Of a stretch of DNA of 64,000 nt, positions 1 to 64,000 are shown one piece after another. The translations under genes and the position numbers were made by a program. A model generated the notes under the pieces. That model ran no database searches and was not told the origin of the DNA. It saw only the letters and a program-made list of their open reading frames with translations. Numbering within the stretch: the stretch's first letter is position 1; every line of letters starts with the position of its first letter. The stretch is from Bacteroidales bacterium (GTDB lineage: Bacteria; Bacteroidota; Bacteroidia; Bacteroidales; WCHB1-69): assembly GCA_045616665.1 (NCBI GenBank), contig JAZLHE010000036.1, forward strand, positions 1,011 to 65,010. Direction: 5' to 3'.

Positions 1-100
1 ATATTATAGAACTATTCCGCAGAATGTGTTAGTGAGGGAATAAATGTTTTTTTTGCGAAGGATTAATGGATTTTTTCATAAATTTGAATCTAAAATTGAT

Positions 101-108
101 TATTTTTG
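101..108 (+). promoter_or_regulatory. Putative sigma-A -7 box (TAnnTTTG)
   Basis: TATTTTTG about 30 nt upstream of ATG 139. The ORF-track TTG start at 106 lies inside this box, which favours the ATG at 139. Confidence 0.45.
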
Positions 109-138
109 CATCCGTATTCTTGTCCAATAGTAAACATT

Positions 139-1230
139 ATGAAAAACTTGAACAAAGCTGTTGTCATTTTGCTGAACATCCTATTCTGCGGCATAACACT
201 TTATTTTTTCACCCACAATGCCTTTCTCCGTCCTTATGCGGGCAGCTTTTTCAAGGAATTCGTCTCCTGCCTTCTATTACTGGGGTCATTATACGTCAAT
301 TACTTTATACTCTATCCCAAGATTCACCAAAAACGTTCTCACACCATCTATTGGTTGACGTTGGTTTGCCTTGACGCCGCATTGGGGCTTGCGGATTTTG
401 CCATTGCCTACCCATATATTGTTTCTCATAATACACAGGTCATCAAACTTGTCGGCTTCTATAGTTTCTTCTCAAAGACACTGTTTCTAATTGTTGGACG
501 TAATCTCTCATTGAATTTTATTCCCTATCTGTTGAGGGAACGGCAATATTTCCGACAGTCTTTAGAAAAAGAAGTAAGGGTCGTTTACCTGAATGTGCGG
601 AAGCTTGATGTAATGGATAAAGACAGCAACATCCACCTGGTTGACATTGACGACATACTTTATTGTCACCAAATTGGAAACTACACGGAAATCTGTATGA
701 TACAAAATAAGAAGTACTTACGCCTCGGTTCAATGAAGCATCTTGAACAGTTATTTGGCGAGGATGATTTTATCCGCATAACAACCACCATATTAGTGCC
801 ATTCCGATTCATTGCATCCTATCAAGATAATATGGTAACCCTAAAAAAAATGTCTTGGGAGGAAGAACCTGCTGCATTTATGTTGGAATCCAAGAGCCAG
901 AAAAACGTTGTTCAAAGAATTTCGGACCATTTTCAAGAATGCGGCAAGACGGCAAATGACAAAAATATTCCACAGGAAACGAACGCACCAAAAGTCAAAC
1001 GCAAACCGGCAATCCCTCCGGAAGAAAAAATAAAAAAAGTTCTTTTCTACATAAAAACGCACCACAACTGCAATTCGGCGGATATTATTGCCGAAACGAA
1101 TTATTCGTTGAGTACTGTTGAACGCTGCCTATCTGAACTCAAAAATCAGGGATTGATTGAACACACGGGAAGTAAAAAGAAAGGCGGTTACGCTATGATT
1201 AATACGCAGCAGAAAAAAAGGGCTTTGTAA
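139..1230 (+). CDS. Membrane-anchored LytTR-domain DNA-binding protein with C-terminal winged-helix-like module
   Basis: The N-terminus has several hydrophobic helices (VVILLNILFCGITLYFF, LLLLGSLYVNYFILY, YWLTLVCLDAALGLADFAIAY). The central LytTR-like block is IHLVDIDDILYCHQIGNYTEICMIQNKKYLRLGSMKHLEQLF..FIRITTTILVPFRFI. A Lys-rich linker is followed by an HTH-like segment, YSLSTVERCLSELKNQGLIEHTG. Confidence 0.6.
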   Translation: MKNLNKAVVILLNILFCGITLYFFTHNAFLRPYAGSFFKEFVSCLLLLGSLYVNYFILYPKIHQKRSHTIYWLTLVCLDAALGLADFAIAYPYIVSHNTQVIKLVGFYSFFSKTLFLIVGRNLSLNFIPYLLRERQYFRQSLEKEVRVVYLNVRKLDVMDKDSNIHLVDIDDILYCHQIGNYTEICMIQNKKYLRLGSMKHLEQLFGEDDFIRITTTILVPFRFIASYQDNMVTLKKMSWEEEPAAFMLESKSQKNVVQRISDHFQECGKTANDKNIPQETNAPKVKRKPAIPPEEKIKKVLFYIKTHHNCNSADIIAETNYSLSTVERCLSELKNQGLIEHTGSKKKGGYAMINTQQKKRAL

Positions 1231-1313
1231 ATTTGGAAGAATTTTAGAAAAATTCGACATACTGCCGCAAAAGTCTTATCCATTATGTGGATTGCTGATT
1301 AAGCGGGTGGATA

Positions 1314-2432
1314 TCAAAACACCAACTTGTTGTGTTCTAGTATCTTGCGTGCGCTGGAGCGGTGTGTGTAGCGTTCCGTCATGGATATGGAGTGGTGGTC
1401 GGCCAATTCCTTGACGTACTTAATGGGGACACCCGACTCAAGCATTTCCGTGATGCCGGTGTCTTTCAGAGAGTAAAATTGGTACTCTTTCGGCAATTGC
1501 AGCTTTTGCCTCATTTTCTGCCAGGTGCGCTGTATCTTTTGTGGACGCACGTAGGTTTCTCCCGGCTTGAAATCGTCGGAAAATATGTATTGGTCTTGTT
1601 CCAAGGTGTTTAGGGTGTTAAAGTACCGAAATATCTCTGACGGCAACGCAATGATTCGTTCGTTATGTGTTTTTGCGACGGAGGAAGGAATTCTAAGCAG
1701 TCCCTCGGTGAAGTTTATGTCACCAACCCTCAGCATCGATATTTCCTTGGGCCGTATAAAGCACCTGTAGCAAAGCTTCATGATAATGATGTATTCCGAC
1801 ATTTTTAATTTTTGGAAGTATTTTTTTATCTTGGCACGGTCGGTACGGGGAATAATGGTTCTTGTTTTGGGACCCGTTTTCCTTGAGGAAAAGCCCTGAA
1901 ACGGGTTTGTCTTGACATAGCCGTTTTTTATTAGGTAGTTGAACAGGTTTTTGAAAAACGTCAAGTCATAGTTCCAGGTACGGGGACAAACATTTTCCCG
2001 CTCGATGTCGGACATTAGCATAGATGCGTGCTTTACTGTAAATCTATCGCACATCCACGAAGCCATTTTTTTCTGGGTACACCAACGAATAAAGTATTTG
2101 CATAGTGACTTGTATCTTTTAACCGATGATGGTCTGAGTTCTCGGTTTTTCTTTTTCAGGAATTCTGTTGCGGCAGAGGACAGGGAAATCTCGTTGTTCA
2201 TATTTGGCACATCGTCAAAATAGGGATTCCAGCCATTGTACAACTTGGCATTCAGTTCAAGGCAATAGAGTCGCGCATATTTTATTCGCTCTCTTTTTCC
2301 CTTAATATGATTGAAGCGGACGCGCTTCCGCTGAAGAGTGTTGGAGGATGGATTTAGGATGTAGTAACTGACATAGACCTCCTTCTTGTTGACGACTTGT
2401 GCCGGACGAAATTCAATGAAAGGTTTTGACAT
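1314..2432 (-). CDS. Tyrosine recombinase / site-specific integrase (Bacteroides-type)
   Basis: The C-terminal catalytic region contains IRPKEISMLRVGDI, AKTHNERIIALP, YSLKDTGITEML and ELADHHSISMTERYTH (His...Tyr nucleophile context). The N-terminal region (VYVSYYILNP...RKRVRFNHIK) is typical of the arm-binding domain of Bacteroidota integrases. Confidence 0.9.
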   Translation of the reverse strand: MSKPFIEFRPAQVVNKKEVYVSYYILNPSSNTLQRKRVRFNHIKGKRERIKYARLYCLELNAKLYNGWNPYFDDVPNMNNEISLSSAATEFLKKKNRELRPSSVKRYKSLCKYFIRWCTQKKMASWMCDRFTVKHASMLMSDIERENVCPRTWNYDLTFFKNLFNYLIKNGYVKTNPFQGFSSRKTGPKTRTIIPRTDRAKIKKYFQKLKMSEYIIIMKLCYRCFIRPKEISMLRVGDINFTEGLLRIPSSVAKTHNERIIALPSEIFRYFNTLNTLEQDQYIFSDDFKPGETYVRPQKIQRTWQKMRQKLQLPKEYQFYSLKDTGITEMLESGVPIKYVKELADHHSISMTERYTHRSSARKILEHNKLVF

Positions 2433-2607
2433 ATAAAATATTGTTTTTCAATTGTTTGACAAAGCGACAATGTTTGATTTTTTGCGTTTTGGGCGCAAAT
2501 TTGGCGCAGTGGAATATTTGCATAAATATACAAAAATAGGGAATATTGGGAAACCCTGGAATATAATTTGGCGCAAAAATGGATTTTTCAGATTCAAAAA
2601 AAAATAT

Positions 2608-2615
2608 TATCTTTG
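2608..2615 (+). promoter_or_regulatory. Putative -7 box (TATCTTTG) for cassette 1
   Basis: Matches TAnnTTTG, about 20 nt upstream of ATG 2637. The surrounding string AATATTATCTTTGC is repeated upstream of cassette 3 (5778-5791 region). Confidence 0.5.
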
Positions 2616-2636
2616 CAGTGTCAAAATTAAAGCATT

Positions 2637-3494
2637 ATGAATCAGCACCTTTGCCAAGGCACTTTTCTTCCAAAAAATCCTTTGCGGGTGAATTTCACCT
2701 TCTCGGCAAAAGAGCGTGATGTTGAAACAGGCTTAAGTTACTTTGGTTCACGCTATTACAGCTCCGATTTAAGCATTTGGCTGAGCGTTGACCCGCAAAG
2801 CGACAAATATCCCTCGTTCTCACCGTATACGTATTGTGCGAATAATCCTATCAAGTTGGTGGATCCGAATGGGGAAGAGATAGATATTGACGGATACAGG
2901 TATATCCCTGGTCAATCATGCCCTGAAGGAGTTGCGGATAATACACGAAACAAATGGAATGCAATGAATGATATTTATAAAAGAGAGAACGGAAAATGTG
3001 TAATTGATGAAATGGACCAATCTAAATCTTGTTTCACTATTTCATCTGAAATTAAAACTGATGGAAGAGGATGTTATTCTTCAAATAATGACGGCTCTGG
3101 CGGTACCATATACTTAAACGGTCATGATAATGATATAGGTACGCTATCACATGAATTATTTCACGGATATCAAGATTTAAATGGAATAGAGCAACATTCA
3201 ATATTTAATGAAGTTGAAGCGAATCTATTTAGTTTTTCGATTACTGGGGATACAAGAGGGCTATTTGACAAAATTGATAATGATGAATATTCCCGAAACT
3301 ATAACACAGCTATGGCAACCTTATTATATGGTAATGGGTTAGATGCTTATAGTTTTAATCACGTTCTCTCCAATTTCAAAGACTGCTCTCCTAAAAATTG
3401 GAAAGGAACGTATGATAATTATTCTATAAATTCTTTTTCAATATCTTTGATATCAGATTTTTATCCTCTTTATCCTGTTAGATTGCAAAAATGA
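2637..3494 (+). CDS. Cassette 1: orphan Rhs/YD core C-terminal fragment fused to an HExxH (zincin-like) toxin domain
   Basis: Core motif FTFSAKERDVETGLSYFGSRYYSSDLSIWLSVDP...YTYCANNPIKLVDPNGEE (DNA about 2694-2885), followed by unique sequence containing HELFH (3150-3164). No YD-repeat shell lies upstream. Confidence 0.75.
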   Translation: MNQHLCQGTFLPKNPLRVNFTFSAKERDVETGLSYFGSRYYSSDLSIWLSVDPQSDKYPSFSPYTYCANNPIKLVDPNGEEIDIDGYRYIPGQSCPEGVADNTRNKWNAMNDIYKRENGKCVIDEMDQSKSCFTISSEIKTDGRGCYSSNNDGSGGTIYLNGHDNDIGTLSHELFHGYQDLNGIEQHSIFNEVEANLFSFSITGDTRGLFDKIDNDEYSRNYNTAMATLLYGNGLDAYSFNHVLSNFKDCSPKNWKGTYDNYSINSFSISLISDFYPLYPVRLQK

Positions 3495-4054
3495 AGAAAT
3501 TACATTTCTATTTTTTTATTTTGCTTATTGTTTTTTGTGGCTCAAGCAAATGTTTGCTAGGTCAAATCTGTGATACTATAGAATTTGACTATATAATGCC
3601 ATTGGACAACGATTTCCAACTTCAAACAGGATGCATTCAGTTAAATCAAAAGGTTGATTCGTATCCTATCATTAGTTCAGACAGTTGTGGAGATACAATT
3701 CCGTCGATGATGTATTTACATGTGTTTTTGAATAGAAAAAATCAGAGAACCAGATATTTGATGATAAAAAAAACAGAAATTTTCTTTATGGCATTAACTG
3801 ATTCCATTCACGGAAAAGTAAATAAATTTTGTTTTTTTTATCAGGGGAAACCACCTGCAGAGATAATGGAGGAAGCAGGGAACTTTTGCAATCTGCTAGA
3901 TTTTCACATTATGGGAATTATAAACTCTTGGACTTGGGAACTCTTAGATGAAGACATTGATTCTATGCCTTTGGAAATAGACTTGCTTGTGCCATTACAT
4001 TGTAACTTAGTATTGAAGACGAATCTTATTGACAAGTTTAATTCGTTAAATTGA
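3491..4054 (+). CDS. Cassette 1 putative immunity protein (exported / lipoprotein-like)
   Basis: The start overlaps the toxin stop (ATGA). The N-terminus is MKKLHFYFFILLIVFCGSSKC (signal peptide, lipobox-like). I recognised no family. Confidence 0.5.
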   Translation: MKKLHFYFFILLIVFCGSSKCLLGQICDTIEFDYIMPLDNDFQLQTGCIQLNQKVDSYPIISSDSCGDTIPSMMYLHVFLNRKNQRTRYLMIKKTEIFFMALTDSIHGKVNKFCFFYQGKPPAEIMEEAGNFCNLLDFHIMGIINSWTWELLDEDIDSMPLEIDLLVPLHCNLVLKTNLIDKFNSLN

Positions 4055-4269
4055 ATGAAAAGAAGTTTTTCCACTCGATTATTTACAATAAACCAAACTT
4101 GACTTTCAATGATAATTTAACAGTGAGGTTGTAAACATTCCATTTTTCTGGTAGGTTATTAAATTTGACTCGCATAATTCACCAGAATTCGTAAATTTGT
4201 TTTTCTATTTAACCCATTCCTAAATACTCGCACAAAATCACCGACATCACTTTTTATTCCTTGCCACAT

Positions 4270-4366
4270 TAAACCAATCTCCCCAACCACAGTCATTATA
4301 AAAAATAGCGTTTAAATTTTCGGTGGTTGGTGCAGTTTTAAAAACTTTTCCGTAAATTTGCATCCT
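4270..4366 (+). repeat. Direct repeat copy A (partner at 8890-8983), contains a -7 box
   Basis: A 40-nt identical core, CCACAGTCATTATAAAAAATAGCGTTTAAATTTTCGGTGG, occurs at 4287-4326 and 8902-8941. A 15-nt identical block, AAAACTTTTCCGTAA, occurs at 4341-4355 and 8956-8970, followed in each copy by (A/G)TTTGCA. Confidence 0.85.
4353..4360 (+). promoter_or_regulatory. Putative -7 box (TAAATTTG) for cassette 2
   Basis: Matches TAnnTTTG, about 28 nt upstream of ATG 4389, and lies inside repeat copy A. Confidence 0.5.
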
Positions 4367-4388
4367 CAATCAAACACCGAACACAAAA

Positions 4389-5303
4389 ATGCCAACACAA
4401 AATCACACATATCACCCCACCGTCTCAGCAGCGTCCTCCGCCGCCACCTATTCCCTATTCCCTGTTCCCTATTCCCTAAATTTCACCTTCTCAGCGAAAG
4501 AATGCGACACAGAAACAGGCTTAAGTTACTTTGGCTCACGCTATTACAGCTCAGATTTGAGCATCTGGCTAAGTGTTGATCCGCAGGCAGCGAAATACCC
4601 TGGTTTATCGCCATTTACGTATTGCGCCAATAACCCGGTGAAACTGGTGGACCCGAATGGGGAAGAGATAGATTGGGTCGAAAAAGCTGATGGAACAATT
4701 TATTGGGATGACAATGCCACTTCCCAAGAAACCACAAAAGACGGGGAAAAATATTTAGGAAAAAATGTTTTAGTAGCAACTCATAACCGAGATGCCGATT
4801 TAAATGAGCCTATAAATAGTGCCACATATGATTTATATCTGGAGAGTAATAAAGAAGGATCTACAGCGAGCATTGTGGGTAATACCGTTCCTTCAAATGG
4901 AACGATATCGGGTACTTTAGCGGAAGGATTGTATCCTGCTCGTTTTCAAGGGAGGGCAAAATATATACAAAATGGTAAAACTGATTTGGCCTTAATCATC
5001 AATGAGGGGCGCAGTGTTCCGACAGCCAATGGAAGCCCAAAATCTTCGATGACTGGAATATTTTTTCATGCAGGTAATAATTATCAGACATCTCTATTTG
5101 ATTCAAAAGGGCACGCCTATTCAGAAGGTTGTTTGACAGGACCTTGCAGACTCAATTCTTCTGCAGAATGGAATGCTTTTGGGAAGCAATTAATAGGATT
5201 TAACGGATCTGTGTACCTGAGAGGTCAGCCACAACCTGCTCCGCTTGAATTCCCTCCAATTGATAGTTCTCTCTCAGGAAGAAGTATTTTAAACGTACGG
5301 TGA
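4389..5303 (+). CDS. Cassette 2: orphan Rhs core fragment fused to a YkuD (L,D-transpeptidase)-like toxin domain
   Basis: Core FTFSAKECDTETGLSYFGSRYYSSDLSIWLSVDP...FTYCANNPVKLVDPNGEE (DNA about 4482-4672). The C-terminal domain contains FFHAGNNYQTSLFDSKGHAYSEGCLTG, which fits H-x17-S-x-G-C-hydrophobic. Confidence 0.7.
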   Translation: MPTQNHTYHPTVSAASSAATYSLFPVPYSLNFTFSAKECDTETGLSYFGSRYYSSDLSIWLSVDPQAAKYPGLSPFTYCANNPVKLVDPNGEEIDWVEKADGTIYWDDNATSQETTKDGEKYLGKNVLVATHNRDADLNEPINSATYDLYLESNKEGSTASIVGNTVPSNGTISGTLAEGLYPARFQGRAKYIQNGKTDLALIINEGRSVPTANGSPKSSMTGIFFHAGNNYQTSLFDSKGHAYSEGCLTGPCRLNSSAEWNAFGKQLIGFNGSVYLRGQPQPAPLEFPPIDSSLSGRSILNVR

Positions 5304-5305
5304 TT

Positions 5306-5779
5306 ATGGATAAATATATTGCGACATTTGTTGTCTTTATTTTATTTGTATCGTGCCGTTTCCCTGTGACAAATGCACTTCAAAACAATCAGTGCAAAAG
5401 CAATAATTTCGCAGAAAGAAGCATTCCTGACAGCCTTGATTCATACAAACTCATACAAAACAAGTGGTACTACGTTGTTGGACCAAATTGTGTCAGCTAT
5501 CTTACTTTTCAACAGGATTTTAGGTACGAAGAGGAAAATTGTGAATGGGAACTATTTTATAATGGAAATTACAAAATATCAAAGGACAGCATCATTTTGT
5601 ATGAATATGATTTGGTCTCCAATTCTCCCAATGAAGATAGGATTGTTAATACATATATTTACACGTATGTTTATCAAGGGAATCGCTTAAAATTAGTAAA
5701 TACTAGAACTGTTAAAGATGGGATTGAAGTAAACACCTATTTCCCAGACAGCGTTTTTTATTATAGATTTGAAGAATAA
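5306..5779 (+). CDS. Cassette 2 putative immunity lipoprotein
   Basis: The ATG is 3 nt after the toxin stop. The N-terminus is MDKYIATFVVFILFVSCRFP (lipoprotein-type signal). Confidence 0.5.
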   Translation: MDKYIATFVVFILFVSCRFPVTNALQNNQCKSNNFAERSIPDSLDSYKLIQNKWYYVVGPNCVSYLTFQQDFRYEEENCEWELFYNGNYKISKDSIILYEYDLVSNSPNEDRIVNTYIYTYVYQGNRLKLVNTRTVKDGIEVNTYFPDSVFYYRFEE

Positions 5780-5783
5780 ATAT

Positions 5784-5791
5784 TATCTTTG
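5784..5791 (+). promoter_or_regulatory. Putative -7 box (TATCTTTG) for cassette 3
   Basis: Matches TAnnTTTG, about 40 nt upstream of ATG 5832. The ORF-track start at 5769 lies upstream of the box, so 5832 is preferred. That start gives MPIQNHTY, homologous to MPTQNHTY at the start of cassette 2. Confidence 0.5.
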
Positions 5792-5831
5792 CCCCATCAA
5801 TCACCAATCACCAATCCCCGAACACCCAAAA

Positions 5832-6782
5832 ATGCCAATACAAAACCACACATATCGTCTCACAGCCCCGGCACCACCCCTCACAGCCCTCTATCCCCTA
5901 CACCCTAAACCCTGTACCCTAAAAAGTTCCACCTTCTCCGCCAAAGAAAAGGACATTGAAACAGGCTTATTAGTTACTTCGCTACGCGAAGTTTCCTCCT
6001 TGCGGCTCGGCAATTGGCGAACAAGTTCGCATTGCACTCGCTCGCTGCGTCGGTTTGGCTCACGCTATTACAGCTCCGATTTGAGCATCTGGCTGAGCGT
6101 GGATCCGATGAGTGACAAATATCCTCACCAATCAAATTATGTTTATTGTAGTAATAATCCGATAAGAATAACCGATCCTAATGGAGAGGACGAGTATGAA
6201 TTTGATGGGTCGGGAAACATGACAAGAGTTAAGGAATCTAATAATGATATTTTTTATAAAATTGATGAGAATGGTACACGAACAGGTGAGTCTCTTTCTT
6301 TTAAGGGAAAAATTGTATCGGATCAGAAGACCATTGAAGGCGAGAAAAGAAATTCATTTTATTTAAGGATTGATAATGCGAATGATGCAGAAGCTGTTTT
6401 CTCATTTATCTCTGACAAAGTAGAACAAGATGGAGGAGAATATTCAAATTCTATAGTACAAGATAAAGGAGGTGCCATATATAATTTGATAGGTTCAGAT
6501 ATTGATGCGGTGAAAGGTGAAAGTTATTCGATTACAAATTTGCTATATTCTAATGAATATTCAGTTATGGAATCTATTCATAATCATTATGCTGGAAAGG
6601 TGTCTCCCAGTGAATCAGATGTGAAATTGGCCCGTCAATTTCCAAATACAAATTTTATGGTTAGAACACTTGGTAATTATTGTACTCCATATGATGGAAA
6701 CACTCCTGCTGATTATGACATGGGAACAAGTAGCGTTAGTGTTCCTTTGAAACCCTTTGAAATTATTAAAAGTCGTCCATAA
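5832..6782 (+). CDS. Cassette 3: orphan Rhs core fragment (interrupted by a 78-nt in-frame insertion) fused to a JAB/JAMM-motif toxin domain
   Basis: Core STFSAKEKDIETGL[28-aa replacement]FGSRYYSSDLSIWLSVDP...YVYCSNNPIRITDPNGEDE (DNA about 5927-6192). The C-terminal domain contains HNHYAGKVSPSESD, which is H-x-H-x7-S-x2-D (6579-6620). Confidence 0.7.
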   Translation: MPIQNHTYRLTAPAPPLTALYPLHPKPCTLKSSTFSAKEKDIETGLLVTSLREVSSLRLGNWRTSSHCTRSLRRFGSRYYSSDLSIWLSVDPMSDKYPHQSNYVYCSNNPIRITDPNGEDEYEFDGSGNMTRVKESNNDIFYKIDENGTRTGESLSFKGKIVSDQKTIEGEKRNSFYLRIDNANDAEAVFSFISDKVEQDGGEYSNSIVQDKGGAIYNLIGSDIDAVKGESYSITNLLYSNEYSVMESIHNHYAGKVSPSESDVKLARQFPNTNFMVRTLGNYCTPYDGNTPADYDMGTSSVSVPLKPFEIIKSRP

Positions 6783-6792
6783 ATTTAAAATC

Positions 6793-7347
6793 ATGAAGAA
6801 GCAAATTTTACTGCTAATTTTCATATTGTTAATGACAGCAAATTATGTGTTTAGTCAATATCGTTATAAAATTACAGTGCCAGTTGTATATGTAGATACA
6901 CCTTCTTTATTTAGTTCATTAATAGATACAATTGAAATATTGAATGCCGAATGTATGCGAGGTTGTAACACTAATTATATTGAAGTTGAGTGTCGCTCAA
7001 ATAAAATGATTTGGGATTCTTCATATAGTTTTAGAATTATAGACGGTTCATGTGCTTTGACTGATACTTCTATAAAGGGTGTTTCATATTATAAAGGGAA
7101 AATTATCGTATGGTACAACAGTATACCATTAGCTTTATTTTGTAAAAAAACGGATAAATGGGTAGTAATTGATTTACCAAATATAGATACACATGAACCA
7201 ATTAGGGATAATATTCCGGAGATATTTTGTTGTTATTATGGAGGACAGCTGTTTATTTATCGGATAGATTTTTGTATGAATTTCAATATAACACGTAAAT
7301 ATCCTATAATAATTCAAAATTATAGAAATATTTATAACATTGAATAA
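6793..7347 (+). CDS. Cassette 3 putative immunity protein (secreted)
   Basis: The ATG is 11 nt after the toxin stop. The N-terminus is MKKQILLLIFILLMTANYVFSQ (signal peptide). Confidence 0.5.
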   Translation: MKKQILLLIFILLMTANYVFSQYRYKITVPVVYVDTPSLFSSLIDTIEILNAECMRGCNTNYIEVECRSNKMIWDSSYSFRIIDGSCALTDTSIKGVSYYKGKIIVWYNSIPLALFCKKTDKWVVIDLPNIDTHEPIRDNIPEIFCCYYGGQLFIYRIDFCMNFNITRKYPIIIQNYRNIYNIE

Positions 7348-7366
7348 GATAACATTGAATTAAGTA

Positions 7367-8257
7367 ATGTACTCTCAAACACTTGCACAATCCATCTTAG
7401 GTGAGGACTTCGTTGACCAGCGCACTACCAATTGGGCCGCCCGTCACACCTTCTCCGCCAAAGAAAAGGACACGGAAACTGGCTATAGTTACTTTGGCTC
7501 AAGATATTACAGCTCCGATTTGAGCATTTGGCTAAGTGTAGATCCAATGGCAGCGAAATACCCGAGTTTGAGTCCGTATGTTTACTGTGCGGATAACCCT
7601 GTGAAGTTGGTGGATCCAAATGGGGAAGAGATAGATTGGGTTGAACGAAAAGTGAATGGCATAAAAGAAGTGTTTTACGACAGAACCGTTAAATCCCAAG
7701 CTGACGTAGATAAAAAATATGGAAATAATTATAGAGTAAGACATCTTGCCGATGGATCAAAGGTTGGCAATGGGCAGTACACTGTTTACAACGACCACGT
7801 TAACAATAAAAACGGCGTAGTGAAAGATGCAAACGGTAATGTTCTTAATCCTGACAGAACTATAATATATGGGAATGATTACACACTTTTTGCTGGTGTG
7901 ACCGATGAAAGTGTAGATGCGAAATCTTTACACAATAATATGTTTGGTTCTAGTTATATTGGCGCAGACAATCCCAAAGACTATAAAGGGAAAGACAATT
8001 ATGATTATCAACCCATATGGAGTCCAACAGAAATGGCAGCTTATCTTCATGACAAGGCGTATGATGCAGTTGGAGCCGAAGGTGTGTCAGGAGCACTGTT
8101 GGACCAACGCACAAAATGCGCAGACCAATGTTTAATTTATGAGTGTAAAAAAATTGCAAAAAACCCTAAAATAAACACATCAGAAAGAAGTAGAGCGAGA
8201 AAAATCGCTTTTGGTTTTTCCTGTATAGATTTTATATTTAAAACACCACGTTTTTAA
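7367..8257 (+). CDS. Cassette 4: orphan Rhs core fragment fused to a toxin domain with possible PLA2-like motifs
   Basis: Core HTFSAKEKDTETGYSYFGSRYYSSDLSIWLSVDP...YVYCADNPVKLVDPNGEE (DNA about 7445-7636). The C-terminal domain contains YIGAD (7955-7969) and HDKAY (8048-8062). I saw no separate -7 box, so it is probably co-transcribed with cassette 3. Confidence 0.65.
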   Translation: MYSQTLAQSILGEDFVDQRTTNWAARHTFSAKEKDTETGYSYFGSRYYSSDLSIWLSVDPMAAKYPSLSPYVYCADNPVKLVDPNGEEIDWVERKVNGIKEVFYDRTVKSQADVDKKYGNNYRVRHLADGSKVGNGQYTVYNDHVNNKNGVVKDANGNVLNPDRTIIYGNDYTLFAGVTDESVDAKSLHNNMFGSSYIGADNPKDYKGKDNYDYQPIWSPTEMAAYLHDKAYDAVGAEGVSGALLDQRTKCADQCLIYECKKIAKNPKINTSERSRARKIAFGFSCIDFIFKTPRF

Positions 8258-8265
8258 AAAGCAGT

Positions 8266-8826
8266 ATGAAAACAATGGGATACTTGAATAAATCGATTAA
8301 GTTTGTTTTTTATATTGTTATTGTCGGAACATTGCTATATGTAGTGTGGGCCTGTTTTTTTGTCGCCACTTTTCATGGAGACACATACGGTAAATCGGAA
8401 GCATACGTAATTGATATTAATACAAATACGAGTGATAGACCCCTTAATTCTGCTGACATCCTTGATTTATTATATGGTTTTCAGTCTTCGCATCCTCAAT
8501 TTAAATTAATGGACACAGATACACAAGGGAATATATATCATAACTTTTCAGATAAAATAGATAACCGAAACGATCAATATTTGGTTTTCTTCTATATGAA
8601 GGATATTAATTTAACATTCTCTTGTGTAACTGAAGTTACTTCTAAAAATCATCCTTTAATAAAATTGTATGCCATTAATGAAGGGTCTGTGTTTCGTCAT
8701 TGGGAGAGAATTAACAACTACAAGGAAATATCCCGTAAAAAAAACAAAATAATTAAGAAGAAGTTTGAAACTGAAATTCTTAATAACTTAGGAGTGAAAT
8801 GGAGACATAAACGGTTTTGGGATTAA
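8266..8826 (+). CDS. Cassette 4 putative immunity protein (N-terminal membrane anchor)
   Basis: The ATG is 9 nt after the toxin stop. The N-terminal hydrophobic helix is FVFYIVIVGTLLYVVWACFFVATF. Confidence 0.5.
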   Translation: MKTMGYLNKSIKFVFYIVIVGTLLYVVWACFFVATFHGDTYGKSEAYVIDINTNTSDRPLNSADILDLLYGFQSSHPQFKLMDTDTQGNIYHNFSDKIDNRNDQYLVFFYMKDINLTFSCVTEVTSKNHPLIKLYAINEGSVFRHWERINNYKEISRKKNKIIKKKFETEILNNLGVKWRHKRFWD

Positions 8827-8889
8827 TATAGCAGGGAGTTTTCAAAAATCTGTGTCACATGTTAAAATATCACCCTCCAAATTTAAACC

Positions 8890-8983
8890 AACCGCCCCAA
8901 ACCACAGTCATTATAAAAAATAGCGTTTAAATTTTCGGTGGATGGCTTGGATTTCAAAACTTTTCCGTAAGTTTGCACATCCA
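8890..8983 (+). repeat. Direct repeat copy B (partner at 4270-4366), carries the murF/alr promoter
   Basis: See copy A. The -7 box TAAGTTTG is at 8968-8975. Confidence 0.85.
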
Positions 8984-8997
8984 TATTATTGACGACA

Positions 8998-11460
8998 ATG
9001 CTTACCATTTCACAAATAAAAGACATCTGCCAACCATTGGCCAGTCGATTAAATGCAGACAATACCGAAATCGAATACCTGGCTTTTGACAGCCGCAATA
9101 TCGCGGTTCCTTCAAAAACCCTCTTTTTTGCTATCACCACCTCAAAAAATGACGGCCATCATTATATTGGCGAACTGATTCAAAAGGGTGTGCGAAATTT
9201 CATTGTTACACGGACTATCGAGCAATTTGCCCAATATCCCGAAACATCCTTTATCCAGGTAAAGGACGCGGTACGCGCATTGCAGGACATTGCGGCTCAT
9301 CATCGACAGCAATTTGCCTATCCCGTAGTGGGCATCACCGGAAGTAACGGCAAAACCATCGTCAAAGAATGGTTGAGCCAAATGCTCGTACCGGAATATC
9401 ACGTGGTCAAGAATCCTAACAGCTACAATTCACAAATCGGTGTTCCGCTTTCAGTATGGCAAATGAATGAACGGCATAATCTGGCAATCTTTGAAGCCGG
9501 TATTTCAAAACCCGGCGAAATGGAAAAGATTGCCGAGGTCATCAAACCGACTATCGGTATATTGACCAATATTGGGGCGGCTCACGACGGATTTTTCCAA
9601 AATAAAGAGGAAAAACTGATTGAAAAGGCCAAATTGTTCAATCATTGTCATACAATTATCTATAATGCTGATAATCAAATGATTGATAATTTTTTCAGTC
9701 TAAACGACCTTTTTCGTAATCGTACAATTTCTTGGGGGAAAAAGGACGGGGCTGATTTTCACATAGACTTTGTCAACCATACCGATTTCCATACGATGGT
9801 GTCGCTCAATCAGCAACTCATCGACATTCCTTTTAGCGACGCGGGTTCCGTCGAGAACGCCCTGCATGCGTCAGTTTTGTTGCTGCACTTGGGCTTTTCC
9901 GCTTCACAAATCAATCAAAAACTGGCCCAGTTGTCTCCTGTTTCGATGCGTATGGAAATGAAGGAGGGTATTCAGAACTCAGTCATTATCAACGATACTT
10001 ATAGCCTGGATATGAGTTCCTTGCGTATTGCCCTGGACTTTATGAATGCCCAAACGCAACTCGTTAGGAAGACTGTCATCATTTCTGATTTTGAACAGGC
10101 GGGAAATTTCAACGAGGCTGATTATCAGTCTATCTATAATCTATTGATTCATAAAGGAATTACTAGACTGATTGCGGTAGGAAGAAACTTTTGCGCACAT
10201 CGGTCCGCTTTTCACTTCGCGGAACAAAGCTTTTATCAAAATACCAGCGACCTTTTAAGTAATTTGCATCAGGAGCCGTTCAAGCAGGAAGTGATTTTGG
10301 TTAAGGGGGCGCGCAGTTACCAATTTGAGCAAGTGGTGGAGGCATTGCAATATAAGACGCACCGGACAGTCTTGAACGTGAGTTTGCCGGCTCTCGTCAA
10401 TAATCTAAACTACTATCGTTCGTTGTTGCAGCCCAACACCAAGATGGTGGCTATGGTGAAAGCGCAATCTTACGGTTTAGGCGATGCCGAACTGATTAAT
10501 GAATTGATATACCATAATATAGATTATCTGGCCGTGGCTTATACCGACGAGGGGGTTCGTCTGCGCAAGCGAAACATCAATCGTCCGATTATCGTGCTGG
10601 GTGCCGAAGCGCATAGTTTCGAGGCCATGATCAACTATAATTTGGAACCTGAAATATTTAACTTCCATTATCTTCATAAATTGGCGGAATTGCTCAAACT
10701 GCATCCTGAAATTCAGTCATTCAATATTCATATTAAATTGGATACCGGAATGCACCGCTTGGGTTTTGACGAACAGGATTTACCATCGTTGGCCGCACTG
10801 ATTAAGCTGCATCCGAAATTGAGAATTTGCTCTATTTTCTCTCACTTAGCTGCAGCCGAAGATCCTGACGAAGACGAGTTTACCCGCCATCAAATCTCAT
10901 TGTTTGATAAAATGAGCAATTATCTGACGACCCAATTCGATTATCCTATTCTTCGACATATTTTGAATTCCGCCGGCATTTCCCGTTTTCCGGAAGCCCA
11001 GTTTGACATGGTTCGTTTAGGAATAGGCCTCTACGGATTTTCGTCAGTGCCACAAGATAAAAAACACTTGCAAAATTCCGTCACCTTGAAAACTGTCGTT
11101 ACGCAAGTCAAGAAAATACCCGCAAACGAAACCATTGGCTACAACCGCGCTTATAAAACCTATCAAGAAAGTCAAATTGCCATTGTCCCGATTGGCTATG
11201 CCGACGGATTCCCCCGCGAACTGGGAAATGGAATTGGAAAAGTATTTATCGCCGGTCATTTAGTGCCCATTGTGGGCAAAATCTGTATGGATATGTGTAT
11301 GGTTGACGTTTCCGGACTTTCTGTACAAGAAGGCGACGAAGTCATTATCTACGGAGATGTCAATCCCGTGGACAAAGTGGCTTCTTCCATCCACCGAATA
11401 CCATACGAATTACTTACCTCTATTTCCAAACGAGTACAGCGAATCTATATTAAAGACTAA
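8998..11460 (+). CDS. murF/alr: Bifunctional UDP-N-acetylmuramoyl-tripeptide--D-alanyl-D-alanine ligase / alanine racemase
   Basis: The N-terminal Mur ligase part has VVGITGSNGKT and GMEKIAEV..GILTNIGAAH. The C-terminal racemase part has MVAMVKAQSYGLGD (PLP-Lys context) and IGYADGFPR. The TTG at 8989 is an alternative start, but ATG 8998 fits the -7 box at 8968-8975 better. Confidence 0.9.
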   Translation: MLTISQIKDICQPLASRLNADNTEIEYLAFDSRNIAVPSKTLFFAITTSKNDGHHYIGELIQKGVRNFIVTRTIEQFAQYPETSFIQVKDAVRALQDIAAHHRQQFAYPVVGITGSNGKTIVKEWLSQMLVPEYHVVKNPNSYNSQIGVPLSVWQMNERHNLAIFEAGISKPGEMEKIAEVIKPTIGILTNIGAAHDGFFQNKEEKLIEKAKLFNHCHTIIYNADNQMIDNFFSLNDLFRNRTISWGKKDGADFHIDFVNHTDFHTMVSLNQQLIDIPFSDAGSVENALHASVLLLHLGFSASQINQKLAQLSPVSMRMEMKEGIQNSVIINDTYSLDMSSLRIALDFMNAQTQLVRKTVIISDFEQAGNFNEADYQSIYNLLIHKGITRLIAVGRNFCAHRSAFHFAEQSFYQNTSDLLSNLHQEPFKQEVILVKGARSYQFEQVVEALQYKTHRTVLNVSLPALVNNLNYYRSLLQPNTKMVAMVKAQSYGLGDAELINELIYHNIDYLAVAYTDEGVRLRKRNINRPIIVLGAEAHSFEAMINYNLEPEIFNFHYLHKLAELLKLHPEIQSFNIHIKLDTGMHRLGFDEQDLPSLAALIKLHPKLRICSIFSHLAAAEDPDEDEFTRHQISLFDKMSNYLTTQFDYPILRHILNSAGISRFPEAQFDMVRLGIGLYGFSSVPQDKKHLQNSVTLKTVVTQVKKIPANETIGYNRAYKTYQESQIAIVPIGYADGFPRELGNGIGKVFIAGHLVPIVGKICMDMCMVDVSGLSVQEGDEVIIYGDVNPVDKVASSIHRIPYELLTSISKRVQRIYIKD

Positions 11461-12324
11461 CTATAGGTAGAACTTCAAATTACGTGCTTTCGCTTCCTGT
11501 TTGAGACGCTTCAAGGCACGTTCCTTCAATTGACGCACACGTTCTCGAGACAAACCCACCGTATCACCGATTTCATCTAAGGTATATTCGTGATTAACCC
11601 CTATTCCAAAGAATAACCTGATAATCTCGCTTTCTTTGTCATTCAATGCTTTTTTCAATATCTCGTTAATTTCAGAAGAAAGGGATTCGCTAATCAGTTT
11701 GTCATCCGTATCTTTTTCATTATTATATATAAATGTATCTGAAAACTTCGTGTCGTCATCGGGAGACACTGGCGAATCCATTGACTGCGGATGGTTATTG
11801 ATTTTCAGAATTTCATTCACCTTTTCAATCGGCAAATCCATTGCTTCAGCCACTTCCTCATTGGTAGGAGTACGTTGAAAAACCTGCTCCAAACGAGCCA
11901 TTTCCTTTTTCATTTTATTAATCGTACCCACTTGATTCAACGGCAATCGAACAATACGCGACTGGTCGGCAATAGCTTGGCAGATGGCCTGACGAATCCA
12001 CCATACCGCGTATGAAATAAACTTGAAACCACGGGTTTCATCAAAACGCTTGGCAGCCTTAATCAAACCAATATTGCCTTCATTAATTAAATCCGGCAAA
12101 GTAATCCCCTGGTTCTGATACTGCTTGGCCACGGAAACCACGAAACGCAAATTGGCCTTCGTCAACTTATCCAACGCCTCTTGGTCACCCATTCTAATGC
12201 GCCGTGCCAATTCCACCTCTTCTTCGGCAGTAATCATTTGTTCTTTACCAATATCTGCCAAAAAACGATCCAACGAAGCCGTTTCCCTATTGGTAATGGA
12301 TTTTGAAATTTTTAATTGTCTCAT
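11461..12324 (-). CDS. rpoD: RNA polymerase primary sigma factor (sigma-A, Bacteroidota short form)
   Basis: Region 2 ([30 protein letters not shown]), region 3 and region 4 ([25 protein letters not shown]). Confidence 0.95.
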
Positions 12325-12348
12325 ATAGAGTATTTTAATTGTTCATAA

Positions 12349-13761
12349 TTAAGATAATTGAATTGTATAAGTGTACTTATAATAACCATTATCATAGACT
12401 CCTTCTATAGAAATGAATTTTTCCTTGTTATTCAGCAAGAACTTATTTAGATCTTCTTTATTAGAAATAATACGATTATTAATAATAGTTATAACAAAAC
12501 CTTTTTTCACGCCGGCCTGCTTAAGCAAACCTTCTCCCACCTCAGTCACTTTCACACCGCCCGTGATGCGATAGTAATTCAAATCACGCTTACTAAGGTC
12601 GCCGTATGTTCCTCCCAAAACGTTTTCCGCATTGAAGGATGATGGCGTAATAATGCCGGTATCTCCATTACGATTAAGCAACTGAACATATTTTACGTCT
12701 TCATTTCCTAAATGAAGAATCGTTAATTTGACCGTTTCACCAGGAGAACTTTGCATTAATATTTCGCGCAATTCGGAAGAAGAATTCACCTTTATATCAT
12801 TGATTGCCAAAATGACATCTTCTTCTGACAAACCATTTTTTCGGGCTGCTCCATCCTCATTAATTTGAGCCACCAACACGCCATTCATATTAGGCAACTG
12901 CATTTCTGAGGCTTTTTGAGGAGTGATATCCATAATGGAAACCCCTATAAAAGCCCGCTGAACCACTCCATATTCCCTTAAATCGTGGGCCACCTTTCGG
13001 ACCACGTTGGAAGGTATGGCAAAAGAATAACCCGTATAATAGCCGTTGCCGGAAGCGATGGCAGAATTTATCCCTATCAATTCTCCACGGGCATTGACCA
13101 ATGCGCCACCACTATTGCCCTGATTCACTGCGGCATCGGTCTGGATAAATGACTCGATATTGGCGTTATCGTCCAATATACTCAGGTTACGGGCCTTGGC
13201 ACTCACGATACCGGCAGTCACGGTAGAAGTAAGATTGAATGGATTTCCCACTGCCAACACCCATTCTCCGATACGAACCTCATCAGAATTTCCGAATATC
13301 AAATAAGGGAAATTATCACCTTCTATCTTAATAAGTGCCAAATCGGCTTCGGCATCCGTTCCAACAATCGTTGCCGAAAATTCTCGCTTGTCATTTAACG
13401 TGACGGTTATTTTTTCGGCGTCTTCCACCACGTGATTATTGGTGATGATATAGCCATCTCCCGAAATAATCACTCCGGATCCGGCTGCCACCACCGGATA
13501 CTCGCTGGGACGATCAATGCCAAAAAAATGCTCCCAAAAAGAACCGCTGAAATAACTATCCCAAGCTGAATTTTTCTGAATAAACTCCGTTTTTATGTGA
13601 ACAACAGCCTGTACAGAATGCTCCGCGGCCTCCGTTAAGTCCACATATTGAAAATTTTTGGAAGAATTTGAAGTAATTTTACCATTGTCACTTTGGGCAA
13701 AAATGCACCCCATGGAAAATAGTAAAACACTGATTAATAGTACTTTTTGATTTTTTTTCAT
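12349..13761 (-). CDS. htrA: Do/DegP/HtrA-family periplasmic serine endopeptidase with PDZ domains
   Basis: Catalytic triad contexts TNNHVV, DLALIK and GNSGGAL. The signal peptide is MKKNQKVLLISVLLFSMGCIFAQ, using the internal ATG at 13761. Confidence 0.9.
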   Translation of the reverse strand: MKKNQKVLLISVLLFSMGCIFAQSDNGKITSNSSKNFQYVDLTEAAEHSVQAVVHIKTEFIQKNSAWDSYFSGSFWEHFFGIDRPSEYPVVAAGSGVIISGDGYIITNNHVVEDAEKITVTLNDKREFSATIVGTDAEADLALIKIEGDNFPYLIFGNSDEVRIGEWVLAVGNPFNLTSTVTAGIVSAKARNLSILDDNANIESFIQTDAAVNQGNSGGALVNARGELIGINSAIASGNGYYTGYSFAIPSNVVRKVAHDLREYGVVQRAFIGVSIMDITPQKASEMQLPNMNGVLVAQINEDGAARKNGLSEEDVILAINDIKVNSSSELREILMQSSPGETVKLTILHLGNEDVKYVQLLNRNGDTGIITPSSFNAENVLGGTYGDLSKRDLNYYRITGGVKVTEVGEGLLKQAGVKKGFVITIINNRIISNKEDLNKFLLNNKEKFISIEGVYDNGYYKYTYTIQLS

Positions 13762-13869
13762 GGTTTTACGCTCCTTAATAAACAACATAGTAATAATATT
13801 AGACTAATGTAAAACGCATTAGTTTAATAAAAAGTATAAATATTTTGGCGATTGTATTATTTTTTTTTA

Positions 13870-13877
13870 TATTTTTG
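13870..13877 (+). promoter_or_regulatory. Putative -7 box (TATTTTTG) for rplU-rpmA
   Basis: Matches TAnnTTTG, about 40 nt upstream of ATG 13917. Confidence 0.5.
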
Positions 13878-13916
13878 CAACCCAAAAAATTATTAACCAA
13901 AAAAAAATCAATCACA

Positions 13917-14228
13917 ATGTACGCAATCGTAGAAATAGCAGGGCAACAATTTAAGATTGAACAAGGCCGCAAGGTTTATGTTCACCGCCTCAAAGCTGAA
14001 GAAGGTTCGCAAGTAAAATTCGACCGCGTAATGCTCGTTGATAATGACGGTGCCGTAAAAGTTGGTACTCCCACCGTTGATGGTGCAGAAGTAACCGCTA
14101 CCGTTGTTAACCACATTAAAGGCGACAAAGTTCTTGTTTTCAAGAAGAAAAGAAGAAAAGGTTATCAAAAGATGAATGGTCATCGTCAATATTTGACCAC
14201 TTTGAAGATTGATTCTATCAACTTCTAA
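13917..14228 (+). CDS. rplU: 50S ribosomal protein L21
   Basis: [25 protein letters not shown]...GHRQYLT. The internal ATG at 13917 was chosen because the upstream extension runs through the promoter. Confidence 0.95.
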
Positions 14229-14258
14229 TTTAGTATTAACGAATAAAAATTATTAGAT

Positions 14259-14522
14259 ATGGCTCATAAAAAAGGTGTCGGTAGTTCTCAGAACGGTCGT
14301 GAATCTCACAGCAAGCGCTTAGGCGTTAAGATTTTTGGCGGTCAAGTTGCCAAAGCCGGTAACATCATTATTCGTCAAAGAGGTACAGTTCACAATCCTG
14401 GTTTGAATGTTGGTATGGGTAAAGATCATACCTTATTTGCATTGATTGACGGAACCGTTATTTTCAAAAAAGGTAGAAAAGGAAGATCTTATGTTTCTGT
14501 GCAACCAATTGCAGAAGCATAA
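14259..14522 (+). CDS. rpmA: 50S ribosomal protein L27
   Basis: [29 protein letters not shown]...IIIRQRGT. Confidence 0.95.
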
Positions 14523-14549
14523 TTTTTTGTTCATAATGTTTGATTGGAT

Positions 14550-14579
14550 GGCCCGGCTCCCCGCTGGGCCGTTTTTTTT
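14550..14579 (+). terminator. Rho-independent terminator after rpmA
   Basis: GGCCCGGCTCCCCGCTGGGCC hairpin followed by a T8 run. It overlaps the 3' end of the convergent rseC-like gene. Confidence 0.7.
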
Positions 14580-15000
14580 ATTCTTTCTTTACCACATAAA
14601 ACACAAAATCATTCGTAAGTTTGCGATCCAATTTTTTGACAACCAAATAATATATTGCGGTTAGGGCCAATGCCACTATCACACTCAGCCAATCAATACG
14701 AGTGAGCGCGTAGCAGACAAACAAAGCAAGGAGCAAAACCACACACGGCAAGCCGTAGCCCAACAGTACTGCCTTTCGGGCAAGATGCTGCTTCATTTGC
14801 AAATTTACCGATTCTCCAATTTGGAAAACTTCTCCAGAAATATTTTGAGCTTCTACGAGTTCATTTTTCTTTTCAGTAATATTACATAAACTTTTCGCCG
14901 CACATCCACCACAGGCCGAACTCACTACAATTTCTACCCAAATATGATCTCCCTGTATTTTACGAACAATCCCTTCTTTACAAACTTGGTCTTCCATCAT
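14578..15000 (-). CDS. RseC/MucC-family (SoxR-reducing system) membrane protein
   Basis: N-terminal ACGGCAAKSLC motif, then two hydrophobic helices, with the small size typical of the RseC family. Confidence 0.7.
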   Translation of the reverse strand: MMEDQVCKEGIVRKIQGDHIWVEIVVSSACGGCAAKSLCNITEKKNELVEAQNISGEVFQIGESVNLQMKQHLARKAVLLGYGLPCVVLLLALFVCYALTRIDWLSVIVALALTAIYYLVVKKLDRKLTNDFVFYVVKKE

Positions 15001-15131
15001 TCATTTTTTTTGCAAAGATACACGATTTAATCATTTTTAACTTGATTAATTTTCAATGAATGATTTTTTTTTGTAATTTTGCCGAATATTGTAATCAACA
15101 TTAATATTTATCAATCAAAAAAAAAACAATT

Positions 15132-15341
15132 ATGAAAAAAGCATTATGTGTTTTAGCAGCTGTAGCTATGGTAGCTGTTTTTGCAACTTCTTGCAACAAA
15201 ACTTGTACTTGTGAAACTTATTTAAATGGCAAAGTCGTATCAAGTACAACAATGGAAAATCCTGATAAAAAACAGAAATGTAGCGATTACACTACCGCTA
15301 TTACTGTTGGAAATGTTACAGAAGGCGTAGTTTGCAAATAA
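15132..15341 (+). CDS. Small Cys-rich lipoprotein, unknown function
   Basis: MKKALCVLAAVAMVAVFATSC lipobox. A -7 box, TAATTTTG, lies upstream at about 15073-15083. Confidence 0.6.
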   Translation: MKKALCVLAAVAMVAVFATSCNKTCTCETYLNGKVVSSTTMENPDKKQKCSDYTTAITVGNVTEGVVCK

Positions 15342-15364
15342 TCTTAACACATTATTTTTCAAAA

Positions 15365-15397
15365 GCGAGGTGGCCTGATGACCACCTCGCTTTTTTT
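15365..15397 (+). terminator. Rho-independent terminator
   Basis: GCGAGGTGG-CCTGATGA-CCACCTCGC followed by T7. Confidence 0.8.
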
Positions 15398-15449
15398 AAT
15401 CTACAAACTGAATTCCAATCTCCATTTTAGGTAATTTATCAATTTTTTT

Positions 15450-15640
15450 TCGGAATTATCCAGTTTAGTCTTGTAAAGATTTATCTTTCGTTTTTTCTTT
15501 ATCGTTACTTTTTTAATAACCCAAAGAAAGGTTTTTCTATGCCGGCTTAGGTCTTTGGCTACTTTTATTCTGATAGAAAAGTGGCGAAAAATAATTAATA
15601 AAAAATTGCAACTCTGCAAGACGGCCGACGATAATTCCGA
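15450..15640 (+). repeat. Structured intergenic repeat, copy 1 (MITE-like, or an sRNA gene)
   Basis: The termini are an inverted repeat, TCGGAATTATC...GATAATTCCGA. Blocks shared with copy 2 (43990-44208): TCTTGTAAA, ATAACCCAAAGAAAGGTTTTTC (22 nt identical), GCCGGCTT, CTACTTTT..AGAAAAGT hairpin, TGCAAGACGG. Confidence 0.7.
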
Positions 15641-15649
15641 TTTTTTTTA

Positions 15650-15657
15650 TATTTTTG
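15650..15657 (+). promoter_or_regulatory. Putative -7 box (TATTTTTG)
   Basis: About 40 nt upstream of ATG 15700, immediately after repeat copy 1. Confidence 0.45.
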
Positions 15658-15699
15658 CAGTGACTTATTCGGTACTTTTCATTAAATAATTTATAAGTT

Positions 15700-16821
15700 A
15701 TGAAAACAAGGTTTCTCTTATTATTTTGTATGTCAATCATCTTTATAGGATGTAAAAAAGAAGCTACGCTACCTACAATAATCACAGGTCAGGTACAAAT
15801 TGGCACCTCGGGAAAATCTATGGTTTGTGAAGGATACTGTCAATCTGATGGAGGAAGCGCAGTCGTTGACCGCGGTATCTGTTATATTGAAGGTCAATCA
15901 ACACCCACAGTAGCCAACCATAGGGTAAGTGGTGGCAGTGGCATTGGAGCATTCAGCTGTGATCTTACAAACCTTACCGCTGGAACCACCTATACTTATT
16001 GTGCATACGCAACCAATTCTGTTGGGGTTGGATATGGTCAATCAGCTACATTTACATTTTACCCCAATAACACTGGCGGCGGACAAGGCGAAGGCGATGG
16101 CGGAGGCGGCACCGGCGGCGATGGCGGAGGCGGTACCGGAATCAATCAGGCACCCACTTGTAGCATAACCAACATCAGTAATGGCGATGAATTTATTTCG
16201 GGAAGTGCTTTTACTGTTGAGGTGGAAGCATCTGATCCGGACGGAAGTATCAGTACAATTCGTTTCTATATTGACGATGTGCCCATTGATAATCAAATTG
16301 GCAGCCACGCATCTTTTATCGTAAGTGCAGGACGGTTATCCCAAGGCATTCATACGCTGAAAGCCGTTGCCACCGATAACCAAGGCGAAATGGGTATCAC
16401 TGAAGTTATGATTAGCTATATTGTCAATTATATTAAACAAGGTGATAACATCACAAAATTAGTAAATGCCAATTGTGAAATCTACTATGATTACCAAGTA
16501 AGCCCATCCTTTTATTCATCAAGAGTGGTTCGTTTATATGCCGAAGACGGCTCTTTGTCTTTTTTCATTGTAAGTCGTACCTTGTCACAACTTACAACCA
16601 TTGATGATGGTGCTTGGACATACGACAACGGAGCATGGTCCTACTGCTACACCTGCTACTCATTATATTCCCTCTTCGGTAATGCGAATTACAATTCCAT
16701 GAGTTCATTCCAAGTTTCCCATAACGGTGCAGGATTTATTATCAACGCTAATATAAATAGTACAACCTCAGTCCATTACGAAGGATCTATCCCCATTACC
16801 ACCACCGTCAATTATAACTAA
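15700..16821 (+). CDS. Lipoprotein with Gly-rich linker and Ig-like domain, unknown function
   Basis: MKTRFLLLFCMSIIFIGC lipobox, GGGQGEGDGGGGTGGDGGGGTG linker, and APTCSITNISNGDEF..VEVEASDPDGSISTIRFYIDD, which resembles a bacterial Ig-like domain. Confidence 0.6.
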   Translation: MKTRFLLLFCMSIIFIGCKKEATLPTIITGQVQIGTSGKSMVCEGYCQSDGGSAVVDRGICYIEGQSTPTVANHRVSGGSGIGAFSCDLTNLTAGTTYTYCAYATNSVGVGYGQSATFTFYPNNTGGGQGEGDGGGGTGGDGGGGTGINQAPTCSITNISNGDEFISGSAFTVEVEASDPDGSISTIRFYIDDVPIDNQIGSHASFIVSAGRLSQGIHTLKAVATDNQGEMGITEVMISYIVNYIKQGDNITKLVNANCEIYYDYQVSPSFYSSRVVRLYAEDGSLSFFIVSRTLSQLTTIDDGAWTYDNGAWSYCYTCYSLYSLFGNANYNSMSSFQVSHNGAGFIINANINSTTSVHYEGSIPITTTVNYN

Positions 16822-16898
16822 CAAATAATAGGATATGTTTATTGGAATTGTTTCCTGTAATGTAGTTCGCAATTCCAACGTAATATCTTTCAAGTTAC

Positions 16899-16929
16899 CG
16901 AGGCGGCCTAATGGCCACCTCGTTTTTTT
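16899..16929 (+). terminator. Rho-independent terminator
   Basis: CGAGGCGGCC-TAAT-GGCCACCTCG followed by T7. Confidence 0.75.
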
Positions 16930-16974
16930 ATGGCAAAAATCCCATGAAATGTATTTTATGACTAAACTATTTAG

Positions 16975-16982
16975 TATCTTTG
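16975..16982 (+). promoter_or_regulatory. Putative -7 box (TATCTTTG) for the alpha-2-macroglobulin gene
   Basis: The ORF-track TTG start at 16980 lies inside the box, so ATG 17007 is preferred. Confidence 0.5.
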
Positions 16983-17006
16983 TCAGTCCATATAGAAAAA
17001 CATTGT

Positions 17007-20000
17007 ATGAAAAAAGTTTGTGCGTTAATTTTTTTGTCCATATTGTTGACTGTTTCATCATTTTCTCAGCAAAGTCCAAAAGAAATCCATCAACTATTGC
17101 AATCCTACGGAAAAATCATACAGCAATACGACAATGGATACGATTCGGTTTTTCTTGCTATCAATGAGCAAATTAAAAACTCACAAAATCAACCGGCCAA
17201 TCAAGCGGTTTGGCACAGTTGTATGGCTCAATTATTAAATTCCTATTATGAGCAAAATCGATATAAGATATTGGACCGCACCTCAATTGTGGGAGAAATC
17301 AATCCCGATTTCAACACCTGGGACTTGCAGACACTCGTTCAACAAATCGTATTTCACTATTTATCGTCCATTGAACAAGCGGAAATTTTACAAAACATTC
17401 CCATCACGGAATATTCCGCACTATTAGACACTCCTATTTCTACTGAATATCGTCCGACTTTATACGATTTTTTGGCATTTCGTGCCTTAGACTATCTTAA
17501 TAACACGATTTCTCAGTTACCCATTCCAACGAAACCATTCGATATCAACAATCCGGTTTATTGGGCAAGCAACAATGATTTTGTCCAAGCAAGCATTACC
17601 TCATCAGATTCATTGTCGTTTTCTTACCTTTCTTTAACTGTTATGCAGCAGCTTACTCGTTTTCACCTCCTCGACAAGGATAAACGAGCTTTATTAGACA
17701 TCACTTTACGGCGATACAATTACCTTAATTCTCTTGCGAATTTACCCGGGTCTTCCATTTTGACTTTGACTACCCTGAACCAATTAGAGCAAACTTATCG
17801 TGGTATGACAGGATACGAAATGATTACCAATGCTTTAGGTAATTACTACCAAAAACGTGGAGAACAATACGACAAGAACACACATCCGGAATACAAAGGC
17901 GACTGGGTTACCGCTGTTGATTGGTATCAAAAAACCATTGCCACTGCAGCAAAATCCATTGAAGCCAACCAGGCCCGTTTAGCCATAGAAAATATCAAAA
18001 AATCACACATAGAAATTGTAGCCAGTAGAATTCTTCCTGCACTGCAAGCCAACTTAATTACCCTGAACCATCAAAATTGTGAGCAGCTGTACCTTCGAAT
18101 CATACCCGTCACCAAAGAAGAAAATTCCCAATATTACCCTTCCAATGAAAAATATTTCGATTTGCTGGTGAAAAAGAAACCGGTTTTAGAAGAAACATTC
18201 ACTTTCCCCGACATCAATGACTATCGGACCCAAAGTGCGCACTATCAATTGCCTGCATTAAAGCCCGGCTATTATTTCATTTTAGTTTCCAACACTCCTT
18301 TTGTGGCTAAAAATGCCAAGGACTTTTGCATTTTCCAAATTTTTATCAGCAATATTAATGCCGAATATCGAATAGTGAGAGACCAACAAAAAATTGAATT
18401 TTTTGTCTTTGACCGGAAAACTGGAGCACCCCTGAGCAACGCAAAAATAAATATTGAAATCAACAACTCAACAAGAAATATCAAAACGACCACACTTAGC
18501 TGTGACCAGGATGGCAGATGCACTTTTCTTGCTTCGTCAAACATAAATAACCGCTACAAAGCTTCAGTTTTATGGGAAAATGAAGACTACCCCATATTTT
18601 CTTACAAATCTCTATATGCCCGCAACAACACACAAGAGCAGGCTCGCAACCACACCTATATTTTCACGGACAGAAACCTGTACAGACCAGGTCAAACCAT
18701 TTATTTTAAAGGTATTGTCATCAATAAAAAAACGAAAGACGGAAATACCATTGAGCAGCAAGTCGTTAAAGATCAAAATATCACCATTAATCTATGGGAT
18801 GAAAACAACCAAATGGTGGCCGAAATAAAAGACTTAAAAACCAATGAATTCGGTTCATTTTCTGGTCATTTCGTTTTACCTAACACCACTTTAACCGGAG
18901 AATACCACTTATCGGTAGGAAAAGACAGAGAATATTTCGCAGTGGAAGAATACAAAAGGCCTACTTTTGAAATCACATTTGACAAAGCCGCAAATGAATT
19001 CAAACTGGGTGACAGTGTTAACATCGAAGGCAAGGTGAAAGCATACGCCGGTTATGGACTTGACCAAGCCTCTGTCAAATACCATATAATTAAACACACT
19101 TCGTTTCCTTGGAGATATTTTTGGTATATGCCCACCCCTCAGCACCAGGAAATTGCACAAGGAGAAACATTCACCGATGCGGAAGGCCAATTCAAAATCA
19201 ACTTTTTTGCCGCACCAGACTTAGAAAATCAACATTTTAATCCGCTGTATCAATTTATAATTATGGTTGATGTCACCGACATTACAGGAGAAACACACTT
19301 CGCATCAACCGCGATTAACATCAGCAAAATCGGTTTATTCATCCAAGCTCAAATTCCAGAGCAACTTGACAAATATGACACTTCGGACTTTGCGGTCAAC
19401 TTAACCAACTTGGCTGGAGAACCCCAAAAAGGAACTATCCATTATCAAATATCAAAATTAAGAACTCCTGAGTGTTACCGTTACACTTGCCCGACGGCTG
19501 ACCACTATTTGTCGGATTCGGTCGCTTTACAAAAAGCATTGCCCTATCTTGATTTTAACAACGAAAGTGAAAAACAAAATTGGAAAGTCATAAAAATCGT
19601 TCAAGAAGGCGATTTTATGGCTGATGGCACGCATCGTTTTTCCATTGACCAGCTTTCCCGCTATGAAGACGGCTATTATAAAATTCACTTCAGCACGTAT
19701 GATAAAGACCATAATGAAATCACGGAAGACAAATATGTATTCATTGATGCCGAAAACAGCAAAAAATGCATGGCATACGAACCTGTATATTTGCGAAGCA
19801 AACACAAAAACATAGCGGAAATAGGAGAAACTATATCTGTGGTTTTGGGAACTTATTTGAAAAATGCCAAAGTGCTGTTTGAAATTTTCTCTAATGACAG
19901 TTTAATTGAATCCAAGTGGATAAATTTAGATCGGGAAAATGCCTATTTCAACTATAAAGTGACAGAACACGACCTCGGCACAATTATTTTTCATGCTTTT

Positions 20001-22916
20001 GTCGCTCAAAACAACAATCAATACGAAAAAAGTCTAAAATTTACCGTTCCCTACAGTCATCAAAAAATTGATTTTGACTTTATCACTTTTCGCGATAAAA
20101 CCACCCCTGGAAGTCAAGAACAATATCAAATTCGCCTAAAAAACAAGAATGGGGATAAAGTTGCCGCCGAATTGCTTTGTACGATGTACGATGCTTCTTT
20201 GGATGAGCTCTTCGACTCGCATTCGCTCAACAAAATGATTAATCAATGGGACAAACGAACTTATCCATATTCTTTCTCTGACGACCAAATATATTACGCC
20301 CATTCATTTTTCCATTCTTTTGCCGACAAAAAGCCTTCTTCTAATACCATTCGGCAATATCCAATGTTACGATGGGAAATCAACAATTACAAAAATAGAA
20401 GGTTACTTCAAAGATGTTATGCCGCAGCACCAGCAATGGGAGCGAACCTGAGTATGGATATGGCTGTTGAAGAAGCAAGTGACGAAATTCCTGCCTGCGT
20501 TTTTCTGACAGAGGAAATTACAGAATTGCCTTTGACTGATGGTCAACAGGATAATGAAACTATTTCTCAAGAATCGGATAAAATTTCAGGAAAGATTATT
20601 CGCAGCAATTTCAACGAAACCGCTTTCTTTTATCCGCATTTGCAAACCGATACAGAAGGCAATGTACTCATTTCCTTTACCATGCCAGATGCGCTAACTC
20701 GATGGAAATTACAAGGTTTTGCCCATAATGCGGAATTAATGAGCGGCTATTTCGAGAAAATCGTCACTACGCAGAAGCCATTGATGGTGGTGCCCAATAT
20801 GCCGCGATTTTTCAGGGAAGGTGACACGTTGGTTTTATCTGCCAAAATAGTCAATATGGATAGCGTGAAGCAAAGTGGCACGGCCAAAATTACTTTTACA
20901 AATCCTTTGGACGAGCAAAAAATAGAATTGACACCATCGGGTTGCGAGCAGACCTTTTCAGTCGAGCCCGGACAAAGTCAGGAGATGCATTACACTATTG
21001 TGGTGCCATTTGGTCTGGGAGCCGTTACCTATCGCATCGAAGCAAAGAACAATCAAATGCCCTCATTTGCAGATGGCGAGGAAAACACCATTCCAGTGCT
21101 TACCAATCGAATATTGGTAACAGAAAGTTTGCCGCTGCATATTTCGGGAAAAGGAAATAAATCATTCAATTTCAACAAATTACAAAACAGTTTATCGCAA
21201 TCTGACCGCACTTTAACCACGCAATCGCTAACCTTGGAATTCACGCCCAATCCAATTTGGTATGCCATTCAGTCTATGCCTTATTTGATGGAGTATCCGT
21301 ACGAATGCAACGAACAGGTTTTCAGTCGCTACTATGCCAACAGCTTGGCTGCCAACATCATCAACAAACATCCCAAAATCAAAATGGCATTTGATAGCTG
21401 GTTGCATCAGGACATTGATGCGTTTTGTTCGCAATTAGATAAAAATCAAGAACTTAAATCAGTAATTTTACAAGAAACACCTTGGGTTTTGGATGCGCAA
21501 AACGAAAACGTAAGCAAGCAAAACATCGCCCTGCTTTTTGATTTCAACCGAATGGCCAAAGAAGAAAAATCTGCCATTGACAAATTGGAAAAAGCGCAAA
21601 ACAGCGACGGCGGCTGGTCTTGGTTTGCGGGCGGCGAAAGCAGTTCGTACATTACTGAACACATCGTGGCAGGCTGTGGTCATTTGCAGGCATTAGACGT
21701 CAAATATGGTTTGAGCGAGTCATCTATGAGCAAGGCCATCCGCTTTATAGATCAAAAGGCCAAGGAAAATTACGAAAAATGGTATAAAAAAGATAAGGCT
21801 AATTGTAATGTGACAGACATTCATTATCTCTATGCCAGAAGTTTCTTTACGCAGAAAATCAATGCTACCTGTGAAGAATCGTATAATTATTTCTATTCTA
21901 ATTTGAAGAAAAATTGGAAAAAGCAGTCTATTTATGGTCAGGCCATGACAGCGTTGATTTGCTACAGAAAAGGAGATCTCCAGTTGGCTTCAGACATTGT
22001 CGCGCAAATCAAGTCTATGGCCCAATATGATGAAGAAATGGGAATGTTTTGGAAAAAAGAAGGTTACGGCTATTTTTGGTATGAAGCGCCCATTGAACGT
22101 CAGGCAATGTTGATTGAGGCCTTTAATACGATTACAAAAGACCGGGCATCAGTGGAAAAAATGCAGTTGTGGCTACTTAAACAGAAGCAGACGCAAAACT
22201 GGCCTACCACCAAGTCCACCACCGAAGCAATTTATGCATTATTACTTAATAATACGCAATTAGAAACTGGAAACAGCGTGAAATTAAGCGTAGGAGATTG
22301 GCAATATACGGAAGGCGATGGCACAATGGCAGCAGAAGCTGGAAGCGGTTATGTGAAAAAGGTATGGAAAGGTGCTGAAGTGAATGCCGATATGGGTACT
22401 GTCAACATTGAAAAAAGCAGCGACGGTCCGGCCTGGGGTGGTTTGTACTGGCAATACTTGGAAAATATGGACAAAGTCAGTTCTTCGGATGACAAAAATC
22501 TGGTCATCAATAAAAAGTTATACAAAGTGGAATACAATGAAAGAGGGGAAATTCTAAAACCAATCACTGAAGATTCGCCGATCAAGGTGGGGGACAAAGT
22601 GAGGGTTCGCACCGAAATCAGGAGTGACCGTGATATGGAATATGTACATCTGAAAGATATGCGGGCAGCGGCTTTTGAACCAGAAAATGTGCTTTCGCGA
22701 TACAAATATCAGGATGGATTATGGTATTACGAAGCGACCGGCGATGCCGCCACCAACTTCTTCATTGATTATCTGCCCAAAGGAACCTACGTTTTTGAAT
22801 ACACACTGATTGCGACGATGTCGGGAACATACAGCAACGGAATTACTACGATTCAATGTATGTACGCGCCTGAATTTACTTCGCATAGCGAAGGAGGAAG
22901 AGTGAAAATAAGGTAA
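17007..22916 (+). CDS. Bacterial alpha-2-macroglobulin family protein with thioester motif
   Basis: About 1970 aa. Signal peptide MKKVCALIFLSILLTVSSFSQQ. CxEQ thioester motif in YPYECNEQVF (CNEQ at 21306-21317). The macroglobulin-like and thioester-domain regions have the length typical of the family. Confidence 0.85.
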   Translation: MKKVCALIFLSILLTVSSFSQQSPKEIHQLLQSYGKIIQQYDNGYDSVFLAINEQIKNSQNQPANQAVWHSCMAQLLNSYYEQNRYKILDRTSIVGEINPDFNTWDLQTLVQQIVFHYLSSIEQAEILQNIPITEYSALLDTPISTEYRPTLYDFLAFRALDYLNNTISQLPIPTKPFDINNPVYWASNNDFVQASITSSDSLSFSYLSLTVMQQLTRFHLLDKDKRALLDITLRRYNYLNSLANLPGSSILTLTTLNQLEQTYRGMTGYEMITNALGNYYQKRGEQYDKNTHPEYKGDWVTAVDWYQKTIATAAKSIEANQARLAIENIKKSHIEIVASRILPALQANLITLNHQNCEQLYLRIIPVTKEENSQYYPSNEKYFDLLVKKKPVLEETFTFPDINDYRTQSAHYQLPALKPGYYFILVSNTPFVAKNAKDFCIFQIFISNINAEYRIVRDQQKIEFFVFDRKTGAPLSNAKINIEINNSTRNIKTTTLSCDQDGRCTFLASSNINNRYKASVLWENEDYPIFSYKSLYARNNTQEQARNHTYIFTDRNLYRPGQTIYFKGIVINKKTKDGNTIEQQVVKDQNITINLWDENNQMVAEIKDLKTNEFGSFSGHFVLPNTTLTGEYHLSVGKDREYFAVEEYKRPTFEITFDKAANEFKLGDSVNIEGKVKAYAGYGLDQASVKYHIIKHTSFPWRYFWYMPTPQHQEIAQGETFTDAEGQFKINFFAAPDLENQHFNPLYQFIIMVDVTDITGETHFASTAINISKIGLFIQAQIPEQLDKYDTSDFAVNLTNLAGEPQKGTIHYQISKLRTPECYRYTCPTADHYLSDSVALQKALPYLDFNNESEKQNWKVIKIVQEGDFMADGTHRFSIDQLSRYEDGYYKIHFSTYDKDHNEITEDKYVFIDAENSKKCMAYEPVYLRSKHKNIAEIGETISVVLGTYLKNAKVLFEIFSNDSLIESKWINLDRENAYFNYKVTEHDLGTIIFHAFVAQNNNQYEKSLKFTVPYSHQKIDFDFITFRDKTTPGSQEQYQIRLKNKNGDKVAAELLCTMYDASLDELFDSHSLNKMINQWDKRTYPYSFSDDQIYYAHSFFHSFADKKPSSNTIRQYPMLRWEINNYKNRRLLQRCYAAAPAMGANLSMDMAVEEASDEIPACVFLTEEITELPLTDGQQDNETISQESDKISGKIIRSNFNETAFFYPHLQTDTEGNVLISFTMPDALTRWKLQGFAHNAELMSGYFEKIVTTQKPLMVVPNMPRFFREGDTLVLSAKIVNMDSVKQSGTAKITFTNPLDEQKIELTPSGCEQTFSVEPGQSQEMHYTIVVPFGLGAVTYRIEAKNNQMPSFADGEENTIPVLTNRILVTESLPLHISGKGNKSFNFNKLQNSLSQSDRTLTTQSLTLEFTPNPIWYAIQSMPYLMEYPYECNEQVFSRYYANSLAANIINKHPKIKMAFDSWLHQDIDAFCSQLDKNQELKSVILQETPWVLDAQNENVSKQNIALLFDFNRMAKEEKSAIDKLEKAQNSDGGWSWFAGGESSSYITEHIVAGCGHLQALDVKYGLSESSMSKAIRFIDQKAKENYEKWYKKDKANCNVTDIHYLYARSFFTQKINATCEESYNYFYSNLKKNWKKQSIYGQAMTALICYRKGDLQLASDIVAQIKSMAQYDEEMGMFWKKEGYGYFWYEAPIERQAMLIEAFNTITKDRASVEKMQLWLLKQKQTQNWPTTKSTTEAIYALLLNNTQLETGNSVKLSVGDWQYTEGDGTMAAEAGSGYVKKVWKGAEVNADMGTVNIEKSSDGPAWGGLYWQYLENMDKVSSSDDKNLVINKKLYKVEYNERGEILKPITEDSPIKVGDKVRVRTEIRSDRDMEYVHLKDMRAAAFEPENVLSRYKYQDGLWYYEATGDAATNFFIDYLPKGTYVFEYTLIATMSGTYSNGITTIQCMYAPEFTSHSEGGRVKIR

Positions 22917-22957
22917 AAAGATTAAATAGAAAGTAGGTCCTGTATTAATTTTTGTTT

Positions 22958-22965
22958 TATTTTTG
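22958..22965 (+). promoter_or_regulatory. Putative -7 box (TATTTTTG) for the methyltransferase/endonuclease operon
   Basis: Matches TAnnTTTG, about 85 nt upstream of ATG 23052. A small imperfect palindrome (CAATACTTTTGTTCGAGTATTTG, about 22990-23012) lies between the two. Confidence 0.4.
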
Positions 22966-23051
22966 CACACAATACGTTAGTTGTATGTTTCAATACTTTT
23001 GTTCGAGTATTTGAACTGATATTATTGGTAAGGCAGGAGGATTATCATAAA

Positions 23052-24188
23052 ATGGATAAATATAAATTTACAAATGTACAAGATGAAAAAATGTCTATAA
23101 TTACTCATTATAGGCATACTAAAGGTACATCATTCGCAAAAATCTTTGCAGCAGAAGCTTGCGCATTGCTGCCTAAAAAAGAAAAAAACCACATTGATAA
23201 AGTTTGTGAACCTGAATTTCAATATGGTTTATTTGATGATGAAAATATTCCATTTCCCTCTCCCAAAAATCCAAAATTTACATTTATCGATTTATTTGCA
23301 GGAATAGGAGGATTCCGTATTGCATGCCAAGCAATAGGAGGACAATGTGTTTACTCTTCCGAATGGGATACTGAAGCTAAAAAAACTTACTTTGCCAATT
23401 TCGGTGATGTACCTTTCGGAGACATTACAAAACCAAGAACCAAACAATTCATTCCTTCTGGATTTGATATACTTTGTGCAGGTTTTCCTTGTCAAGCTTT
23501 TTCTATTATGGGTAAAATGAAGGGTTTTGCGGATATTCGTGGAACTATGTTTTTTGAAGTTCAAAATATTTTGCAACAACATAATCCGCCTGTAATATTT
23601 TTAGAAAATGTGAAACAATTGGTTAGTCATGATAGTGGTCGAACATTTAAAACAATCCTCAATATATTAGAGAATCTTGGCTACCATGTAAAATGGAAAA
23701 TTTTGAATGCGTTAGATTTTGGTGTTCCACAAAAGCGGGAGCGTGTTATTATCGTTGGTTTTAAAGACATTAGTAAATCTGAAGCGTTTAATTTTGAATT
23801 TCCCCCAAAAATCTACAATCTTAATAGTGTATTGGAGCCAGATTCCATGGTTGATGCTTCACTTTTTGCATCTGAAACAATAAGAATGAAACGAGAAGAA
23901 AAAACAATAGGTAAGCATATATTTTATCCATCAATGTGGCATGAAAATAAGTCTGGTAATATTTCAATTCTCGATTATGCTTGTGCCCTTAGAACAGGAG
24001 CGTCGTACAATTATCAGTTAGTGAATGGGTATCGCAGACCTTCATCACGAGAACTATTGCGATTTCAAGGTTTTCCTGACACATATAAGATTGTTGTATC
24101 TCATCAAGAAATTAGAAAACAAACAGGCAACTCTGTAGCTATCCCCATGATACATTCAGTTGCAAAAAAAATATATGAAGTATTATGA
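23052..24188 (+). CDS. DNA (cytosine-5)-methyltransferase (type II)
   Basis: Motif I FIDLFAGIGGF, motif IV GFPCQAFS, motif VI FLENVKQL, motif VIII QKRERVIIVGF, motif X GNSVAIPM. The start is uncertain (TTG 23025 or ATG 23052). Confidence 0.9.
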   Translation: MDKYKFTNVQDEKMSIITHYRHTKGTSFAKIFAAEACALLPKKEKNHIDKVCEPEFQYGLFDDENIPFPSPKNPKFTFIDLFAGIGGFRIACQAIGGQCVYSSEWDTEAKKTYFANFGDVPFGDITKPRTKQFIPSGFDILCAGFPCQAFSIMGKMKGFADIRGTMFFEVQNILQQHNPPVIFLENVKQLVSHDSGRTFKTILNILENLGYHVKWKILNALDFGVPQKRERVIIVGFKDISKSEAFNFEFPPKIYNLNSVLEPDSMVDASLFASETIRMKREEKTIGKHIFYPSMWHENKSGNISILDYACALRTGASYNYQLVNGYRRPSSRELLRFQGFPDTYKIVVSHQEIRKQTGNSVAIPMIHSVAKKIYEVL

Positions 24189-24916
24189 TACACCCAAAAT
24201 TACGAGATTCTCAAAAAAATGTTGACTCCATTTATGAAGTTAACATTTTCCCCAAAAACATTATTCAAAGGATAGGCGCGCATATTGTTTACTTAATGTA
24301 TTCAGGTCGACGCGATATTACCGGGGATGATTGGGGGGATATTTTTGCCGAAACAATTAAAGGCACTCATTTTGCGAGTCCAATTGGTATTGCCGATGTG
24401 GCATTTGAAAAAACTGGATGGTCAATGAAAACAGTCAAACATACTCATCCATTCAATTGTACCAATGTTCGTTTAATTAGTGGAAGATGTTCCCCAGATT
24501 ATTCATTTGGAATTACAGACCCGCATACTGACATTCAAAAAACAGGACAAGCCGTTTTAGCAGTACGGAATGAGCGTATTAATATAGCTTACGAAGAATA
24601 TAATTCCGTTAGAGTGAATGTACTTGTCAGAAATGATGACTTAACCGAATTTCGAATGTTTGAAGAATATATTGAACGATACAAAACCAACGATTATATA
24701 TGGAAAGAAAATAAAAATGGTAATTTATTAGGGATAAATAAGCATTCTGGACAGACCTGCTTCACCTGGCAACCCCATGGAGCGCAATTCACCATCCACA
24801 CTAATGTGCCTGAAGATGCTATTAAATTTAAGGTTAAGCGACCTCCCATAGTGTCGATGGACTCTGTTTTGCAAAGCATTAATTTTGATAATTCTTGGAT
24901 ACAAATTATTGAATAA
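24185..24916 (+). CDS. Putative type II restriction endonuclease partner
   Basis: 4-nt ATGA overlap with the methyltransferase gene, same strand, AT-rich. I recognised no family, so the call rests on context. Confidence 0.45.
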   Translation: MIHPKLRDSQKNVDSIYEVNIFPKNIIQRIGAHIVYLMYSGRRDITGDDWGDIFAETIKGTHFASPIGIADVAFEKTGWSMKTVKHTHPFNCTNVRLISGRCSPDYSFGITDPHTDIQKTGQAVLAVRNERINIAYEEYNSVRVNVLVRNDDLTEFRMFEEYIERYKTNDYIWKENKNGNLLGINKHSGQTCFTWQPHGAQFTIHTNVPEDAIKFKVKRPPIVSMDSVLQSINFDNSWIQIIE

Positions 24917-25047
24917 TTTTTGACACTTAAAAATTATACGATGTTTATTTCAGACAAAAATTTTTAAAAACCATTTAATTTTCATAATGACCAACAAAAT
25001 TATGTATCTTTGCAATCGTAATTAATTTGTCTAAAAAATCGCTTTTT

Positions 25048-26019
25048 ATGAAAAAAATCACTTTTATTTTAACTTTGGCGGTTTTATGCCTTTGCGTTTC
25101 CTGCAAAAAAGAAAAAGTCACGCCCGACAACAATCAGCAACAGCAAGAAGAACCAACACCAATTCCAACCCCAACGGATGAAGGTGCTCTTAACGGTATA
25201 TTTTCTATTGGCGCAGACAAACAAGTAAAATTTTCCAAGGGGAATTTACAATATCAAGCCACAACCAAAACCTGGCGTTTTGCAGAAAGGCAGTACGACT
25301 ATATCGGAGCCATTAATGCCAACTCATCCGCGACTTACGCCGGCTGGATTGACCTTTTTGGTTGGGCCACGAGTGGTTGGAACTGCGGAAACACCTACTA
25401 TATGCCTTACGAACGCGATTATGTGGATGATTATGATCTTGGAATGGGATATGGTCCGCTTCCTGCCGGACAGCGTGATTTATGCGGAGAGTTTGCCAAT
25501 TGTGATTGGGGTGTCTATAACGCGATTTCCAATGGCGGCAATAAGGCCGGTTTATGGCGCACAATGACCAAACAAGAATGGTATTATCTTCTTAAATATC
25601 GTCAAAATGCTGCACAAAAGTATGGCATTGCCTGTATTGATGGCAATAACGGATTAGTGGTTCTTCCCGACAATTGGACTCTTCCCGAAGGATGTACTTT
25701 CAATTATGGTTTAGGCGAAGGTGACGGAATGGAATTTTATGCGCAGAAAAATTATTATTCAACAACGGACTGGGCCAAGATGGAAGCCAATGGGGCACTT
25801 TTCCTTCCTGCCGGTGGCGGATATCACGGTGATTATAGAGAAGTTACCTACCCTGGTGAAGTAGGACGCTATTGGACTATCAACTGCGTTACAGAAGAGG
25901 GTTGGGACACCTGGTGCGTTTACGCTATGTATTTTGACAGTATCTATATGAGTCCAGCCGATATGAACAGCCCTCGTTTTTATGGTCGTTCGGTCCGCTT
26001 GGTGAAAGATATTCAATAA
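25048..26019 (+). CDS. Lipoprotein, unknown function (C-terminal region resembles FISUMP/DUF1566-type lectin-like domains)
   Basis: MKKITFILTLAVLCLCVSC lipobox. FSKGNLQYQA, WIDLFGWATSGW and the C-terminal FYGRSVRLVKD resemble those families by eye only. A -7 box, TATCTTTG, lies upstream. Confidence 0.5.
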   Translation: MKKITFILTLAVLCLCVSCKKEKVTPDNNQQQQEEPTPIPTPTDEGALNGIFSIGADKQVKFSKGNLQYQATTKTWRFAERQYDYIGAINANSSATYAGWIDLFGWATSGWNCGNTYYMPYERDYVDDYDLGMGYGPLPAGQRDLCGEFANCDWGVYNAISNGGNKAGLWRTMTKQEWYYLLKYRQNAAQKYGIACIDGNNGLVVLPDNWTLPEGCTFNYGLGEGDGMEFYAQKNYYSTTDWAKMEANGALFLPAGGGYHGDYREVTYPGEVGRYWTINCVTEEGWDTWCVYAMYFDSIYMSPADMNSPRFYGRSVRLVKDIQ

Positions 26020-26032
26020 AATACTTTCCATT

Positions 26033-26884
26033 ATGGAATATTTTTTAGATATGGATGAGCAGTACGCTCATCTCGAGAATGCGAAATATGTGCTAATGCC
26101 TGTCGCTTACGACGGCACCAGCACTTTTATCAAAGGTGCCGACAAAGGTCCCCAGGCCATTATCGACGCGTCAGACAGCATTGAGCTTTACGACGTTCAA
26201 TTTGAAATGGAACCTTATACCGCTGGCATTTATACTGATCATTTCAAATATGATTTTTCATCACCTGATGCGATGGTGCAGTCTGTTTATGCACGTGCTA
26301 AACACTTTATTGACAAGCAAAAGCACATTGGCCTGTTAGGTGGGGAACATTCCGTTTCCGTAGGATCCATCAAAGCATTTAGTGAAAAATATCCTGATTT
26401 GTCCGTTCTGCAAGTTGATGCGCACGCGGATCTTCGCGATGATTACCACGGTTCTATCTACAATCACGCCTGCGTTATGCGTCGGGCGCAAGACTACGCA
26501 CGCGTTGTCCAAGTGGGGATTCGTAATGTCTGTACTGAAGAAATGCACAACATCGTCAAAGAAAACATCTTTTATGCCCACAAGATGTATCATAATAGCG
26601 ATTGGATGGAACAAGCCATCAACCGTTTGACGGACCACGTTTACCTTACAATCGATTTAGACGGACTTGATCCGTCGATACTGCCTTCTACAGGTACACC
26701 GCTACCGGGCGGATTATCGTGGTACACCCTCATCACCTTCTTGGAAAAACTTTTTTCTTCTAAAAAAATCGTGGGATTTGATGTCGTAGAACTTTGTCCC
26801 CAACCCTACGACAAATCTTCCGATGTTCTGGCTGCCGTACTAGTCTATAAAATCATTTGCCTCTTTGAGTTAAACAAACAATAA
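26033..26884 (+). CDS. speB: Agmatinase / ureohydrolase family protein
   Basis: Arginase-family Mn-binding motifs GGEHSVS, VDAHADLRDD, DLDGLDPS and GFDVVELCP. Confidence 0.8.
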   Translation: MEYFLDMDEQYAHLENAKYVLMPVAYDGTSTFIKGADKGPQAIIDASDSIELYDVQFEMEPYTAGIYTDHFKYDFSSPDAMVQSVYARAKHFIDKQKHIGLLGGEHSVSVGSIKAFSEKYPDLSVLQVDAHADLRDDYHGSIYNHACVMRRAQDYARVVQVGIRNVCTEEMHNIVKENIFYAHKMYHNSDWMEQAINRLTDHVYLTIDLDGLDPSILPSTGTPLPGGLSWYTLITFLEKLFSSKKIVGFDVVELCPQPYDKSSDVLAAVLVYKIICLFELNKQ

Positions 26885-26957
26885 CTATTAATTTACACTT
26901 ATTAGAAATCATTTCTTTGTGAATTTTTGACATACACAAACTGTTAATAGAAATATT

Positions 26958-28601
26958 TTGAAATCAAGTAAGAACATTCCATTCACTATCATTTTTTCCA
27001 TCCTGATGGTGGTGTTATGCCTTCCCTGTTTTCAAAGTTTTACCCATATTTTCAATATCAAACCATTATCTGGACAGTTTGACGAGGTTCCTGCCCCAGA
27101 AGTCAGTTTTGAAAACTACCGGCAAGGGCTTATGCAAAAACAGCTGGAAAAATACATTACCGATAATTATGGTTTTCGAGAATGGACCATCCGCTGTTAC
27201 AACCAATATTTATGGGACTTTTTCAAACAGGAAAATGTGGAACACGTAGTGATAGGCAAAAACGGATGGCTGTTTTACCAACATCACGTCGATGACTATT
27301 ATGGTCGGGAAATGTACCGTTGGCAGGAGAACACAGACATTGCCCATATCCAATATGAACGGGAAATTCGAATGATGAACAAGTTGCGGGCGATTCTGCA
27401 CGAATATGGCATTGAATTTCTGATGTTCATTGCGCCCGACAAGGCCTTTGTCTATCCTGAATATTTGCCTGAACAAACTTTCGATACAACGACAATCAAT
27501 GCCCGAAAGTATTATGTGCAACGATTGACCGAAACCGGATTCCCAATCATAGATATGACGGAATGGTTCATTCAAATGCGCGATACGGCTTCATTCTGCA
27601 TTATGCCGTCAAAGGGTGCCCATTGGAATTTTTCCTGCGTTTATGGAGTGGATTCGCTGTTGCGCTTTATGGAAAAACTCACTGGGGATGAATTAGCACA
27701 TATCAAAATCAACAATTGGAGAAAAGCCACTCATTTTCAAGATATTGAAAGAGACATTGAAGAATCTATGAATTTGCTCAGACGCAACCCTATTGGCAAA
27801 AAATTCGCCACTATGGAAGGAGATATTGAAATTATCCGTACCCAAAAGACGAAAAAACCCAATGTCTTGTTTGTTGGAAATTCCTATTTATTCCAAATTC
27901 AAGATTATCTTCCCACCGAAAAAATATTCAGCCAGATTGGTCATCAATATTACCATAATATTTTTTATGACGGCTTTGATCGAATTGAACATCCTTTGGA
28001 AGAGATAGATATGCTGAAAAAAATATTGGAAGCCGATTACGTAGTTTTCTTTCTTGACGGCTGCCAAGCATACAAAACGAGCTATGGTTTTGTAGAAAAT
28101 GCCTTGCAGAATCTATGCTTAAGCAAAGAATACCGAGAACAACGCCGCGCTTTCTACGCGGACAGTGTCTGCCACGACCCCGCCACGCTAAAACGCTATG
28201 CCAAGGATTATCCCGATAAGCAAGAACGCATACAACATATCGGTTCAGACATCTATGTTCAAATGGACAACGACCCTGAAAGTGTTTTTCCAGAACTTCG
28301 GATTCCGTTTCCCACTGCGCGAAATCCTCGTATTCAAGATGTTCTTCAACATAAAAACGAGATTTTTCAAGGAAGTCGAGAGCAATTTATTGACAGCTTG
28401 GTAAGCGCAACAGAAGAAGAAATCTGGCACAACCCCGACCTGCTTAACGAAATCAAAAAGAAGGCAAAAGCAAAATCCATTTCGCTCAAACAAGCCGTCA
28501 GAGATGATGCCGTATGGATTGTCAATGATAAAATCGATAAGGAATTGATTACATTCCCACAATTTTCCATTACCGCTCAAACGAAGAAAAATGAAAAATA
28601 A
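26958..28601 (+). CDS. AlgX/AlgJ-like (SGNH/DHHW-type) putative O-acetyltransferase, paralog 1
   Basis: N-terminal membrane anchor, GKNGWLFY, and SKGAHWN (D/T-HW-like motif). Paralogous to the next ORF and located upstream of the MBOAT gene. TTG start, so the start is uncertain. Confidence 0.6.
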   Translation: MKSSKNIPFTIIFSILMVVLCLPCFQSFTHIFNIKPLSGQFDEVPAPEVSFENYRQGLMQKQLEKYITDNYGFREWTIRCYNQYLWDFFKQENVEHVVIGKNGWLFYQHHVDDYYGREMYRWQENTDIAHIQYEREIRMMNKLRAILHEYGIEFLMFIAPDKAFVYPEYLPEQTFDTTTINARKYYVQRLTETGFPIIDMTEWFIQMRDTASFCIMPSKGAHWNFSCVYGVDSLLRFMEKLTGDELAHIKINNWRKATHFQDIERDIEESMNLLRRNPIGKKFATMEGDIEIIRTQKTKKPNVLFVGNSYLFQIQDYLPTEKIFSQIGHQYYHNIFYDGFDRIEHPLEEIDMLKKILEADYVVFFLDGCQAYKTSYGFVENALQNLCLSKEYREQRRAFYADSVCHDPATLKRYAKDYPDKQERIQHIGSDIYVQMDNDPESVFPELRIPFPTARNPRIQDVLQHKNEIFQGSREQFIDSLVSATEEEIWHNPDLLNEIKKKAKAKSISLKQAVRDDAVWIVNDKIDKELITFPQFSITAQTKKNEK

Positions 28602-29925
28602 ATGTTTTAATGTGTTATTTATCATTTTTGCCAGTTTGACGATACTTGTTCTCGTTCAAGGGTTTACGCATATTATCCCTCTCAAGTTGGAAGGATATAC
28701 GCCAGAAAATTCCAAGGTTGAATTCAATTTTCAAAATTTAAAAGACGGAAGTTATCAAAAGTATCTGGAACAATATGCCAAAGAAAATTGTGGATTCAGA
28801 GAAATTTTTATTCGCTGCTACAACCAGGTTCTGTATTCTACCTTTCATCAAATCAGCAATAACAATATCATTGAAGGAAAGAATCAAGAGTTATTTTTAA
28901 GAATGTACACGGAAGAAGCCACTGGCAAAAATTTTCGTGAAAATTTTTCTTCTGTTGATTCCGCCCAAGCCATAGCCGAAAAAAACATTGAAAAAACGCT
29001 CATTTTGATGGACAGTCTTAAACGAAACGGCACTCAAGTTTTAATGGTTTTTGCGCCGGCCAAAACCGACATTTATCCGGAAATGCTCCCTGAAGATCTT
29101 CAACGACAAATGACAACGTTTTCTATCAGAGACTATTACATACAATTAGCCCGACAAAATCAAATCCCATGTATTGATTTTGTATCCATTTTCAAGGAAA
29201 TGGCCAAAGAGAGTCCATATCCTGTCTATACCAAAGCCGGAACTCATTGGGCACAACACACCATTCCCTATGTAGCCGACACGATTTTACGCAAAATAGA
29301 AGATGTTTTACAAAGGAAAATGCCTCAGATTGCATATATTGATTCTAATATTTGTACGCACTATACCGACGCCGACAAAGAACTGGAAAATCAGATGAAT
29401 CTACTTTTCCCATTCCGAAAGCAAGCTTTGCCCAATCCCATTTTCGAACTCAAAGACATAAACTCCAAAACAAAACCCAAACTATTGGTGGTTGGAGACA
29501 GTTATTTTATTGCCCTGCACCATTCCTGTTTCAGCGATTGTTTTTCACAAGTGGATTATTGGAAATACAACCGTGAAATTTATTCCTCGAACCCAAGTTA
29601 TAGTGGAGAAGTGCAATTTTTCCCTGCTAAATACAAAGTCATCAGTCAGGCAGACCTGGTGCTTTTCATTTTCACCACCGTTTCCGCCTACAACTACCTT
29701 TATGGATTTTGTGAAACTGCTTTCCAAACTTTTCGGAATCGTGACAATAATTTTGCAGAAGAACAAATCCAATACACCATTCAGCGAATCAAAAATGATC
29801 CAAAATGGTTTCAGAACGTGCAACGACAAGCCAAAGAAAAAAATAAATCTTTAGAAGAAATGCTGCGGGAAAATGCCCTGTATGTCATTTCAACAGAAGA
29901 ATCTTCATCAACAAACAATCAATAA
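28591..29925 (+). CDS. AlgX/AlgJ-like putative O-acetyltransferase, paralog 2
   Basis: N-terminal anchor. FREIFIRCYNQ parallels FREWTIRCYNQ in paralog 1. KAGTHWAQ motif. Overlaps paralog 1 by 11 nt. Confidence 0.6.
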   Translation: MKNKCFNVLFIIFASLTILVLVQGFTHIIPLKLEGYTPENSKVEFNFQNLKDGSYQKYLEQYAKENCGFREIFIRCYNQVLYSTFHQISNNNIIEGKNQELFLRMYTEEATGKNFRENFSSVDSAQAIAEKNIEKTLILMDSLKRNGTQVLMVFAPAKTDIYPEMLPEDLQRQMTTFSIRDYYIQLARQNQIPCIDFVSIFKEMAKESPYPVYTKAGTHWAQHTIPYVADTILRKIEDVLQRKMPQIAYIDSNICTHYTDADKELENQMNLLFPFRKQALPNPIFELKDINSKTKPKLLVVGDSYFIALHHSCFSDCFSQVDYWKYNREIYSSNPSYSGEVQFFPAKYKVISQADLVLFIFTTVSAYNYLYGFCETAFQTFRNRDNNFAEEQIQYTIQRIKNDPKWFQNVQRQAKEKNKSLEEMLRENALYVISTEESSSTNNQ

Positions 29926-29928
29926 ATT

Positions 29929-31344
29929 ATGGTATTCAGCAGCAATATATTCCTTTTGTTTTTTCTACCAATATTTTTGGTAGCGTATTTTCTGAGTCCC
30001 CAACGGATTAAGAACTACACGCTGCTCGTTTTTTCGCTCATTTTTTACGCATACGGAGCACCCGACTTCATTCTATTTCTTATTGGAGAATGTATCTTGA
30101 ACTACTTCATTGTCAAGTTGATGAGTAAAAGCGAGAAATCCGTTAGGAAAAAACTGTTATGTGCCTTATCCGTTGTATTGTCATTGGGAATGCTATTGTA
30201 TTTCAAGTATGCCAATTTCTTTCTGGAAAATCTGAATGCCGTGTTAGACTGTTTTCACCGCCCCGAATTAGGTTGGGCAGAAGTCGCGTTGCCCATCGGC
30301 ATTTCGTTTTTCACTTTCCAATCCATTACCTACACCATCGACGTGTATCGAAAAACCACCGAAGCAAGTCCCAAATTGAGCAATTATATATTGTATATTG
30401 TGATGTTTCCGCAACTGATTGCAGGTCCCATTGTGCGATACAATACTGTGGCTGAAGAAATTCAAAATCGTGAATCGACAATGGAAAACAGAGTGGTCGG
30501 ATTCTATCGATTTGTCATTGGATTGTCAAAAAAAGTACTGATTGCCAATGTATTAGCTCAAGCAGCAGACAGCATATTTGCTTTAGAATACAGCAATATG
30601 TCCACTGCGACGGCCTGGATAGGAATGTTGGCCTACACGATGCAGATTTATTTCGACTTTTCCGGTTATTCGGATATGGCCATCGGTTTGGGTATGATGA
30701 TGGGATTCCATTTTCCTGAAAACTTTATGAATCCATACACCAGCACCAGCATCAGCGATTTTTGGCGAAAATGGCATATCACCTTAGGCGCTTTTATGAA
30801 AGAATACCTATACATTCCGCTGGGCGGCAATCGCAAATCCGTTGTAAGGACCTACATCAATTTAGGGATTGTATTTTTATGTTCTGGATTCTGGCACGGA
30901 GCCGCCTGGAACTTCATCTTATGGGGCGCGTTTCACGGATTTTTCATCATTTTGGACAGATTGTTTATGCTCAACATCTTAAAGAAAATCGGACGCATCC
31001 CTTCAATGTTGCTAACCTTCTTTGTGGTCAATTTGGGCTGGGTGCTGTTCAGAGTGGAAGGAGTATCCCCTATTGCCGACTATTTCACCTCGCTGTTCGG
31101 ATTCCAAGGCGGTGAGACAATCTCATTAGACGCTCATTTCTGGTTTGTTTTCGCATTGGCCATTATCTTCTCTTTCTTAACTATCTTCAAATTTGGACAA
31201 AAAATCCAAAACCTCGTTTTTGCCGAACACTACACGACCAAAAGAACTTGGATTATGTTTGCCATCGTAGTCATTCTCTTTGTTTTATCTGTGGGCGCAC
31301 TAACCGTCACCGATTTCAATCCCTTTATTTATTTCAGATTTTAA
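29929..31344 (+). CDS. MBOAT-family membrane O-acyltransferase (AlgI/DltB-like)
   Basis: Polytopic membrane protein. FWRKWHITLGAFMKEYLYIPLGGNR and CSGFWHGAAWNF (conserved His). Confidence 0.9.
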   Translation: MVFSSNIFLLFFLPIFLVAYFLSPQRIKNYTLLVFSLIFYAYGAPDFILFLIGECILNYFIVKLMSKSEKSVRKKLLCALSVVLSLGMLLYFKYANFFLENLNAVLDCFHRPELGWAEVALPIGISFFTFQSITYTIDVYRKTTEASPKLSNYILYIVMFPQLIAGPIVRYNTVAEEIQNRESTMENRVVGFYRFVIGLSKKVLIANVLAQAADSIFALEYSNMSTATAWIGMLAYTMQIYFDFSGYSDMAIGLGMMMGFHFPENFMNPYTSTSISDFWRKWHITLGAFMKEYLYIPLGGNRKSVVRTYINLGIVFLCSGFWHGAAWNFILWGAFHGFFIILDRLFMLNILKKIGRIPSMLLTFFVVNLGWVLFRVEGVSPIADYFTSLFGFQGGETISLDAHFWFVFALAIIFSFLTIFKFGQKIQNLVFAEHYTTKRTWIMFAIVVILFVLSVGALTVTDFNPFIYFRF

Positions 31345-31523
31345 TCCTCCTAAAAGTTCTTCAGTGAATTTAATAGATAAAGGAGAAACTTGTATGACAA
31401 GATAAAAACCAAAATAATGAAGCCAATCATTTTGATTATCATTACGATAGATTGATTTATTCAGGGCAGTAAATTATTTTCAAAAAAATATGCGATATAC
31501 GTTGGTTATTACAATAATTTTCG

Positions 31524-31531
31524 TATTTTTG
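31524..31531 (+). promoter_or_regulatory. Putative -7 box (TATTTTTG) for tonB
   Basis: About 35 nt upstream of ATG 31568. Confidence 0.45.
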
Positions 31532-31567
31532 CAGTTCTAAAAGTAGAATATCAAAAAATACACCGCC

Positions 31568-32254
31568 ATGATAGAGAAAAAATCTGAAAAAGGCAATCTT
31601 GAAAAGAGAAAATCAATGTTTCTCTTGATAGGATTTGCTATCGTGCTGGGACTTACATACGTAAGTTTTGAGTTGTTTGCCTCTCGTGACAAAGGTGCCG
31701 TTATGACTTTAGATGATGAAGAATTCATCGAAGTAATGGACGAGGACGTTATTGCCACAGACCAAACTCCACCCCCACCGCCGCCACCAGTGGCACAACA
31801 ACAAGAAGTTGTGTTGAATATTGTAGATAACAACATCAAAGTTAACACTGATTTTGACTTCAGTCAAGACTTTGATGAAAACTTGGAAATTGAAGAATAT
31901 GTTCCCATCGAAATCGTAGAAGAAGCTGTTGACGAAACCCCTCCTGTACGTTTTGCGGAAGAAATGCCAGAATTTGTTGGAGGTATGGAAGCTATGTACT
32001 CATTCCTCCAAAAAGAGTTGACTTATCCGGAAGTAGCTCGTAACAACGGTATTCAAGGAACAGTTTTATTGGAATTCGTTGTTGAAAGAGATGGTAGTGT
32101 TAGCAACGTTAAACCTTTAGTTTCTTTATTCCCTGAATGCGATGCTGAAGCTATCCGCGTGGTAAAGAAAATGCCCAAATGGAAACCTGGCAAACAAATG
32201 GGAAAACCTGTTCGTTGTTATTTCAACTTGCCTATTCGTTTTACTTTGCAATAG
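31568..32254 (+). CDS. tonB: TonB-family energy transducer
   Basis: N-terminal anchor, Pro-rich spacer TPPPPPPPV, and the C-terminal TonB domain MPEFVGGMEAMYSFLQKELTYPEVARNNGIQGTVLLEFVVERDGSVSNV. Confidence 0.85.
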   Translation: MIEKKSEKGNLEKRKSMFLLIGFAIVLGLTYVSFELFASRDKGAVMTLDDEEFIEVMDEDVIATDQTPPPPPPPVAQQQEVVLNIVDNNIKVNTDFDFSQDFDENLEIEEYVPIEIVEEAVDETPPVRFAEEMPEFVGGMEAMYSFLQKELTYPEVARNNGIQGTVLLEFVVERDGSVSNVKPLVSLFPECDAEAIRVVKKMPKWKPGKQMGKPVRCYFNLPIRFTLQ

Positions 32255-32288
32255 AATAATTTGCTATATCAATCATATAACCATTAAA

Positions 32289-32315
32289 AAGAGACCTTAG
32301 AAAGTCTCTTTTTTT
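32289..32315 (+). terminator. Rho-independent terminator after tonB
   Basis: AAGAGAC-CTTAGAAA-GTCTCTT followed by a T run. Confidence 0.7.
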
Positions 32316-32332
32316 ATAAATATTCAATCAAA

Positions 32333-34024
32333 ATGAAAAAAAGATTTTTTCTTGCCAATTTGTTATTCATACTAAGCTTGGCACTTTGTGCTCAAGAAAC
32401 AGCAACTGGTTCAGCTACCTGTTATAGACTTCATTTAAAGGATAAAAATCAAAGCCCTTATTCAATTTCTCGTCCCGAAGAATTTCTATCGCAACGAGCC
32501 ATTGACCATAAAAACTGCTACTTCATTCCTATTACGGAAGAAGATTTACCTATCAATCCTCAATATAAGCAGCAGATTTGTGCCATCAACTCCGACATAC
32601 GAATCCTAACGGAATCAAAATGGCAAAACACAGTTGTCATTTATTGTCCCGATTCATTGGTTTTAACCACCGTGAAGGCATTGCCTTTTGTTGACACCAA
32701 CGTTATTGCCGTTGCCAATTTCACTTTTCAAAATGGGGAAACGCAAAAAAACGAGTCAATGAATCTCAATGAGAGCATCCTGGCCAATCACCTATCCGAC
32801 AGCAGCTACAATTATGGACCCAGCTTTGGGCAAATTGCCTTACACAACGGACACTTAATGCACCAATTGGGCTTCAAAGGCGACAGTATGCTCGTTGCAG
32901 TATTAGACGGGGGATGGGAAGGTTTTGATACCATCAGCTATTTCAGAGACCTTTATAATAATGGACAAATTTGGGGAACAGTAGATGTAGTGCCCCAAGG
33001 TGACAGTTTATTACCACGTAGTAATAATGTCTATATTGGCACAGGGCACGGCACCAGCGTCGTTTCCACGATGGCCTCCGCTATCAACGGCCAATTGATT
33101 GGAACGGCGCCCCACGCCAATTATTTCTTTATCCGCACCGAGAATCCCTATTCAGAAGAACTGATTGAGGAAGATTTTTGGGCACGAGGTGCCGAAATTG
33201 CTGATAGTTTGGGAGCTGACGTTTTAAGTTCATCATTAGGTTATTCTCTATTCCCAGACTTTCCAGAAGGCAACAACACCTATGCCAATTGCGACGGTGT
33301 CACCAGCATCGCTTCACGCAATGCCACTTTGGCCTGTCACAAAGGTGCCGTTGTTTGTGTAAGTGCGGGCAACGAAGGACTAAAACCCTGGCACTATATC
33401 ACATCTCCAGCCGATGCCTTTGACATCATTACCGTTGGAGCAGCCAACGCCGACAGCGTGATAGCTCCGTTCTCATCATTCGGTCCCACTTACGATGGCC
33501 GCATAAAACCCGATGCTGTGGCTGTGGGATGGAACAGTTACATAGTAGGGTCTAACGGCGTTGTCAGACAGGGAAATGGCACAAGCTATGCGTGCCCCAT
33601 TCTTGCCGGAATGGTAACCTGCCTGCGACAAGCGCTTCCTCAGATGGGGGCTTTGGACATCGTGAGAATCGTACGTCAAGCCGGTCATCAATACAATAAT
33701 CCTGACACGGCTATGGGATATGGAATACCCGATATTTATAAAGCATATCTTGAAAACAGAGAGGTTGTTTCCGTCAACGATTTTTGTCAAGAACCTCTTT
33801 CAATTTATCCCAATCCTTGCTCCAACAATTTATTGATCACCAATCTTGATTTTTCAATCGAAGAAATTCAGGTTTTTGATGTCAGTGGAAAATTGGTTTT
33901 GACCCATACCAACTGTTATAATACAGTGATTCAGATAGCCACCGACAGGTTATCATCAGGATTATATATACTTAAAACGAAGGAAAAGAATAAGATAAGA
34001 ACTGCAAAATTTATCAAGCAATAA
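32333..34024 (+). CDS. S8 (subtilisin) family serine peptidase with T9SS C-terminal sorting domain
   Basis: Catalytic triad contexts VAVLDGGW, GHGTSVVS and GTSYACP, with oxyanion SAGNEG. The C-terminal segment LSIYPNPCSNNLLI...LSSGLYILK..AKFIKQ is typical of Por/T9SS CTDs. Confidence 0.85.
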   Translation: MKKRFFLANLLFILSLALCAQETATGSATCYRLHLKDKNQSPYSISRPEEFLSQRAIDHKNCYFIPITEEDLPINPQYKQQICAINSDIRILTESKWQNTVVIYCPDSLVLTTVKALPFVDTNVIAVANFTFQNGETQKNESMNLNESILANHLSDSSYNYGPSFGQIALHNGHLMHQLGFKGDSMLVAVLDGGWEGFDTISYFRDLYNNGQIWGTVDVVPQGDSLLPRSNNVYIGTGHGTSVVSTMASAINGQLIGTAPHANYFFIRTENPYSEELIEEDFWARGAEIADSLGADVLSSSLGYSLFPDFPEGNNTYANCDGVTSIASRNATLACHKGAVVCVSAGNEGLKPWHYITSPADAFDIITVGAANADSVIAPFSSFGPTYDGRIKPDAVAVGWNSYIVGSNGVVRQGNGTSYACPILAGMVTCLRQALPQMGALDIVRIVRQAGHQYNNPDTAMGYGIPDIYKAYLENREVVSVNDFCQEPLSIYPNPCSNNLLITNLDFSIEEIQVFDVSGKLVLTHTNCYNTVIQIATDRLSSGLYILKTKEKNKIRTAKFIKQ

Positions 34025-34050
34025 GACGGTCCCAAGTCAAAAAAATTGCG

Positions 34051-34058
34051 TAAGTTTG
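34051..34058 (+). promoter_or_regulatory. Putative -7 box (TAAGTTTG) for sufCD
   Basis: About 20 nt upstream of ATG 34077. Confidence 0.5.
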
Positions 34059-34076
34059 CAGACAAAATAAACAACC

Positions 34077-34841
34077 ATGCTGAAGATAGAAAACCTACAT
34101 GTTTCCATTAAAGGGAAAGAGATATTAAAAGGCGTTAACTTGGAAATTAACCCGGGAGAAGTACACGCCATTATGGGACCCAACGGTACGGGAAAAAGCA
34201 CTTTGGCATCCGTCATTGCCGGCAAAGAACTATTTGAAGTCACCGAAGGAAGCATTACCTATAAAGGCAAAAATCTTTTGGAAATGCCTATTGAACAGAG
34301 AGCCCGCGAAGGCATTTTCATTGGCTTCCAATATCCGGTAGAAATTCCAGGCGTCAGCATTTCCAATTTTATGCGCACTGCCCTCAATGAAATCCGTCAA
34401 TATCGTGGACTTCCCGCTCTTACCGGAGCACAATTCTTAAAATTGATGGAAGAGAAGAAAAAAGTGGTTGAATTGACCGCCAAATTGAGCAATAGATCCG
34501 TCAATGAAGGGTTTTCTGGAGGAGAAAAAAAGAAAAATGAAATTTTCCAAATGGCTATGTTGGAACCTGAATTGGCCATTTTGGATGAAACCGATTCCGG
34601 TCTGGACATTGATGCGCTGAGAATCGTGGCCAATGGAGTCAATCAATTGAAGACCAAGGACAACTCAACAGTGGTTATCACCCATTATCAACGATTATTG
34701 GATTATATCGTTCCTGACATCGTCCACATTTTATTTGACGGCAAAATTGTAAAATCAGGACCCAAAGAATTAGCGCTTCAGTTAGAGGAAAAAGGCTATG
34801 ATTGGATCAAGGAAGAATACGAACAGGGAAAACTCAGATAA
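34077..34841 (+). CDS. sufC: Fe-S cluster assembly ATPase SufC
   Basis: MLKIENLHVSIKGKEILKGVNLEINPGEVHAIMGPNGTGKSTL, the ABC signature FSGGEKKK, and Walker B ILDETDSGLD. Confidence 0.95.
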   Translation: MLKIENLHVSIKGKEILKGVNLEINPGEVHAIMGPNGTGKSTLASVIAGKELFEVTEGSITYKGKNLLEMPIEQRAREGIFIGFQYPVEIPGVSISNFMRTALNEIRQYRGLPALTGAQFLKLMEEKKKVVELTAKLSNRSVNEGFSGGEKKKNEIFQMAMLEPELAILDETDSGLDIDALRIVANGVNQLKTKDNSTVVITHYQRLLDYIVPDIVHILFDGKIVKSGPKELALQLEEKGYDWIKEEYEQGKLR

Positions 34842-34842
34842 G

Positions 34843-36231
34843 ATGGAGAATTTCATTCACTATATAAAGAACCAATTCGACACTCTTGCAACCCAACTTC
34901 CCAATGACAAGGAAGGAAAGATTTCGGATTTACGGCAGCAGGCCTTAGATGTCATTTTATCAAAAGGATTGCCGACCTCCAAAGATGAATTGTGGAGGCA
35001 TTATCCCATTGAAAAAAATTTAGAATGCAATTACACCATTCAATCCGCAGCTGATCCATACAAACCTGTTGAGGAATATTTCAAATGCAACGTGCATCAT
35101 ATAGATACCTACATGTTCACCATATTAAATGGTTGGTATGCGCATCAAAACGCACCACTCACCACCTTTCCCAACGGCGTCATTGTAGGCAGTATTTTTG
35201 CCGCCATCGCACAATATCCTGAGCTTGTTCTTAAAAACCTGGCCCAATGCCAATCTGACAAGGCGGATAATTTTGTCAAACTCAACGAAGCATTTTTCAA
35301 CGACGGCATCTTCATATATGTACCCGATAACATCGTGGTAGAAAAGCCCATGCAATTGGTTTCCATCATCAACAGCAAGCAAAACTTGATGGTTCACAAC
35401 CGAAATTTGATTGCTTTGGGTAAACACGCCTCATTATCCTTGGTTCAATGCGACGATTCCCTACAATTTGGAAAGACCTTCATCAACAATGTCACAGAAA
35501 TCGTATTGGAAGAAGGAGCCGCAATGAATTTTTATAAGATGGAGAACAAAGATGTCCAGTCTTTGTTAATCAATCATATTTTTATTCATCAAAAGGGATT
35601 TTCGAGATTTTATTCCAACGCGGTAACTTTCAATGCGGGATTTTTACGCAATATGATTCACGTGAATCTTACGGAACCTTTTGCCGAAGCCAAACTTTAT
35701 GGTTTGTATCTTGTTGATAAGAAGCAATTTGTCGATAATCACGTTTACGTTAACCACGCTGCACCAGATTGCAGCAGTTACCAATTGTACAAAGGCATTG
35801 CCGATGACGAATCACGTGCCAACTTCAATGGCCATATCGTAGTACGGCCATACGCCCAACGAACCTCCGCTTTTCAGACGAACAAAAATATCACCTTGAC
35901 CGACGAGGCCAAAATCACGACCAAGCCGTTTTTGGAAATTTATGCCGACGACGTCAAGTGCAGCCACGGTGCCACGGTAGGACAATTGGATGATGAGGCA
36001 TTATTCTACCTTCGCTCGCGCGGCATTTGTGAACGCAATGCCCGTATGCTGTTAATGTACGCCTTTGCCAATGAAATCATTAATTTCGTCGAGATTGAAT
36101 CATTGCGAGACAAATTGTTGGATATGACCAAAAAGCGACTAAGTGGAGAATTGTCCATTTGTGATCAATGCGTATTGCATTGCTCTGACGAGAAACATTT
36201 TTCATTTGAAATCGACATCAGCAAAATTTAA
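34843..36231 (+). CDS. sufD: Fe-S cluster assembly protein SufD
   Basis: C-terminal SufD signature PFLEIYADDVKCSHGATVGQLDDEALFYLRSRGI. ATG 34843 follows the sufC stop by 1 nt. Confidence 0.85.
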   Translation: MENFIHYIKNQFDTLATQLPNDKEGKISDLRQQALDVILSKGLPTSKDELWRHYPIEKNLECNYTIQSAADPYKPVEEYFKCNVHHIDTYMFTILNGWYAHQNAPLTTFPNGVIVGSIFAAIAQYPELVLKNLAQCQSDKADNFVKLNEAFFNDGIFIYVPDNIVVEKPMQLVSIINSKQNLMVHNRNLIALGKHASLSLVQCDDSLQFGKTFINNVTEIVLEEGAAMNFYKMENKDVQSLLINHIFIHQKGFSRFYSNAVTFNAGFLRNMIHVNLTEPFAEAKLYGLYLVDKKQFVDNHVYVNHAAPDCSSYQLYKGIADDESRANFNGHIVVRPYAQRTSAFQTNKNITLTDEAKITTKPFLEIYADDVKCSHGATVGQLDDEALFYLRSRGICERNARMLLMYAFANEIINFVEIESLRDKLLDMTKKRLSGELSICDQCVLHCSDEKHFSFEIDISKI

Positions 36232-36234
36232 AGT

Positions 36235-36708
36235 ATGAATATCGAGCTTTTGTGTATTGGCAAAGAAAATGCGGACGCATTTGAAGACGCCATCAACCAA
36301 TACATAAAAAAAATCAAATTATACAACAATTTCAACATTGTCGTCATTCCTTATTTAAAAAACACAAAATCACTTTCTTTCGACGAACAAAAAAAGAAAG
36401 AAGGAGAACTTTTACTCAAAAAAATCGAAAATTCTGATTTTGTAGTCCTATTAGACGAACACGGTAAGGAAAACACCTCCGTTGAATTTGCAAAATTCAT
36501 CCAGCAGAAGTTAAACAGTGGCATCAAAAAACTGGTTTTTGTCATTGGCGGCGCATACGGATTTTCCTCTGAGGTATATCAGCGACAAAATGCGCAAATT
36601 TCTTTATCCAAACTTACCTTTCCCCATCTTATGACTCGTCTAATTTTTGCCGAACAGCTCTATCGCTCATTTACGATTCTACACAATGAGCCCTATCATC
36701 ATGATTAA
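36235..36708 (+). CDS. rlmH: 23S rRNA (pseudouridine1915-N3)-methyltransferase RlmH
   Basis: 157-aa SPOUT protein. VFVIGGAYGFS and the C-terminal ILHNEPYHH. Confidence 0.85.
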   Translation: MNIELLCIGKENADAFEDAINQYIKKIKLYNNFNIVVIPYLKNTKSLSFDEQKKKEGELLLKKIENSDFVVLLDEHGKENTSVEFAKFIQQKLNSGIKKLVFVIGGAYGFSSEVYQRQNAQISLSKLTFPHLMTRLIFAEQLYRSFTILHNEPYHHD

Positions 36709-36807
36709 AAGAGAGTTATTTTTTTTATAGATTATGTTCTCGTAAAGATTTTTTTTGTATCTTTGCACGTTTATTATTGTGTAAAAGTACAAATTAAATA
36801 CATAGCT

Positions 36808-39132
36808 ATGAGAAAATCTATCCTTTTATTGATTTTTGCGTCATTGTTTGCATATTCGTATGCCACCAAACCAGTGGTATCCGTAAATGATGCCAAATTA
36901 ACTGCAACCAACTTTATGGTTGAACAATGTCACGTCAATGCTGCCACATTGAACTTGACACTTCAACACACTGAGACTGATGAAGCGGGAGAACCTCTTT
37001 TCTATCGCTTCCAAGTAAACAATCAGGGTTTTGTAATTGTTTCTGCTTCAGAACTTTATAATCCTATTTTGGCATTTTCATTTGAATCGAACTTTGAAGG
37101 AAGTGAAGAAGCCAATGCGTTTTGCGATAGTTACAAGAAAAGCATTCAACAAGCAAAGGCGGCAAATCGTCCCGCCAAAGCTGCCGTTTCAGAAGCTTGG
37201 AAACATTTCAACAACGCACATTTCACTGCCATTAAATCTGGAGACAACGCAGCACACGAATGTATGCCTTTGTTAACCACCACTTGGGGCCAAGCTGCTT
37301 ATTATAATCAATACTGCCCTTACGATGGACATAACTACAGTGCCACCAGCAATACAAAAGACGCTCGTACGATTGTTGGCAATGCCGCCCTTGCCATGTC
37401 TCAAATTCTTTATTATTACCGTTATCCAACCCAAGGACACGGTGGTATATGCTACATTTCAGAAATTGATCGTGGTGCCTATATAGAAACCTATCCACGT
37501 ATTTTCATAAATTTGAATGATGTAACCTATAATTATGAAGCTATGCCTTCGTCCATCGACAATTACAATGGAGAGGTGGCTAAATTGTTATTCCACACAG
37601 GTGCCAGTGCTCAAACCAACTATAGTGCAGAAAGAAGTGTTGATTTCAAGACCGAAACCGAACCTTACATAGCTGCCAACGCATTGAGAGAAACTTGGGG
37701 AATGTCAACCAACGCCTCTATGTTCTTTAGACCAGCAGAAATTTCCAATGACAGTATCTGGGTTGCCGAACACATTATCCCTGAATTGGACGCCAGACGT
37801 CCCGTTTTCTATTCCGCATATAAAGATTTGGCTGGAACGGTTAATATGTGTATGATTATTGATGGTTACAAATATATGACCAATGCACAAGGTACTGCAA
37901 CCAATGTTTTCTTACACGTGAACTTGGCTTCAACAACTACTTCTGGTGAAATGAAGAAAGCTTATTATATGTACCCAAGCGACAACTTTTCCTACAAATT
38001 TAATGAAAGTATCATCAAAGGCCTGCAACCGGCAAGCCAAAATATTGAAAAACCATATACTGGCTTTGTTTTGGTTGACGCAAGAACGGGTTCAATCAGT
38101 GACGGTGCCGGCAATATGAAATATAAACCTAATTCTAACAGAAGTTGGTTAATTTCTGCTCCTAACGCAACAAGCTACACTTTCAACTTCAAACGTTTAA
38201 GTACAGAAGCCAACAACGACGTTATCTCTATCTATAGGGGAGAAACAGCAGATGAAAGCAACTTGGTTCAACGCTATTCAGGCCAATACCGTACCATAGG
38301 ATGTAATGATAATACACAAGGTTCAACTCAACAAGTTACTTTTGACTATCCTGCTCTTCCTGAAGCTCTTACAGTTGAATCCGGAAGCGTTTTAATCACC
38401 TTTACTTCAAACGATTCTATTGAAGATTACGGATTTGTTTTGGATTTCACATCAACAGATGACCAAAGCGCACTTTCAACTTGTGCAGAAAGCCAAGACA
38501 TTACCAATTACCACTACGTTCTTACCGACAAGGCACAAGAAATGGTTGAAGATGGTCCTGAAGTTGATCAGATTCACAGTTCAAACGAACCATACGCCGC
38601 ACATACCGTATGTAATTGGACTGTCAAATATCCAGGTGCCATTGGTTATTACATCGGCTTCACAAAATTTGACCTTAAGGCTGGCGATTTCATTGAAATT
38701 ACAACTACAGGGACTACGCCAGAATTATTGAAGATTTTTGACGTTTTCAACTACCCTGCCACCAGCTATTTCATTGACGCAAGCAAAATGAAAGTTAGAT
38801 TTGTAACCGATACCTGGAATGAAGGTACAGGTTTTGAATTGGGTTATTGGGCAAAAACCAGTATTAACGAAGAAAGTGGCCTTAGCGATATCAATGTCTA
38901 TCCAAATCCTGCCACTAATTTCTTAAACATCGACTTAAGCAGTGAAAATGCACAAAATATCACGATGAACATTTGTGATATGAGTGGTAAAATTATTTAC
39001 ACTGACGTTTTGAATCACAATGGTGGAACTCAAAATTATAAAGTTCCCGTATCACAATTAGCAAGCGGTATGTATTTCTTACATCTTAATACTAATACCG
39101 GCAAGTCAATTCAAAAGTTTATTGTAAAATAA
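36808..39132 (+). CDS. C10 (streptopain) family peptidase homolog with substituted catalytic residues, CUB-like region and T9SS C-terminal domain
   Basis: The C10 hallmark LLTTTWGQAAYYNQYCP is present. The block aligning to the catalytic GCVATAMAQIM reads GNAALAMSQIL, and the block aligning to GGHAFVIDG reads VNMCMIIDG. The C-terminus NVYPNPATNFLNIDLS...ASGMYFLHL..QKFIVK is a T9SS CTD. ATG 36808 is preferred because the -7 box at 36758-36765 overlaps the ORF-track start. Confidence 0.75.
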   Translation: MRKSILLLIFASLFAYSYATKPVVSVNDAKLTATNFMVEQCHVNAATLNLTLQHTETDEAGEPLFYRFQVNNQGFVIVSASELYNPILAFSFESNFEGSEEANAFCDSYKKSIQQAKAANRPAKAAVSEAWKHFNNAHFTAIKSGDNAAHECMPLLTTTWGQAAYYNQYCPYDGHNYSATSNTKDARTIVGNAALAMSQILYYYRYPTQGHGGICYISEIDRGAYIETYPRIFINLNDVTYNYEAMPSSIDNYNGEVAKLLFHTGASAQTNYSAERSVDFKTETEPYIAANALRETWGMSTNASMFFRPAEISNDSIWVAEHIIPELDARRPVFYSAYKDLAGTVNMCMIIDGYKYMTNAQGTATNVFLHVNLASTTTSGEMKKAYYMYPSDNFSYKFNESIIKGLQPASQNIEKPYTGFVLVDARTGSISDGAGNMKYKPNSNRSWLISAPNATSYTFNFKRLSTEANNDVISIYRGETADESNLVQRYSGQYRTIGCNDNTQGSTQQVTFDYPALPEALTVESGSVLITFTSNDSIEDYGFVLDFTSTDDQSALSTCAESQDITNYHYVLTDKAQEMVEDGPEVDQIHSSNEPYAAHTVCNWTVKYPGAIGYYIGFTKFDLKAGDFIEITTTGTTPELLKIFDVFNYPATSYFIDASKMKVRFVTDTWNEGTGFELGYWAKTSINEESGLSDINVYPNPATNFLNIDLSSENAQNITMNICDMSGKIIYTDVLNHNGGTQNYKVPVSQLASGMYFLHLNTNTGKSIQKFIVK

Positions 39133-39170
39133 CAATTCGAAATATTACCATATAGGTGAGATTCTCCAAT

Positions 39171-39202
39171 AAAAAAACCGAAGCCAAGACTTCGGTTTTT
39201 TT
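39171..39202. terminator. Bidirectional rho-independent terminator
   Basis: A7-CCGAAG-CCAAGA-CTTCGG-T7, between the convergent C10 homolog and rsmA genes. Confidence 0.8.
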
Positions 39203-39968
39203 ATTGAATCACATTCAAACAGATCTGCTCAAAATCACGTACAGTCAATTGCTCAGGCCGCTTGGTAAAAATTTCATTCTGCTGAAAAGACGGTTGAAAT
39301 TCAAAGTCGCGCAAAGAATTTCGTAAAGTTTTACGCCTTTGATTAAATCCTGCTTTCACTATTTGCTTAAATAAAGTTTCGGAACAACAAAGCTGTTTTT
39401 GCGGATTACGCACCAGGCGGATCACTGCCGACTTTACCTTTGGAGGGGGCAAAAACTGATTCTCATCAACCGTAAAAAGATATTCAATGTCGTAAAATGC
39501 CTGGAGTAGAACACTTAATATCCCATACTGCTTATTCCCGGGCTTGGAAGCCACCCTTTCGGCCACTTCTTTTTGAAACATTCCCACCGTTTCATTCACC
39601 AAGTCCTTGCTATCCAAAATCTTGAATAAAATCTGCGAAGAAATATTATATGGAAAATTCCCGATAACCACAACCTGATTGTTGAAAATCGCGCCTAAAT
39701 CTAATTTTAGAAAATCTTGTGCTATAATATTTCCGGATAAATCAGGATAATGAGATTTTAAAAACTCAACCGACTCACCATCAAGTTCCACGACCTTAAA
39801 ATGTTCGTATTGCTTGTGAAGCAGGTATTTAGTGAGGACACCCATTCCAGGACCGATTTCAAGCACATTTTTAGGCGATGAAGAAATACTTTCCACAATT
39901 CGCACCGCGATATCCTCGTTGGTCAAGAAATGCTGTCCCAGACTTTTTTTGGGCTTTACTGCTGGCAT
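39201..39968 (-). CDS. rsmA: 16S rRNA (adenine1518/1519-N6)-dimethyltransferase RsmA/KsgA
   Basis: KKSLGQHFL, the SAM motif LEIGPGMGVLT, and GNFPYNISS. Confidence 0.9.
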   Translation of the reverse strand: MPAVKPKKSLGQHFLTNEDIAVRIVESISSSPKNVLEIGPGMGVLTKYLLHKQYEHFKVVELDGESVEFLKSHYPDLSGNIIAQDFLKLDLGAIFNNQVVVIGNFPYNISSQILFKILDSKDLVNETVGMFQKEVAERVASKPGNKQYGILSVLLQAFYDIEYLFTVDENQFLPPPKVKSAVIRLVRNPQKQLCCSETLFKQIVKAGFNQRRKTLRNSLRDFEFQPSFQQNEIFTKRPEQLTVRDFEQICLNVIQ

Positions 39969-39971
39969 AAA

Positions 39972-41849
39972 CTACATATCTCCTCTTAAAGTTCTATATC
40001 GGTTTCTTGCTTCATTTACATACAAACTCGACGGAAAATCTTTCATTAATTTCTTATAGCAGTCCATCGCTTGTTGCATATCGTGAATATCATATTCATA
40101 TAATTCTCCCAACTTAAACAATGCATCATCGGCCAACAGCTCGGTATAGTGTGCATCAATGATTTTTTTCAACAACTGCTCAGCGGAAAGAAAATCCTTC
40201 TTTTTAATTAATATCAATGACTTCTGATATAAGGCATCGTCAACCAAAGTTCCCAAAGGCGAAATTGTCATGACAGAATCAAACATTTGGTAGGCCTCTT
40301 CCGCTTTATTTTGAAACAGCAGAAAATCAGCTTTTGCATAATATTGAAGCGGAATATTCGTATTCTGATCCGAAAACAAATCTTTTTCTTCTTCCTCTTC
40401 CTCTGAATCCCCATCTTCATTTTCTTCCTCATTGTCAGAAATCAACAAAGAAAAATACATAGCATCATTGGCAATTAGCTTTGTCGTAGCGGAACGCAAC
40501 ACGTCCAATTGACTCTTTGCCCAAGCAAATTCACCGATATAAAACGACAACTTCGCATTTTTGAATTTGGCAGTCTGACCGATTTCCTCATTGGGCATAT
40601 CCTGATTAACCTGTGAATAAAGCAGCGTGGCATCCCAGACATTATCCATATAAAGCTGAACATCAGCGAGTTTTACTTTATATTCATTTTTTTGTTTAGC
40701 ATCACGGGTTGCATTCTGTATGGCGTCTTCCAACAAAGTCACCGCATCATTTGGAGAATTTTTATAAAAAGCCAATAATGAGGCATATTGCAATACGAAA
40801 TCTGTTGGACAGGCTGCCACCCCTTTTTCCGCAACAAAATTTCGATAATCACTTTCAAGAGCAACAACATCGGACATCTTGATCGGCAAAGTATTTGAGA
40901 TTTTTTGATACTTGATATTTAACAGAGAGGTCAAGGCCTTATCATATTGAGGAGAATCACTTCCTTTTGCCACGACATAATTCAAAGCATCAATAGCCGT
41001 ATTGTAATCGTGATTTTGAGAGGCCGTAAGAGCCAACTGCACCAATTTTGTACCATCTTCCTTATTCTTCTTATCCATTGCCTTAGCCAACACCAACGCT
41101 TCTGGATAATCCCGATTGAGCTGATAAACCCAATAGAGCAAGGACGTATAGCAATCATTTTCCGGAAATTTCTGCATATTTTTTTGCAGAAGAGTTTTTA
41201 TAGTCTGATACTTTTGGAAATTTTCATCATCAAGCAAGGCATTTTGAATAATTTCTTCCGACTGGGACAGAAATTTTTCCTCATTATCTTTCACTAAGGC
41301 GACAGCTTCTTCAAAAAGCTTATCGGTTCTGCCCAACTGACTATAAATATCGGTAATTTCTTTGGCATACGATTTATCGTCAGCCAAAAGTTTTCTTCCC
41401 TTCATCAAAGCATCCAAAGCATATTCACGCTTACCTTTCGTCAAAAAGGAGTTATACACGTCCCTAATGCTATAATCCTTAGGTTGAATATCCTTTAATA
41501 CAGCCTGATATTCTTTTTCGGCTTTACCAATTTGGTTGGAAATTTCATAGACATAACCTAAATCAACACGATATCTCAACTGATCGGGAAATAATTTGCA
41601 TTGTTTCTTGGCCACTTTTTCCATTTGGTCAAAATCGTGCAATTGAAATAACGTTTGGTAATAATAGTAGTAAATGTAGGCATTTCGCTTGGTAATCGGA
41701 ATTTTTTCGAACAATTCGCCGGCCTTCTCGTATTCTGCGTCTTTATAATATTGCATAGCCAATTGTTCGTCAGTTGTTTGCTGTGCCATAGTACACACAC
41801 ATACCAACAGAGACACCAATAAAAGCAGAAACTTGCGCATCAATGCCAT
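39972..41849 (-). CDS. Tetratricopeptide-repeat protein with signal peptide and an acidic low-complexity insert
   Basis: Repeated TPR-like A/Y/L patterns throughout. EEENEDGDSEEEEEEKD stretch. The start overlaps the serS stop (TAATG). Confidence 0.65.
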   Translation of the reverse strand: MALMRKFLLLLVSLLVCVCTMAQQTTDEQLAMQYYKDAEYEKAGELFEKIPITKRNAYIYYYYYQTLFQLHDFDQMEKVAKKQCKLFPDQLRYRVDLGYVYEISNQIGKAEKEYQAVLKDIQPKDYSIRDVYNSFLTKGKREYALDALMKGRKLLADDKSYAKEITDIYSQLGRTDKLFEEAVALVKDNEEKFLSQSEEIIQNALLDDENFQKYQTIKTLLQKNMQKFPENDCYTSLLYWVYQLNRDYPEALVLAKAMDKKNKEDGTKLVQLALTASQNHDYNTAIDALNYVVAKGSDSPQYDKALTSLLNIKYQKISNTLPIKMSDVVALESDYRNFVAEKGVAACPTDFVLQYASLLAFYKNSPNDAVTLLEDAIQNATRDAKQKNEYKVKLADVQLYMDNVWDATLLYSQVNQDMPNEEIGQTAKFKNAKLSFYIGEFAWAKSQLDVLRSATTKLIANDAMYFSLLISDNEEENEDGDSEEEEEEKDLFSDQNTNIPLQYYAKADFLLFQNKAEEAYQMFDSVMTISPLGTLVDDALYQKSLILIKKKDFLSAEQLLKKIIDAHYTELLADDALFKLGELYEYDIHDMQQAMDCYKKLMKDFPSSLYVNEARNRYRTLRGDM

Positions 41850-43123
41850 TAGTCAATAATATCAAAACCGGTATATTTTCTCAAAACTTCAGGAACGACA
41901 ATGCCCTTGTCCGTTTGATAATTTTCCAAGATAGCAGCCAAGACCCGAGGAAGGGCCAAAGCACTACCATTCAAGGTATGGGCCAATCTCATCTTGCCCG
42001 TTGTTTCGTCTTTAAATCTCAGTTTCAATCGATTGGCCTGATAAGTCTCAAAATTGGAAACCGAACTTACCTCCAACCAACGTTGTTGGGCTTTGGAATA
42101 AACCTCCAAATCGTAGGTTAAGGCAGAAGTAAAACTGATATCACCACCGCACAAGCGCAAAACTCTAAACGGAAGTCCCAACTTGGTCAACAGCGACATC
42201 GCATAAGTCTTCATATTTTCCAACGTTTCGTAAGAGCGGTCAGGATGTTCGATGACAACGATTTCAATTTTATCAAACTGATGCAGACGGTTTAATCCAC
42301 GCACGTCTTTGCCGTATGAACCTGCCTCGCGGCGGAAACAAGCGGAATAGCCGCAATTTTTAATTGGGAAATCCCCTTCTTTCAAAATCACGTCACGATA
42401 AATATTGGTGAGCGGAACCTCAGCGGTAGGAATCAAATAGAAATTATCCACCTGGCAATGGTACATCTGACCTTCCTTATCGGGAAGCTGTCCCGTGGCA
42501 TACGCCGAAGCCTCATTCACGACGTAAGGAGGTTGAATTTCAGTAAATCCGTGGTTTATAGCTTCTTCCAAGAAGAAATTAATTAATGCACGTTGAATGC
42601 GGGCACCTTTGCCCTTATAGATCGGGAAGCCGGCACCCGTGATTTTACAACCCAGGTCAAAATCGATAATGTCGTACTTTTTCACTAATTCCCAATGAGG
42701 CAAAACCTCGCACGTAAAATCAGAGGCATCTCCTTCGGTATAAATCACTTCATTATCAGCAGCGGTTTTTCCAACAGGTACAGAAGAATGGGGCAAATTT
42801 GGCAACAAGACCAACTTATTTTGGATTTCGTCGGACTTTTCGGCCACCATCGTCTGGTATTGTTTTTCCACTTCCTTCAATTCGGCGATACGCTTTTTCA
42901 ACTCCTGAGCTTCTGCCGTCCTACCTTCCTTAAATAACTTGCCGATGTCTGCGGACAATTTTTTCTGTTCCATCAGATTGTCGTCCAAAACCTTTTTGTT
43001 TTGTCTGATTTCGACATCTAATTGGGCGATAGCGTCAATAATGGCTTTCGCATCAAAATTTTTGACCTTCAAACGATCAATGACGAATTGCGGATTTTCA
43101 CGAATTAATTGAATCTGTAACAT
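41849..43123 (-). CDS. serS: Serine--tRNA ligase
   Basis: N-terminal coiled-coil arm. Class II motifs FRREAGSYGKDVRGLNRLHQFDKIE and GSALALPRVLAAILENYQ. Confidence 0.95.
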   Translation of the reverse strand: MLQIQLIRENPQFVIDRLKVKNFDAKAIIDAIAQLDVEIRQNKKVLDDNLMEQKKLSADIGKLFKEGRTAEAQELKKRIAELKEVEKQYQTMVAEKSDEIQNKLVLLPNLPHSSVPVGKTAADNEVIYTEGDASDFTCEVLPHWELVKKYDIIDFDLGCKITGAGFPIYKGKGARIQRALINFFLEEAINHGFTEIQPPYVVNEASAYATGQLPDKEGQMYHCQVDNFYLIPTAEVPLTNIYRDVILKEGDFPIKNCGYSACFRREAGSYGKDVRGLNRLHQFDKIEIVVIEHPDRSYETLENMKTYAMSLLTKLGLPFRVLRLCGGDISFTSALTYDLEVYSKAQQRWLEVSSVSNFETYQANRLKLRFKDETTGKMRLAHTLNGSALALPRVLAAILENYQTDKGIVVPEVLRKYTGFDIID

Positions 43124-43130
43124 AGTATCA

Positions 43131-43874
43131 TTAATTTTTACCTTCTGAATTTAGGATATCGGCAATGTGAATTACTTCCAGGCCAATGCCCTTTGCCTGA
43201 ATAAAGGCATCAAAATGCTGGAGGCAGTGAATATCTGTGGAAGTAACGTATTGGGCACCCATAGAATAAATTTTAGTTATAATCTTTTCTATCATTTGGT
43301 CGGACATTTCGGGATTAATCACCGAAAATCGACCGTTGGCGGAACAGCAACCCGTCATTTCCGGATCGGTCAGCAACTCCAATCCGTCTGTATTACGCAA
43401 GAGGATTTCCGCCTCATCTTCCATTTCATACATATTACGAGCGGCACAAGACTTGAAATAAAACACACGTTCAGAGAACCTATTGTTCAACTTTGTGACA
43501 CCCAATTTATTGACAATAAAATCACATAACTCGTATGTATTGGCAATAAAATTTTTCAAGTCATTGACCACGCTGACATTAGTCAACAAGCTGCCGTAAT
43601 ATTTTCGAATGAAACCGGCACAAGCTGCGGAAGGGATAACGAGCGGACATTTAGATCCTTCAAATTCAGACATTATTTTTGCGCCCAAATCCCTCGCGCA
43701 TTCCGTTTCCCCTGAAAAATAGAATTTTCTGCCACAACAGGTTTGTTCTGCGTTATAACGGACCTCTAATCCCAATTTCTCGAGCAGCTGAACCACGCTT
43801 TCTGCCACTTGTGGACTGAACATATCCATATCACAGGGAATGAACACATTAACTTGATTGCCTTGATTTGCCAT
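43131..43874 (-). CDS. (Fe-S)-binding CCG-domain oxidoreductase subunit (LutA / glycolate oxidase GlcF-like)
   Basis: Two Cys-rich CCG-type motifs (CCGRKFYFSGE and GCCSANG). The internal ATG at 43874 is preferred because a minus-strand -7 box (TATTTTTG) lies at about 43893-43900. Confidence 0.65.
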   Translation of the reverse strand: MANQGNQVNVFIPCDMDMFSPQVAESVVQLLEKLGLEVRYNAEQTCCGRKFYFSGETECARDLGAKIMSEFEGSKCPLVIPSAACAGFIRKYYGSLLTNVSVVNDLKNFIANTYELCDFIVNKLGVTKLNNRFSERVFYFKSCAARNMYEMEDEAEILLRNTDGLELLTDPEMTGCCSANGRFSVINPEMSDQMIEKIITKIYSMGAQYVTSTDIHCLQHFDAFIQAKGIGLEVIHIADILNSEGKN

Positions 43875-43989
43875 TTTTACATCTTTTAATCTGCAAAAAT
43901 ACAAAAATAGTTCGGATAATATTCTATGCATCACATTTTTTTGCAAGTAAAATTTTATGTTCTCGTCGTCTCATTTCCTTTAAAATTTT

Positions 43990-44208
43990 TCGGAATTATC
44001 CCGTTTAATCTTGTAAAAGGTCGATCTTTCATTATGAGAATGTTTTTCTTTTCCGTTACTTTCTTTATAACCCAAAGAAAGGTTTTTCCGCTGCCTAAGC
44101 GATTGCTACAAATCGGGCCGTTGCCGGCTTGATCTTTTGTCTACTTTTCTATCAGGAGAAAAGTAACAGGAAATTACAACTTTGCAAGACGGAAAGGGAT
44201 AATTTCCC
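43990..44208 (+). repeat. Structured intergenic repeat, copy 2
   Basis: Same element as 15450-15640, with an extra internal segment of about 35 nt. The ends ATTATCCC...GGGATAAT are inverted repeats. Confidence 0.7.
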
Positions 44209-44292
44209 AAATTTTTTCTTTCGCTGTTGATAACTTTTTATAAATCATTATAATTTTATAATAAATTATTTTTATTTTTGCAACCGTAATGG

Positions 44293-44392
44293 AATGGTAA
44301 TCGGACTCCCTTCTTCAACATTACAACATCCCATCTGAATAAATATCTGTAAAATATTTGGCAATTACTCATTTTTCCGATTACCATTTTTT
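44293..44392 (+). promoter_or_regulatory. dprA leader: 13-bp perfect long-range stem followed by a U tract (possible attenuator or structured 5' UTR)
   Basis: AATGGTAATCGGA (44293-44305) pairs with TCCGATTACCATT (44376-44388), then TTTTTT. It lies between the -7 box at 44273-44280 and ATG 44404. Confidence 0.4.
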
Positions 44393-44403
44393 AAAGGACA
44401 ACT

Positions 44404-45507
44404 ATGGATCAAGAAACATTTTATAGACTCGCGCTCATTCATTATCCCAATTACGGTAATGCAAACATTAAGAAACTCATTCAAATCTGCGGCAATGCGA
44501 CGGTTTTGTTTGAAGACCATAAAAAAGTGGCCAGCAAGCTACGGCCAGTTAGGGCGAACATTCAATTGCCGACAATGAACGCATCTATCGAAAAATTCGT
44601 ACTGAATGAAATCAAGCACGCCCGACAACACGACATAAAAATATGTTTTTTTGACGACGAAGACTATCCGTTCAGACTATTGAACTGCAATGACTCGCCA
44701 TACTATTTTTACTACAAGGGAACAGAAAATTTTAACGGCAAGAAAAACATAGCCATCGTTGGCACGCGCAACGCAAGCAACTATGGCAAGGACGTGGTCA
44801 AAAAAATCGTAGAAGACCTGGCTTCTCACAATGTTTGCGTAATAAGCGGTTTGGCGCGAGGCATTGACACCTGTGCCCACGAAGAAGCACTCAACAACAA
44901 TTTATACACCGTGGCCGTAATGGGATGCGGACTCAAGACGATTTATCCGAGGGAAAATTCCAATTTGGCCGATAAAATATTGGAAAATGGGGGCACCATC
45001 ATCTCCGAATATCCTTTCGACACCTTACCCGACAGAATGAATTTTCCCAAACGGAACCGCATTATCGCAGGGATGTCGGATGCGGTGATCGTCGCGGAAT
45101 CGCAAGAAAAGGGCGGCAGCATCATCACCGCCGAAATCGCGCATTCCTACAACCGGGACGTTTTTGCCATTCCCGGCTCCATATTTCAAAAAGGACAGAA
45201 AGGATGCCACGAACTCATTCGCAACAATTTAGCGGCCCTCGTCTATTCTGGTGAAAACATTGCGGAAATGATGGGGTGGAACTCCCAACAAAAAACGAGC
45301 AGACAAGCCCAACTGTTCATTGAGTTAAATGCCGAAGAAGAAGCCGTACTGAATATCATCAGAAAACAACAAGGAGCCACCATCGACAACATCTACAACA
45401 CACTTCCACAATTGAACGCATCAAAAATCGCCGCCATTCTACTATCTATGGAATTGCGAAACATTGTTGAATGCAAACCCGGAAAAATTTATACCACTAT
45501 CTATTAA
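44404..45507 (+). CDS. dprA: DNA-processing protein DprA (Smf)
   Basis: IAIVGTRNASNYG, SGLARGIDTCAHEEAL, and GGSIITAEIA...VFAIPG. Confidence 0.9.
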   Translation: MDQETFYRLALIHYPNYGNANIKKLIQICGNATVLFEDHKKVASKLRPVRANIQLPTMNASIEKFVLNEIKHARQHDIKICFFDDEDYPFRLLNCNDSPYYFYYKGTENFNGKKNIAIVGTRNASNYGKDVVKKIVEDLASHNVCVISGLARGIDTCAHEEALNNNLYTVAVMGCGLKTIYPRENSNLADKILENGGTIISEYPFDTLPDRMNFPKRNRIIAGMSDAVIVAESQEKGGSIITAEIAHSYNRDVFAIPGSIFQKGQKGCHELIRNNLAALVYSGENIAEMMGWNSQQKTSRQAQLFIELNAEEEAVLNIIRKQQGATIDNIYNTLPQLNASKIAAILLSMELRNIVECKPGKIYTTIY

Positions 45508-45571
45508 TATTCAAGAATTTGAATTGAATCATAAAAAATCGTAATTTTGCAACCTAAAATAATGTAGAAAA

Positions 45572-46714
45572 ATGAGTGACACTTTCAATGATATAAGACC
45601 ATATACTGAAGAAGAAGCCGGCGAAAAAATATCGCAAATCATTGATAATGAGAGTTATCAAAATGCCATGCGACAAATTATTCCTGAATATACTCCTGAA
45701 CAACTCAAAAAAGACGCAAGGAATTTTAACACAATTTATGACTTTCAAACTTCTACTTCAAGAAAGTTTATAGAAAAATTTATTGAAATGTCCTCCAAAG
45801 GAGTGACTTTTAAAGGCATTGAAAATATCTCCCGAAATCAGAACTACATATTCATAGGAAACCATCGCGACATTACCTTTGACGCCGCTTTGCTGGCAGA
45901 ATATTTTTTCATTGAGAAGTTCAACACATCAAAAATCGCTATTGGCGACAATCTCATTTCAAGCAGTATTTTATCCGAGGTTGCGAAACTCAACAAAATG
46001 TTTTTGGTAAAACGCTCGGTATCATTGCGGGAAAAAATCACCAACTACCAGCACCTTTCCGCATACATTCACCACGTGCTTTTCAATGACCACGAGTCGG
46101 TTTGGATAGCGCAGCGCGATGGCAGAACCAAAGACGGATTGGACATCACCAAGCAAGGATTGATTAAGATGCTGGCAATGGACGATCAAGTAAAGCCATT
46201 GGAAATGCTCAAGAAAATCAATTTGACACCCACCATAGTCTCTTACGAATATGAACCCTGTGACCAACTTAAGGCCAGGGAATTGGCGCTGACAGAAAAC
46301 GGACCCTACCACAAAAAAAGCGGGGAAGACTTTGCGAGCATTATGCAAGGAATTATGGGGCAAAAAGGACGAATTCAACTTACCATCGGAAAGCCAATCA
46401 TAGATGAAATTGACACCATTCCCGAAACACTCAACCAAAACGATAAAATTTACGAAGTCTGCAAAATGGTGGATAGGCAAATTTACCAAAACTACAAACT
46501 TTATCCCAACAATTACATTGCCTTTGACATTTTAAGCCAACAAAATCGATTTGCGAACCAATATTCCGCACAAGAAAAAAAGGATTTCACAGATTATCTA
46601 CATCAACAAGCCAAGGTTGAAGATGTAGCGGAAGAAAAAATGATGCACTACCTCCTGCGAATCTATGCCAATCCCGTAACCACTGCCTTGAACGTTAGTT
46701 TTGAACAAAAATAG
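45572..46714 (+). CDS. Lysophospholipid/glycerolipid acyltransferase family protein (PlsC-like)
   Basis: The FIGNHRDITFDAALL block resembles the acyltransferase H-x-x-x-x-D region. The size and layout are as in Bacteroidota proteins annotated as 1-acyl-sn-glycerol-3-phosphate acyltransferase. Confidence 0.6.
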   Translation: MSDTFNDIRPYTEEEAGEKISQIIDNESYQNAMRQIIPEYTPEQLKKDARNFNTIYDFQTSTSRKFIEKFIEMSSKGVTFKGIENISRNQNYIFIGNHRDITFDAALLAEYFFIEKFNTSKIAIGDNLISSSILSEVAKLNKMFLVKRSVSLREKITNYQHLSAYIHHVLFNDHESVWIAQRDGRTKDGLDITKQGLIKMLAMDDQVKPLEMLKKINLTPTIVSYEYEPCDQLKARELALTENGPYHKKSGEDFASIMQGIMGQKGRIQLTIGKPIIDEIDTIPETLNQNDKIYEVCKMVDRQIYQNYKLYPNNYIAFDILSQQNRFANQYSAQEKKDFTDYLHQQAKVEDVAEEKMMHYLLRIYANPVTTALNVSFEQK

Positions 46715-46726
46715 GATTTAATAAAA

Positions 46727-47734
46727 ATGGATGCCATTCAACTCCCAACACGACCTAAAATCTTAATTATCAGATTTAATGCCATCGGAGATATTATTTT
46801 GACCACTCCCGTTATTCGGGCGATTCATCATCAAATCAAGCAGGCGGAAATTCATATTTTAGTCAATCAAAAATACCAGAACATATTGGCAAACAATCCA
46901 TACGTTTCCAAAATTCATACTTACTCCAATAACAAGAATCAGGTTGTTGAACAATTAAAAACCGAGCAATTCAATTTTGTTTTAGACTTACAGAATACTC
47001 GTAAATCGCACAAGATTTGTCATCAACTCAACCTGCCCCATTCTTCTTTCAACAAATTAAAAATAAAGAAATTTATCTATACAAGATTAAAAATCAATAC
47101 TTTACCGCTCAATCATATTGTTGACAGGTATTTTGACGCGGCCAAGCCACTCCACATTATCAACGATGGTCAAGGTTTAGATTTTAGCATTCCACAAAAC
47201 GAACAGTTCAACACTGACCATCTCCCGATCTTTTTTGAAGATGGTTTTGTAACGCTGCTTTTAGATGCGGATAAAGGGACAAAAAGAATTCCCATCAACA
47301 AATTAATAGAAATCATTTCGATGTTATTAAAACCCGTGATTGTGATTGGTGACAAACATTTATCTGCTATTGGTAATGAACTTGTCAATCAATTTGGCGA
47401 TAAAGTTTACAATGCTTGTGGACAATTTTCATTTAACCAATATGCTTCACTAATTAAGCAAAGTTTATGTGTGCTTACGGGAGACAATGACTATATGCAG
47501 GTGGCCGCCGCACTCAGGAAACCGATTTGTTCCTTATGGGGAAGCAGTATTCCAGAATTTGGCAATTATCCGTATATGCCTAACGATAGAGAATTATTTA
47601 GGATGTTTGAAATCTGCAGCATTAAATGTCGCCCCTGCGGCAAACGCGGATTTAGAAAATGTCCGCACCGCAATTTTAAATGTATGAACCGAATTTCTTC
47701 CTCTGAAGTTGCCGAATGGATTAATCAGTTTTAA
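46727..47734 (+). CDS. Glycosyltransferase family 9 (heptosyltransferase-like)
   Basis: The N-terminus, ILIIRFNAIGDIILTTPVIRAI, is typical of GT9. C-terminal GDNDYMQVAAAL. Confidence 0.75.
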   Translation: MDAIQLPTRPKILIIRFNAIGDIILTTPVIRAIHHQIKQAEIHILVNQKYQNILANNPYVSKIHTYSNNKNQVVEQLKTEQFNFVLDLQNTRKSHKICHQLNLPHSSFNKLKIKKFIYTRLKINTLPLNHIVDRYFDAAKPLHIINDGQGLDFSIPQNEQFNTDHLPIFFEDGFVTLLLDADKGTKRIPINKLIEIISMLLKPVIVIGDKHLSAIGNELVNQFGDKVYNACGQFSFNQYASLIKQSLCVLTGDNDYMQVAAALRKPICSLWGSSIPEFGNYPYMPNDRELFRMFEICSIKCRPCGKRGFRKCPHRNFKCMNRISSSEVAEWINQF

Positions 47735-47735
47735 A

Positions 47736-48182
47736 ATGAAAAAGACCTTATTTCTCGTCATCATCTGCTTATTGTCAATTTCACTTTACGCCCAAGGAGA
47801 CCGCGTTGTGGATAGCGTGGGCAATTTAGTCTATCAATATAACCGAACGGCCAATTACATCGCACCCGGACAATGCAAGGTTACCGTTACTTTCGTGAAC
47901 GGCAAGCAGCAACTTGGCATTTCCTATCGGCAGGAAGTTTTCAAAAGCAATGTCGAGTGGATCGACATTGACCGTGGCGACACCAGTAAGTTACAGAATA
48001 TTGAGGTTGTCACAGCCAATCTCGCCCCTAACGAGACTATTGCCTGGAACTTTATCTACACAAACAAACATTTCAGGAAAGACAACGCCATTGACTTGGA
48101 GAGAGCCGGTTTTCTGCTTTTGGACAAGGATTTTGTGGTTACCAAGAAAATCATTCCCGCAAAATTAGTCAAGGCAAAATAA
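47736..48182 (+). CDS. Secreted hypothetical protein
   Basis: Signal peptide MKKTLFLVIICLLSISLYAQ. No family recognised. Confidence 0.5.
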   Translation: MKKTLFLVIICLLSISLYAQGDRVVDSVGNLVYQYNRTANYIAPGQCKVTVTFVNGKQQLGISYRQEVFKSNVEWIDIDRGDTSKLQNIEVVTANLAPNETIAWNFIYTNKHFRKDNAIDLERAGFLLLDKDFVVTKKIIPAKLVKAK

Positions 48183-48237
48183 ATGCGGGCTCAACTTTGC
48201 TTTTGAACCCGCTATCGTATAGAAATTTCAAATTAGA

Positions 48238-49482
48238 CTATTTATTTGTTCTTTCGTTTTCAGCTTCCGATTCATCAATTTCCTTTTGCAATTTGCAGGG
48301 CAGATTATCCACACACTGATGACACTTCATTTCCAGCGTGTACATACGGCCAATACAGTAATTGGAGTGCTTACAAGGACTTTTCGTCACGGACCCATCC
48401 TTAATCTTATTCATAAATTGGGTGTCGTTGACCAAAGAACGGGCCATTTGGAACGCAATAAACCCGGCATTCAGCACTTCATCCATTTGATCTTTTGAGC
48501 AAACGCCTCCCACGTAAATCAAAGGCATTTTTACCGCCTTTCTAAATTCTTTTGCCGTATCAAAGAAATACAAATCTTTATACGGTACCGTCGGGATCAT
48601 TAATCTTCCGGCGATTTTCAGTCCCAATTTAAGCCACCAGAAGGACCAGGGATTCATATAATGGGCCAAAGTTTTGAGCGGCATTGCCCCACGCATCACC
48701 GCCATAGGGGCCTTACTTACAAAACCGCCCGTAAGTACTAACGCGTGAACGCCTAATCTTTCCAATTCCTGCACCACCTTTATACATTCATCTTGCTGCA
48801 TTCCGGATTTAAAACCATCAAACATATTAACCTTTACAACCACCGCCATATCGTCTTTGGCCTGTTCCATCACTTCCTTCATCACCAACTGCATAAAGCG
48901 CATTCTATTTTCCAAAGAACCTCCGAATTTATCGTGACGATGATTGGTATAGGGCGATAAAAACTGGCTGATGAGATAACCGTGACCGGCGTGGATCTCC
49001 ACACAATCGAAACCGGCTTCGCGAGCCATATTGACTGCCTTGCCGAAATCCTTGACCAGCTCATATATTTCCTGTTCCTTCAATTTGCGAACAAGAGTTG
49101 GAGAATACAGGTTGAAACCGCCGGAAGCACCCACGGGCATACATTTACACGTATAAAAATGGGTCATATTTCCACAATGTCCAAGCTGAATGGAGGCCTT
49201 TGCACCTTCAGCGTGAATGGCATCGGTAAGTTTTTTCAAATCAGGAATGATTTCCTCACGCATCCACAACTGGCCATCAAAAGAAACGCCACTACGATTC
49301 ACCGCAGCGTATGCAATGGTGGTCATACCAATACCTCCTTTTGCCACAGCGGTGTGATAATCAAACAAATCCTGTGAAGGTTTATTGCCATAACACATAT
49401 TTTCAAAAGCGGCAGAACGAATCGATCTGTTTCTTAAAGTCATTGGTCCGATTTGACACGGAGTAAAAATTTGAGATTCCAT
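48238..49482 (-). CDS. NADH:flavin oxidoreductase (Old Yellow Enzyme family) with C-terminal Cys cluster
   Basis: TLRNRSIRSA, IQLGHCG, and GFDCVEIHAGHGYLISQFLSP. C-terminal CKHSNYC...CHQCVDNLPC. The internal ATG at 49482 is preferred. Confidence 0.8.
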   Translation of the reverse strand: MESQIFTPCQIGPMTLRNRSIRSAAFENMCYGNKPSQDLFDYHTAVAKGGIGMTTIAYAAVNRSGVSFDGQLWMREEIIPDLKKLTDAIHAEGAKASIQLGHCGNMTHFYTCKCMPVGASGGFNLYSPTLVRKLKEQEIYELVKDFGKAVNMAREAGFDCVEIHAGHGYLISQFLSPYTNHRHDKFGGSLENRMRFMQLVMKEVMEQAKDDMAVVVKVNMFDGFKSGMQQDECIKVVQELERLGVHALVLTGGFVSKAPMAVMRGAMPLKTLAHYMNPWSFWWLKLGLKIAGRLMIPTVPYKDLYFFDTAKEFRKAVKMPLIYVGGVCSKDQMDEVLNAGFIAFQMARSLVNDTQFMNKIKDGSVTKSPCKHSNYCIGRMYTLEMKCHQCVDNLPCKLQKEIDESEAENERTNK

Positions 49483-49549
49483 TTTTATATTGATTTTGAT
49501 TAATTGGCAAAAATACAAAAATAAAAGTTCATAAAACAAAAATTTTTTC

Positions 49550-49557
49550 TATCTTTG
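49550..49557 (+). promoter_or_regulatory. Putative -7 box (TATCTTTG) for guaB
   Basis: About 35 nt upstream of ATG 49592. Confidence 0.5.
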
Positions 49558-49591
49558 CACGAAATTTTTAAGTAATTAAAATTTCATCGCT

Positions 49592-51067
49592 ATGTCGTTT
49601 ATTGAAGATAGAGTACAATTGGAAGGATTAACCTTTGACGATGTCTTGCTTATTCCTTCTTACTCCAATGTTTTACCCAAAGAAGTTTGTCTTAAAACCC
49701 ATTTCACTCGGAATATTGAATTGAACACTCCGTTTATTTCCGCCGCTATGGACACAGTAACTGAAGCCACCATGGCCATTGCCATTGCAAGGGAAGGCGG
49801 TATTGGAGTTATTCATAAAAATATGCCTATTGAAGAGCAAGCCAAACAGGTTGCTTCGGTAAAACGTGCGGAAAACGGCATGATTAACAATCCCATCACC
49901 ATTCTTCCAGACAAGACCGTCGGCGATGCGCTGTCCATCATGGCAGAATATAGAATTGGCGGTATTCCGGTCGTGACGGAGAAAGGCATATTAATTGGTA
50001 TTGTCACCAACAGGGACTTGCGTTTTGAAAAAGACTTCAACAAGCGTATCGAATTAGTGATGACCCGCGAAAACCTCATCACCACTTCTCGTTCCACCAA
50101 CCTCAACGAGGCAACCGACATTTTGCAACAGCACAAGATTGAAAAATTGCCGGTCGTTGACGAGAAAGGCGTTTTAATCGGCTTAATCACCTATAAAGAT
50201 ATTACGAAGGCCAAAGACAAGCCCAATGCCTGTAAAGATGCCCAGGGTCGTTTGCGCGTTGCCGCCGGCATTGGCATTTCAAAAGAAACCATGCCGCGTG
50301 CCGAAGCATTGATTGAAGCAGGTGTGGATGCCATCGTATTGGACTCTGCGCACGGTCATTCAGAAGGTGTTTTAAATGCCCTCATCGAAGTCAGAAAACA
50401 TTTTCCGAATGTTGACATCGTGGTTGGCAATATTGCCACCGGTGATGCGGCTATTCGTTTGGCAGAAGCCGGTGCCGATGCCGTAAAAGTGGGTATTGGA
50501 CCAGGTTCTATTTGTACCACACGCGTGGTTGCCGGCGTGGGAGTGCCACAACTTAGTGCCATTTATGAAGTATATAAAGCCCTGAAAGGCACAGACGTGC
50601 CTTTGATTGCCGATGGCGGAATCCGTTATTCCGGCGATATCGTCAAGGCATTAGCCGCAGGTGCCAACAGCGTTATGTTGGGAGGTTTGTTGGCAGGCGT
50701 GGAAGAATCTCCAGGCGAAACCATTCTTTACAACGGACGTAAATTTAAGGCATACCGTGGTATGGGTTCCTTAGAGGCCATGCAACGCGGCTCCAAGGAC
50801 CGTTATTTGCAAAACGATGTGGATGACGTCAAAAAGCTGGTGCCAGAAGGAATTTCCGGACGTGTGCCGTTCAAAGGAAATTTATATGAGGTGATTTATC
50901 AAATGGCTGGCGGTTTGCGTGCCGGTATGGGTTATTGCGGCGCGGAAAACATCAATGAACTGCATCAGGCAAAATTCTGCCGTATCAGCAACGCAGGCGT
51001 TTTGGAAAGCCATCCGCACGACGTGACCATTACCAGCGAATCGCCCAACTACAGTAAAGGAAACTAA
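49592..51067 (+). CDS. guaB: IMP dehydrogenase
   Basis: [10 protein letters not shown], a CBS pair, [11 protein letters not shown] (catalytic Cys), and GGIRYSGD. Confidence 0.95.
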
Positions 51068-51098
51068 AAATCCTTGATTTTTATATGGCCGTATTTTT

Positions 51099-51485
51099 TT
51101 AATTGTCTTTGAAAGAAATTTTATCTTTCGTGATAAAGGCACCGGGGAATTGGTATTGGATGCGCATCAGGAAACGATACGCGTCGATACGGTTTTTGAA
51201 ATTGCCCACCCGCACACGGAAAGTCGGTTCCATATAAGAAAGGTAAGCCGCCACTTCCGGAAAGGAAGTGGAGAATTCATTATACACGTTTTGCGCGTTT
51301 TTGCGCGTAGACGACGCCACCAACTGTATTCTGTAGCCATCAATGCCTTTGATTGACTTCCACGCATTTTGGTGAGCCTGCTCAATCGTGTCAATAATAG
51401 GTTCTTTGTCGTACTGAACTTGACTTTGTCCATACAAAAAGACACTCAACACGCAAAATAATATAAAAAATAGAATCCGTTTCAT
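51099..51485 (-). CDS. SPOR domain-containing protein
   Basis: Signal peptide MKRILFFILFCVLSVFLYGQ. SPOR-like GYRIQLVASSTRKNAQ...FRVRVGNFKNRIDA. Confidence 0.7.
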   Translation of the reverse strand: MKRILFFILFCVLSVFLYGQSQVQYDKEPIIDTIEQAHQNAWKSIKGIDGYRIQLVASSTRKNAQNVYNEFSTSFPEVAAYLSYMEPTFRVRVGNFKNRIDAYRFLMRIQYQFPGAFITKDKISFKDN

Positions 51486-51580
51486 TTTACAACACATCAA
51501 TTGGCTGCAAAAATAATGAAAAACTTTCATAGTATGAGTGAAAATTACTTAAAATTCCCAAAGTTAGATTTTCCGCATTA

Positions 51581-51617
51581 AAATAAATAAAAAGAGGATG
51601 ACTTGAAGTCACCCTCT
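51581..51617 (-). terminator. Rho-independent terminator of the Cys/His-repeat lipoprotein gene
   Basis: On the minus strand, AGAGGGTGAC-TTCAA-GTCATCCTCT (one G-U pair) followed by TTTTATTTATTTT. Confidence 0.7.
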
Positions 51618-51644
51618 TTATAATGAGTAAAAATAATTTACATA

Positions 51645-52148
51645 TTATTTGTTGTGTTGGCAACCACCTTCGTGATGACCGCAGCCACCATCGTGTTGGC
51701 AACCACCTTCGTGATGGCCACAGCCACCATCGTGTTGGCAACCGCCTTCGTGATGACCACAACCTTTGTGTTTGTTGCAGCAAGGAGCATATTCATCTAA
51801 GAAAGCTTTTTGTTCATCCAAGCTCATAGTAGCCCAATTGGCCAATTTGCCTTCCATTTCGGCTTTCTTGGCTTCGCATTCAGCTTTCTTGGCTTGCATT
51901 TCAGCCATACGGTTGTCGAAGCATTCTTTTTTCTTTGCGATTAATTCAGCTTTTCTTTCATCGGTTTGGTTTGCCCAATTTTCCCAATCAGCAACGAAAG
52001 CCTTTTCTTCTTCTGTCATTTGGCAGCAGGGTTCTTCAACGGCAGTTGAATCGATAGCTTCAGTTTCTTCAGCTGGTTCAGCTGGTTTGTTGTTGCAAGA
52101 TACGAAAACCAAGCAGCAAGCAGCAACTAATAACATTAATTTTTTCAT
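51645..52148 (-). CDS. Lipoprotein with coiled-coil middle and C-terminal Cys/His/Gly-rich tandem repeat (putative metal-binding)
   Basis: MKKLMLLVAACCLVFVSC lipobox. Lys/Glu/Ala-rich helix AEMQAKKAECEAKKAEMEGK. C-terminus CCNKHKGCGHHEGGCQHDGGCGHHEGGCQHDGGCGHHEGGCQHNK. Confidence 0.7.
   Translation of the reverse strand: MKKLMLLVAACCLVFVSCNNKPAEPAEETEAIDSTAVEEPCCQMTEEEKAFVADWENWANQTDERKAELIAKKKECFDNRMAEMQAKKAECEAKKAEMEGKLANWATMSLDEQKAFLDEYAPCCNKHKGCGHHEGGCQHDGGCGHHEGGCQHDGGCGHHEGGCQHNK
51656..51772. repeat. 39-nt tandem repeat, about 3 copies, coding (13-aa unit CGHHEGGCQHDGG)
   Basis: Units at 51656-51694, 51695-51733 and 51734-51772 are nearly identical at the DNA level. Confidence 0.9.
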
Positions 52149-52226
52149 TTTTTGTTTTTTTTTTAGAGTTAATAATAAATGTTTTTTCTTTCAAAATTTG
52201 CAGCTGCAAAAGTACAATTTTTTTTT

Positions 52227-52234
52227 TATCTTTG
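52227..52234 (+). promoter_or_regulatory. Putative -7 box (TATCTTTG) for the kdd-like gene
   Basis: About 45 nt upstream of ATG 52281. A divergent minus-strand box (TACTTTTG, 52207-52214) serves the lipoprotein gene. Confidence 0.45.
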
Positions 52235-52280
52235 CACTCGCAAATAAAAAATTAATACGAACCTTAAAAATACAATAATT

Positions 52281-53354
52281 ATGCAGAAAAAAGGCAACAA
52301 ATTCGGCACTCACCGCGTGATTGAACCGAAGGGTGTTCTTCCACAACCCGCCCAGAAAATTGACAACAACATGGACGAAATTTACGACAACGAGATTTTG
52401 ATTGATGTTCAAACCCTAAACATTGACTCAGCTTCTTTCACCGATATCCACAACTATGCCAAACAGCAAGCCGGCGAAGGCGCTCCTGTAGAAAAAGTGA
52501 TGGAAGAAGTTAAGAAAGAAATGTTGTTAAACGTTGAATTGCAAGGAAAACACCGCAATCGTCGTACTGGCTCTGGTGGTATGCTTCTCGGTAAAGTTGA
52601 AAAAATCGGTGACGCATTGAAAGGCAAAATCGATTTGAAAGAAGGCGACCGTATTGCTACCCTCGTTTCTTTGTCACTGACTCCTCTTCGCATTGACGAA
52701 ATCCTTGAAATCCGTCCCGAAATTGACCAAGTGGATATCAAGGGTAAAGCTATCCTTTTCGAAAGTGGTATCTATGCAAAGATTCCAACCGATATGCCCG
52801 AAAAATTAGCTCTTTCGGCATTGGACGTTGCAGGTGCTCCCGCACAAACTGCCAAATTGTGCCAATATGGCCAGACCGTTGTCATCCTCGGTGCCGGTGG
52901 CAAGAGCGGTATGCTCTGCTGCTACGAAGCCAAAAAGCGCGTTGGCGTAACAGGTAAGGTTATCGGTATTGCCAACAGCCCAAAATCAACCCAACGTATC
53001 AAGGAACTCGGTTTTTGCGACATCGTTGAAAGCGCTGCCGGAATGACTCCAGTTCAGGTTTATGAACTCGTTGAAAGACTGACCAATGGTCACATGGCCG
53101 ATGTCACCATCAACTGCGTGAACGTTCCTGATCAAGAAATGACTGCCATTCTTTGTACAAAAGACGACGGTATCGTTTATTTCTTCTCTATGGCCACCAG
53201 CTTCACCAAGGCTTCTCTTGGCGCAGAAGGTATCGGTGCTGACGTAAATATGATTATGGGTAACGGTTATACCAAAGGCCACGCAGAATTCACTCTTCAG
53301 GAACTCCGCGAAAGTCCGGAATTAAGAAAGATCTTTGAAGAACTTTACGCATAA
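52281..53354 (+). CDS. kdd: L-erythro-3,5-diaminohexanoate dehydrogenase-like NAD(P) dehydrogenase
   Basis: The N-terminus, GTHRVIEPKGVLPQPAQKIDNNMDEIYDNEILIDVQTLNIDSASF, matches my recollection of Kdd proteins from lysine fermenters. Rossmann motif VVILGAGGKSGM. Assigned from memory, not from a search. Confidence 0.55.
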   Translation: MQKKGNKFGTHRVIEPKGVLPQPAQKIDNNMDEIYDNEILIDVQTLNIDSASFTDIHNYAKQQAGEGAPVEKVMEEVKKEMLLNVELQGKHRNRRTGSGGMLLGKVEKIGDALKGKIDLKEGDRIATLVSLSLTPLRIDEILEIRPEIDQVDIKGKAILFESGIYAKIPTDMPEKLALSALDVAGAPAQTAKLCQYGQTVVILGAGGKSGMLCCYEAKKRVGVTGKVIGIANSPKSTQRIKELGFCDIVESAAGMTPVQVYELVERLTNGHMADVTINCVNVPDQEMTAILCTKDDGIVYFFSMATSFTKASLGAEGIGADVNMIMGNGYTKGHAEFTLQELRESPELRKIFEELYA

Positions 53355-53370
53355 GCTGAAGTTTCTTTAC

Positions 53371-53397
53371 CATAAAAAAACGCAGCCTTTGGGTTGC
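53371..53397 (+). terminator. Rho-independent terminator
   Basis: AACGCAGCC-TTTG-GGTTGCGTT followed by a T run. Confidence 0.75.
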
Positions 53398-53442
53398 GTT
53401 TTTTTATGATTCAATCCGTTGTTGGAAGACAAATTAAAATTT

Positions 53443-54180
53443 TTATGACTTTTTAAGTTTCAGCAATTCTCGTAAACGGGCAATATAAATCCTGGAAACA
53501 TTGAATTTTTCATTTTGCAGCCAAATTTCCTGATTATGAAGTCTATTAATCTTAGTGAAATTGGCCACTACCGACTTATTGACCCGAGCGAATCTGTTAG
53601 CAGGCAAACGGTCATAAAACTTTTTTAGCGTAGAACGATAAAATAAAGACCGGCCATCTTCCATCGTAATTTGCAAACTATTTCCCACGTTTTTAACGTA
53701 TTGAATATCGTCAAAGATCAATTTATGCGAAATCTTCCCGATTTTAATGAACATATATTTATCGTTAGCCTCTTGCTCACTGCCGTGATATTCGGATTTG
53801 TCTTCCATTACAATGGGCGTTAGCGGCACTCGGGGCTGATAAGCATTGGCAATTTTGATAATCTTTCCCAAAACGTCACAGAAATTCTGCTCGGTAATAG
53901 GCAAGGTCAAGACATCAAAATAATGTTTCCTTTCTTCCACTGGCACCGATTTCGCCACAAGAACAACAAAAGGAGGCAAATTGACATTGGGCATTGACTT
54001 ACAATAATCATCACTTACAAACAAGATATCAATGTCTTTTTGCGGGATTTTCTCCACCAATTCCATCTTATTCTTGATGATTAATGATATGTCGATACTG
54101 GATACATTTTTTAAATAAGCGAGCAACTGGGCTTCTGCGTCCGCGGAAGCAATACAAACAGCACTTGTCAGATTATTCAT
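53443..54180 (-). CDS. LytTR-family DNA-binding protein with receiver-like (possibly degenerate) N-terminal domain
   Basis: C-terminal LytTR block YMFIKIGKISHKLIFDDIQYVKNVGNSLQITMEDGRSLFYRSTLKKFYDRLPANRFARVNKSVVAN. The N-terminal 120 aa have a receiver-like length. Confidence 0.7.
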   Translation of the reverse strand: MNNLTSAVCIASADAEAQLLAYLKNVSSIDISLIIKNKMELVEKIPQKDIDILFVSDDYCKSMPNVNLPPFVVLVAKSVPVEERKHYFDVLTLPITEQNFCDVLGKIIKIANAYQPRVPLTPIVMEDKSEYHGSEQEANDKYMFIKIGKISHKLIFDDIQYVKNVGNSLQITMEDGRSLFYRSTLKKFYDRLPANRFARVNKSVVANFTKINRLHNQEIWLQNEKFNVSRIYIARLRELLKLKKS

Positions 54181-54440
54181 GGCAAAGGGGTTTAAGTTTT
54201 ATAAAATTCTTTGCTGCAAATATAAAAATAATTGCCTTAAAAAATTCCATTTTTATAAACAAAGTGCTATAAATGAATATTTTATATCAAATTTAACACA
54301 TTTTGTTACGTTTGCGTTAAGTTTTGGTCCATCTGCGATTTTTTAATCAATTATTTATACAAAACAGCAGTCTTTATGCTTAATATATAAGGCTACTTAA
54401 CAATATATTATCTTCCTCCATTTTTCTTGACAGCGGAAAA

Positions 54441-54483
54441 ATGAAAAAATAAACCCCAACTATCGCATAAAGTATAGTCGGGG
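54441..54483 (-). terminator. Rho-independent terminator after ftsZ
   Basis: On the minus strand, CCCCGACTAT-loop-ATAGTTGGGG (one G-U pair) followed by TTTATTTTTT. Confidence 0.7.
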
Positions 54484-54515
54484 TAACCAAATCTATAAAA
54501 TGGGAAAAGTTATTC

Positions 54516-55967
54516 TTAGTCTGGAATATCCTTGAAGAAATCCGACATATCGTTATCCAATTCAAAATTTTGTCGTGACTGTTGGATATCAAGATCTTCT
54601 TGTCTTTTGCCACGAAGAATAGCTGGCGTATTGACTAATTCATTGAAAAAGTCATTATCCTCGTAACGGTAGGCATTGTTGCCAATTCGCTGTGGACCAT
54701 ATTGTTGCATCATATCTGCCGCAGGATTTTCAGCAACCATCACAGGTTCGAAATTGCTTATTGCCTGTGGAAATTGGCTTTGTAAATTACCCGCTTGAGG
54801 CATTGACTGCTGGGCAGCCATAACAGGTTGGTTCATCACATTGGCACTATCAAAAATACCGCTCAAATCATCAACCACAGTTGTCTGTTTCGATTGATTG
54901 ACACCAAAAATAGCAGCGGCATCATCGTTAAGCGTATTGATTGGTTCTTCCTTTACCGGCTCCACCATAGTCACTTCCTTTTTAACCTCCTGATTTTCGT
55001 GCTCATAATTGGTAATGATTACGGACAAACGTACCTTAGCTCCCAAAGACTCATCCTTGGCACGACCCCAAATAACGTCGGATTCGCTCGTTTTCAATTT
55101 GTCAAATTGTTCGGTAAGTGCTTCTAATTCAGAAATCTTCAGATTTTCATCTGGACCATAACTAATGAAAAACAAGAAGTTTTGAGCCTTTGTAATCACA
55201 TCTTCGCTCAATAATGGACAATTCAAGGCATCTGTAACCACCTGATCGATACGATTTGGACCTTCTGCCTCAGCCAAGCCGAGCATAGCGTGTCCGCTAT
55301 TTTGCATAATCGCCTTAATATCATTAAAATCGATATTTTGGTCAGCATTCACCGTAATCAATTCGGCTATACATTTAACGGCATTTTTCAGGACGTCGTC
55401 GGCGTGACCAAAACCTTCTTCCACGCCTTCATCGCCGTAATATTTCATGATTTTTTGATTTTTAACGACAATCAAAGAATCAACATATTTTTCCATTTCA
55501 GCGATACCGGCTTCGGCATATTGTTCACGTTTTTTACCTTCGAACTTAAACGGGAAAGTTACAACGCCAATAGTAAGGATTCCCATTTCGTGGGCTACCT
55601 TTGCCACGACTGGTGCGGCACCTGTACCGGTTCCCTTACCCATACCGGCAGTAATGAACAACATCTGGGTTTCGTCACCGATAAATTCTTTGATTCTCTC
55701 GATGCTGTGTTCAGCCAATTCGCGACCGATTTCAGGATTGGCACCGGCACCCAAGCCAGTATCTCCCAATACCAGCTTAGAAGGAACCACATTGTTTCTC
55801 AAGGCCTGTTCATCGGTATTGCAAATCAAGAAATCCACGCCCACAATACCATCGCTATACATGTGTTTAACAGCATTACCGCCGCCGCCGCCGACACCAA
55901 TTACCTTGATAATGGAATTATTCTGTTTTGTTCCGTAGTCTGGAGTAAAATCAATTCTGTCTCTCAT
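54516..55967 (-). CDS. ftsZ: Cell division protein FtsZ
   Basis: IKVIGVGGGGGNAV and GMGKGTGTGAAPV (tubulin signature). The internal ATG at 55967 is preferred. Confidence 0.95.
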   Translation of the reverse strand: MRDRIDFTPDYGTKQNNSIIKVIGVGGGGGNAVKHMYSDGIVGVDFLICNTDEQALRNNVVPSKLVLGDTGLGAGANPEIGRELAEHSIERIKEFIGDETQMLFITAGMGKGTGTGAAPVVAKVAHEMGILTIGVVTFPFKFEGKKREQYAEAGIAEMEKYVDSLIVVKNQKIMKYYGDEGVEEGFGHADDVLKNAVKCIAELITVNADQNIDFNDIKAIMQNSGHAMLGLAEAEGPNRIDQVVTDALNCPLLSEDVITKAQNFLFFISYGPDENLKISELEALTEQFDKLKTSESDVIWGRAKDESLGAKVRLSVIITNYEHENQEVKKEVTMVEPVKEEPINTLNDDAAAIFGVNQSKQTTVVDDLSGIFDSANVMNQPVMAAQQSMPQAGNLQSQFPQAISNFEPVMVAENPAADMMQQYGPQRIGNNAYRYEDNDFFNELVNTPAILRGKRQEDLDIQQSRQNFELDNDMSDFFKDIPD

Positions 55968-56023
55968 ATTTATGTTTTTATTTTTTATCTTAATTAAGGT
56001 GTAAACTGAATGCAAGCACAAGA

Positions 56024-57409
56024 TTAGGAAGTTTTGTCAACCAGTCCGCCCAAGAAATCATTAATCTTATTGGATATAAAATCATATTTTCGATTACCTG
56101 AAAAAATTGAAGATCCTTTAGAAGTTTTCTTTTCTTCTTTTTTCTTATTTGGTTTTTGCTTTGAGGGTTCGGGTTTTCTTATCAGTTCTTCCACAGGTTC
56201 TTCCATTTCATCCATTTCCCTGCCCCTTTCTTCAATACCACATTTCAACAATCCCAAGGCAGTAGCGTACATCGGGTGTTTTAATTCGCTGGAAATATTA
56301 TGGACAAAACCAAATTCGGGCACGCCGATACGAACTGGTTTTTGCAAGGTATATTGGCACAATTCCTTAATATGCTTAAGTGTGGCGCCACCACCGGTAA
56401 GCACTACGCCAGCATTCAACTTGTCCGCATAACCAGAATCTTCGATTTCTTTTTTCACCTGATCAAGAATATCGTTTTGCACGCGCATATTGATAATCTT
56501 GGCCAAAAAAGTTTCATTGATTTGACGAGGGGGAACAGCGTGGAATTGCGGAAGCGCCATATAATGATTGGCATTACTTTTTTCCACGATACACGTGCCA
56601 AAATTAACCTTCAGTTTTTCCGCCAACTCTTCGGTAATCCTGCAAACGTTAGCTATATCTTTCGTAATAATGCTTCCACCAATAGGAATAACCTTTGTAA
56701 ACACTGGGCTTCCGCCGTAGAAAATGGCCAAATCCGTAGTACCGCCACCTATATCCACCAAGGCCACGCCTTGCTCTTTTTCTTCCTGGCTCAAGCAAGA
56801 AAGACCTGAAGCCACCGGTTCAAGTATAACTTTTTCGGCTTTCAAGTCAGCATTGCGAATACACATCAAAATCTTATTGATTTCAGCGGCATTGCCTGTG
56901 ATAAGCTGATAGTAACCTTCTATCAATTCGCCTAATTCGCCAACCGGTTCCGACGTTTCCCTATTATGGTCGATAACGAATCGTTGAGGTATAACCGTAA
57001 TAATCTGTTCACCTGCCGGCACCGAAATATTATTGAGATCAGCCAACATCTGATCAATTTCATCCTGATTAATGACAAAATTCTTGCCATTCAAGCGAGT
57101 GATGACGTGTTTGTATTCGATACTTTTAATGTGTCGGCCTGCCACACCCACATAGACGTTGCGCACTTGAAATCCGTCTGCTCTATTTTCGGCATTTTGT
57201 TTGGATATGTTGATACCATCCACCGTCTTGTTTATGTTATAGACCAAACCGTGCTGCACCCCTGTTGACTCGGCCTTTCCGTGACCGATAATGTCAATCT
57301 TGCCATCTGCGGTTTTATAGCCGATGATAGTGGCAATCTTGGTTGTTCCAATATCCAAGCCAACTACCATATCCGGGGTTTGCGGCATTGTATCTTCTTC
57401 TGCTTTCAT
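56024..57409 (-). CDS. ftsA: Cell division protein FtsA
   Basis: Actin-fold motifs VVGLDIGTTKIA and LVDIGGGTTDLAIF. Basic C-terminal tail. Located between ftsQ and ftsZ. Confidence 0.9.
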   Translation of the reverse strand: MKAEEDTMPQTPDMVVGLDIGTTKIATIIGYKTADGKIDIIGHGKAESTGVQHGLVYNINKTVDGINISKQNAENRADGFQVRNVYVGVAGRHIKSIEYKHVITRLNGKNFVINQDEIDQMLADLNNISVPAGEQIITVIPQRFVIDHNRETSEPVGELGELIEGYYQLITGNAAEINKILMCIRNADLKAEKVILEPVASGLSCLSQEEKEQGVALVDIGGGTTDLAIFYGGSPVFTKVIPIGGSIITKDIANVCRITEELAEKLKVNFGTCIVEKSNANHYMALPQFHAVPPRQINETFLAKIINMRVQNDILDQVKKEIEDSGYADKLNAGVVLTGGGATLKHIKELCQYTLQKPVRIGVPEFGFVHNISSELKHPMYATALGLLKCGIEERGREMDEMEEPVEELIRKPEPSKQKPNKKKEEKKTSKGSSIFSGNRKYDFISNKINDFLGGLVDKTS

Positions 57410-58177
57410 TTATAAATTTCTTTTTTTTGCGATTACTCGATTTTTATATCTTAAATCCAACGTGGAATAAGCATCCATTCCCATATAGACCAATCCTTTT
57501 TGATAAGTTTGTTGCAAATTGAACAACTTTTCCTGTGCATTGGCTTCGGTTCCAAACACCACGATATGTCTCCCCACCGTAGGTACCAGCATTACTTCGT
57601 TATGGGCATCAACATAAAGTTGTCGAAATTGAGCCCTATAAAATTCATCGTCATTGAGGTACGTGGCGATTTTATAGACTCGGGTTAGATTTCCCTTGCC
57701 TGACGCAATATTTTTCCCTTTGGCAAATGTTTCCGCAATCTTTCCGTTGGCCACCATCACATTTTCCTTAACAGACATTGAAAAAGGAAGAAGGTTTCCT
57801 TTTTCATCGACAAAATATTGGGAACCATCTTGGGCATAGACGTGTAACAAGATATTTTTCAGGGTAACCTGAATTTTTAATTTCGTACTGGAAAAGCGGA
57901 CCTCATCCACACTTTCGACATACGGATTTTGTTCAAGCAACTCGGCAATTTTTTCCAATTCAATGTCTTTCAAAGGAACGCCGACCGTAGGGATATTGTT
58001 TTGCGTGATGAGTTTGCAGATGTCACTATCGCAAATGGCAGGATATTCTCCCGCATATTGCACTTTGAAATCGTAACCGGAGCAAGGGCGCTTAGGCATT
58101 TGAATAGCCGCCAAAACAATGCCTGCCACAATAGCAGCACATAATAAGACAGCAACAATAAACCGGAAAATTTTCAC
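57410..58177 (-). CDS. ftsQ: Cell division protein FtsQ (POTRA-containing)
   Basis: N-terminal anchor IVAVLLCAAIVAGIVLAAI. Size and position directly upstream of ftsA. Confidence 0.75.
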   Translation of the reverse strand: MKIFRFIVAVLLCAAIVAGIVLAAIQMPKRPCSGYDFKVQYAGEYPAICDSDICKLITQNNIPTVGVPLKDIELEKIAELLEQNPYVESVDEVRFSSTKLKIQVTLKNILLHVYAQDGSQYFVDEKGNLLPFSMSVKENVMVANGKIAETFAKGKNIASGKGNLTRVYKIATYLNDDEFYRAQFRQLYVDAHNEVMLVPTVGRHIVVFGTEANAQEKLFNLQQTYQKGLVYMGMDAYSTLDLRYKNRVIAKKRNL

Positions 58178-58291
58178 TTCTTTACTCCTTAAGGTTAGCG
58201 TACAAAAATAAAAAATTCTTGTGCGCCAAACCTCGTCAGAATAAAGATATAATAAACAACTTAATGTTAATTAAACCGTAGCTCCAAATCC

Positions 58292-58726
58292 CTATTTTGT
58301 AGGATAAGGAATCACGATATCATCGCAATATTCGCAACGATACGAACGTTTGTCTTTATCAACCAAGTGGAAAACGTGGTCAAAATAATGTTCAACGGAC
58401 GTAACGCAACGCGGATTTTTGCATTTGATGATGTTTCTTACCACTTGTGGTACTTCTAATTGAACTTTTTTTACGGATTTCCCATTATCGATGATATTGA
58501 CCGTGATATGGGGGTCAATAAGACCTAAAAAAGTGTAATCTATATCGATAACATTATTGATTTTGATGATATCCTTCTTACCCATTTTTTTACTTGGGGC
58601 ATTGGTAATCAAGGCAACATTGTATTCTGCCTTATCCAATTTCAAATAATTATACACTTGAAATCCGAAACCTGCTTTGATATGGTCGATGACAATACCT
58701 TTGTCAATACTGGTAATTTCTAACAT
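58292..58726 (-). CDS. pyrI: Aspartate carbamoyltransferase regulatory subunit
   Basis: IDKGIVIDHI, and the zinc-domain Cys pairs CKNPRCVT and YRCEYCD. Confidence 0.9.
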   Translation of the reverse strand: MLEITSIDKGIVIDHIKAGFGFQVYNYLKLDKAEYNVALITNAPSKKMGKKDIIKINNVIDIDYTFLGLIDPHITVNIIDNGKSVKKVQLEVPQVVRNIIKCKNPRCVTSVEHYFDHVFHLVDKDKRSYRCEYCDDIVIPYPTK

Positions 58727-58736
58727 AATCCTGTTT

Positions 58737-59660
58737 TTAATAAATTCCTAACAACTTCAATATCAATGCCATACGGACATACATACCGTTTTTGGCTTGA
58801 GCGAAATACTGTGCACGCGGGTCAGCATCGACTTCGACACTGATTTCGTTCACACGTGGCAGCGGGTGAAGAATATACGTATCGGGACGTGCGTATGCCA
58901 TCTTATCCATATCCAGGATAAAACGATCCTTCAAGCGAATATAGTCTTCTTCGTTGAAGAAACGCTCACGTTGAACACGGGTCATATACAAGAAATCGAG
59001 TTGGCCCATATAAGGTTCCATTTCCTGTACTTCCTGGAAAGGAATGCCCTTTTTCTTGATTACTTCTTCCCTAATATATTCCGGAACGCGCAATTCTTCG
59101 GGTGAAATCAGAATAAACTTGACCCCTTCGTAATTGCTGAGGAATTTAATTAATGAATGAACGGTACGACCGAACTTCAAGTCACCACAGAAACCGTAGG
59201 TTTTGTTTTCCACATTGCCACGCAAACGCTCAATCGTCAGAATATCGGTCAGGGTTTGTGTCGGATGCTGATGACCACCATCTCCCGCATTGATCAATGG
59301 CATGTGAATATAGTGACTTGCCACACGCGGAGCACCTTCTTTGGGATGTCTCATAGCAGCGATATCGGCATAGCACTGAATCGTACGAATGGTATCGGCG
59401 ATACTTTCGCCCTTGGCCGTCGAACTGGAATTCGGTTCTGAAAAGCCGATGACTTTTCCGCCAAGACGCAACATAGCGGCTTCAAAGCTGAAACGCGTAC
59501 GGGTACTGGGTTCATAAAAAAGAGTTGCCAAGATTTTACCCTCACAACTCTTTCCAAATTTTTCCGGATTTTCAACAATTTGATGTGCCAAATCAAAAAT
59601 TTCACGAAATTCTTCGCGGGTGAAATCCGAAGGGTCTATAAGGCATCTATTCTTTAACAA
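58737..59660 (-). CDS. pyrB: Aspartate carbamoyltransferase catalytic subunit
   Basis: [15 protein letters not shown], and HPLPRV. Confidence 0.95.
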
Positions 59661-59775
59661 AATAAGGTCCTCCTATGATTTTATGTTGGTTGTTATTTTT
59701 TAATTGATTTCAATATGCCAATATTTGCGCAAAAATACGAAAAAAAACTTTTGCACGACATTTTTTTGCGATTTT

Positions 59776-62370
59776 TTATTTTACGCCGACCACTTTTTGT
59801 TTGCTCCAACGCTTGCCCTGATGATTCCAGCAAGTAACTTTAACCACATATAATCCTGGCGGAACCAAATTTCCATTGTCATCGACACCATCCCAGACAC
59901 TGTGGCATTCCGAACCACATAAAATATTGTCTTTCAGTTTTCTAACCAATAATCCCTGCGAAGTATAAATCCATAAAGAAAACCTGTTTTCCAAATCCGA
60001 AAACTTACAGAAAATTTCAGTATAGTCGTCAAATCCGTCATTGTCGGGAGAAAATATTTCCGGCTGAACAGAAAAAACATTTTCTGACAATAAGGCGGAA
60101 GACATTTGGGAATTTTCGTATCCTGGCGTGCCGAAGTTCACACTGGCAGATGCTGACTTCCAATTTTGTTCATCCTGCGTATCACATTCATAGCGAACCC
60201 GTTCCAACGAAACACCATCGGTACTGGTCAGCATTTTATAATGCATCTTCTCGTCATACTCCAATCTGTCTATGCGATTTAATGACACATCCGTCAAATG
60301 AACAACCCCGTGAGAATTAGCAAAAGACGGCAATGAATCACATTGTAAAAGTGCATTTTTATCTAAAGGATAATAATGATTATATGTCAGCTGCCTATTT
60401 TTACACAAAGCCACTATTTTTTGCGGAAACAATTGATAACCATCACTTTGCGCAATCGCAGTTTTTTCAGGAATTTCTCCAGACCCATTCCCTATCTTCA
60501 ATTTCTTTAAGTCCACAATAAAAGATGAATTATTATAAATCTCAACATAATCCGCATCTTCGTTTGAAGGAGAATCAAATAGTATTTCATTAATTATCAA
60601 ATCATTATTGGAAGGAACCTCATCTAAGCCAAACATAAGCATATTGCCCAACGGCAAAATATTTCCCGCACAATCGCATACGGAATCTGTGACAGAAAGC
60701 TGATAAACAATTCCTTTGCGCAATGCCTTGTCAAAAATCACATCCACGGCGTTATCAAAAGGGGAAACCATCGACAAAGATAAAACCTGCAATTCCCGGT
60801 CAACAGAGAACACCGGATGATAATGAATTAGAGAAACCGTTTCTGAAAAGAAAACCCTTATCTTGTTGGTATCCAAGACGGTTGCAGTTGCCAACAAAGG
60901 AGATTCATAATCAGGATTTATCGTTGCGATGGAATTGACGCGACCCGGTGTCCCGCCCATATCATCCACGGAAGAATCCCAATTTTCATTATTTCCGCAG
61001 GGATTATTGACATCTATCATTTCCAACGACCAACCGCCTTCTTTTTTGACCGATGTTCGATGCCAGTCATTACTGAATTTTATCGCATAGACCACTTCGT
61101 CATACGAATTATATAAAATCAGTTCCTGCCCTCCGTCAGTAATGCTCAAGGACGAAACACCAACCGTATTTTCACAAAAATCACGCATTAGCGCCACATT
61201 GTTTTCTGCTGTCACCACTGCAAAACCGCCTTGAGGAAGCAGAATATCCGGCAAAGGTTTCAGCGTTTTTCCCACCTGCAGTTTCCATCCCGACAAACGG
61301 ACTTCACCGCCTACCCTGTTTTGCAACTCCACATACTCTACGGCGGGCAACAAGACCGTTGGGGTAGGATCAGCCATTATTTCGCTGATGACCACATCAT
61401 TTCTTTTGATTTTATGACAGAAAAAGATCAATGTAGTATCTACCATCACATTTCCTGCCAAATCACGTACACCACTCACCTGCAACATATATCTTTGGTC
61501 TTCAACAAATTGATAGGGAAAGAAAAGCATCACCTGCCGATAATCAGGAAAAATATATTCACAAATTAGCGGACTAACATCAATTCCAGCAATATGATAA
61601 TGAATTGAATTCAATGCCGTTTCATCCACAATTTCCGAAAAAACAAGCGATACCGTCTGAAAATCATCATTGCCATAACAAGCTTGAAGAACAGGGCAAA
61701 TGCTATCTATAATGGCCGGGCCAAGGTAAATATCGTCAAAAATGAATTTATTGGCATTACTGCCGGTATATTTACAGTAAATTCCCGCAAAATTTGCCTC
61801 CGTAGTCTTATCAAAAAACGTATCCGCCTGCATTCGGTACCAACCCATTTCAGAATTGTCAATCCACAAACTCCAACGATTTTCAACAGTTTTCAATATT
61901 TTTACCCGCAAGTCAAAATTAGTGGCAATCATAGCGTCAGGACCACGCATCACCGATGTGGTTTGGCCATTTTCCACATAAAACAATTCTATGGCATCCT
62001 GAGCCAGATTTTCACCAAACTGCAGATAAAATCCCGTCAAACTATCCGATTTTAAATCAGACACGTTGGACAAGAGATAAATTCTTGCAAAATTATTATT
62101 GGAAGGCGCAAAATCCAGTTTAATTTTGAAATACCACTCCACATCCTGATTCCATACCTCCAAACTGTCCAACGAAAACACCATAGACGATATGCCCGTT
62201 TGAGAAGCATTTAACTGTAATTGATTGTTACTGTTGATTTTGAAATCGGATGTATCTCCAATCCAGGGAGGATTAACGGACAAATTGCCATCGGAGAAAT
62301 CATCATTTACCTGCGCGAAAAGAGTAATGTTCACGCAGAAACACATTAAAAGCCAAGCCATCTTTTTCAT
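59776..62370 (-). CDS. Large secreted protein with two lamin-tail (LTD)-like domains and a CHU_C/T9SS-type-B-like C-terminal domain
   Basis: Signal peptide MKKMAWLLMCFCVNITLFAQ. LTD-like ISEIMADPTP..VEYVELQN...SGWKLQVG and INEILFDSPS..ADYVEIYNNS. C-terminal IFSPDNDGFDDYTEI...GLYVVKV. The ATG at 62370 is preferred because the promoter box lies at 62411-62418. Confidence 0.65.
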   Translation of the reverse strand: MKKMAWLLMCFCVNITLFAQVNDDFSDGNLSVNPPWIGDTSDFKINSNNQLQLNASQTGISSMVFSLDSLEVWNQDVEWYFKIKLDFAPSNNNFARIYLLSNVSDLKSDSLTGFYLQFGENLAQDAIELFYVENGQTTSVMRGPDAMIATNFDLRVKILKTVENRWSLWIDNSEMGWYRMQADTFFDKTTEANFAGIYCKYTGSNANKFIFDDIYLGPAIIDSICPVLQACYGNDDFQTVSLVFSEIVDETALNSIHYHIAGIDVSPLICEYIFPDYRQVMLFFPYQFVEDQRYMLQVSGVRDLAGNVMVDTTLIFFCHKIKRNDVVISEIMADPTPTVLLPAVEYVELQNRVGGEVRLSGWKLQVGKTLKPLPDILLPQGGFAVVTAENNVALMRDFCENTVGVSSLSITDGGQELILYNSYDEVVYAIKFSNDWHRTSVKKEGGWSLEMIDVNNPCGNNENWDSSVDDMGGTPGRVNSIATINPDYESPLLATATVLDTNKIRVFFSETVSLIHYHPVFSVDRELQVLSLSMVSPFDNAVDVIFDKALRKGIVYQLSVTDSVCDCAGNILPLGNMLMFGLDEVPSNNDLIINEILFDSPSNEDADYVEIYNNSSFIVDLKKLKIGNGSGEIPEKTAIAQSDGYQLFPQKIVALCKNRQLTYNHYYPLDKNALLQCDSLPSFANSHGVVHLTDVSLNRIDRLEYDEKMHYKMLTSTDGVSLERVRYECDTQDEQNWKSASASVNFGTPGYENSQMSSALLSENVFSVQPEIFSPDNDGFDDYTEIFCKFSDLENRFSLWIYTSQGLLVRKLKDNILCGSECHSVWDGVDDNGNLVPPGLYVVKVTCWNHQGKRWSKQKVVGVK

Positions 62371-62410
62371 CGGATAGTAGATTAAGTTATTTTTTAGTTT
62401 ATTTTTTTTG

Positions 62411-62427
62411 CAAAAATAGTATCTTTG
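62411..62427. promoter_or_regulatory. Back-to-back divergent -7 boxes
   Basis: CAAAAATA (reverse complement TATTTTTG, 62411-62418) serves the LTD gene and TATCTTTG (62420-62427) serves asd. One nucleotide separates them. Confidence 0.5.
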
Positions 62428-62477
62428 CAGAATAAAAAACACTATTGTTAATAACTTTTTATAAATTTTGAAAGAAA

Positions 62478-63470
62478 ATGAAAATAGCATTAGTTGGAGC
62501 CACCGGATTAGTCGGAAGTGTAATGTTAAAAGTCTTGGAAGAACGCGGATTTGGGAGCAATGAACTGATTGCCGCCGCTTCCTCAAAATCAGTAGGAAAG
62601 AAGTTGACTTTTGCCGGAAAGGAAATCACGGTAGTAAGCGTGGAACAAGCCATTGCGGAGAAACCGGATATTGCTATTTTCTCGGCAGGAAGCGGGGCTT
62701 CCCTACAATACGCGCCGCAATTTGCAGCCCAAGGCACCTACGTAGTGGACAATTCCTCGGCGTGGCGTTATGAGAAGCACATTCCACTTATCGTGCCGGA
62801 AATCAATGGGGACGTTATCACTGCCGATGACCATATCATTGCCAATCCCAACTGTTCCACCATTCAAATGGTTTTAGCCTTGGCTCCATTGCATAATCAA
62901 TTCAAAATCAATAGATTAGTTATTTCAACTTATCAATCTGTAAGCGGAACCGGGGTTAAAGCCCTGAACCAACTTTTCAGCGAAAGAGAAGGGAAAGATT
63001 GCGAAAAAGCCTATCCATACAGAATAGATTTGAATTTATTGCCTCACGGTGGCACATTTGAAGACAACGGCTATACAACGGAAGAAATGAAATTGGTGAA
63101 GGAAACTCGAAAAATTCTTCGGGACGACAGCATTCGCATAACAGCCACCGTAGTGAGAGTTCCTGTCACGGGAGGACACTCAGAGGCCGTAAACATTGAA
63201 TTTGAAAAAGACTACGAACTCGCAGACATTTATCGCTTATTGAACGAAATGCCCGGAATCAAAGTCATTGACAACCCTGCCGACAACGAATATCCAATGC
63301 CTTACTTCGCCAAGGACAAAGATGAAGTTTTCGTAGGAAGAATCCGTCGTGACGAATCTCAGGAAAAGGCATTAAACATTTGGGTAGTTGCGGACAATCT
63401 TCGCAAGGGGGCCGCCACCAATGCGGTTCAGATTGCCCAACTGCTTTGTCAAAAAGGATTTGTGAAGTAA
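62478..63470 (+). CDS. asd: Aspartate-semialdehyde dehydrogenase
   Basis: MKIALVGATGLVGSVM, IANPNCSTIQM (catalytic Cys), and VPVTGGHSEAV. Confidence 0.95.
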   Translation: MKIALVGATGLVGSVMLKVLEERGFGSNELIAAASSKSVGKKLTFAGKEITVVSVEQAIAEKPDIAIFSAGSGASLQYAPQFAAQGTYVVDNSSAWRYEKHIPLIVPEINGDVITADDHIIANPNCSTIQMVLALAPLHNQFKINRLVISTYQSVSGTGVKALNQLFSEREGKDCEKAYPYRIDLNLLPHGGTFEDNGYTTEEMKLVKETRKILRDDSIRITATVVRVPVTGGHSEAVNIEFEKDYELADIYRLLNEMPGIKVIDNPADNEYPMPYFAKDKDEVFVGRIRRDESQEKALNIWVVADNLRKGAATNAVQIAQLLCQKGFVK

Positions 63471-63472
63471 TC

Positions 63473-64000
63473 TTACATCACCAACTTGAAACCCACGCCG
63501 TGCACATTGATAATCTGTACGGAAGGTTCAGTGACAAAATACTTACGCAACTTGGTAATATAAACATCCATACTACGGGCATTGTAATAGCTGTCATCGC
63601 CCCAGATTTTCTTCAGAGCAAAACCGCGCTCAAGGACTTCATTCTTTTTATTGATAAGCATAAGCAGCAATTCCGTTTCGCGCGTGGTCAGTTTTTTTTC
63701 TTCTCCTTGAATATTCAAGGTTTGCCGCATTGTATCAAAGGTGATACTGCCCAAATTCACCACGGTAGGGGTTTCGCTGTCGTCGGACTGCACTGCACGG
63801 CGCAATAAGGCCTGAATGCGAGCCAACAAGACTTCCATCGTAAATGGTTTAGTCACATAATCATCACCCACAGACAGACCTTCGATAATATCTTCCTGCT
63901 GATTTTTGGCGGTAAGGAAGATGATAGGCATTTTACTGTCCAATTTACGGATTTCTCGAGCCAGGGTAAAACCGTCCTTCAGTGGCATCATCACATCCAC
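63473..64000 (-). CDS. OmpR/PhoB-family response regulator (5' end outside the window)
   Basis: Receiver C-terminal half DVMMPLKDGFTLAREIR..PIIFLTAK..YVTKPF, and the winged-helix output LTTRETELLL...YITKLRKY...IINVHGVGFKLV. Truncated by the window edge. Confidence 0.85.
   Translation of the reverse strand: MDVMMPLKDGFTLAREIRKLDSKMPIIFLTAKNQQEDIIEGLSVGDDYVTKPFTMEVLLARIQALLRRAVQSDDSETPTVVNLGSITFDTMRQTLNIQGEEKKLTTRETELLLMLINKKNEVLERGFALKKIWGDDSYYNARSMDVYITKLRKYFVTEPSVQIINVHGVGFKLVM

Follow-up and report, generated by a model that had tools for sequence, protein, structure and literature searches.

Polyimmunity loci adjoining XerC/D recombinases are known, and the rAID-1 cluster, as published, is an immunity-only gene array that lies downstream of its recombinase and is co-directional with it; the rAID-1 papers make no mention of toxin fragments. 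An earlier note on a 64,000-nt stretch of Bacteroidales DNA (the window) had placed a tyrosine recombinase with four toxin-tip and exported-protein modules among such clusters. All these genes were found as described, but a different reading is favoured here: with a probability of about 0.68, the window covers part (the recombinase and one arm) of a shufflon that exchanges the C-terminal toxin/immunity module of a giant polymorphic toxin of the Rhs type. Related bacteria of the gut and rumen share the arrangement, which there appears to swap modules onto the end of a giant toxin-delivery protein, via inversion at a fixed short site. No published description of inversion-based module swapping for this kind of toxin was found. 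The features of the locus are as follows.

139-1230, plus strand: LytTR and winged-helix regulator, membrane-anchored (Pfam LytTR 35.6 bits, HTH_24)
1314-2432, minus strand: REC, tyrosine recombinase, candidate invertase
2433-2636, no strand: divergent control region with TGGCGCA repeats and T1 promoter box, up to the T1 start
2637-3494, plus strand: T1, tip in the REC-proximal expression slot (22-codon MNQ leader, core, CT1)
2680-2712, plus strand: candidate T1 recombination site (arms and 9-nt spacer; crossover mapped in relatives)
3491-4054, plus strand: I1, exported small protein with hydrophobic N-terminus, presumed immunity to CT1
4267-4362, plus strand: repeat D5 copy A, which duplicates the promoter region of murF-alr together with the 5' end of minus-strand gene X
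4389-5303, plus strand: T2 (leader, half-site, core, CT2)
5300-5779, plus strand: I2, predicted lipoprotein (..LFVSC) with hydrophobic N-terminus, presumed immunity to CT2; overlaps T2
5832-6782, plus strand: T3 (box, repeats, half-site, interrupted core, CT3)
6793-7347, plus strand: I3, signal-peptide protein, presumed immunity to CT3; 10-nt gap after T3
7367-8257, plus strand: T4 (shell-proximal remnant, half-site, core, CT4)
8266-8826, plus strand: I4, N-terminally membrane-anchored, presumed immunity to CT4; 8-nt gap after T4
8883-8977, plus strand: repeat D5 copy B at the array end (gene X remnant, murF-alr promoter)

The four plus-strand tips are divergent from REC, and each ends in a different C-terminal toxin followed by a small exported protein. 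All exceeded the cut-off of TIGR03696 (Rhs_assc_core, 32.5 bits) with 63.0, 59.8, 43.6 and 58.6 bits, and since the profile was entered only at positions 13-30 of 76, the tips are 5'-truncated; FSAKE lies 22-33 codons from the tip ATG. A degenerate core pattern gave four matches in 64 kb, exactly the four tips (expected 0). The claimed conservation of the core DNA was confirmed in four copies (75-87 % identity), except that 84 inserted nt (5970-6053) split the T3 core, a sign of possible partial decay of this copy. Sequences 3' of the core are unrelated, as had been proposed: no significant pairwise similarity was detected among the four C-terminal domains (196-211 aa past DPNGE(E/D)) or among I1-I4. 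The N-termini of I1-I4, but not of the tips, are strongly hydrophobic (Kyte-Doolittle maximum 2.2-2.6 over 15 aa), in agreement with the predicted export signals apart from I4, which looks membrane-anchored and not signal-peptide cleaved.

The start of I1 overlaps the T1 stop by 4 nt (ATGA), and CT1 contains HELFH with a weak M91-like metallopeptidase match. The T2 leader comprises 4.6 copies of CCTATTC (4447-4478) and is followed by the half-site CACCTTCTCAGCGAAAG at 4484-4500. CT2 is predicted to adopt a YkuD/L,D-transpeptidase-like fold (model pLDDT 93.7; the best 10 PDB matches are all L,D-transpeptidases, best E 3e-4), with H133, S151, G153 and C154 (H...SxGC) invariant, and elsewhere this domain forms the end of proteins of 2021-2203 aa. 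T3 starts at the ATG at 5832 (the listed ORF begins at TTG 5769) and has a promoter box (5784-5791), four copies of CCCTAAA (5896-5923) and a half-site (5930-5946). CT3 is a JAB-like toxin 1 (Toxin-JAB1, 31.7 bits) with HNHx7SxxD intact. T4 retains about 20 codons of shell-proximal sequence (GEDFVDQRTTNW) and a half-site at 7447-7463, and has 55 tip-length homologues; CT4 has an invariant His-Asp and a confident model (pLDDT 91.7), which matched no known fold in the PDB (best E 0.35). Among the four toxin domains, an assignment was reached for CT3 and CT2 only.

The control region contains TGGCGCA at 2491-2497, 2502-2508 and 2569-2575, the T1 promoter box TATCTTTG at 2608-2615 and the T1 start ATGAATCAG at 2637. 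These elements were invariant or near-invariant in an alignment of 12 loci with recombinases just 44-52 % identical; the first repeat pair is present also 5' of REC-family members in other contexts. Three of the four tips have the TAnnTTTG box attributed to them, 21-40 nt 5' of the ATG (T1, 2608; T2, 4353; T3, 5784), and none was found before T4. The motif is frequent (113 found, 76 expected), and the T1 box was the only one at an invariant position across the 12 related loci. The T2 box, TAAATTTG (4353-4360), is provided by D5 copy A; copy B combines a 33-codon remnant of gene X on the minus strand (8984-8886) with the promoter of murF-alr, TAAGTTTG (8968-8975).

A short site marks the 5' core edge of every tip and of the giant gene in the relatives described below; it has the conserved right arm TCTCCGC(A/C)AAAG, a spacer ending in CACCT and a left side that is not conserved. 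In the window CACCTTCTCNGCNAAAG occurs four times, once per tip (expected 0). A matching left arm, which creates a palindrome with a 9-bp spacer, is present only at the REC-proximal T1: arms paired at 8 or more of 11 positions with a spacer of 9 or 11 in 17 of 23 distinct T1 sites, against just 3 of the 57 remaining tips; 2 of the 46 giants pair as well, at other spacings. The T1 palindrome of the window is degraded, the left arm CTTTGCGGGTG having 8 of 11 positions in common with the family consensus CTTTGCGGAGA, while the right arm TCTCGGCAAAAG reads TCTCGGC; its crossover window is CACCTTCTCGGC. Some REC-linked giants (L094, L111) have a divergent site, TT(T/C)AGTGCC. Alternatively, the T1 palindrome could fold as a hairpin in RNA or bind a regulator.

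The 372-aa REC matched Pfam Phage_integrase at 73.8 bits and was Xer-like in a PDB profile search. Residues R227, K254, H346 and Y355 are invariant, and K323 takes the place of the second catalytic Arg, which is present in Xer proteins. The tip-linked recombinases constitute their own clades inside a larger integrase family, and REC is the probable catalyst of inversion.

Among 31 related Bacteroidales loci with a recombinase of the REC clades, a divergent tip was found beside the recombinase in 29 of 30, which substantiates the proposed linkage, a T9SS-tail gene in 24 of 25 and the N-terminus of the giant in 20 of 21, the sole exception (L001) having a truncated Rhs. The recombinase lies between an inverted tip array and the T9SS-tail gene with the giant, and the order in complete loci such as L105 and L116 is outward-facing tips, REC, optional LytTR, a lipoprotein of ~170 aa, a T9SS-tail protein of ~500 aa and the giant. 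The latter is a SpvB/TcdB-mid/FG-GAP/DUF6443/RHS protein of ~3,100 aa whose core, toxin and immunity genes point outward on the other strand, and further direct tips often lie beyond its module. The LytTR regulator of the window is convergent with REC; its homologues (23-27 % aa identity, E 1e-18 to 1e-34) were found at the equivalent place, with the recombinase on one side and the T9SS-tail and giant operon on the other, in 11 of 31 recombinase loci, and LytTR loci continue into the T9SS-tail gene and the giant in 20 of 21. The earlier note was correct that no Rhs shell, PAAR or T6SS gene is encoded within the window (the 1978-aa ORF at 16980-22916 is an alpha-2-macroglobulin), but in relatives a shell gene does lie across the recombinase, inverted with respect to the tips. 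Because the left end of the window is cut about 100 nt short of the expected start of the giant operon, we only infer that its own genome has the giant gene just past this edge.

An exchange could be reconstructed from L089 and L105, two contigs of two different assemblies. L105:9700-18699, carrying the giant, is 99.79 % identical to L089:1-9000 in the same orientation, and L105:3470-6986, which covers T1 and T2 with the immunity gene of each and some of the chromosomal flank, is 99.97 % identical to L089:12398-8881 in reverse complement. The comparison shows an inversion between them of the stretch that runs from recombinase to shell; L089 starts 300 nt 5' of the giant, with the recombinase side beyond the contig edge. 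In a three-way alignment L089 equals the L105 giant through TCACACCTTCTCCGC and L105 T1 from the next base, and beyond TCACACCTTCTCCGC numerous mismatches separate the two cores of L105, which places the crossover in this interval of ~15 nt at the 5' edge of the core. The same break site was found in five near-isogenic pairs (L133/L149, L107/L108, L002/L004, L005/L100 and L007/L009; 92-99.4 % identical elsewhere), whose leaders are identical through CACCTTCTCCGCnAAAGA(A) and divergent directly after it. Some exchanges, such as that of CT_x in L133/L149, map to the 3' part of the core, an indication that homologous recombination acts too. DNA clusters of CT and immunity gene (at least 80 % identity) link giant, direct-tip and inverted-tip positions. 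The tips are recombination-competent, as had been proposed: one and the same module can be met in a tip beside the recombinase, in a direct orphan or in fusion with a full-length protein. Turnover is also seen close to the window's own genome, where relatives 93.5 % identical across murF-alr (L167 and L168) have LytTR directly next to murF-alr and neither REC nor array, and others have a different neighbour at this place. The module on the L089 giant, which is that of the L105 T1 slot, is related to the third of the window (CT3 58 %, I3 35-40 % identity).

In the proposed shufflon, which accords with the remark in the earlier note that this may be a toxin-exchange locus, recombination between the site of the giant and any oppositely oriented tip site would invert all the sequence between them. 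The shell would then read into another core, toxin and immunity module, and the displaced module would land behind a tip leader. All T1 tips share the same start codon and leader length. The T1 slot would provide a fixed promoter, ATG and 22-codon leader and would probably ensure expression of, at a minimum, the immunity gene in the neighbouring module. Cytoplasmic tips that lack a shell are expected to do no harm, given that each of the four immunity proteins of the window is exported. In addition, a role of the array in immunity is very probable.

The best surviving alternative, unlikely in our opinion and compatible with a shufflon, is a rAID- or integron-like defence store, in which the recombinase captures foreign cassettes singly, the orphan immunity genes are expressed and the toxin parts are baggage. 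It has precedents in rAID-1 and the XerC/D-linked polyimmunity loci, and it would account for the low GC of the immunity genes (0.27-0.32 vs 0.40 in the surroundings; tips in hosts of 0.55-0.61 GC still have 0.31-0.45) and for the different cassette content of close, even near-identical, relatives, the comparison proposed earlier. However, the sole reconstructable event is an inversion with the giant gene and not an insertion, the recombinase and inverted tips always accompany the giant operon, and the junctions between cassettes consist of heptamer repeats and a half-site.

It is still less probable that this is an ordinary Rhs orphan array, rearranged by RecA-dependent homologous recombination between cores beside an unrelated recombinase. 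Classical direct orphan arrays of this Rhs family do exist without a recombinase (L082, L087-L093 and others), about half of the giant loci having direct orphan tips yet no REC, and toxin turnover in general therefore does not depend on REC; T4 retains shell-derived sequence as displaced tips do, and one exchange falls inside the core. In contrast, when the 33 giant loci with 5 kb or more of sequence upstream were compared, 10 of the 11 that have REC and none of the 22 that lack it had inverted tips (Fisher p = 1.2e-7). Moreover, six break points fall within the same window of at most 19 nt at the extreme margin of the homology, despite longer identical stretches deeper in the cores, the palindrome is T1-specific with a fixed spacer, and the recombinase clade is context-specific.

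Insertion of REC and the cassettes as a mobile island between LytTR and murF-alr, with REC as integrase and D5 as att sites, is very improbable. L167 and L168 (93.5 % identical across murF-alr) do have LytTR directly beside murF-alr, at 87 nt, with no REC or array, other branches of the integrase family, like element integrases, are found in diverse surroundings with a conserved protein of ~780 aa behind them, and the direct repeat of 82-95 nt is real. Nevertheless, the D5 copies flank cassettes 2-4 and not the recombinase, and D5 was not found at other arrays. The L167 LytTR is just 23 % identical to that of the window, and the difference between these relatives extends beyond an island to the entire Rhs locus. 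The position of REC relative to the giant operon is unchanged in genomes with recombinase identities of just 43-52 %. Finally, an assembly chimera across the repeated core is barely credible as the source of the L089/L105 inversion: both are metagenome contigs and assemblers struggle with this region, since many contigs of the family stop inside cores, but the junction shares just ~15 nt, too short for k-mer joining (usual k at least 21), before the L105 cores differ every few bases, the inverted block extends into the L105 chromosomal flank, and the same break base recurs in five other pairs from other assemblies.

Compared with the described systems, the fixed promoter slot beside REC recalls attI/Pc of integrons, but the integron-integrase model scored REC at 56 bits against a cut-off of 265 and no attC-like hairpins were found at the window, so integron-like capture was not upheld. 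Membership of the rAID group was likewise not supported, because the rAID-1 array is co-directional with its recombinase and immunity-only, whereas the present array diverges from its recombinase and has a complete toxin domain ahead of each immunity gene.

Four pairs of open reading frames (ORFs) lie on the plus strand within 1314-8983, divergent from a tyrosine recombinase gene, REC. The main elements of this part of the window are:

139-1230, plus strand: regulator gene LytTR
1314-2432, minus strand: tyrosine recombinase REC, 372 aa, Phage_integrase match of 73.8 bits
2696, 4484, 5930 and 7447, all four on one strand: copies of the recombination site
4267-4362 and 8883-8977: direct repeat D5, 82-95 nt, 88-89% identity

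The first ORFs of the pairs, T1 to T4 counted from REC, matched TIGR03696 (Rhs-associated core) at 63.0, 59.8, 43.6 and 58.6 bits (cut-off 32.5), and because these matches enter the profile only at positions 13-30 of 76, T1-T4 are 5'-truncated Rhs tips. Their core DNA occurs in four copies of 75-87% identity, with no further copy in the 64 kb. The C-terminal domains that follow DPNGE(E/D), CT1-CT4, are mutually unrelated, and the same is true of the four small proteins encoded downstream by I1-I4, the presumed immunity ORFs. A tip with a toxin domain of 196-211 aa stands before every small ORF, and the N-terminus of each of the four small proteins is strongly hydrophobic. The earlier note, made from the sequence alone, had described a recombinase with four such pairs, and the Phage_integrase and TIGR03696 matches, the repeated cores and the unrelated C-termini confirm this composition; the TAnnTTTG box is present on three of the four tips, as it had stated. 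The conserved core that it assigned to T3 is present, but interrupted by an in-frame insertion of 84 nt (5970-6053, +28 aa) between ..ETGL and FGSRYY. A T3-type insertion (~72% identical) is also carried by an inverted tip of locus L081, where it contains a stop, and by a direct tip of L123. The possibility that the insert encodes a structured RNA was rejected, as no significant fold was obtained (z = -0.09). The remaining genes of the window, which comes from the metagenome-assembled genome of an uncultured Bacteroidales bacterium, are of the housekeeping type (murF-alr fusion, rpoD, htrA, alpha-2-macroglobulin and others).

CT3 was identified as JAB-like toxin 1, with the HxHx7SxxD motif intact by inspection. 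The structure model of CT2 reached a pLDDT of 93.7 and its ten best PDB fold matches were all L,D-transpeptidases; H...SxGC is invariant across the CT2 family, and elsewhere the domain forms the C-terminal end of proteins of 2,021-2,203 aa. CT1 contains HELFH, and its M91 match was sub-threshold. For CT4, which has 55 homologues of tip length and was modelled with confidence (pLDDT 91.7), the PDB gave neither a sequence match nor a fold match; a search with the whole T4 tip for full-length carriers gave only proteins of 160-501 aa among the best 120 matches. Exported immunity proteins fit envelope-acting toxins.

The REC family comprises more than 500 proteins, all from uncultured Bacteroidales; the best 120 homologues of REC (44-96% identity) come from metagenome-assembled genomes of such bacteria, and none is named Bacteroides or Parabacteroides. 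The nucleophile Tyr355 is conserved together with R227, K254 and H346. The entire family has SLKDTG (K323) in place of the HxLRH of XerC/XerD, so that the second catalytic Arg is replaced by Lys and the His before it is missing. With the REC-family profile 80 genomic loci were gathered and then scanned with an HMM of the four window cores. Truncated cores, one to four each, were found in 16 loci, always upstream of the recombinase and divergent from it. The tip-linked recombinases form clades of their own in the tree, and other branches occur in unrelated, element-integrase-like contexts.

On the downstream side of the tip-linked recombinases, and co-oriented with them, were found a gene for a ~170-aa lipoprotein, a gene for a ~500-aa protein with a T9SS sorting tail and a giant ORF with SpvB, TcdB-mid, FG-GAP, DUF6443 and RHS-repeat domains. 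Since this giant gene (~3,100 aa) is co-oriented with REC and the tips are divergent, the tips are inverted relative to the full-length Rhs gene. A convergent LytTR regulator, like that at 139-1230 of the window, lies downstream of the recombinase in one third of the loci. The window was correctly noted to contain no Rhs shell; in relatives the giant lies across REC from the tips. The window starts ~100 nt upstream of LytTR, exactly at the expected start of the giant operon, and the giant was therefore not visible to the earlier reader. Exact searches with REC, LytTR, T1 and T4 gave no match, and contigs with an identical RpoD, 1.7-4.1 kb long, end short of the array. It is presumably present in the window's own genome, where its core would start ..CACCTTCTCCGC on the minus strand to the left of the window.

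A metagenome scan with the N-terminus of the giant provided 80 more loci, several of them complete. In L116 four inverted tips are followed by REC, then by the T9SS-tail gene and by a giant of 3,140 aa together with its core, toxin and immunity genes; direct tips come last. A divergent tip accompanied the recombinase in 29/30 loci, the T9SS-tail gene in 24/25 and the giant in 20/21. Upstream sequence of 5 kb or more was available for 33 giant loci, and among these inverted tips were present in 10 of the 11 with REC and in none of the 22 without it (p = 1.2e-7). REC is not a chance neighbour of the tips.

Several relatives depart from this architecture. The search with the Rhs region of the giant returned only proteins of up to 1,559 aa and led to the REC-less comparators L081 (9800-10100) and L082 (9200-10000), in which an inverted tip is immediately joined to a 5'-truncated Rhs shell. 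On the tip side the break falls at the usual site, on the shell side at differing positions; the tip of L082 and T2 of REC-bearing L116 are one and the same cassette (97.5% identity). These arrangements look like dead-end products of recombination with secondary sites. In L149/L154 (10001-12360) the giant is internally deleted, with 257 N-terminal and ~260 pre-core residues left in a total of 786 aa, and the recombinase has remained intact, as have three inverted and two direct tips. In L101, a giant locus without inverted tips, the last ~75 recombinase codons alone remain upstream of LytTR (5952-6179), which suggests that the REC arm has been lost.

The DNA downstream of every core was clustered to track the toxin/immunity modules. 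The same modules were found in three positions: fused to the giant, as direct orphans and as inverted tips on the recombinase side. The most direct evidence for their movement comes from L089 and L105, two loci from different assemblies whose giants are 99.79% identical over 9,000 nt and stand in the same orientation. The L105 segment 3470-6986, comprising T1, T2, their immunity genes and the chromosomal flank, equals L089 8881-12398 at 99.97% identity in reverse complement, and in L089 this block stands directly behind the shell of the giant. These near-identical strains therefore differ in the orientation of the segment that extends from REC to the shell. At base level L089 equals the L105 giant up to TCACACCTTCTCCGC and continues with L105 T1 from the next base; past TCACACCTTCTCCGC the two cores of L105 differ by a mismatch every few bases. 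The alternative orientations are thus known from these relatives of the window, with the crossover confined to TCACACCTTCTCCGC. The BLAST alignments of the two loci overlap by ~120 nt, which could be taken for a long identical repeat, and base-level alignment reduced the shared stretch to ~15 nt. An assembly chimera is very unlikely, since a shared stretch of 15 nt is too short to be bridged in assembly. The inversion, together with the sharing of modules among tip, orphan and giant positions, supports the proposal of the earlier note that this may be a toxin-exchange locus.

The crossover sequence belongs to a site common to all tips and most giants, ..(T/C)ACACCT|TCTCCGC(A/C)AAAG, upstream of which the copies are unrelated. 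A left arm, CTTTGCGGAGA, complementary to the right arm, is found only at the recombinase-proximal tip: pairing at 8 or more of 11 positions with a spacer of 9 or 11 was observed in 17/23 distinct T1 sites, compared with 3/57 other tips and 2/46 giants, the latter at other spacings. The left arm of the window T1 matches the consensus at 8/11 positions. The oppositely oriented copy of the site is seen in the giant gene of relatives and lies outside the window. REC would be the catalyst of the inversion. Between REC and T1 lie direct repeats of TGGCGCA (window 2491-2508 and 2569-2575), kept in 12/12 aligned loci; the first pair also occurs upstream of REC-family members in non-Rhs contexts (L011, L019). 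These repeats are likely a binding site of the recombinase or of a regulator.

Five further pairs of loci (L133/L149, L107/L108, L002/L004, L005/L100 and L007/L009) are 92-99.4% identical on the recombinase side, and their T1 leaders agree up to CACCTTCTCCGCnAAAGA(A) and diverge immediately after it. Breaks at the 3' end of the core, indicated by megablast ends in L107/L108, L007/L009 and L002/L004, were not upheld, as alignments place the divergence at the 5' site. Beyond the tip the chromosomal flanks of L002 and L004 are entirely different, and the L004 flank is shared with L009 at 97.7%, a pattern that would be the expected product of a flipped central segment.

Ordinary homologous displacement also acts on these loci. 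The exchange of one toxin domain (CT_x) in L133/L149 maps to the 3' part of the core instead, and tips such as T4 of the window have kept shell-derived sequence. In L106 versus L112 and L004 versus L009 flanks of 97.7-99% identity adjoin Rhs-locus DNA of much lower identity, under the 95% search threshold in the first pair and ~83% on the recombinase side in the second; the Rhs locus is a hot spot of replacement between strains.

The slot occupied by T1 was aligned in 12 loci whose recombinases are only 44-52% identical. The promoter box TATCTTTG is present in the window and most of these loci, with the TA and TTTG positions invariant, and the start is ATGAATCAG except in L008, where it is ATGGTTCAA. 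The leader length of 22 codons and the TGGCGCA repeats between REC and T1 are likewise invariant or nearly so. Given this conservation, any module that comes to lie next to REC is supplied with a promoter and a start codon. The presumed purpose is to keep the adjacent immunity gene on: the slot would maintain its expression, also in a module that has newly left the giant, and the shell-less tips made in the cytoplasm would be harmless if their target is in the envelope. T1-type leaders (MNQ start and left arm) also occur on tips without an adjoining recombinase (L106 21695, L098 10840, L021 7873), direct tips downstream of giants among them.

The leaders of internal tips are built of 4-6 tandem 7-nt units, in the window at 4447-4478, 5896-5923 and 5798-5816 and in many other loci (e.g. 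L110 9600-9668), so that the cassette junctions of the window consist of heptamer direct repeats and a half-site. The unit sequence varies between cassettes and the repeats always stop a few bases before the recombination site. Gain or loss of units would put the tip out of frame, since 7 is not divisible by 3. The leader of T2 is 87% identical to internal leaders of L003.

The surroundings of the array differ among close relatives. In L167 and L168, 93.5% identical to the window across murF-alr, LytTR adjoins murF-alr with neither REC nor an array, and in other such relatives (L169, L170, L173) an intact gene X stands next to murF-alr; the comparison of relatives for cassette gain or loss that the earlier note had proposed thus gave non-identical contents. 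The LytTR of L167 is only 23% identical to that of the window, and the gene that follows it is homologous to the ~170-aa gene preceding the giant operon. These differences at murF-alr indicate that the whole antagonism locus turns over between close relatives. The D5 copies combine the promoter region of murF-alr with the first 33-40 codons of minus-strand gene X, and the inner copy supplies the promoter box ahead of T2. D5 was rejected as the att sites of an element, since the copies do not flank the recombinase. Further away, at 23025-24916, stands a gene for a C-5 cytosine DNA methylase (Pfam DNA_methylase, E 4e-88) together with the next ORF, which overlaps it by 4 nt and encodes 243 aa without a Pfam match; the two may constitute a type II restriction-modification pair. 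In relative L171 the methylase likewise adjoins the alpha-2-macroglobulin gene.

Site-specific inversion is the best-supported mechanism of the locus. With a probability of roughly 0.6, the dedicated tyrosine recombinase runs a programmed, reversible shufflon with which one cell lineage changes the toxin on its giant Rhs/Tc-like weapon, and the T1 slot keeps the neighbouring immunity gene on and thereby prevents killing between switched and unswitched siblings. If true, it would be the first known case in which site-specific recombination diversifies a polymorphic toxin. The diversification of polymorphic toxins (Rhs, CDI, MafB and others) is thought to proceed via horizontal transfer and homologous recombination with silent orphan cassettes, a slow and accidental route. 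If a recombinase encoded at the locus exchanges toxin/immunity modules at a defined site of 15 nt, the identity of the toxin would become phase-variable, with consequences for kin discrimination, the coexistence of strains and invasion in gut and rumen communities. The system is also compact, with one recombinase, a short site and a readable output.

Among known systems, the classical Rhs orphan arrays (Salmonella, E. coli, Serratia; Jackson 2009, Koskiniemi 2014) are in direct orientation downstream, with variable core lengths, and homologous recombination leads there to duplication or deletion. In the loci studied here, by contrast, the recombinase-side tips of relatives are inverted rather than downstream of and co-oriented with a full-length rhs gene, they are linked to a recombinase, and all start at the same nucleotide-level site. 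A direct orphan array of the same Rhs family does occur in L082. The Ornithobacterium paper deals with ordinary displaced tips, and a passage in PMC7043789 mentions promoters belonging to some classical orphans themselves.

The earlier note had compared the array with rAID clusters, a filing that is not supported. The two share the order Bacteroidales, a XerD-like tyrosine recombinase beside a low-GC array that includes immunity genes, repetitive intergenic sequences and a content that differs among strains. Three features define rAID-1 loci: identity of the recombinase to BF9343_RS08045 of 44% or more, two or more genes downstream of it and co-directional with it, and a GC of up to 41% (Ross et al. 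2019). The last of these features was found here, alongside two departures, a divergent array and a toxin domain in every cassette: the GC contents are 0.36 (T1), 0.32 (I1), 0.43 (T2), 0.32 (I2), 0.39 (T3), 0.27 (I3), 0.40 (T4) and 0.31 (I4), with T2 alone above the limit. The rAID-1 array is downstream of its recombinase and co-directional with it, whereas here it is upstream and divergent, as in all 29 related loci; the gene downstream of REC is the convergent LytTR. The rAID-1 loci have no toxin domains and no link to a toxin-delivery gene, and defence is the only role proposed for them; their arrays are described as made up of orphan immunity genes, without mention of toxin or Rhs fragments (Ross et al. 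2019), whereas a toxin domain precedes each small ORF of the window. Loci L042-L080 (~30% recombinase identity), considered as rAID-1 candidates, proved to contain element integrases followed by ~600-aa and ~1,400-aa genes. The present system may be a mechanistic ancestor or cousin of the rAID arrays of gut Bacteroidales, and it offers a concrete mechanism for the building of recombinase-linked immunity arrays in Bacteroidales, a question left open by the rAID authors (Ross et al. 2019). Polyimmunity loci often adjoin XerC/D recombinases, and SpvB/beta-propeller/RHS proteins form the TcdB/TcaC-type class of polymorphic toxins (Zhang et al. 2012).

The integron-like filing of the array is not supported either: a tyrosine recombinase divergent from the cassettes and a fixed recombinase-proximal promoter are shared, but IntI-specific features are absent (TIGR02249 56.4 bits, cut-off 265; NF011946 15.7, cut-off 435), no attC-like conserved inverted repeats were found at the cassette 3' ends in the window, the site lies inside coding sequence and gives in-frame fusions, and the documented event is an inversion.

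A close likeness is to the R64/IncI shufflon (Rci, sfx, pilV C-termini), in which a tyrosine recombinase gene also stands beside alternative 3' gene segments, and inversions at several opposed sites fuse a constant 5' gene body to varied C-terminal segments. In the sfx sites the right arm and the spacer are conserved and the left arm is not, the same asymmetry as that of the site in tips and giants. The systems differ in their target, which is a pilus adhesin in R64 and here an Rhs polymorphic toxin of ~3,100 aa, and in that each segment here carries its own immunity gene. Moreover, the invertible segment here exceeds 10 kb and holds the recombinase and nearly the entire target gene, and at one site, that of T1, a full palindrome is coupled to a promoter and a start codon of its own. 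In the same bacterial order, the tyrosine recombinase Tsr0667 of B. fragilis mediates multiple inversions that exchange parts of SusC/SusD surface-protein genes (PMC4747536). This shufflon-type system acts globally on distant loci, whereas REC is bound to its locus, and serves another target family, with variation of nutrient or phage receptors rather than of an antagonism toxin with immunity. In a systematic survey of gene-altering inversions, of which shufflons are the reference case, SusC/SusD are listed among the known targets and the words toxin and Rhs are absent (PMC9881135); literature searches gave no description of an Rhs or polymorphic-toxin shufflon. The few gene families for which programmed inversion is known would be joined by an antagonism weapon: the shufflon-like working is known, and the polymorphic-toxin target with linked immunity is new.
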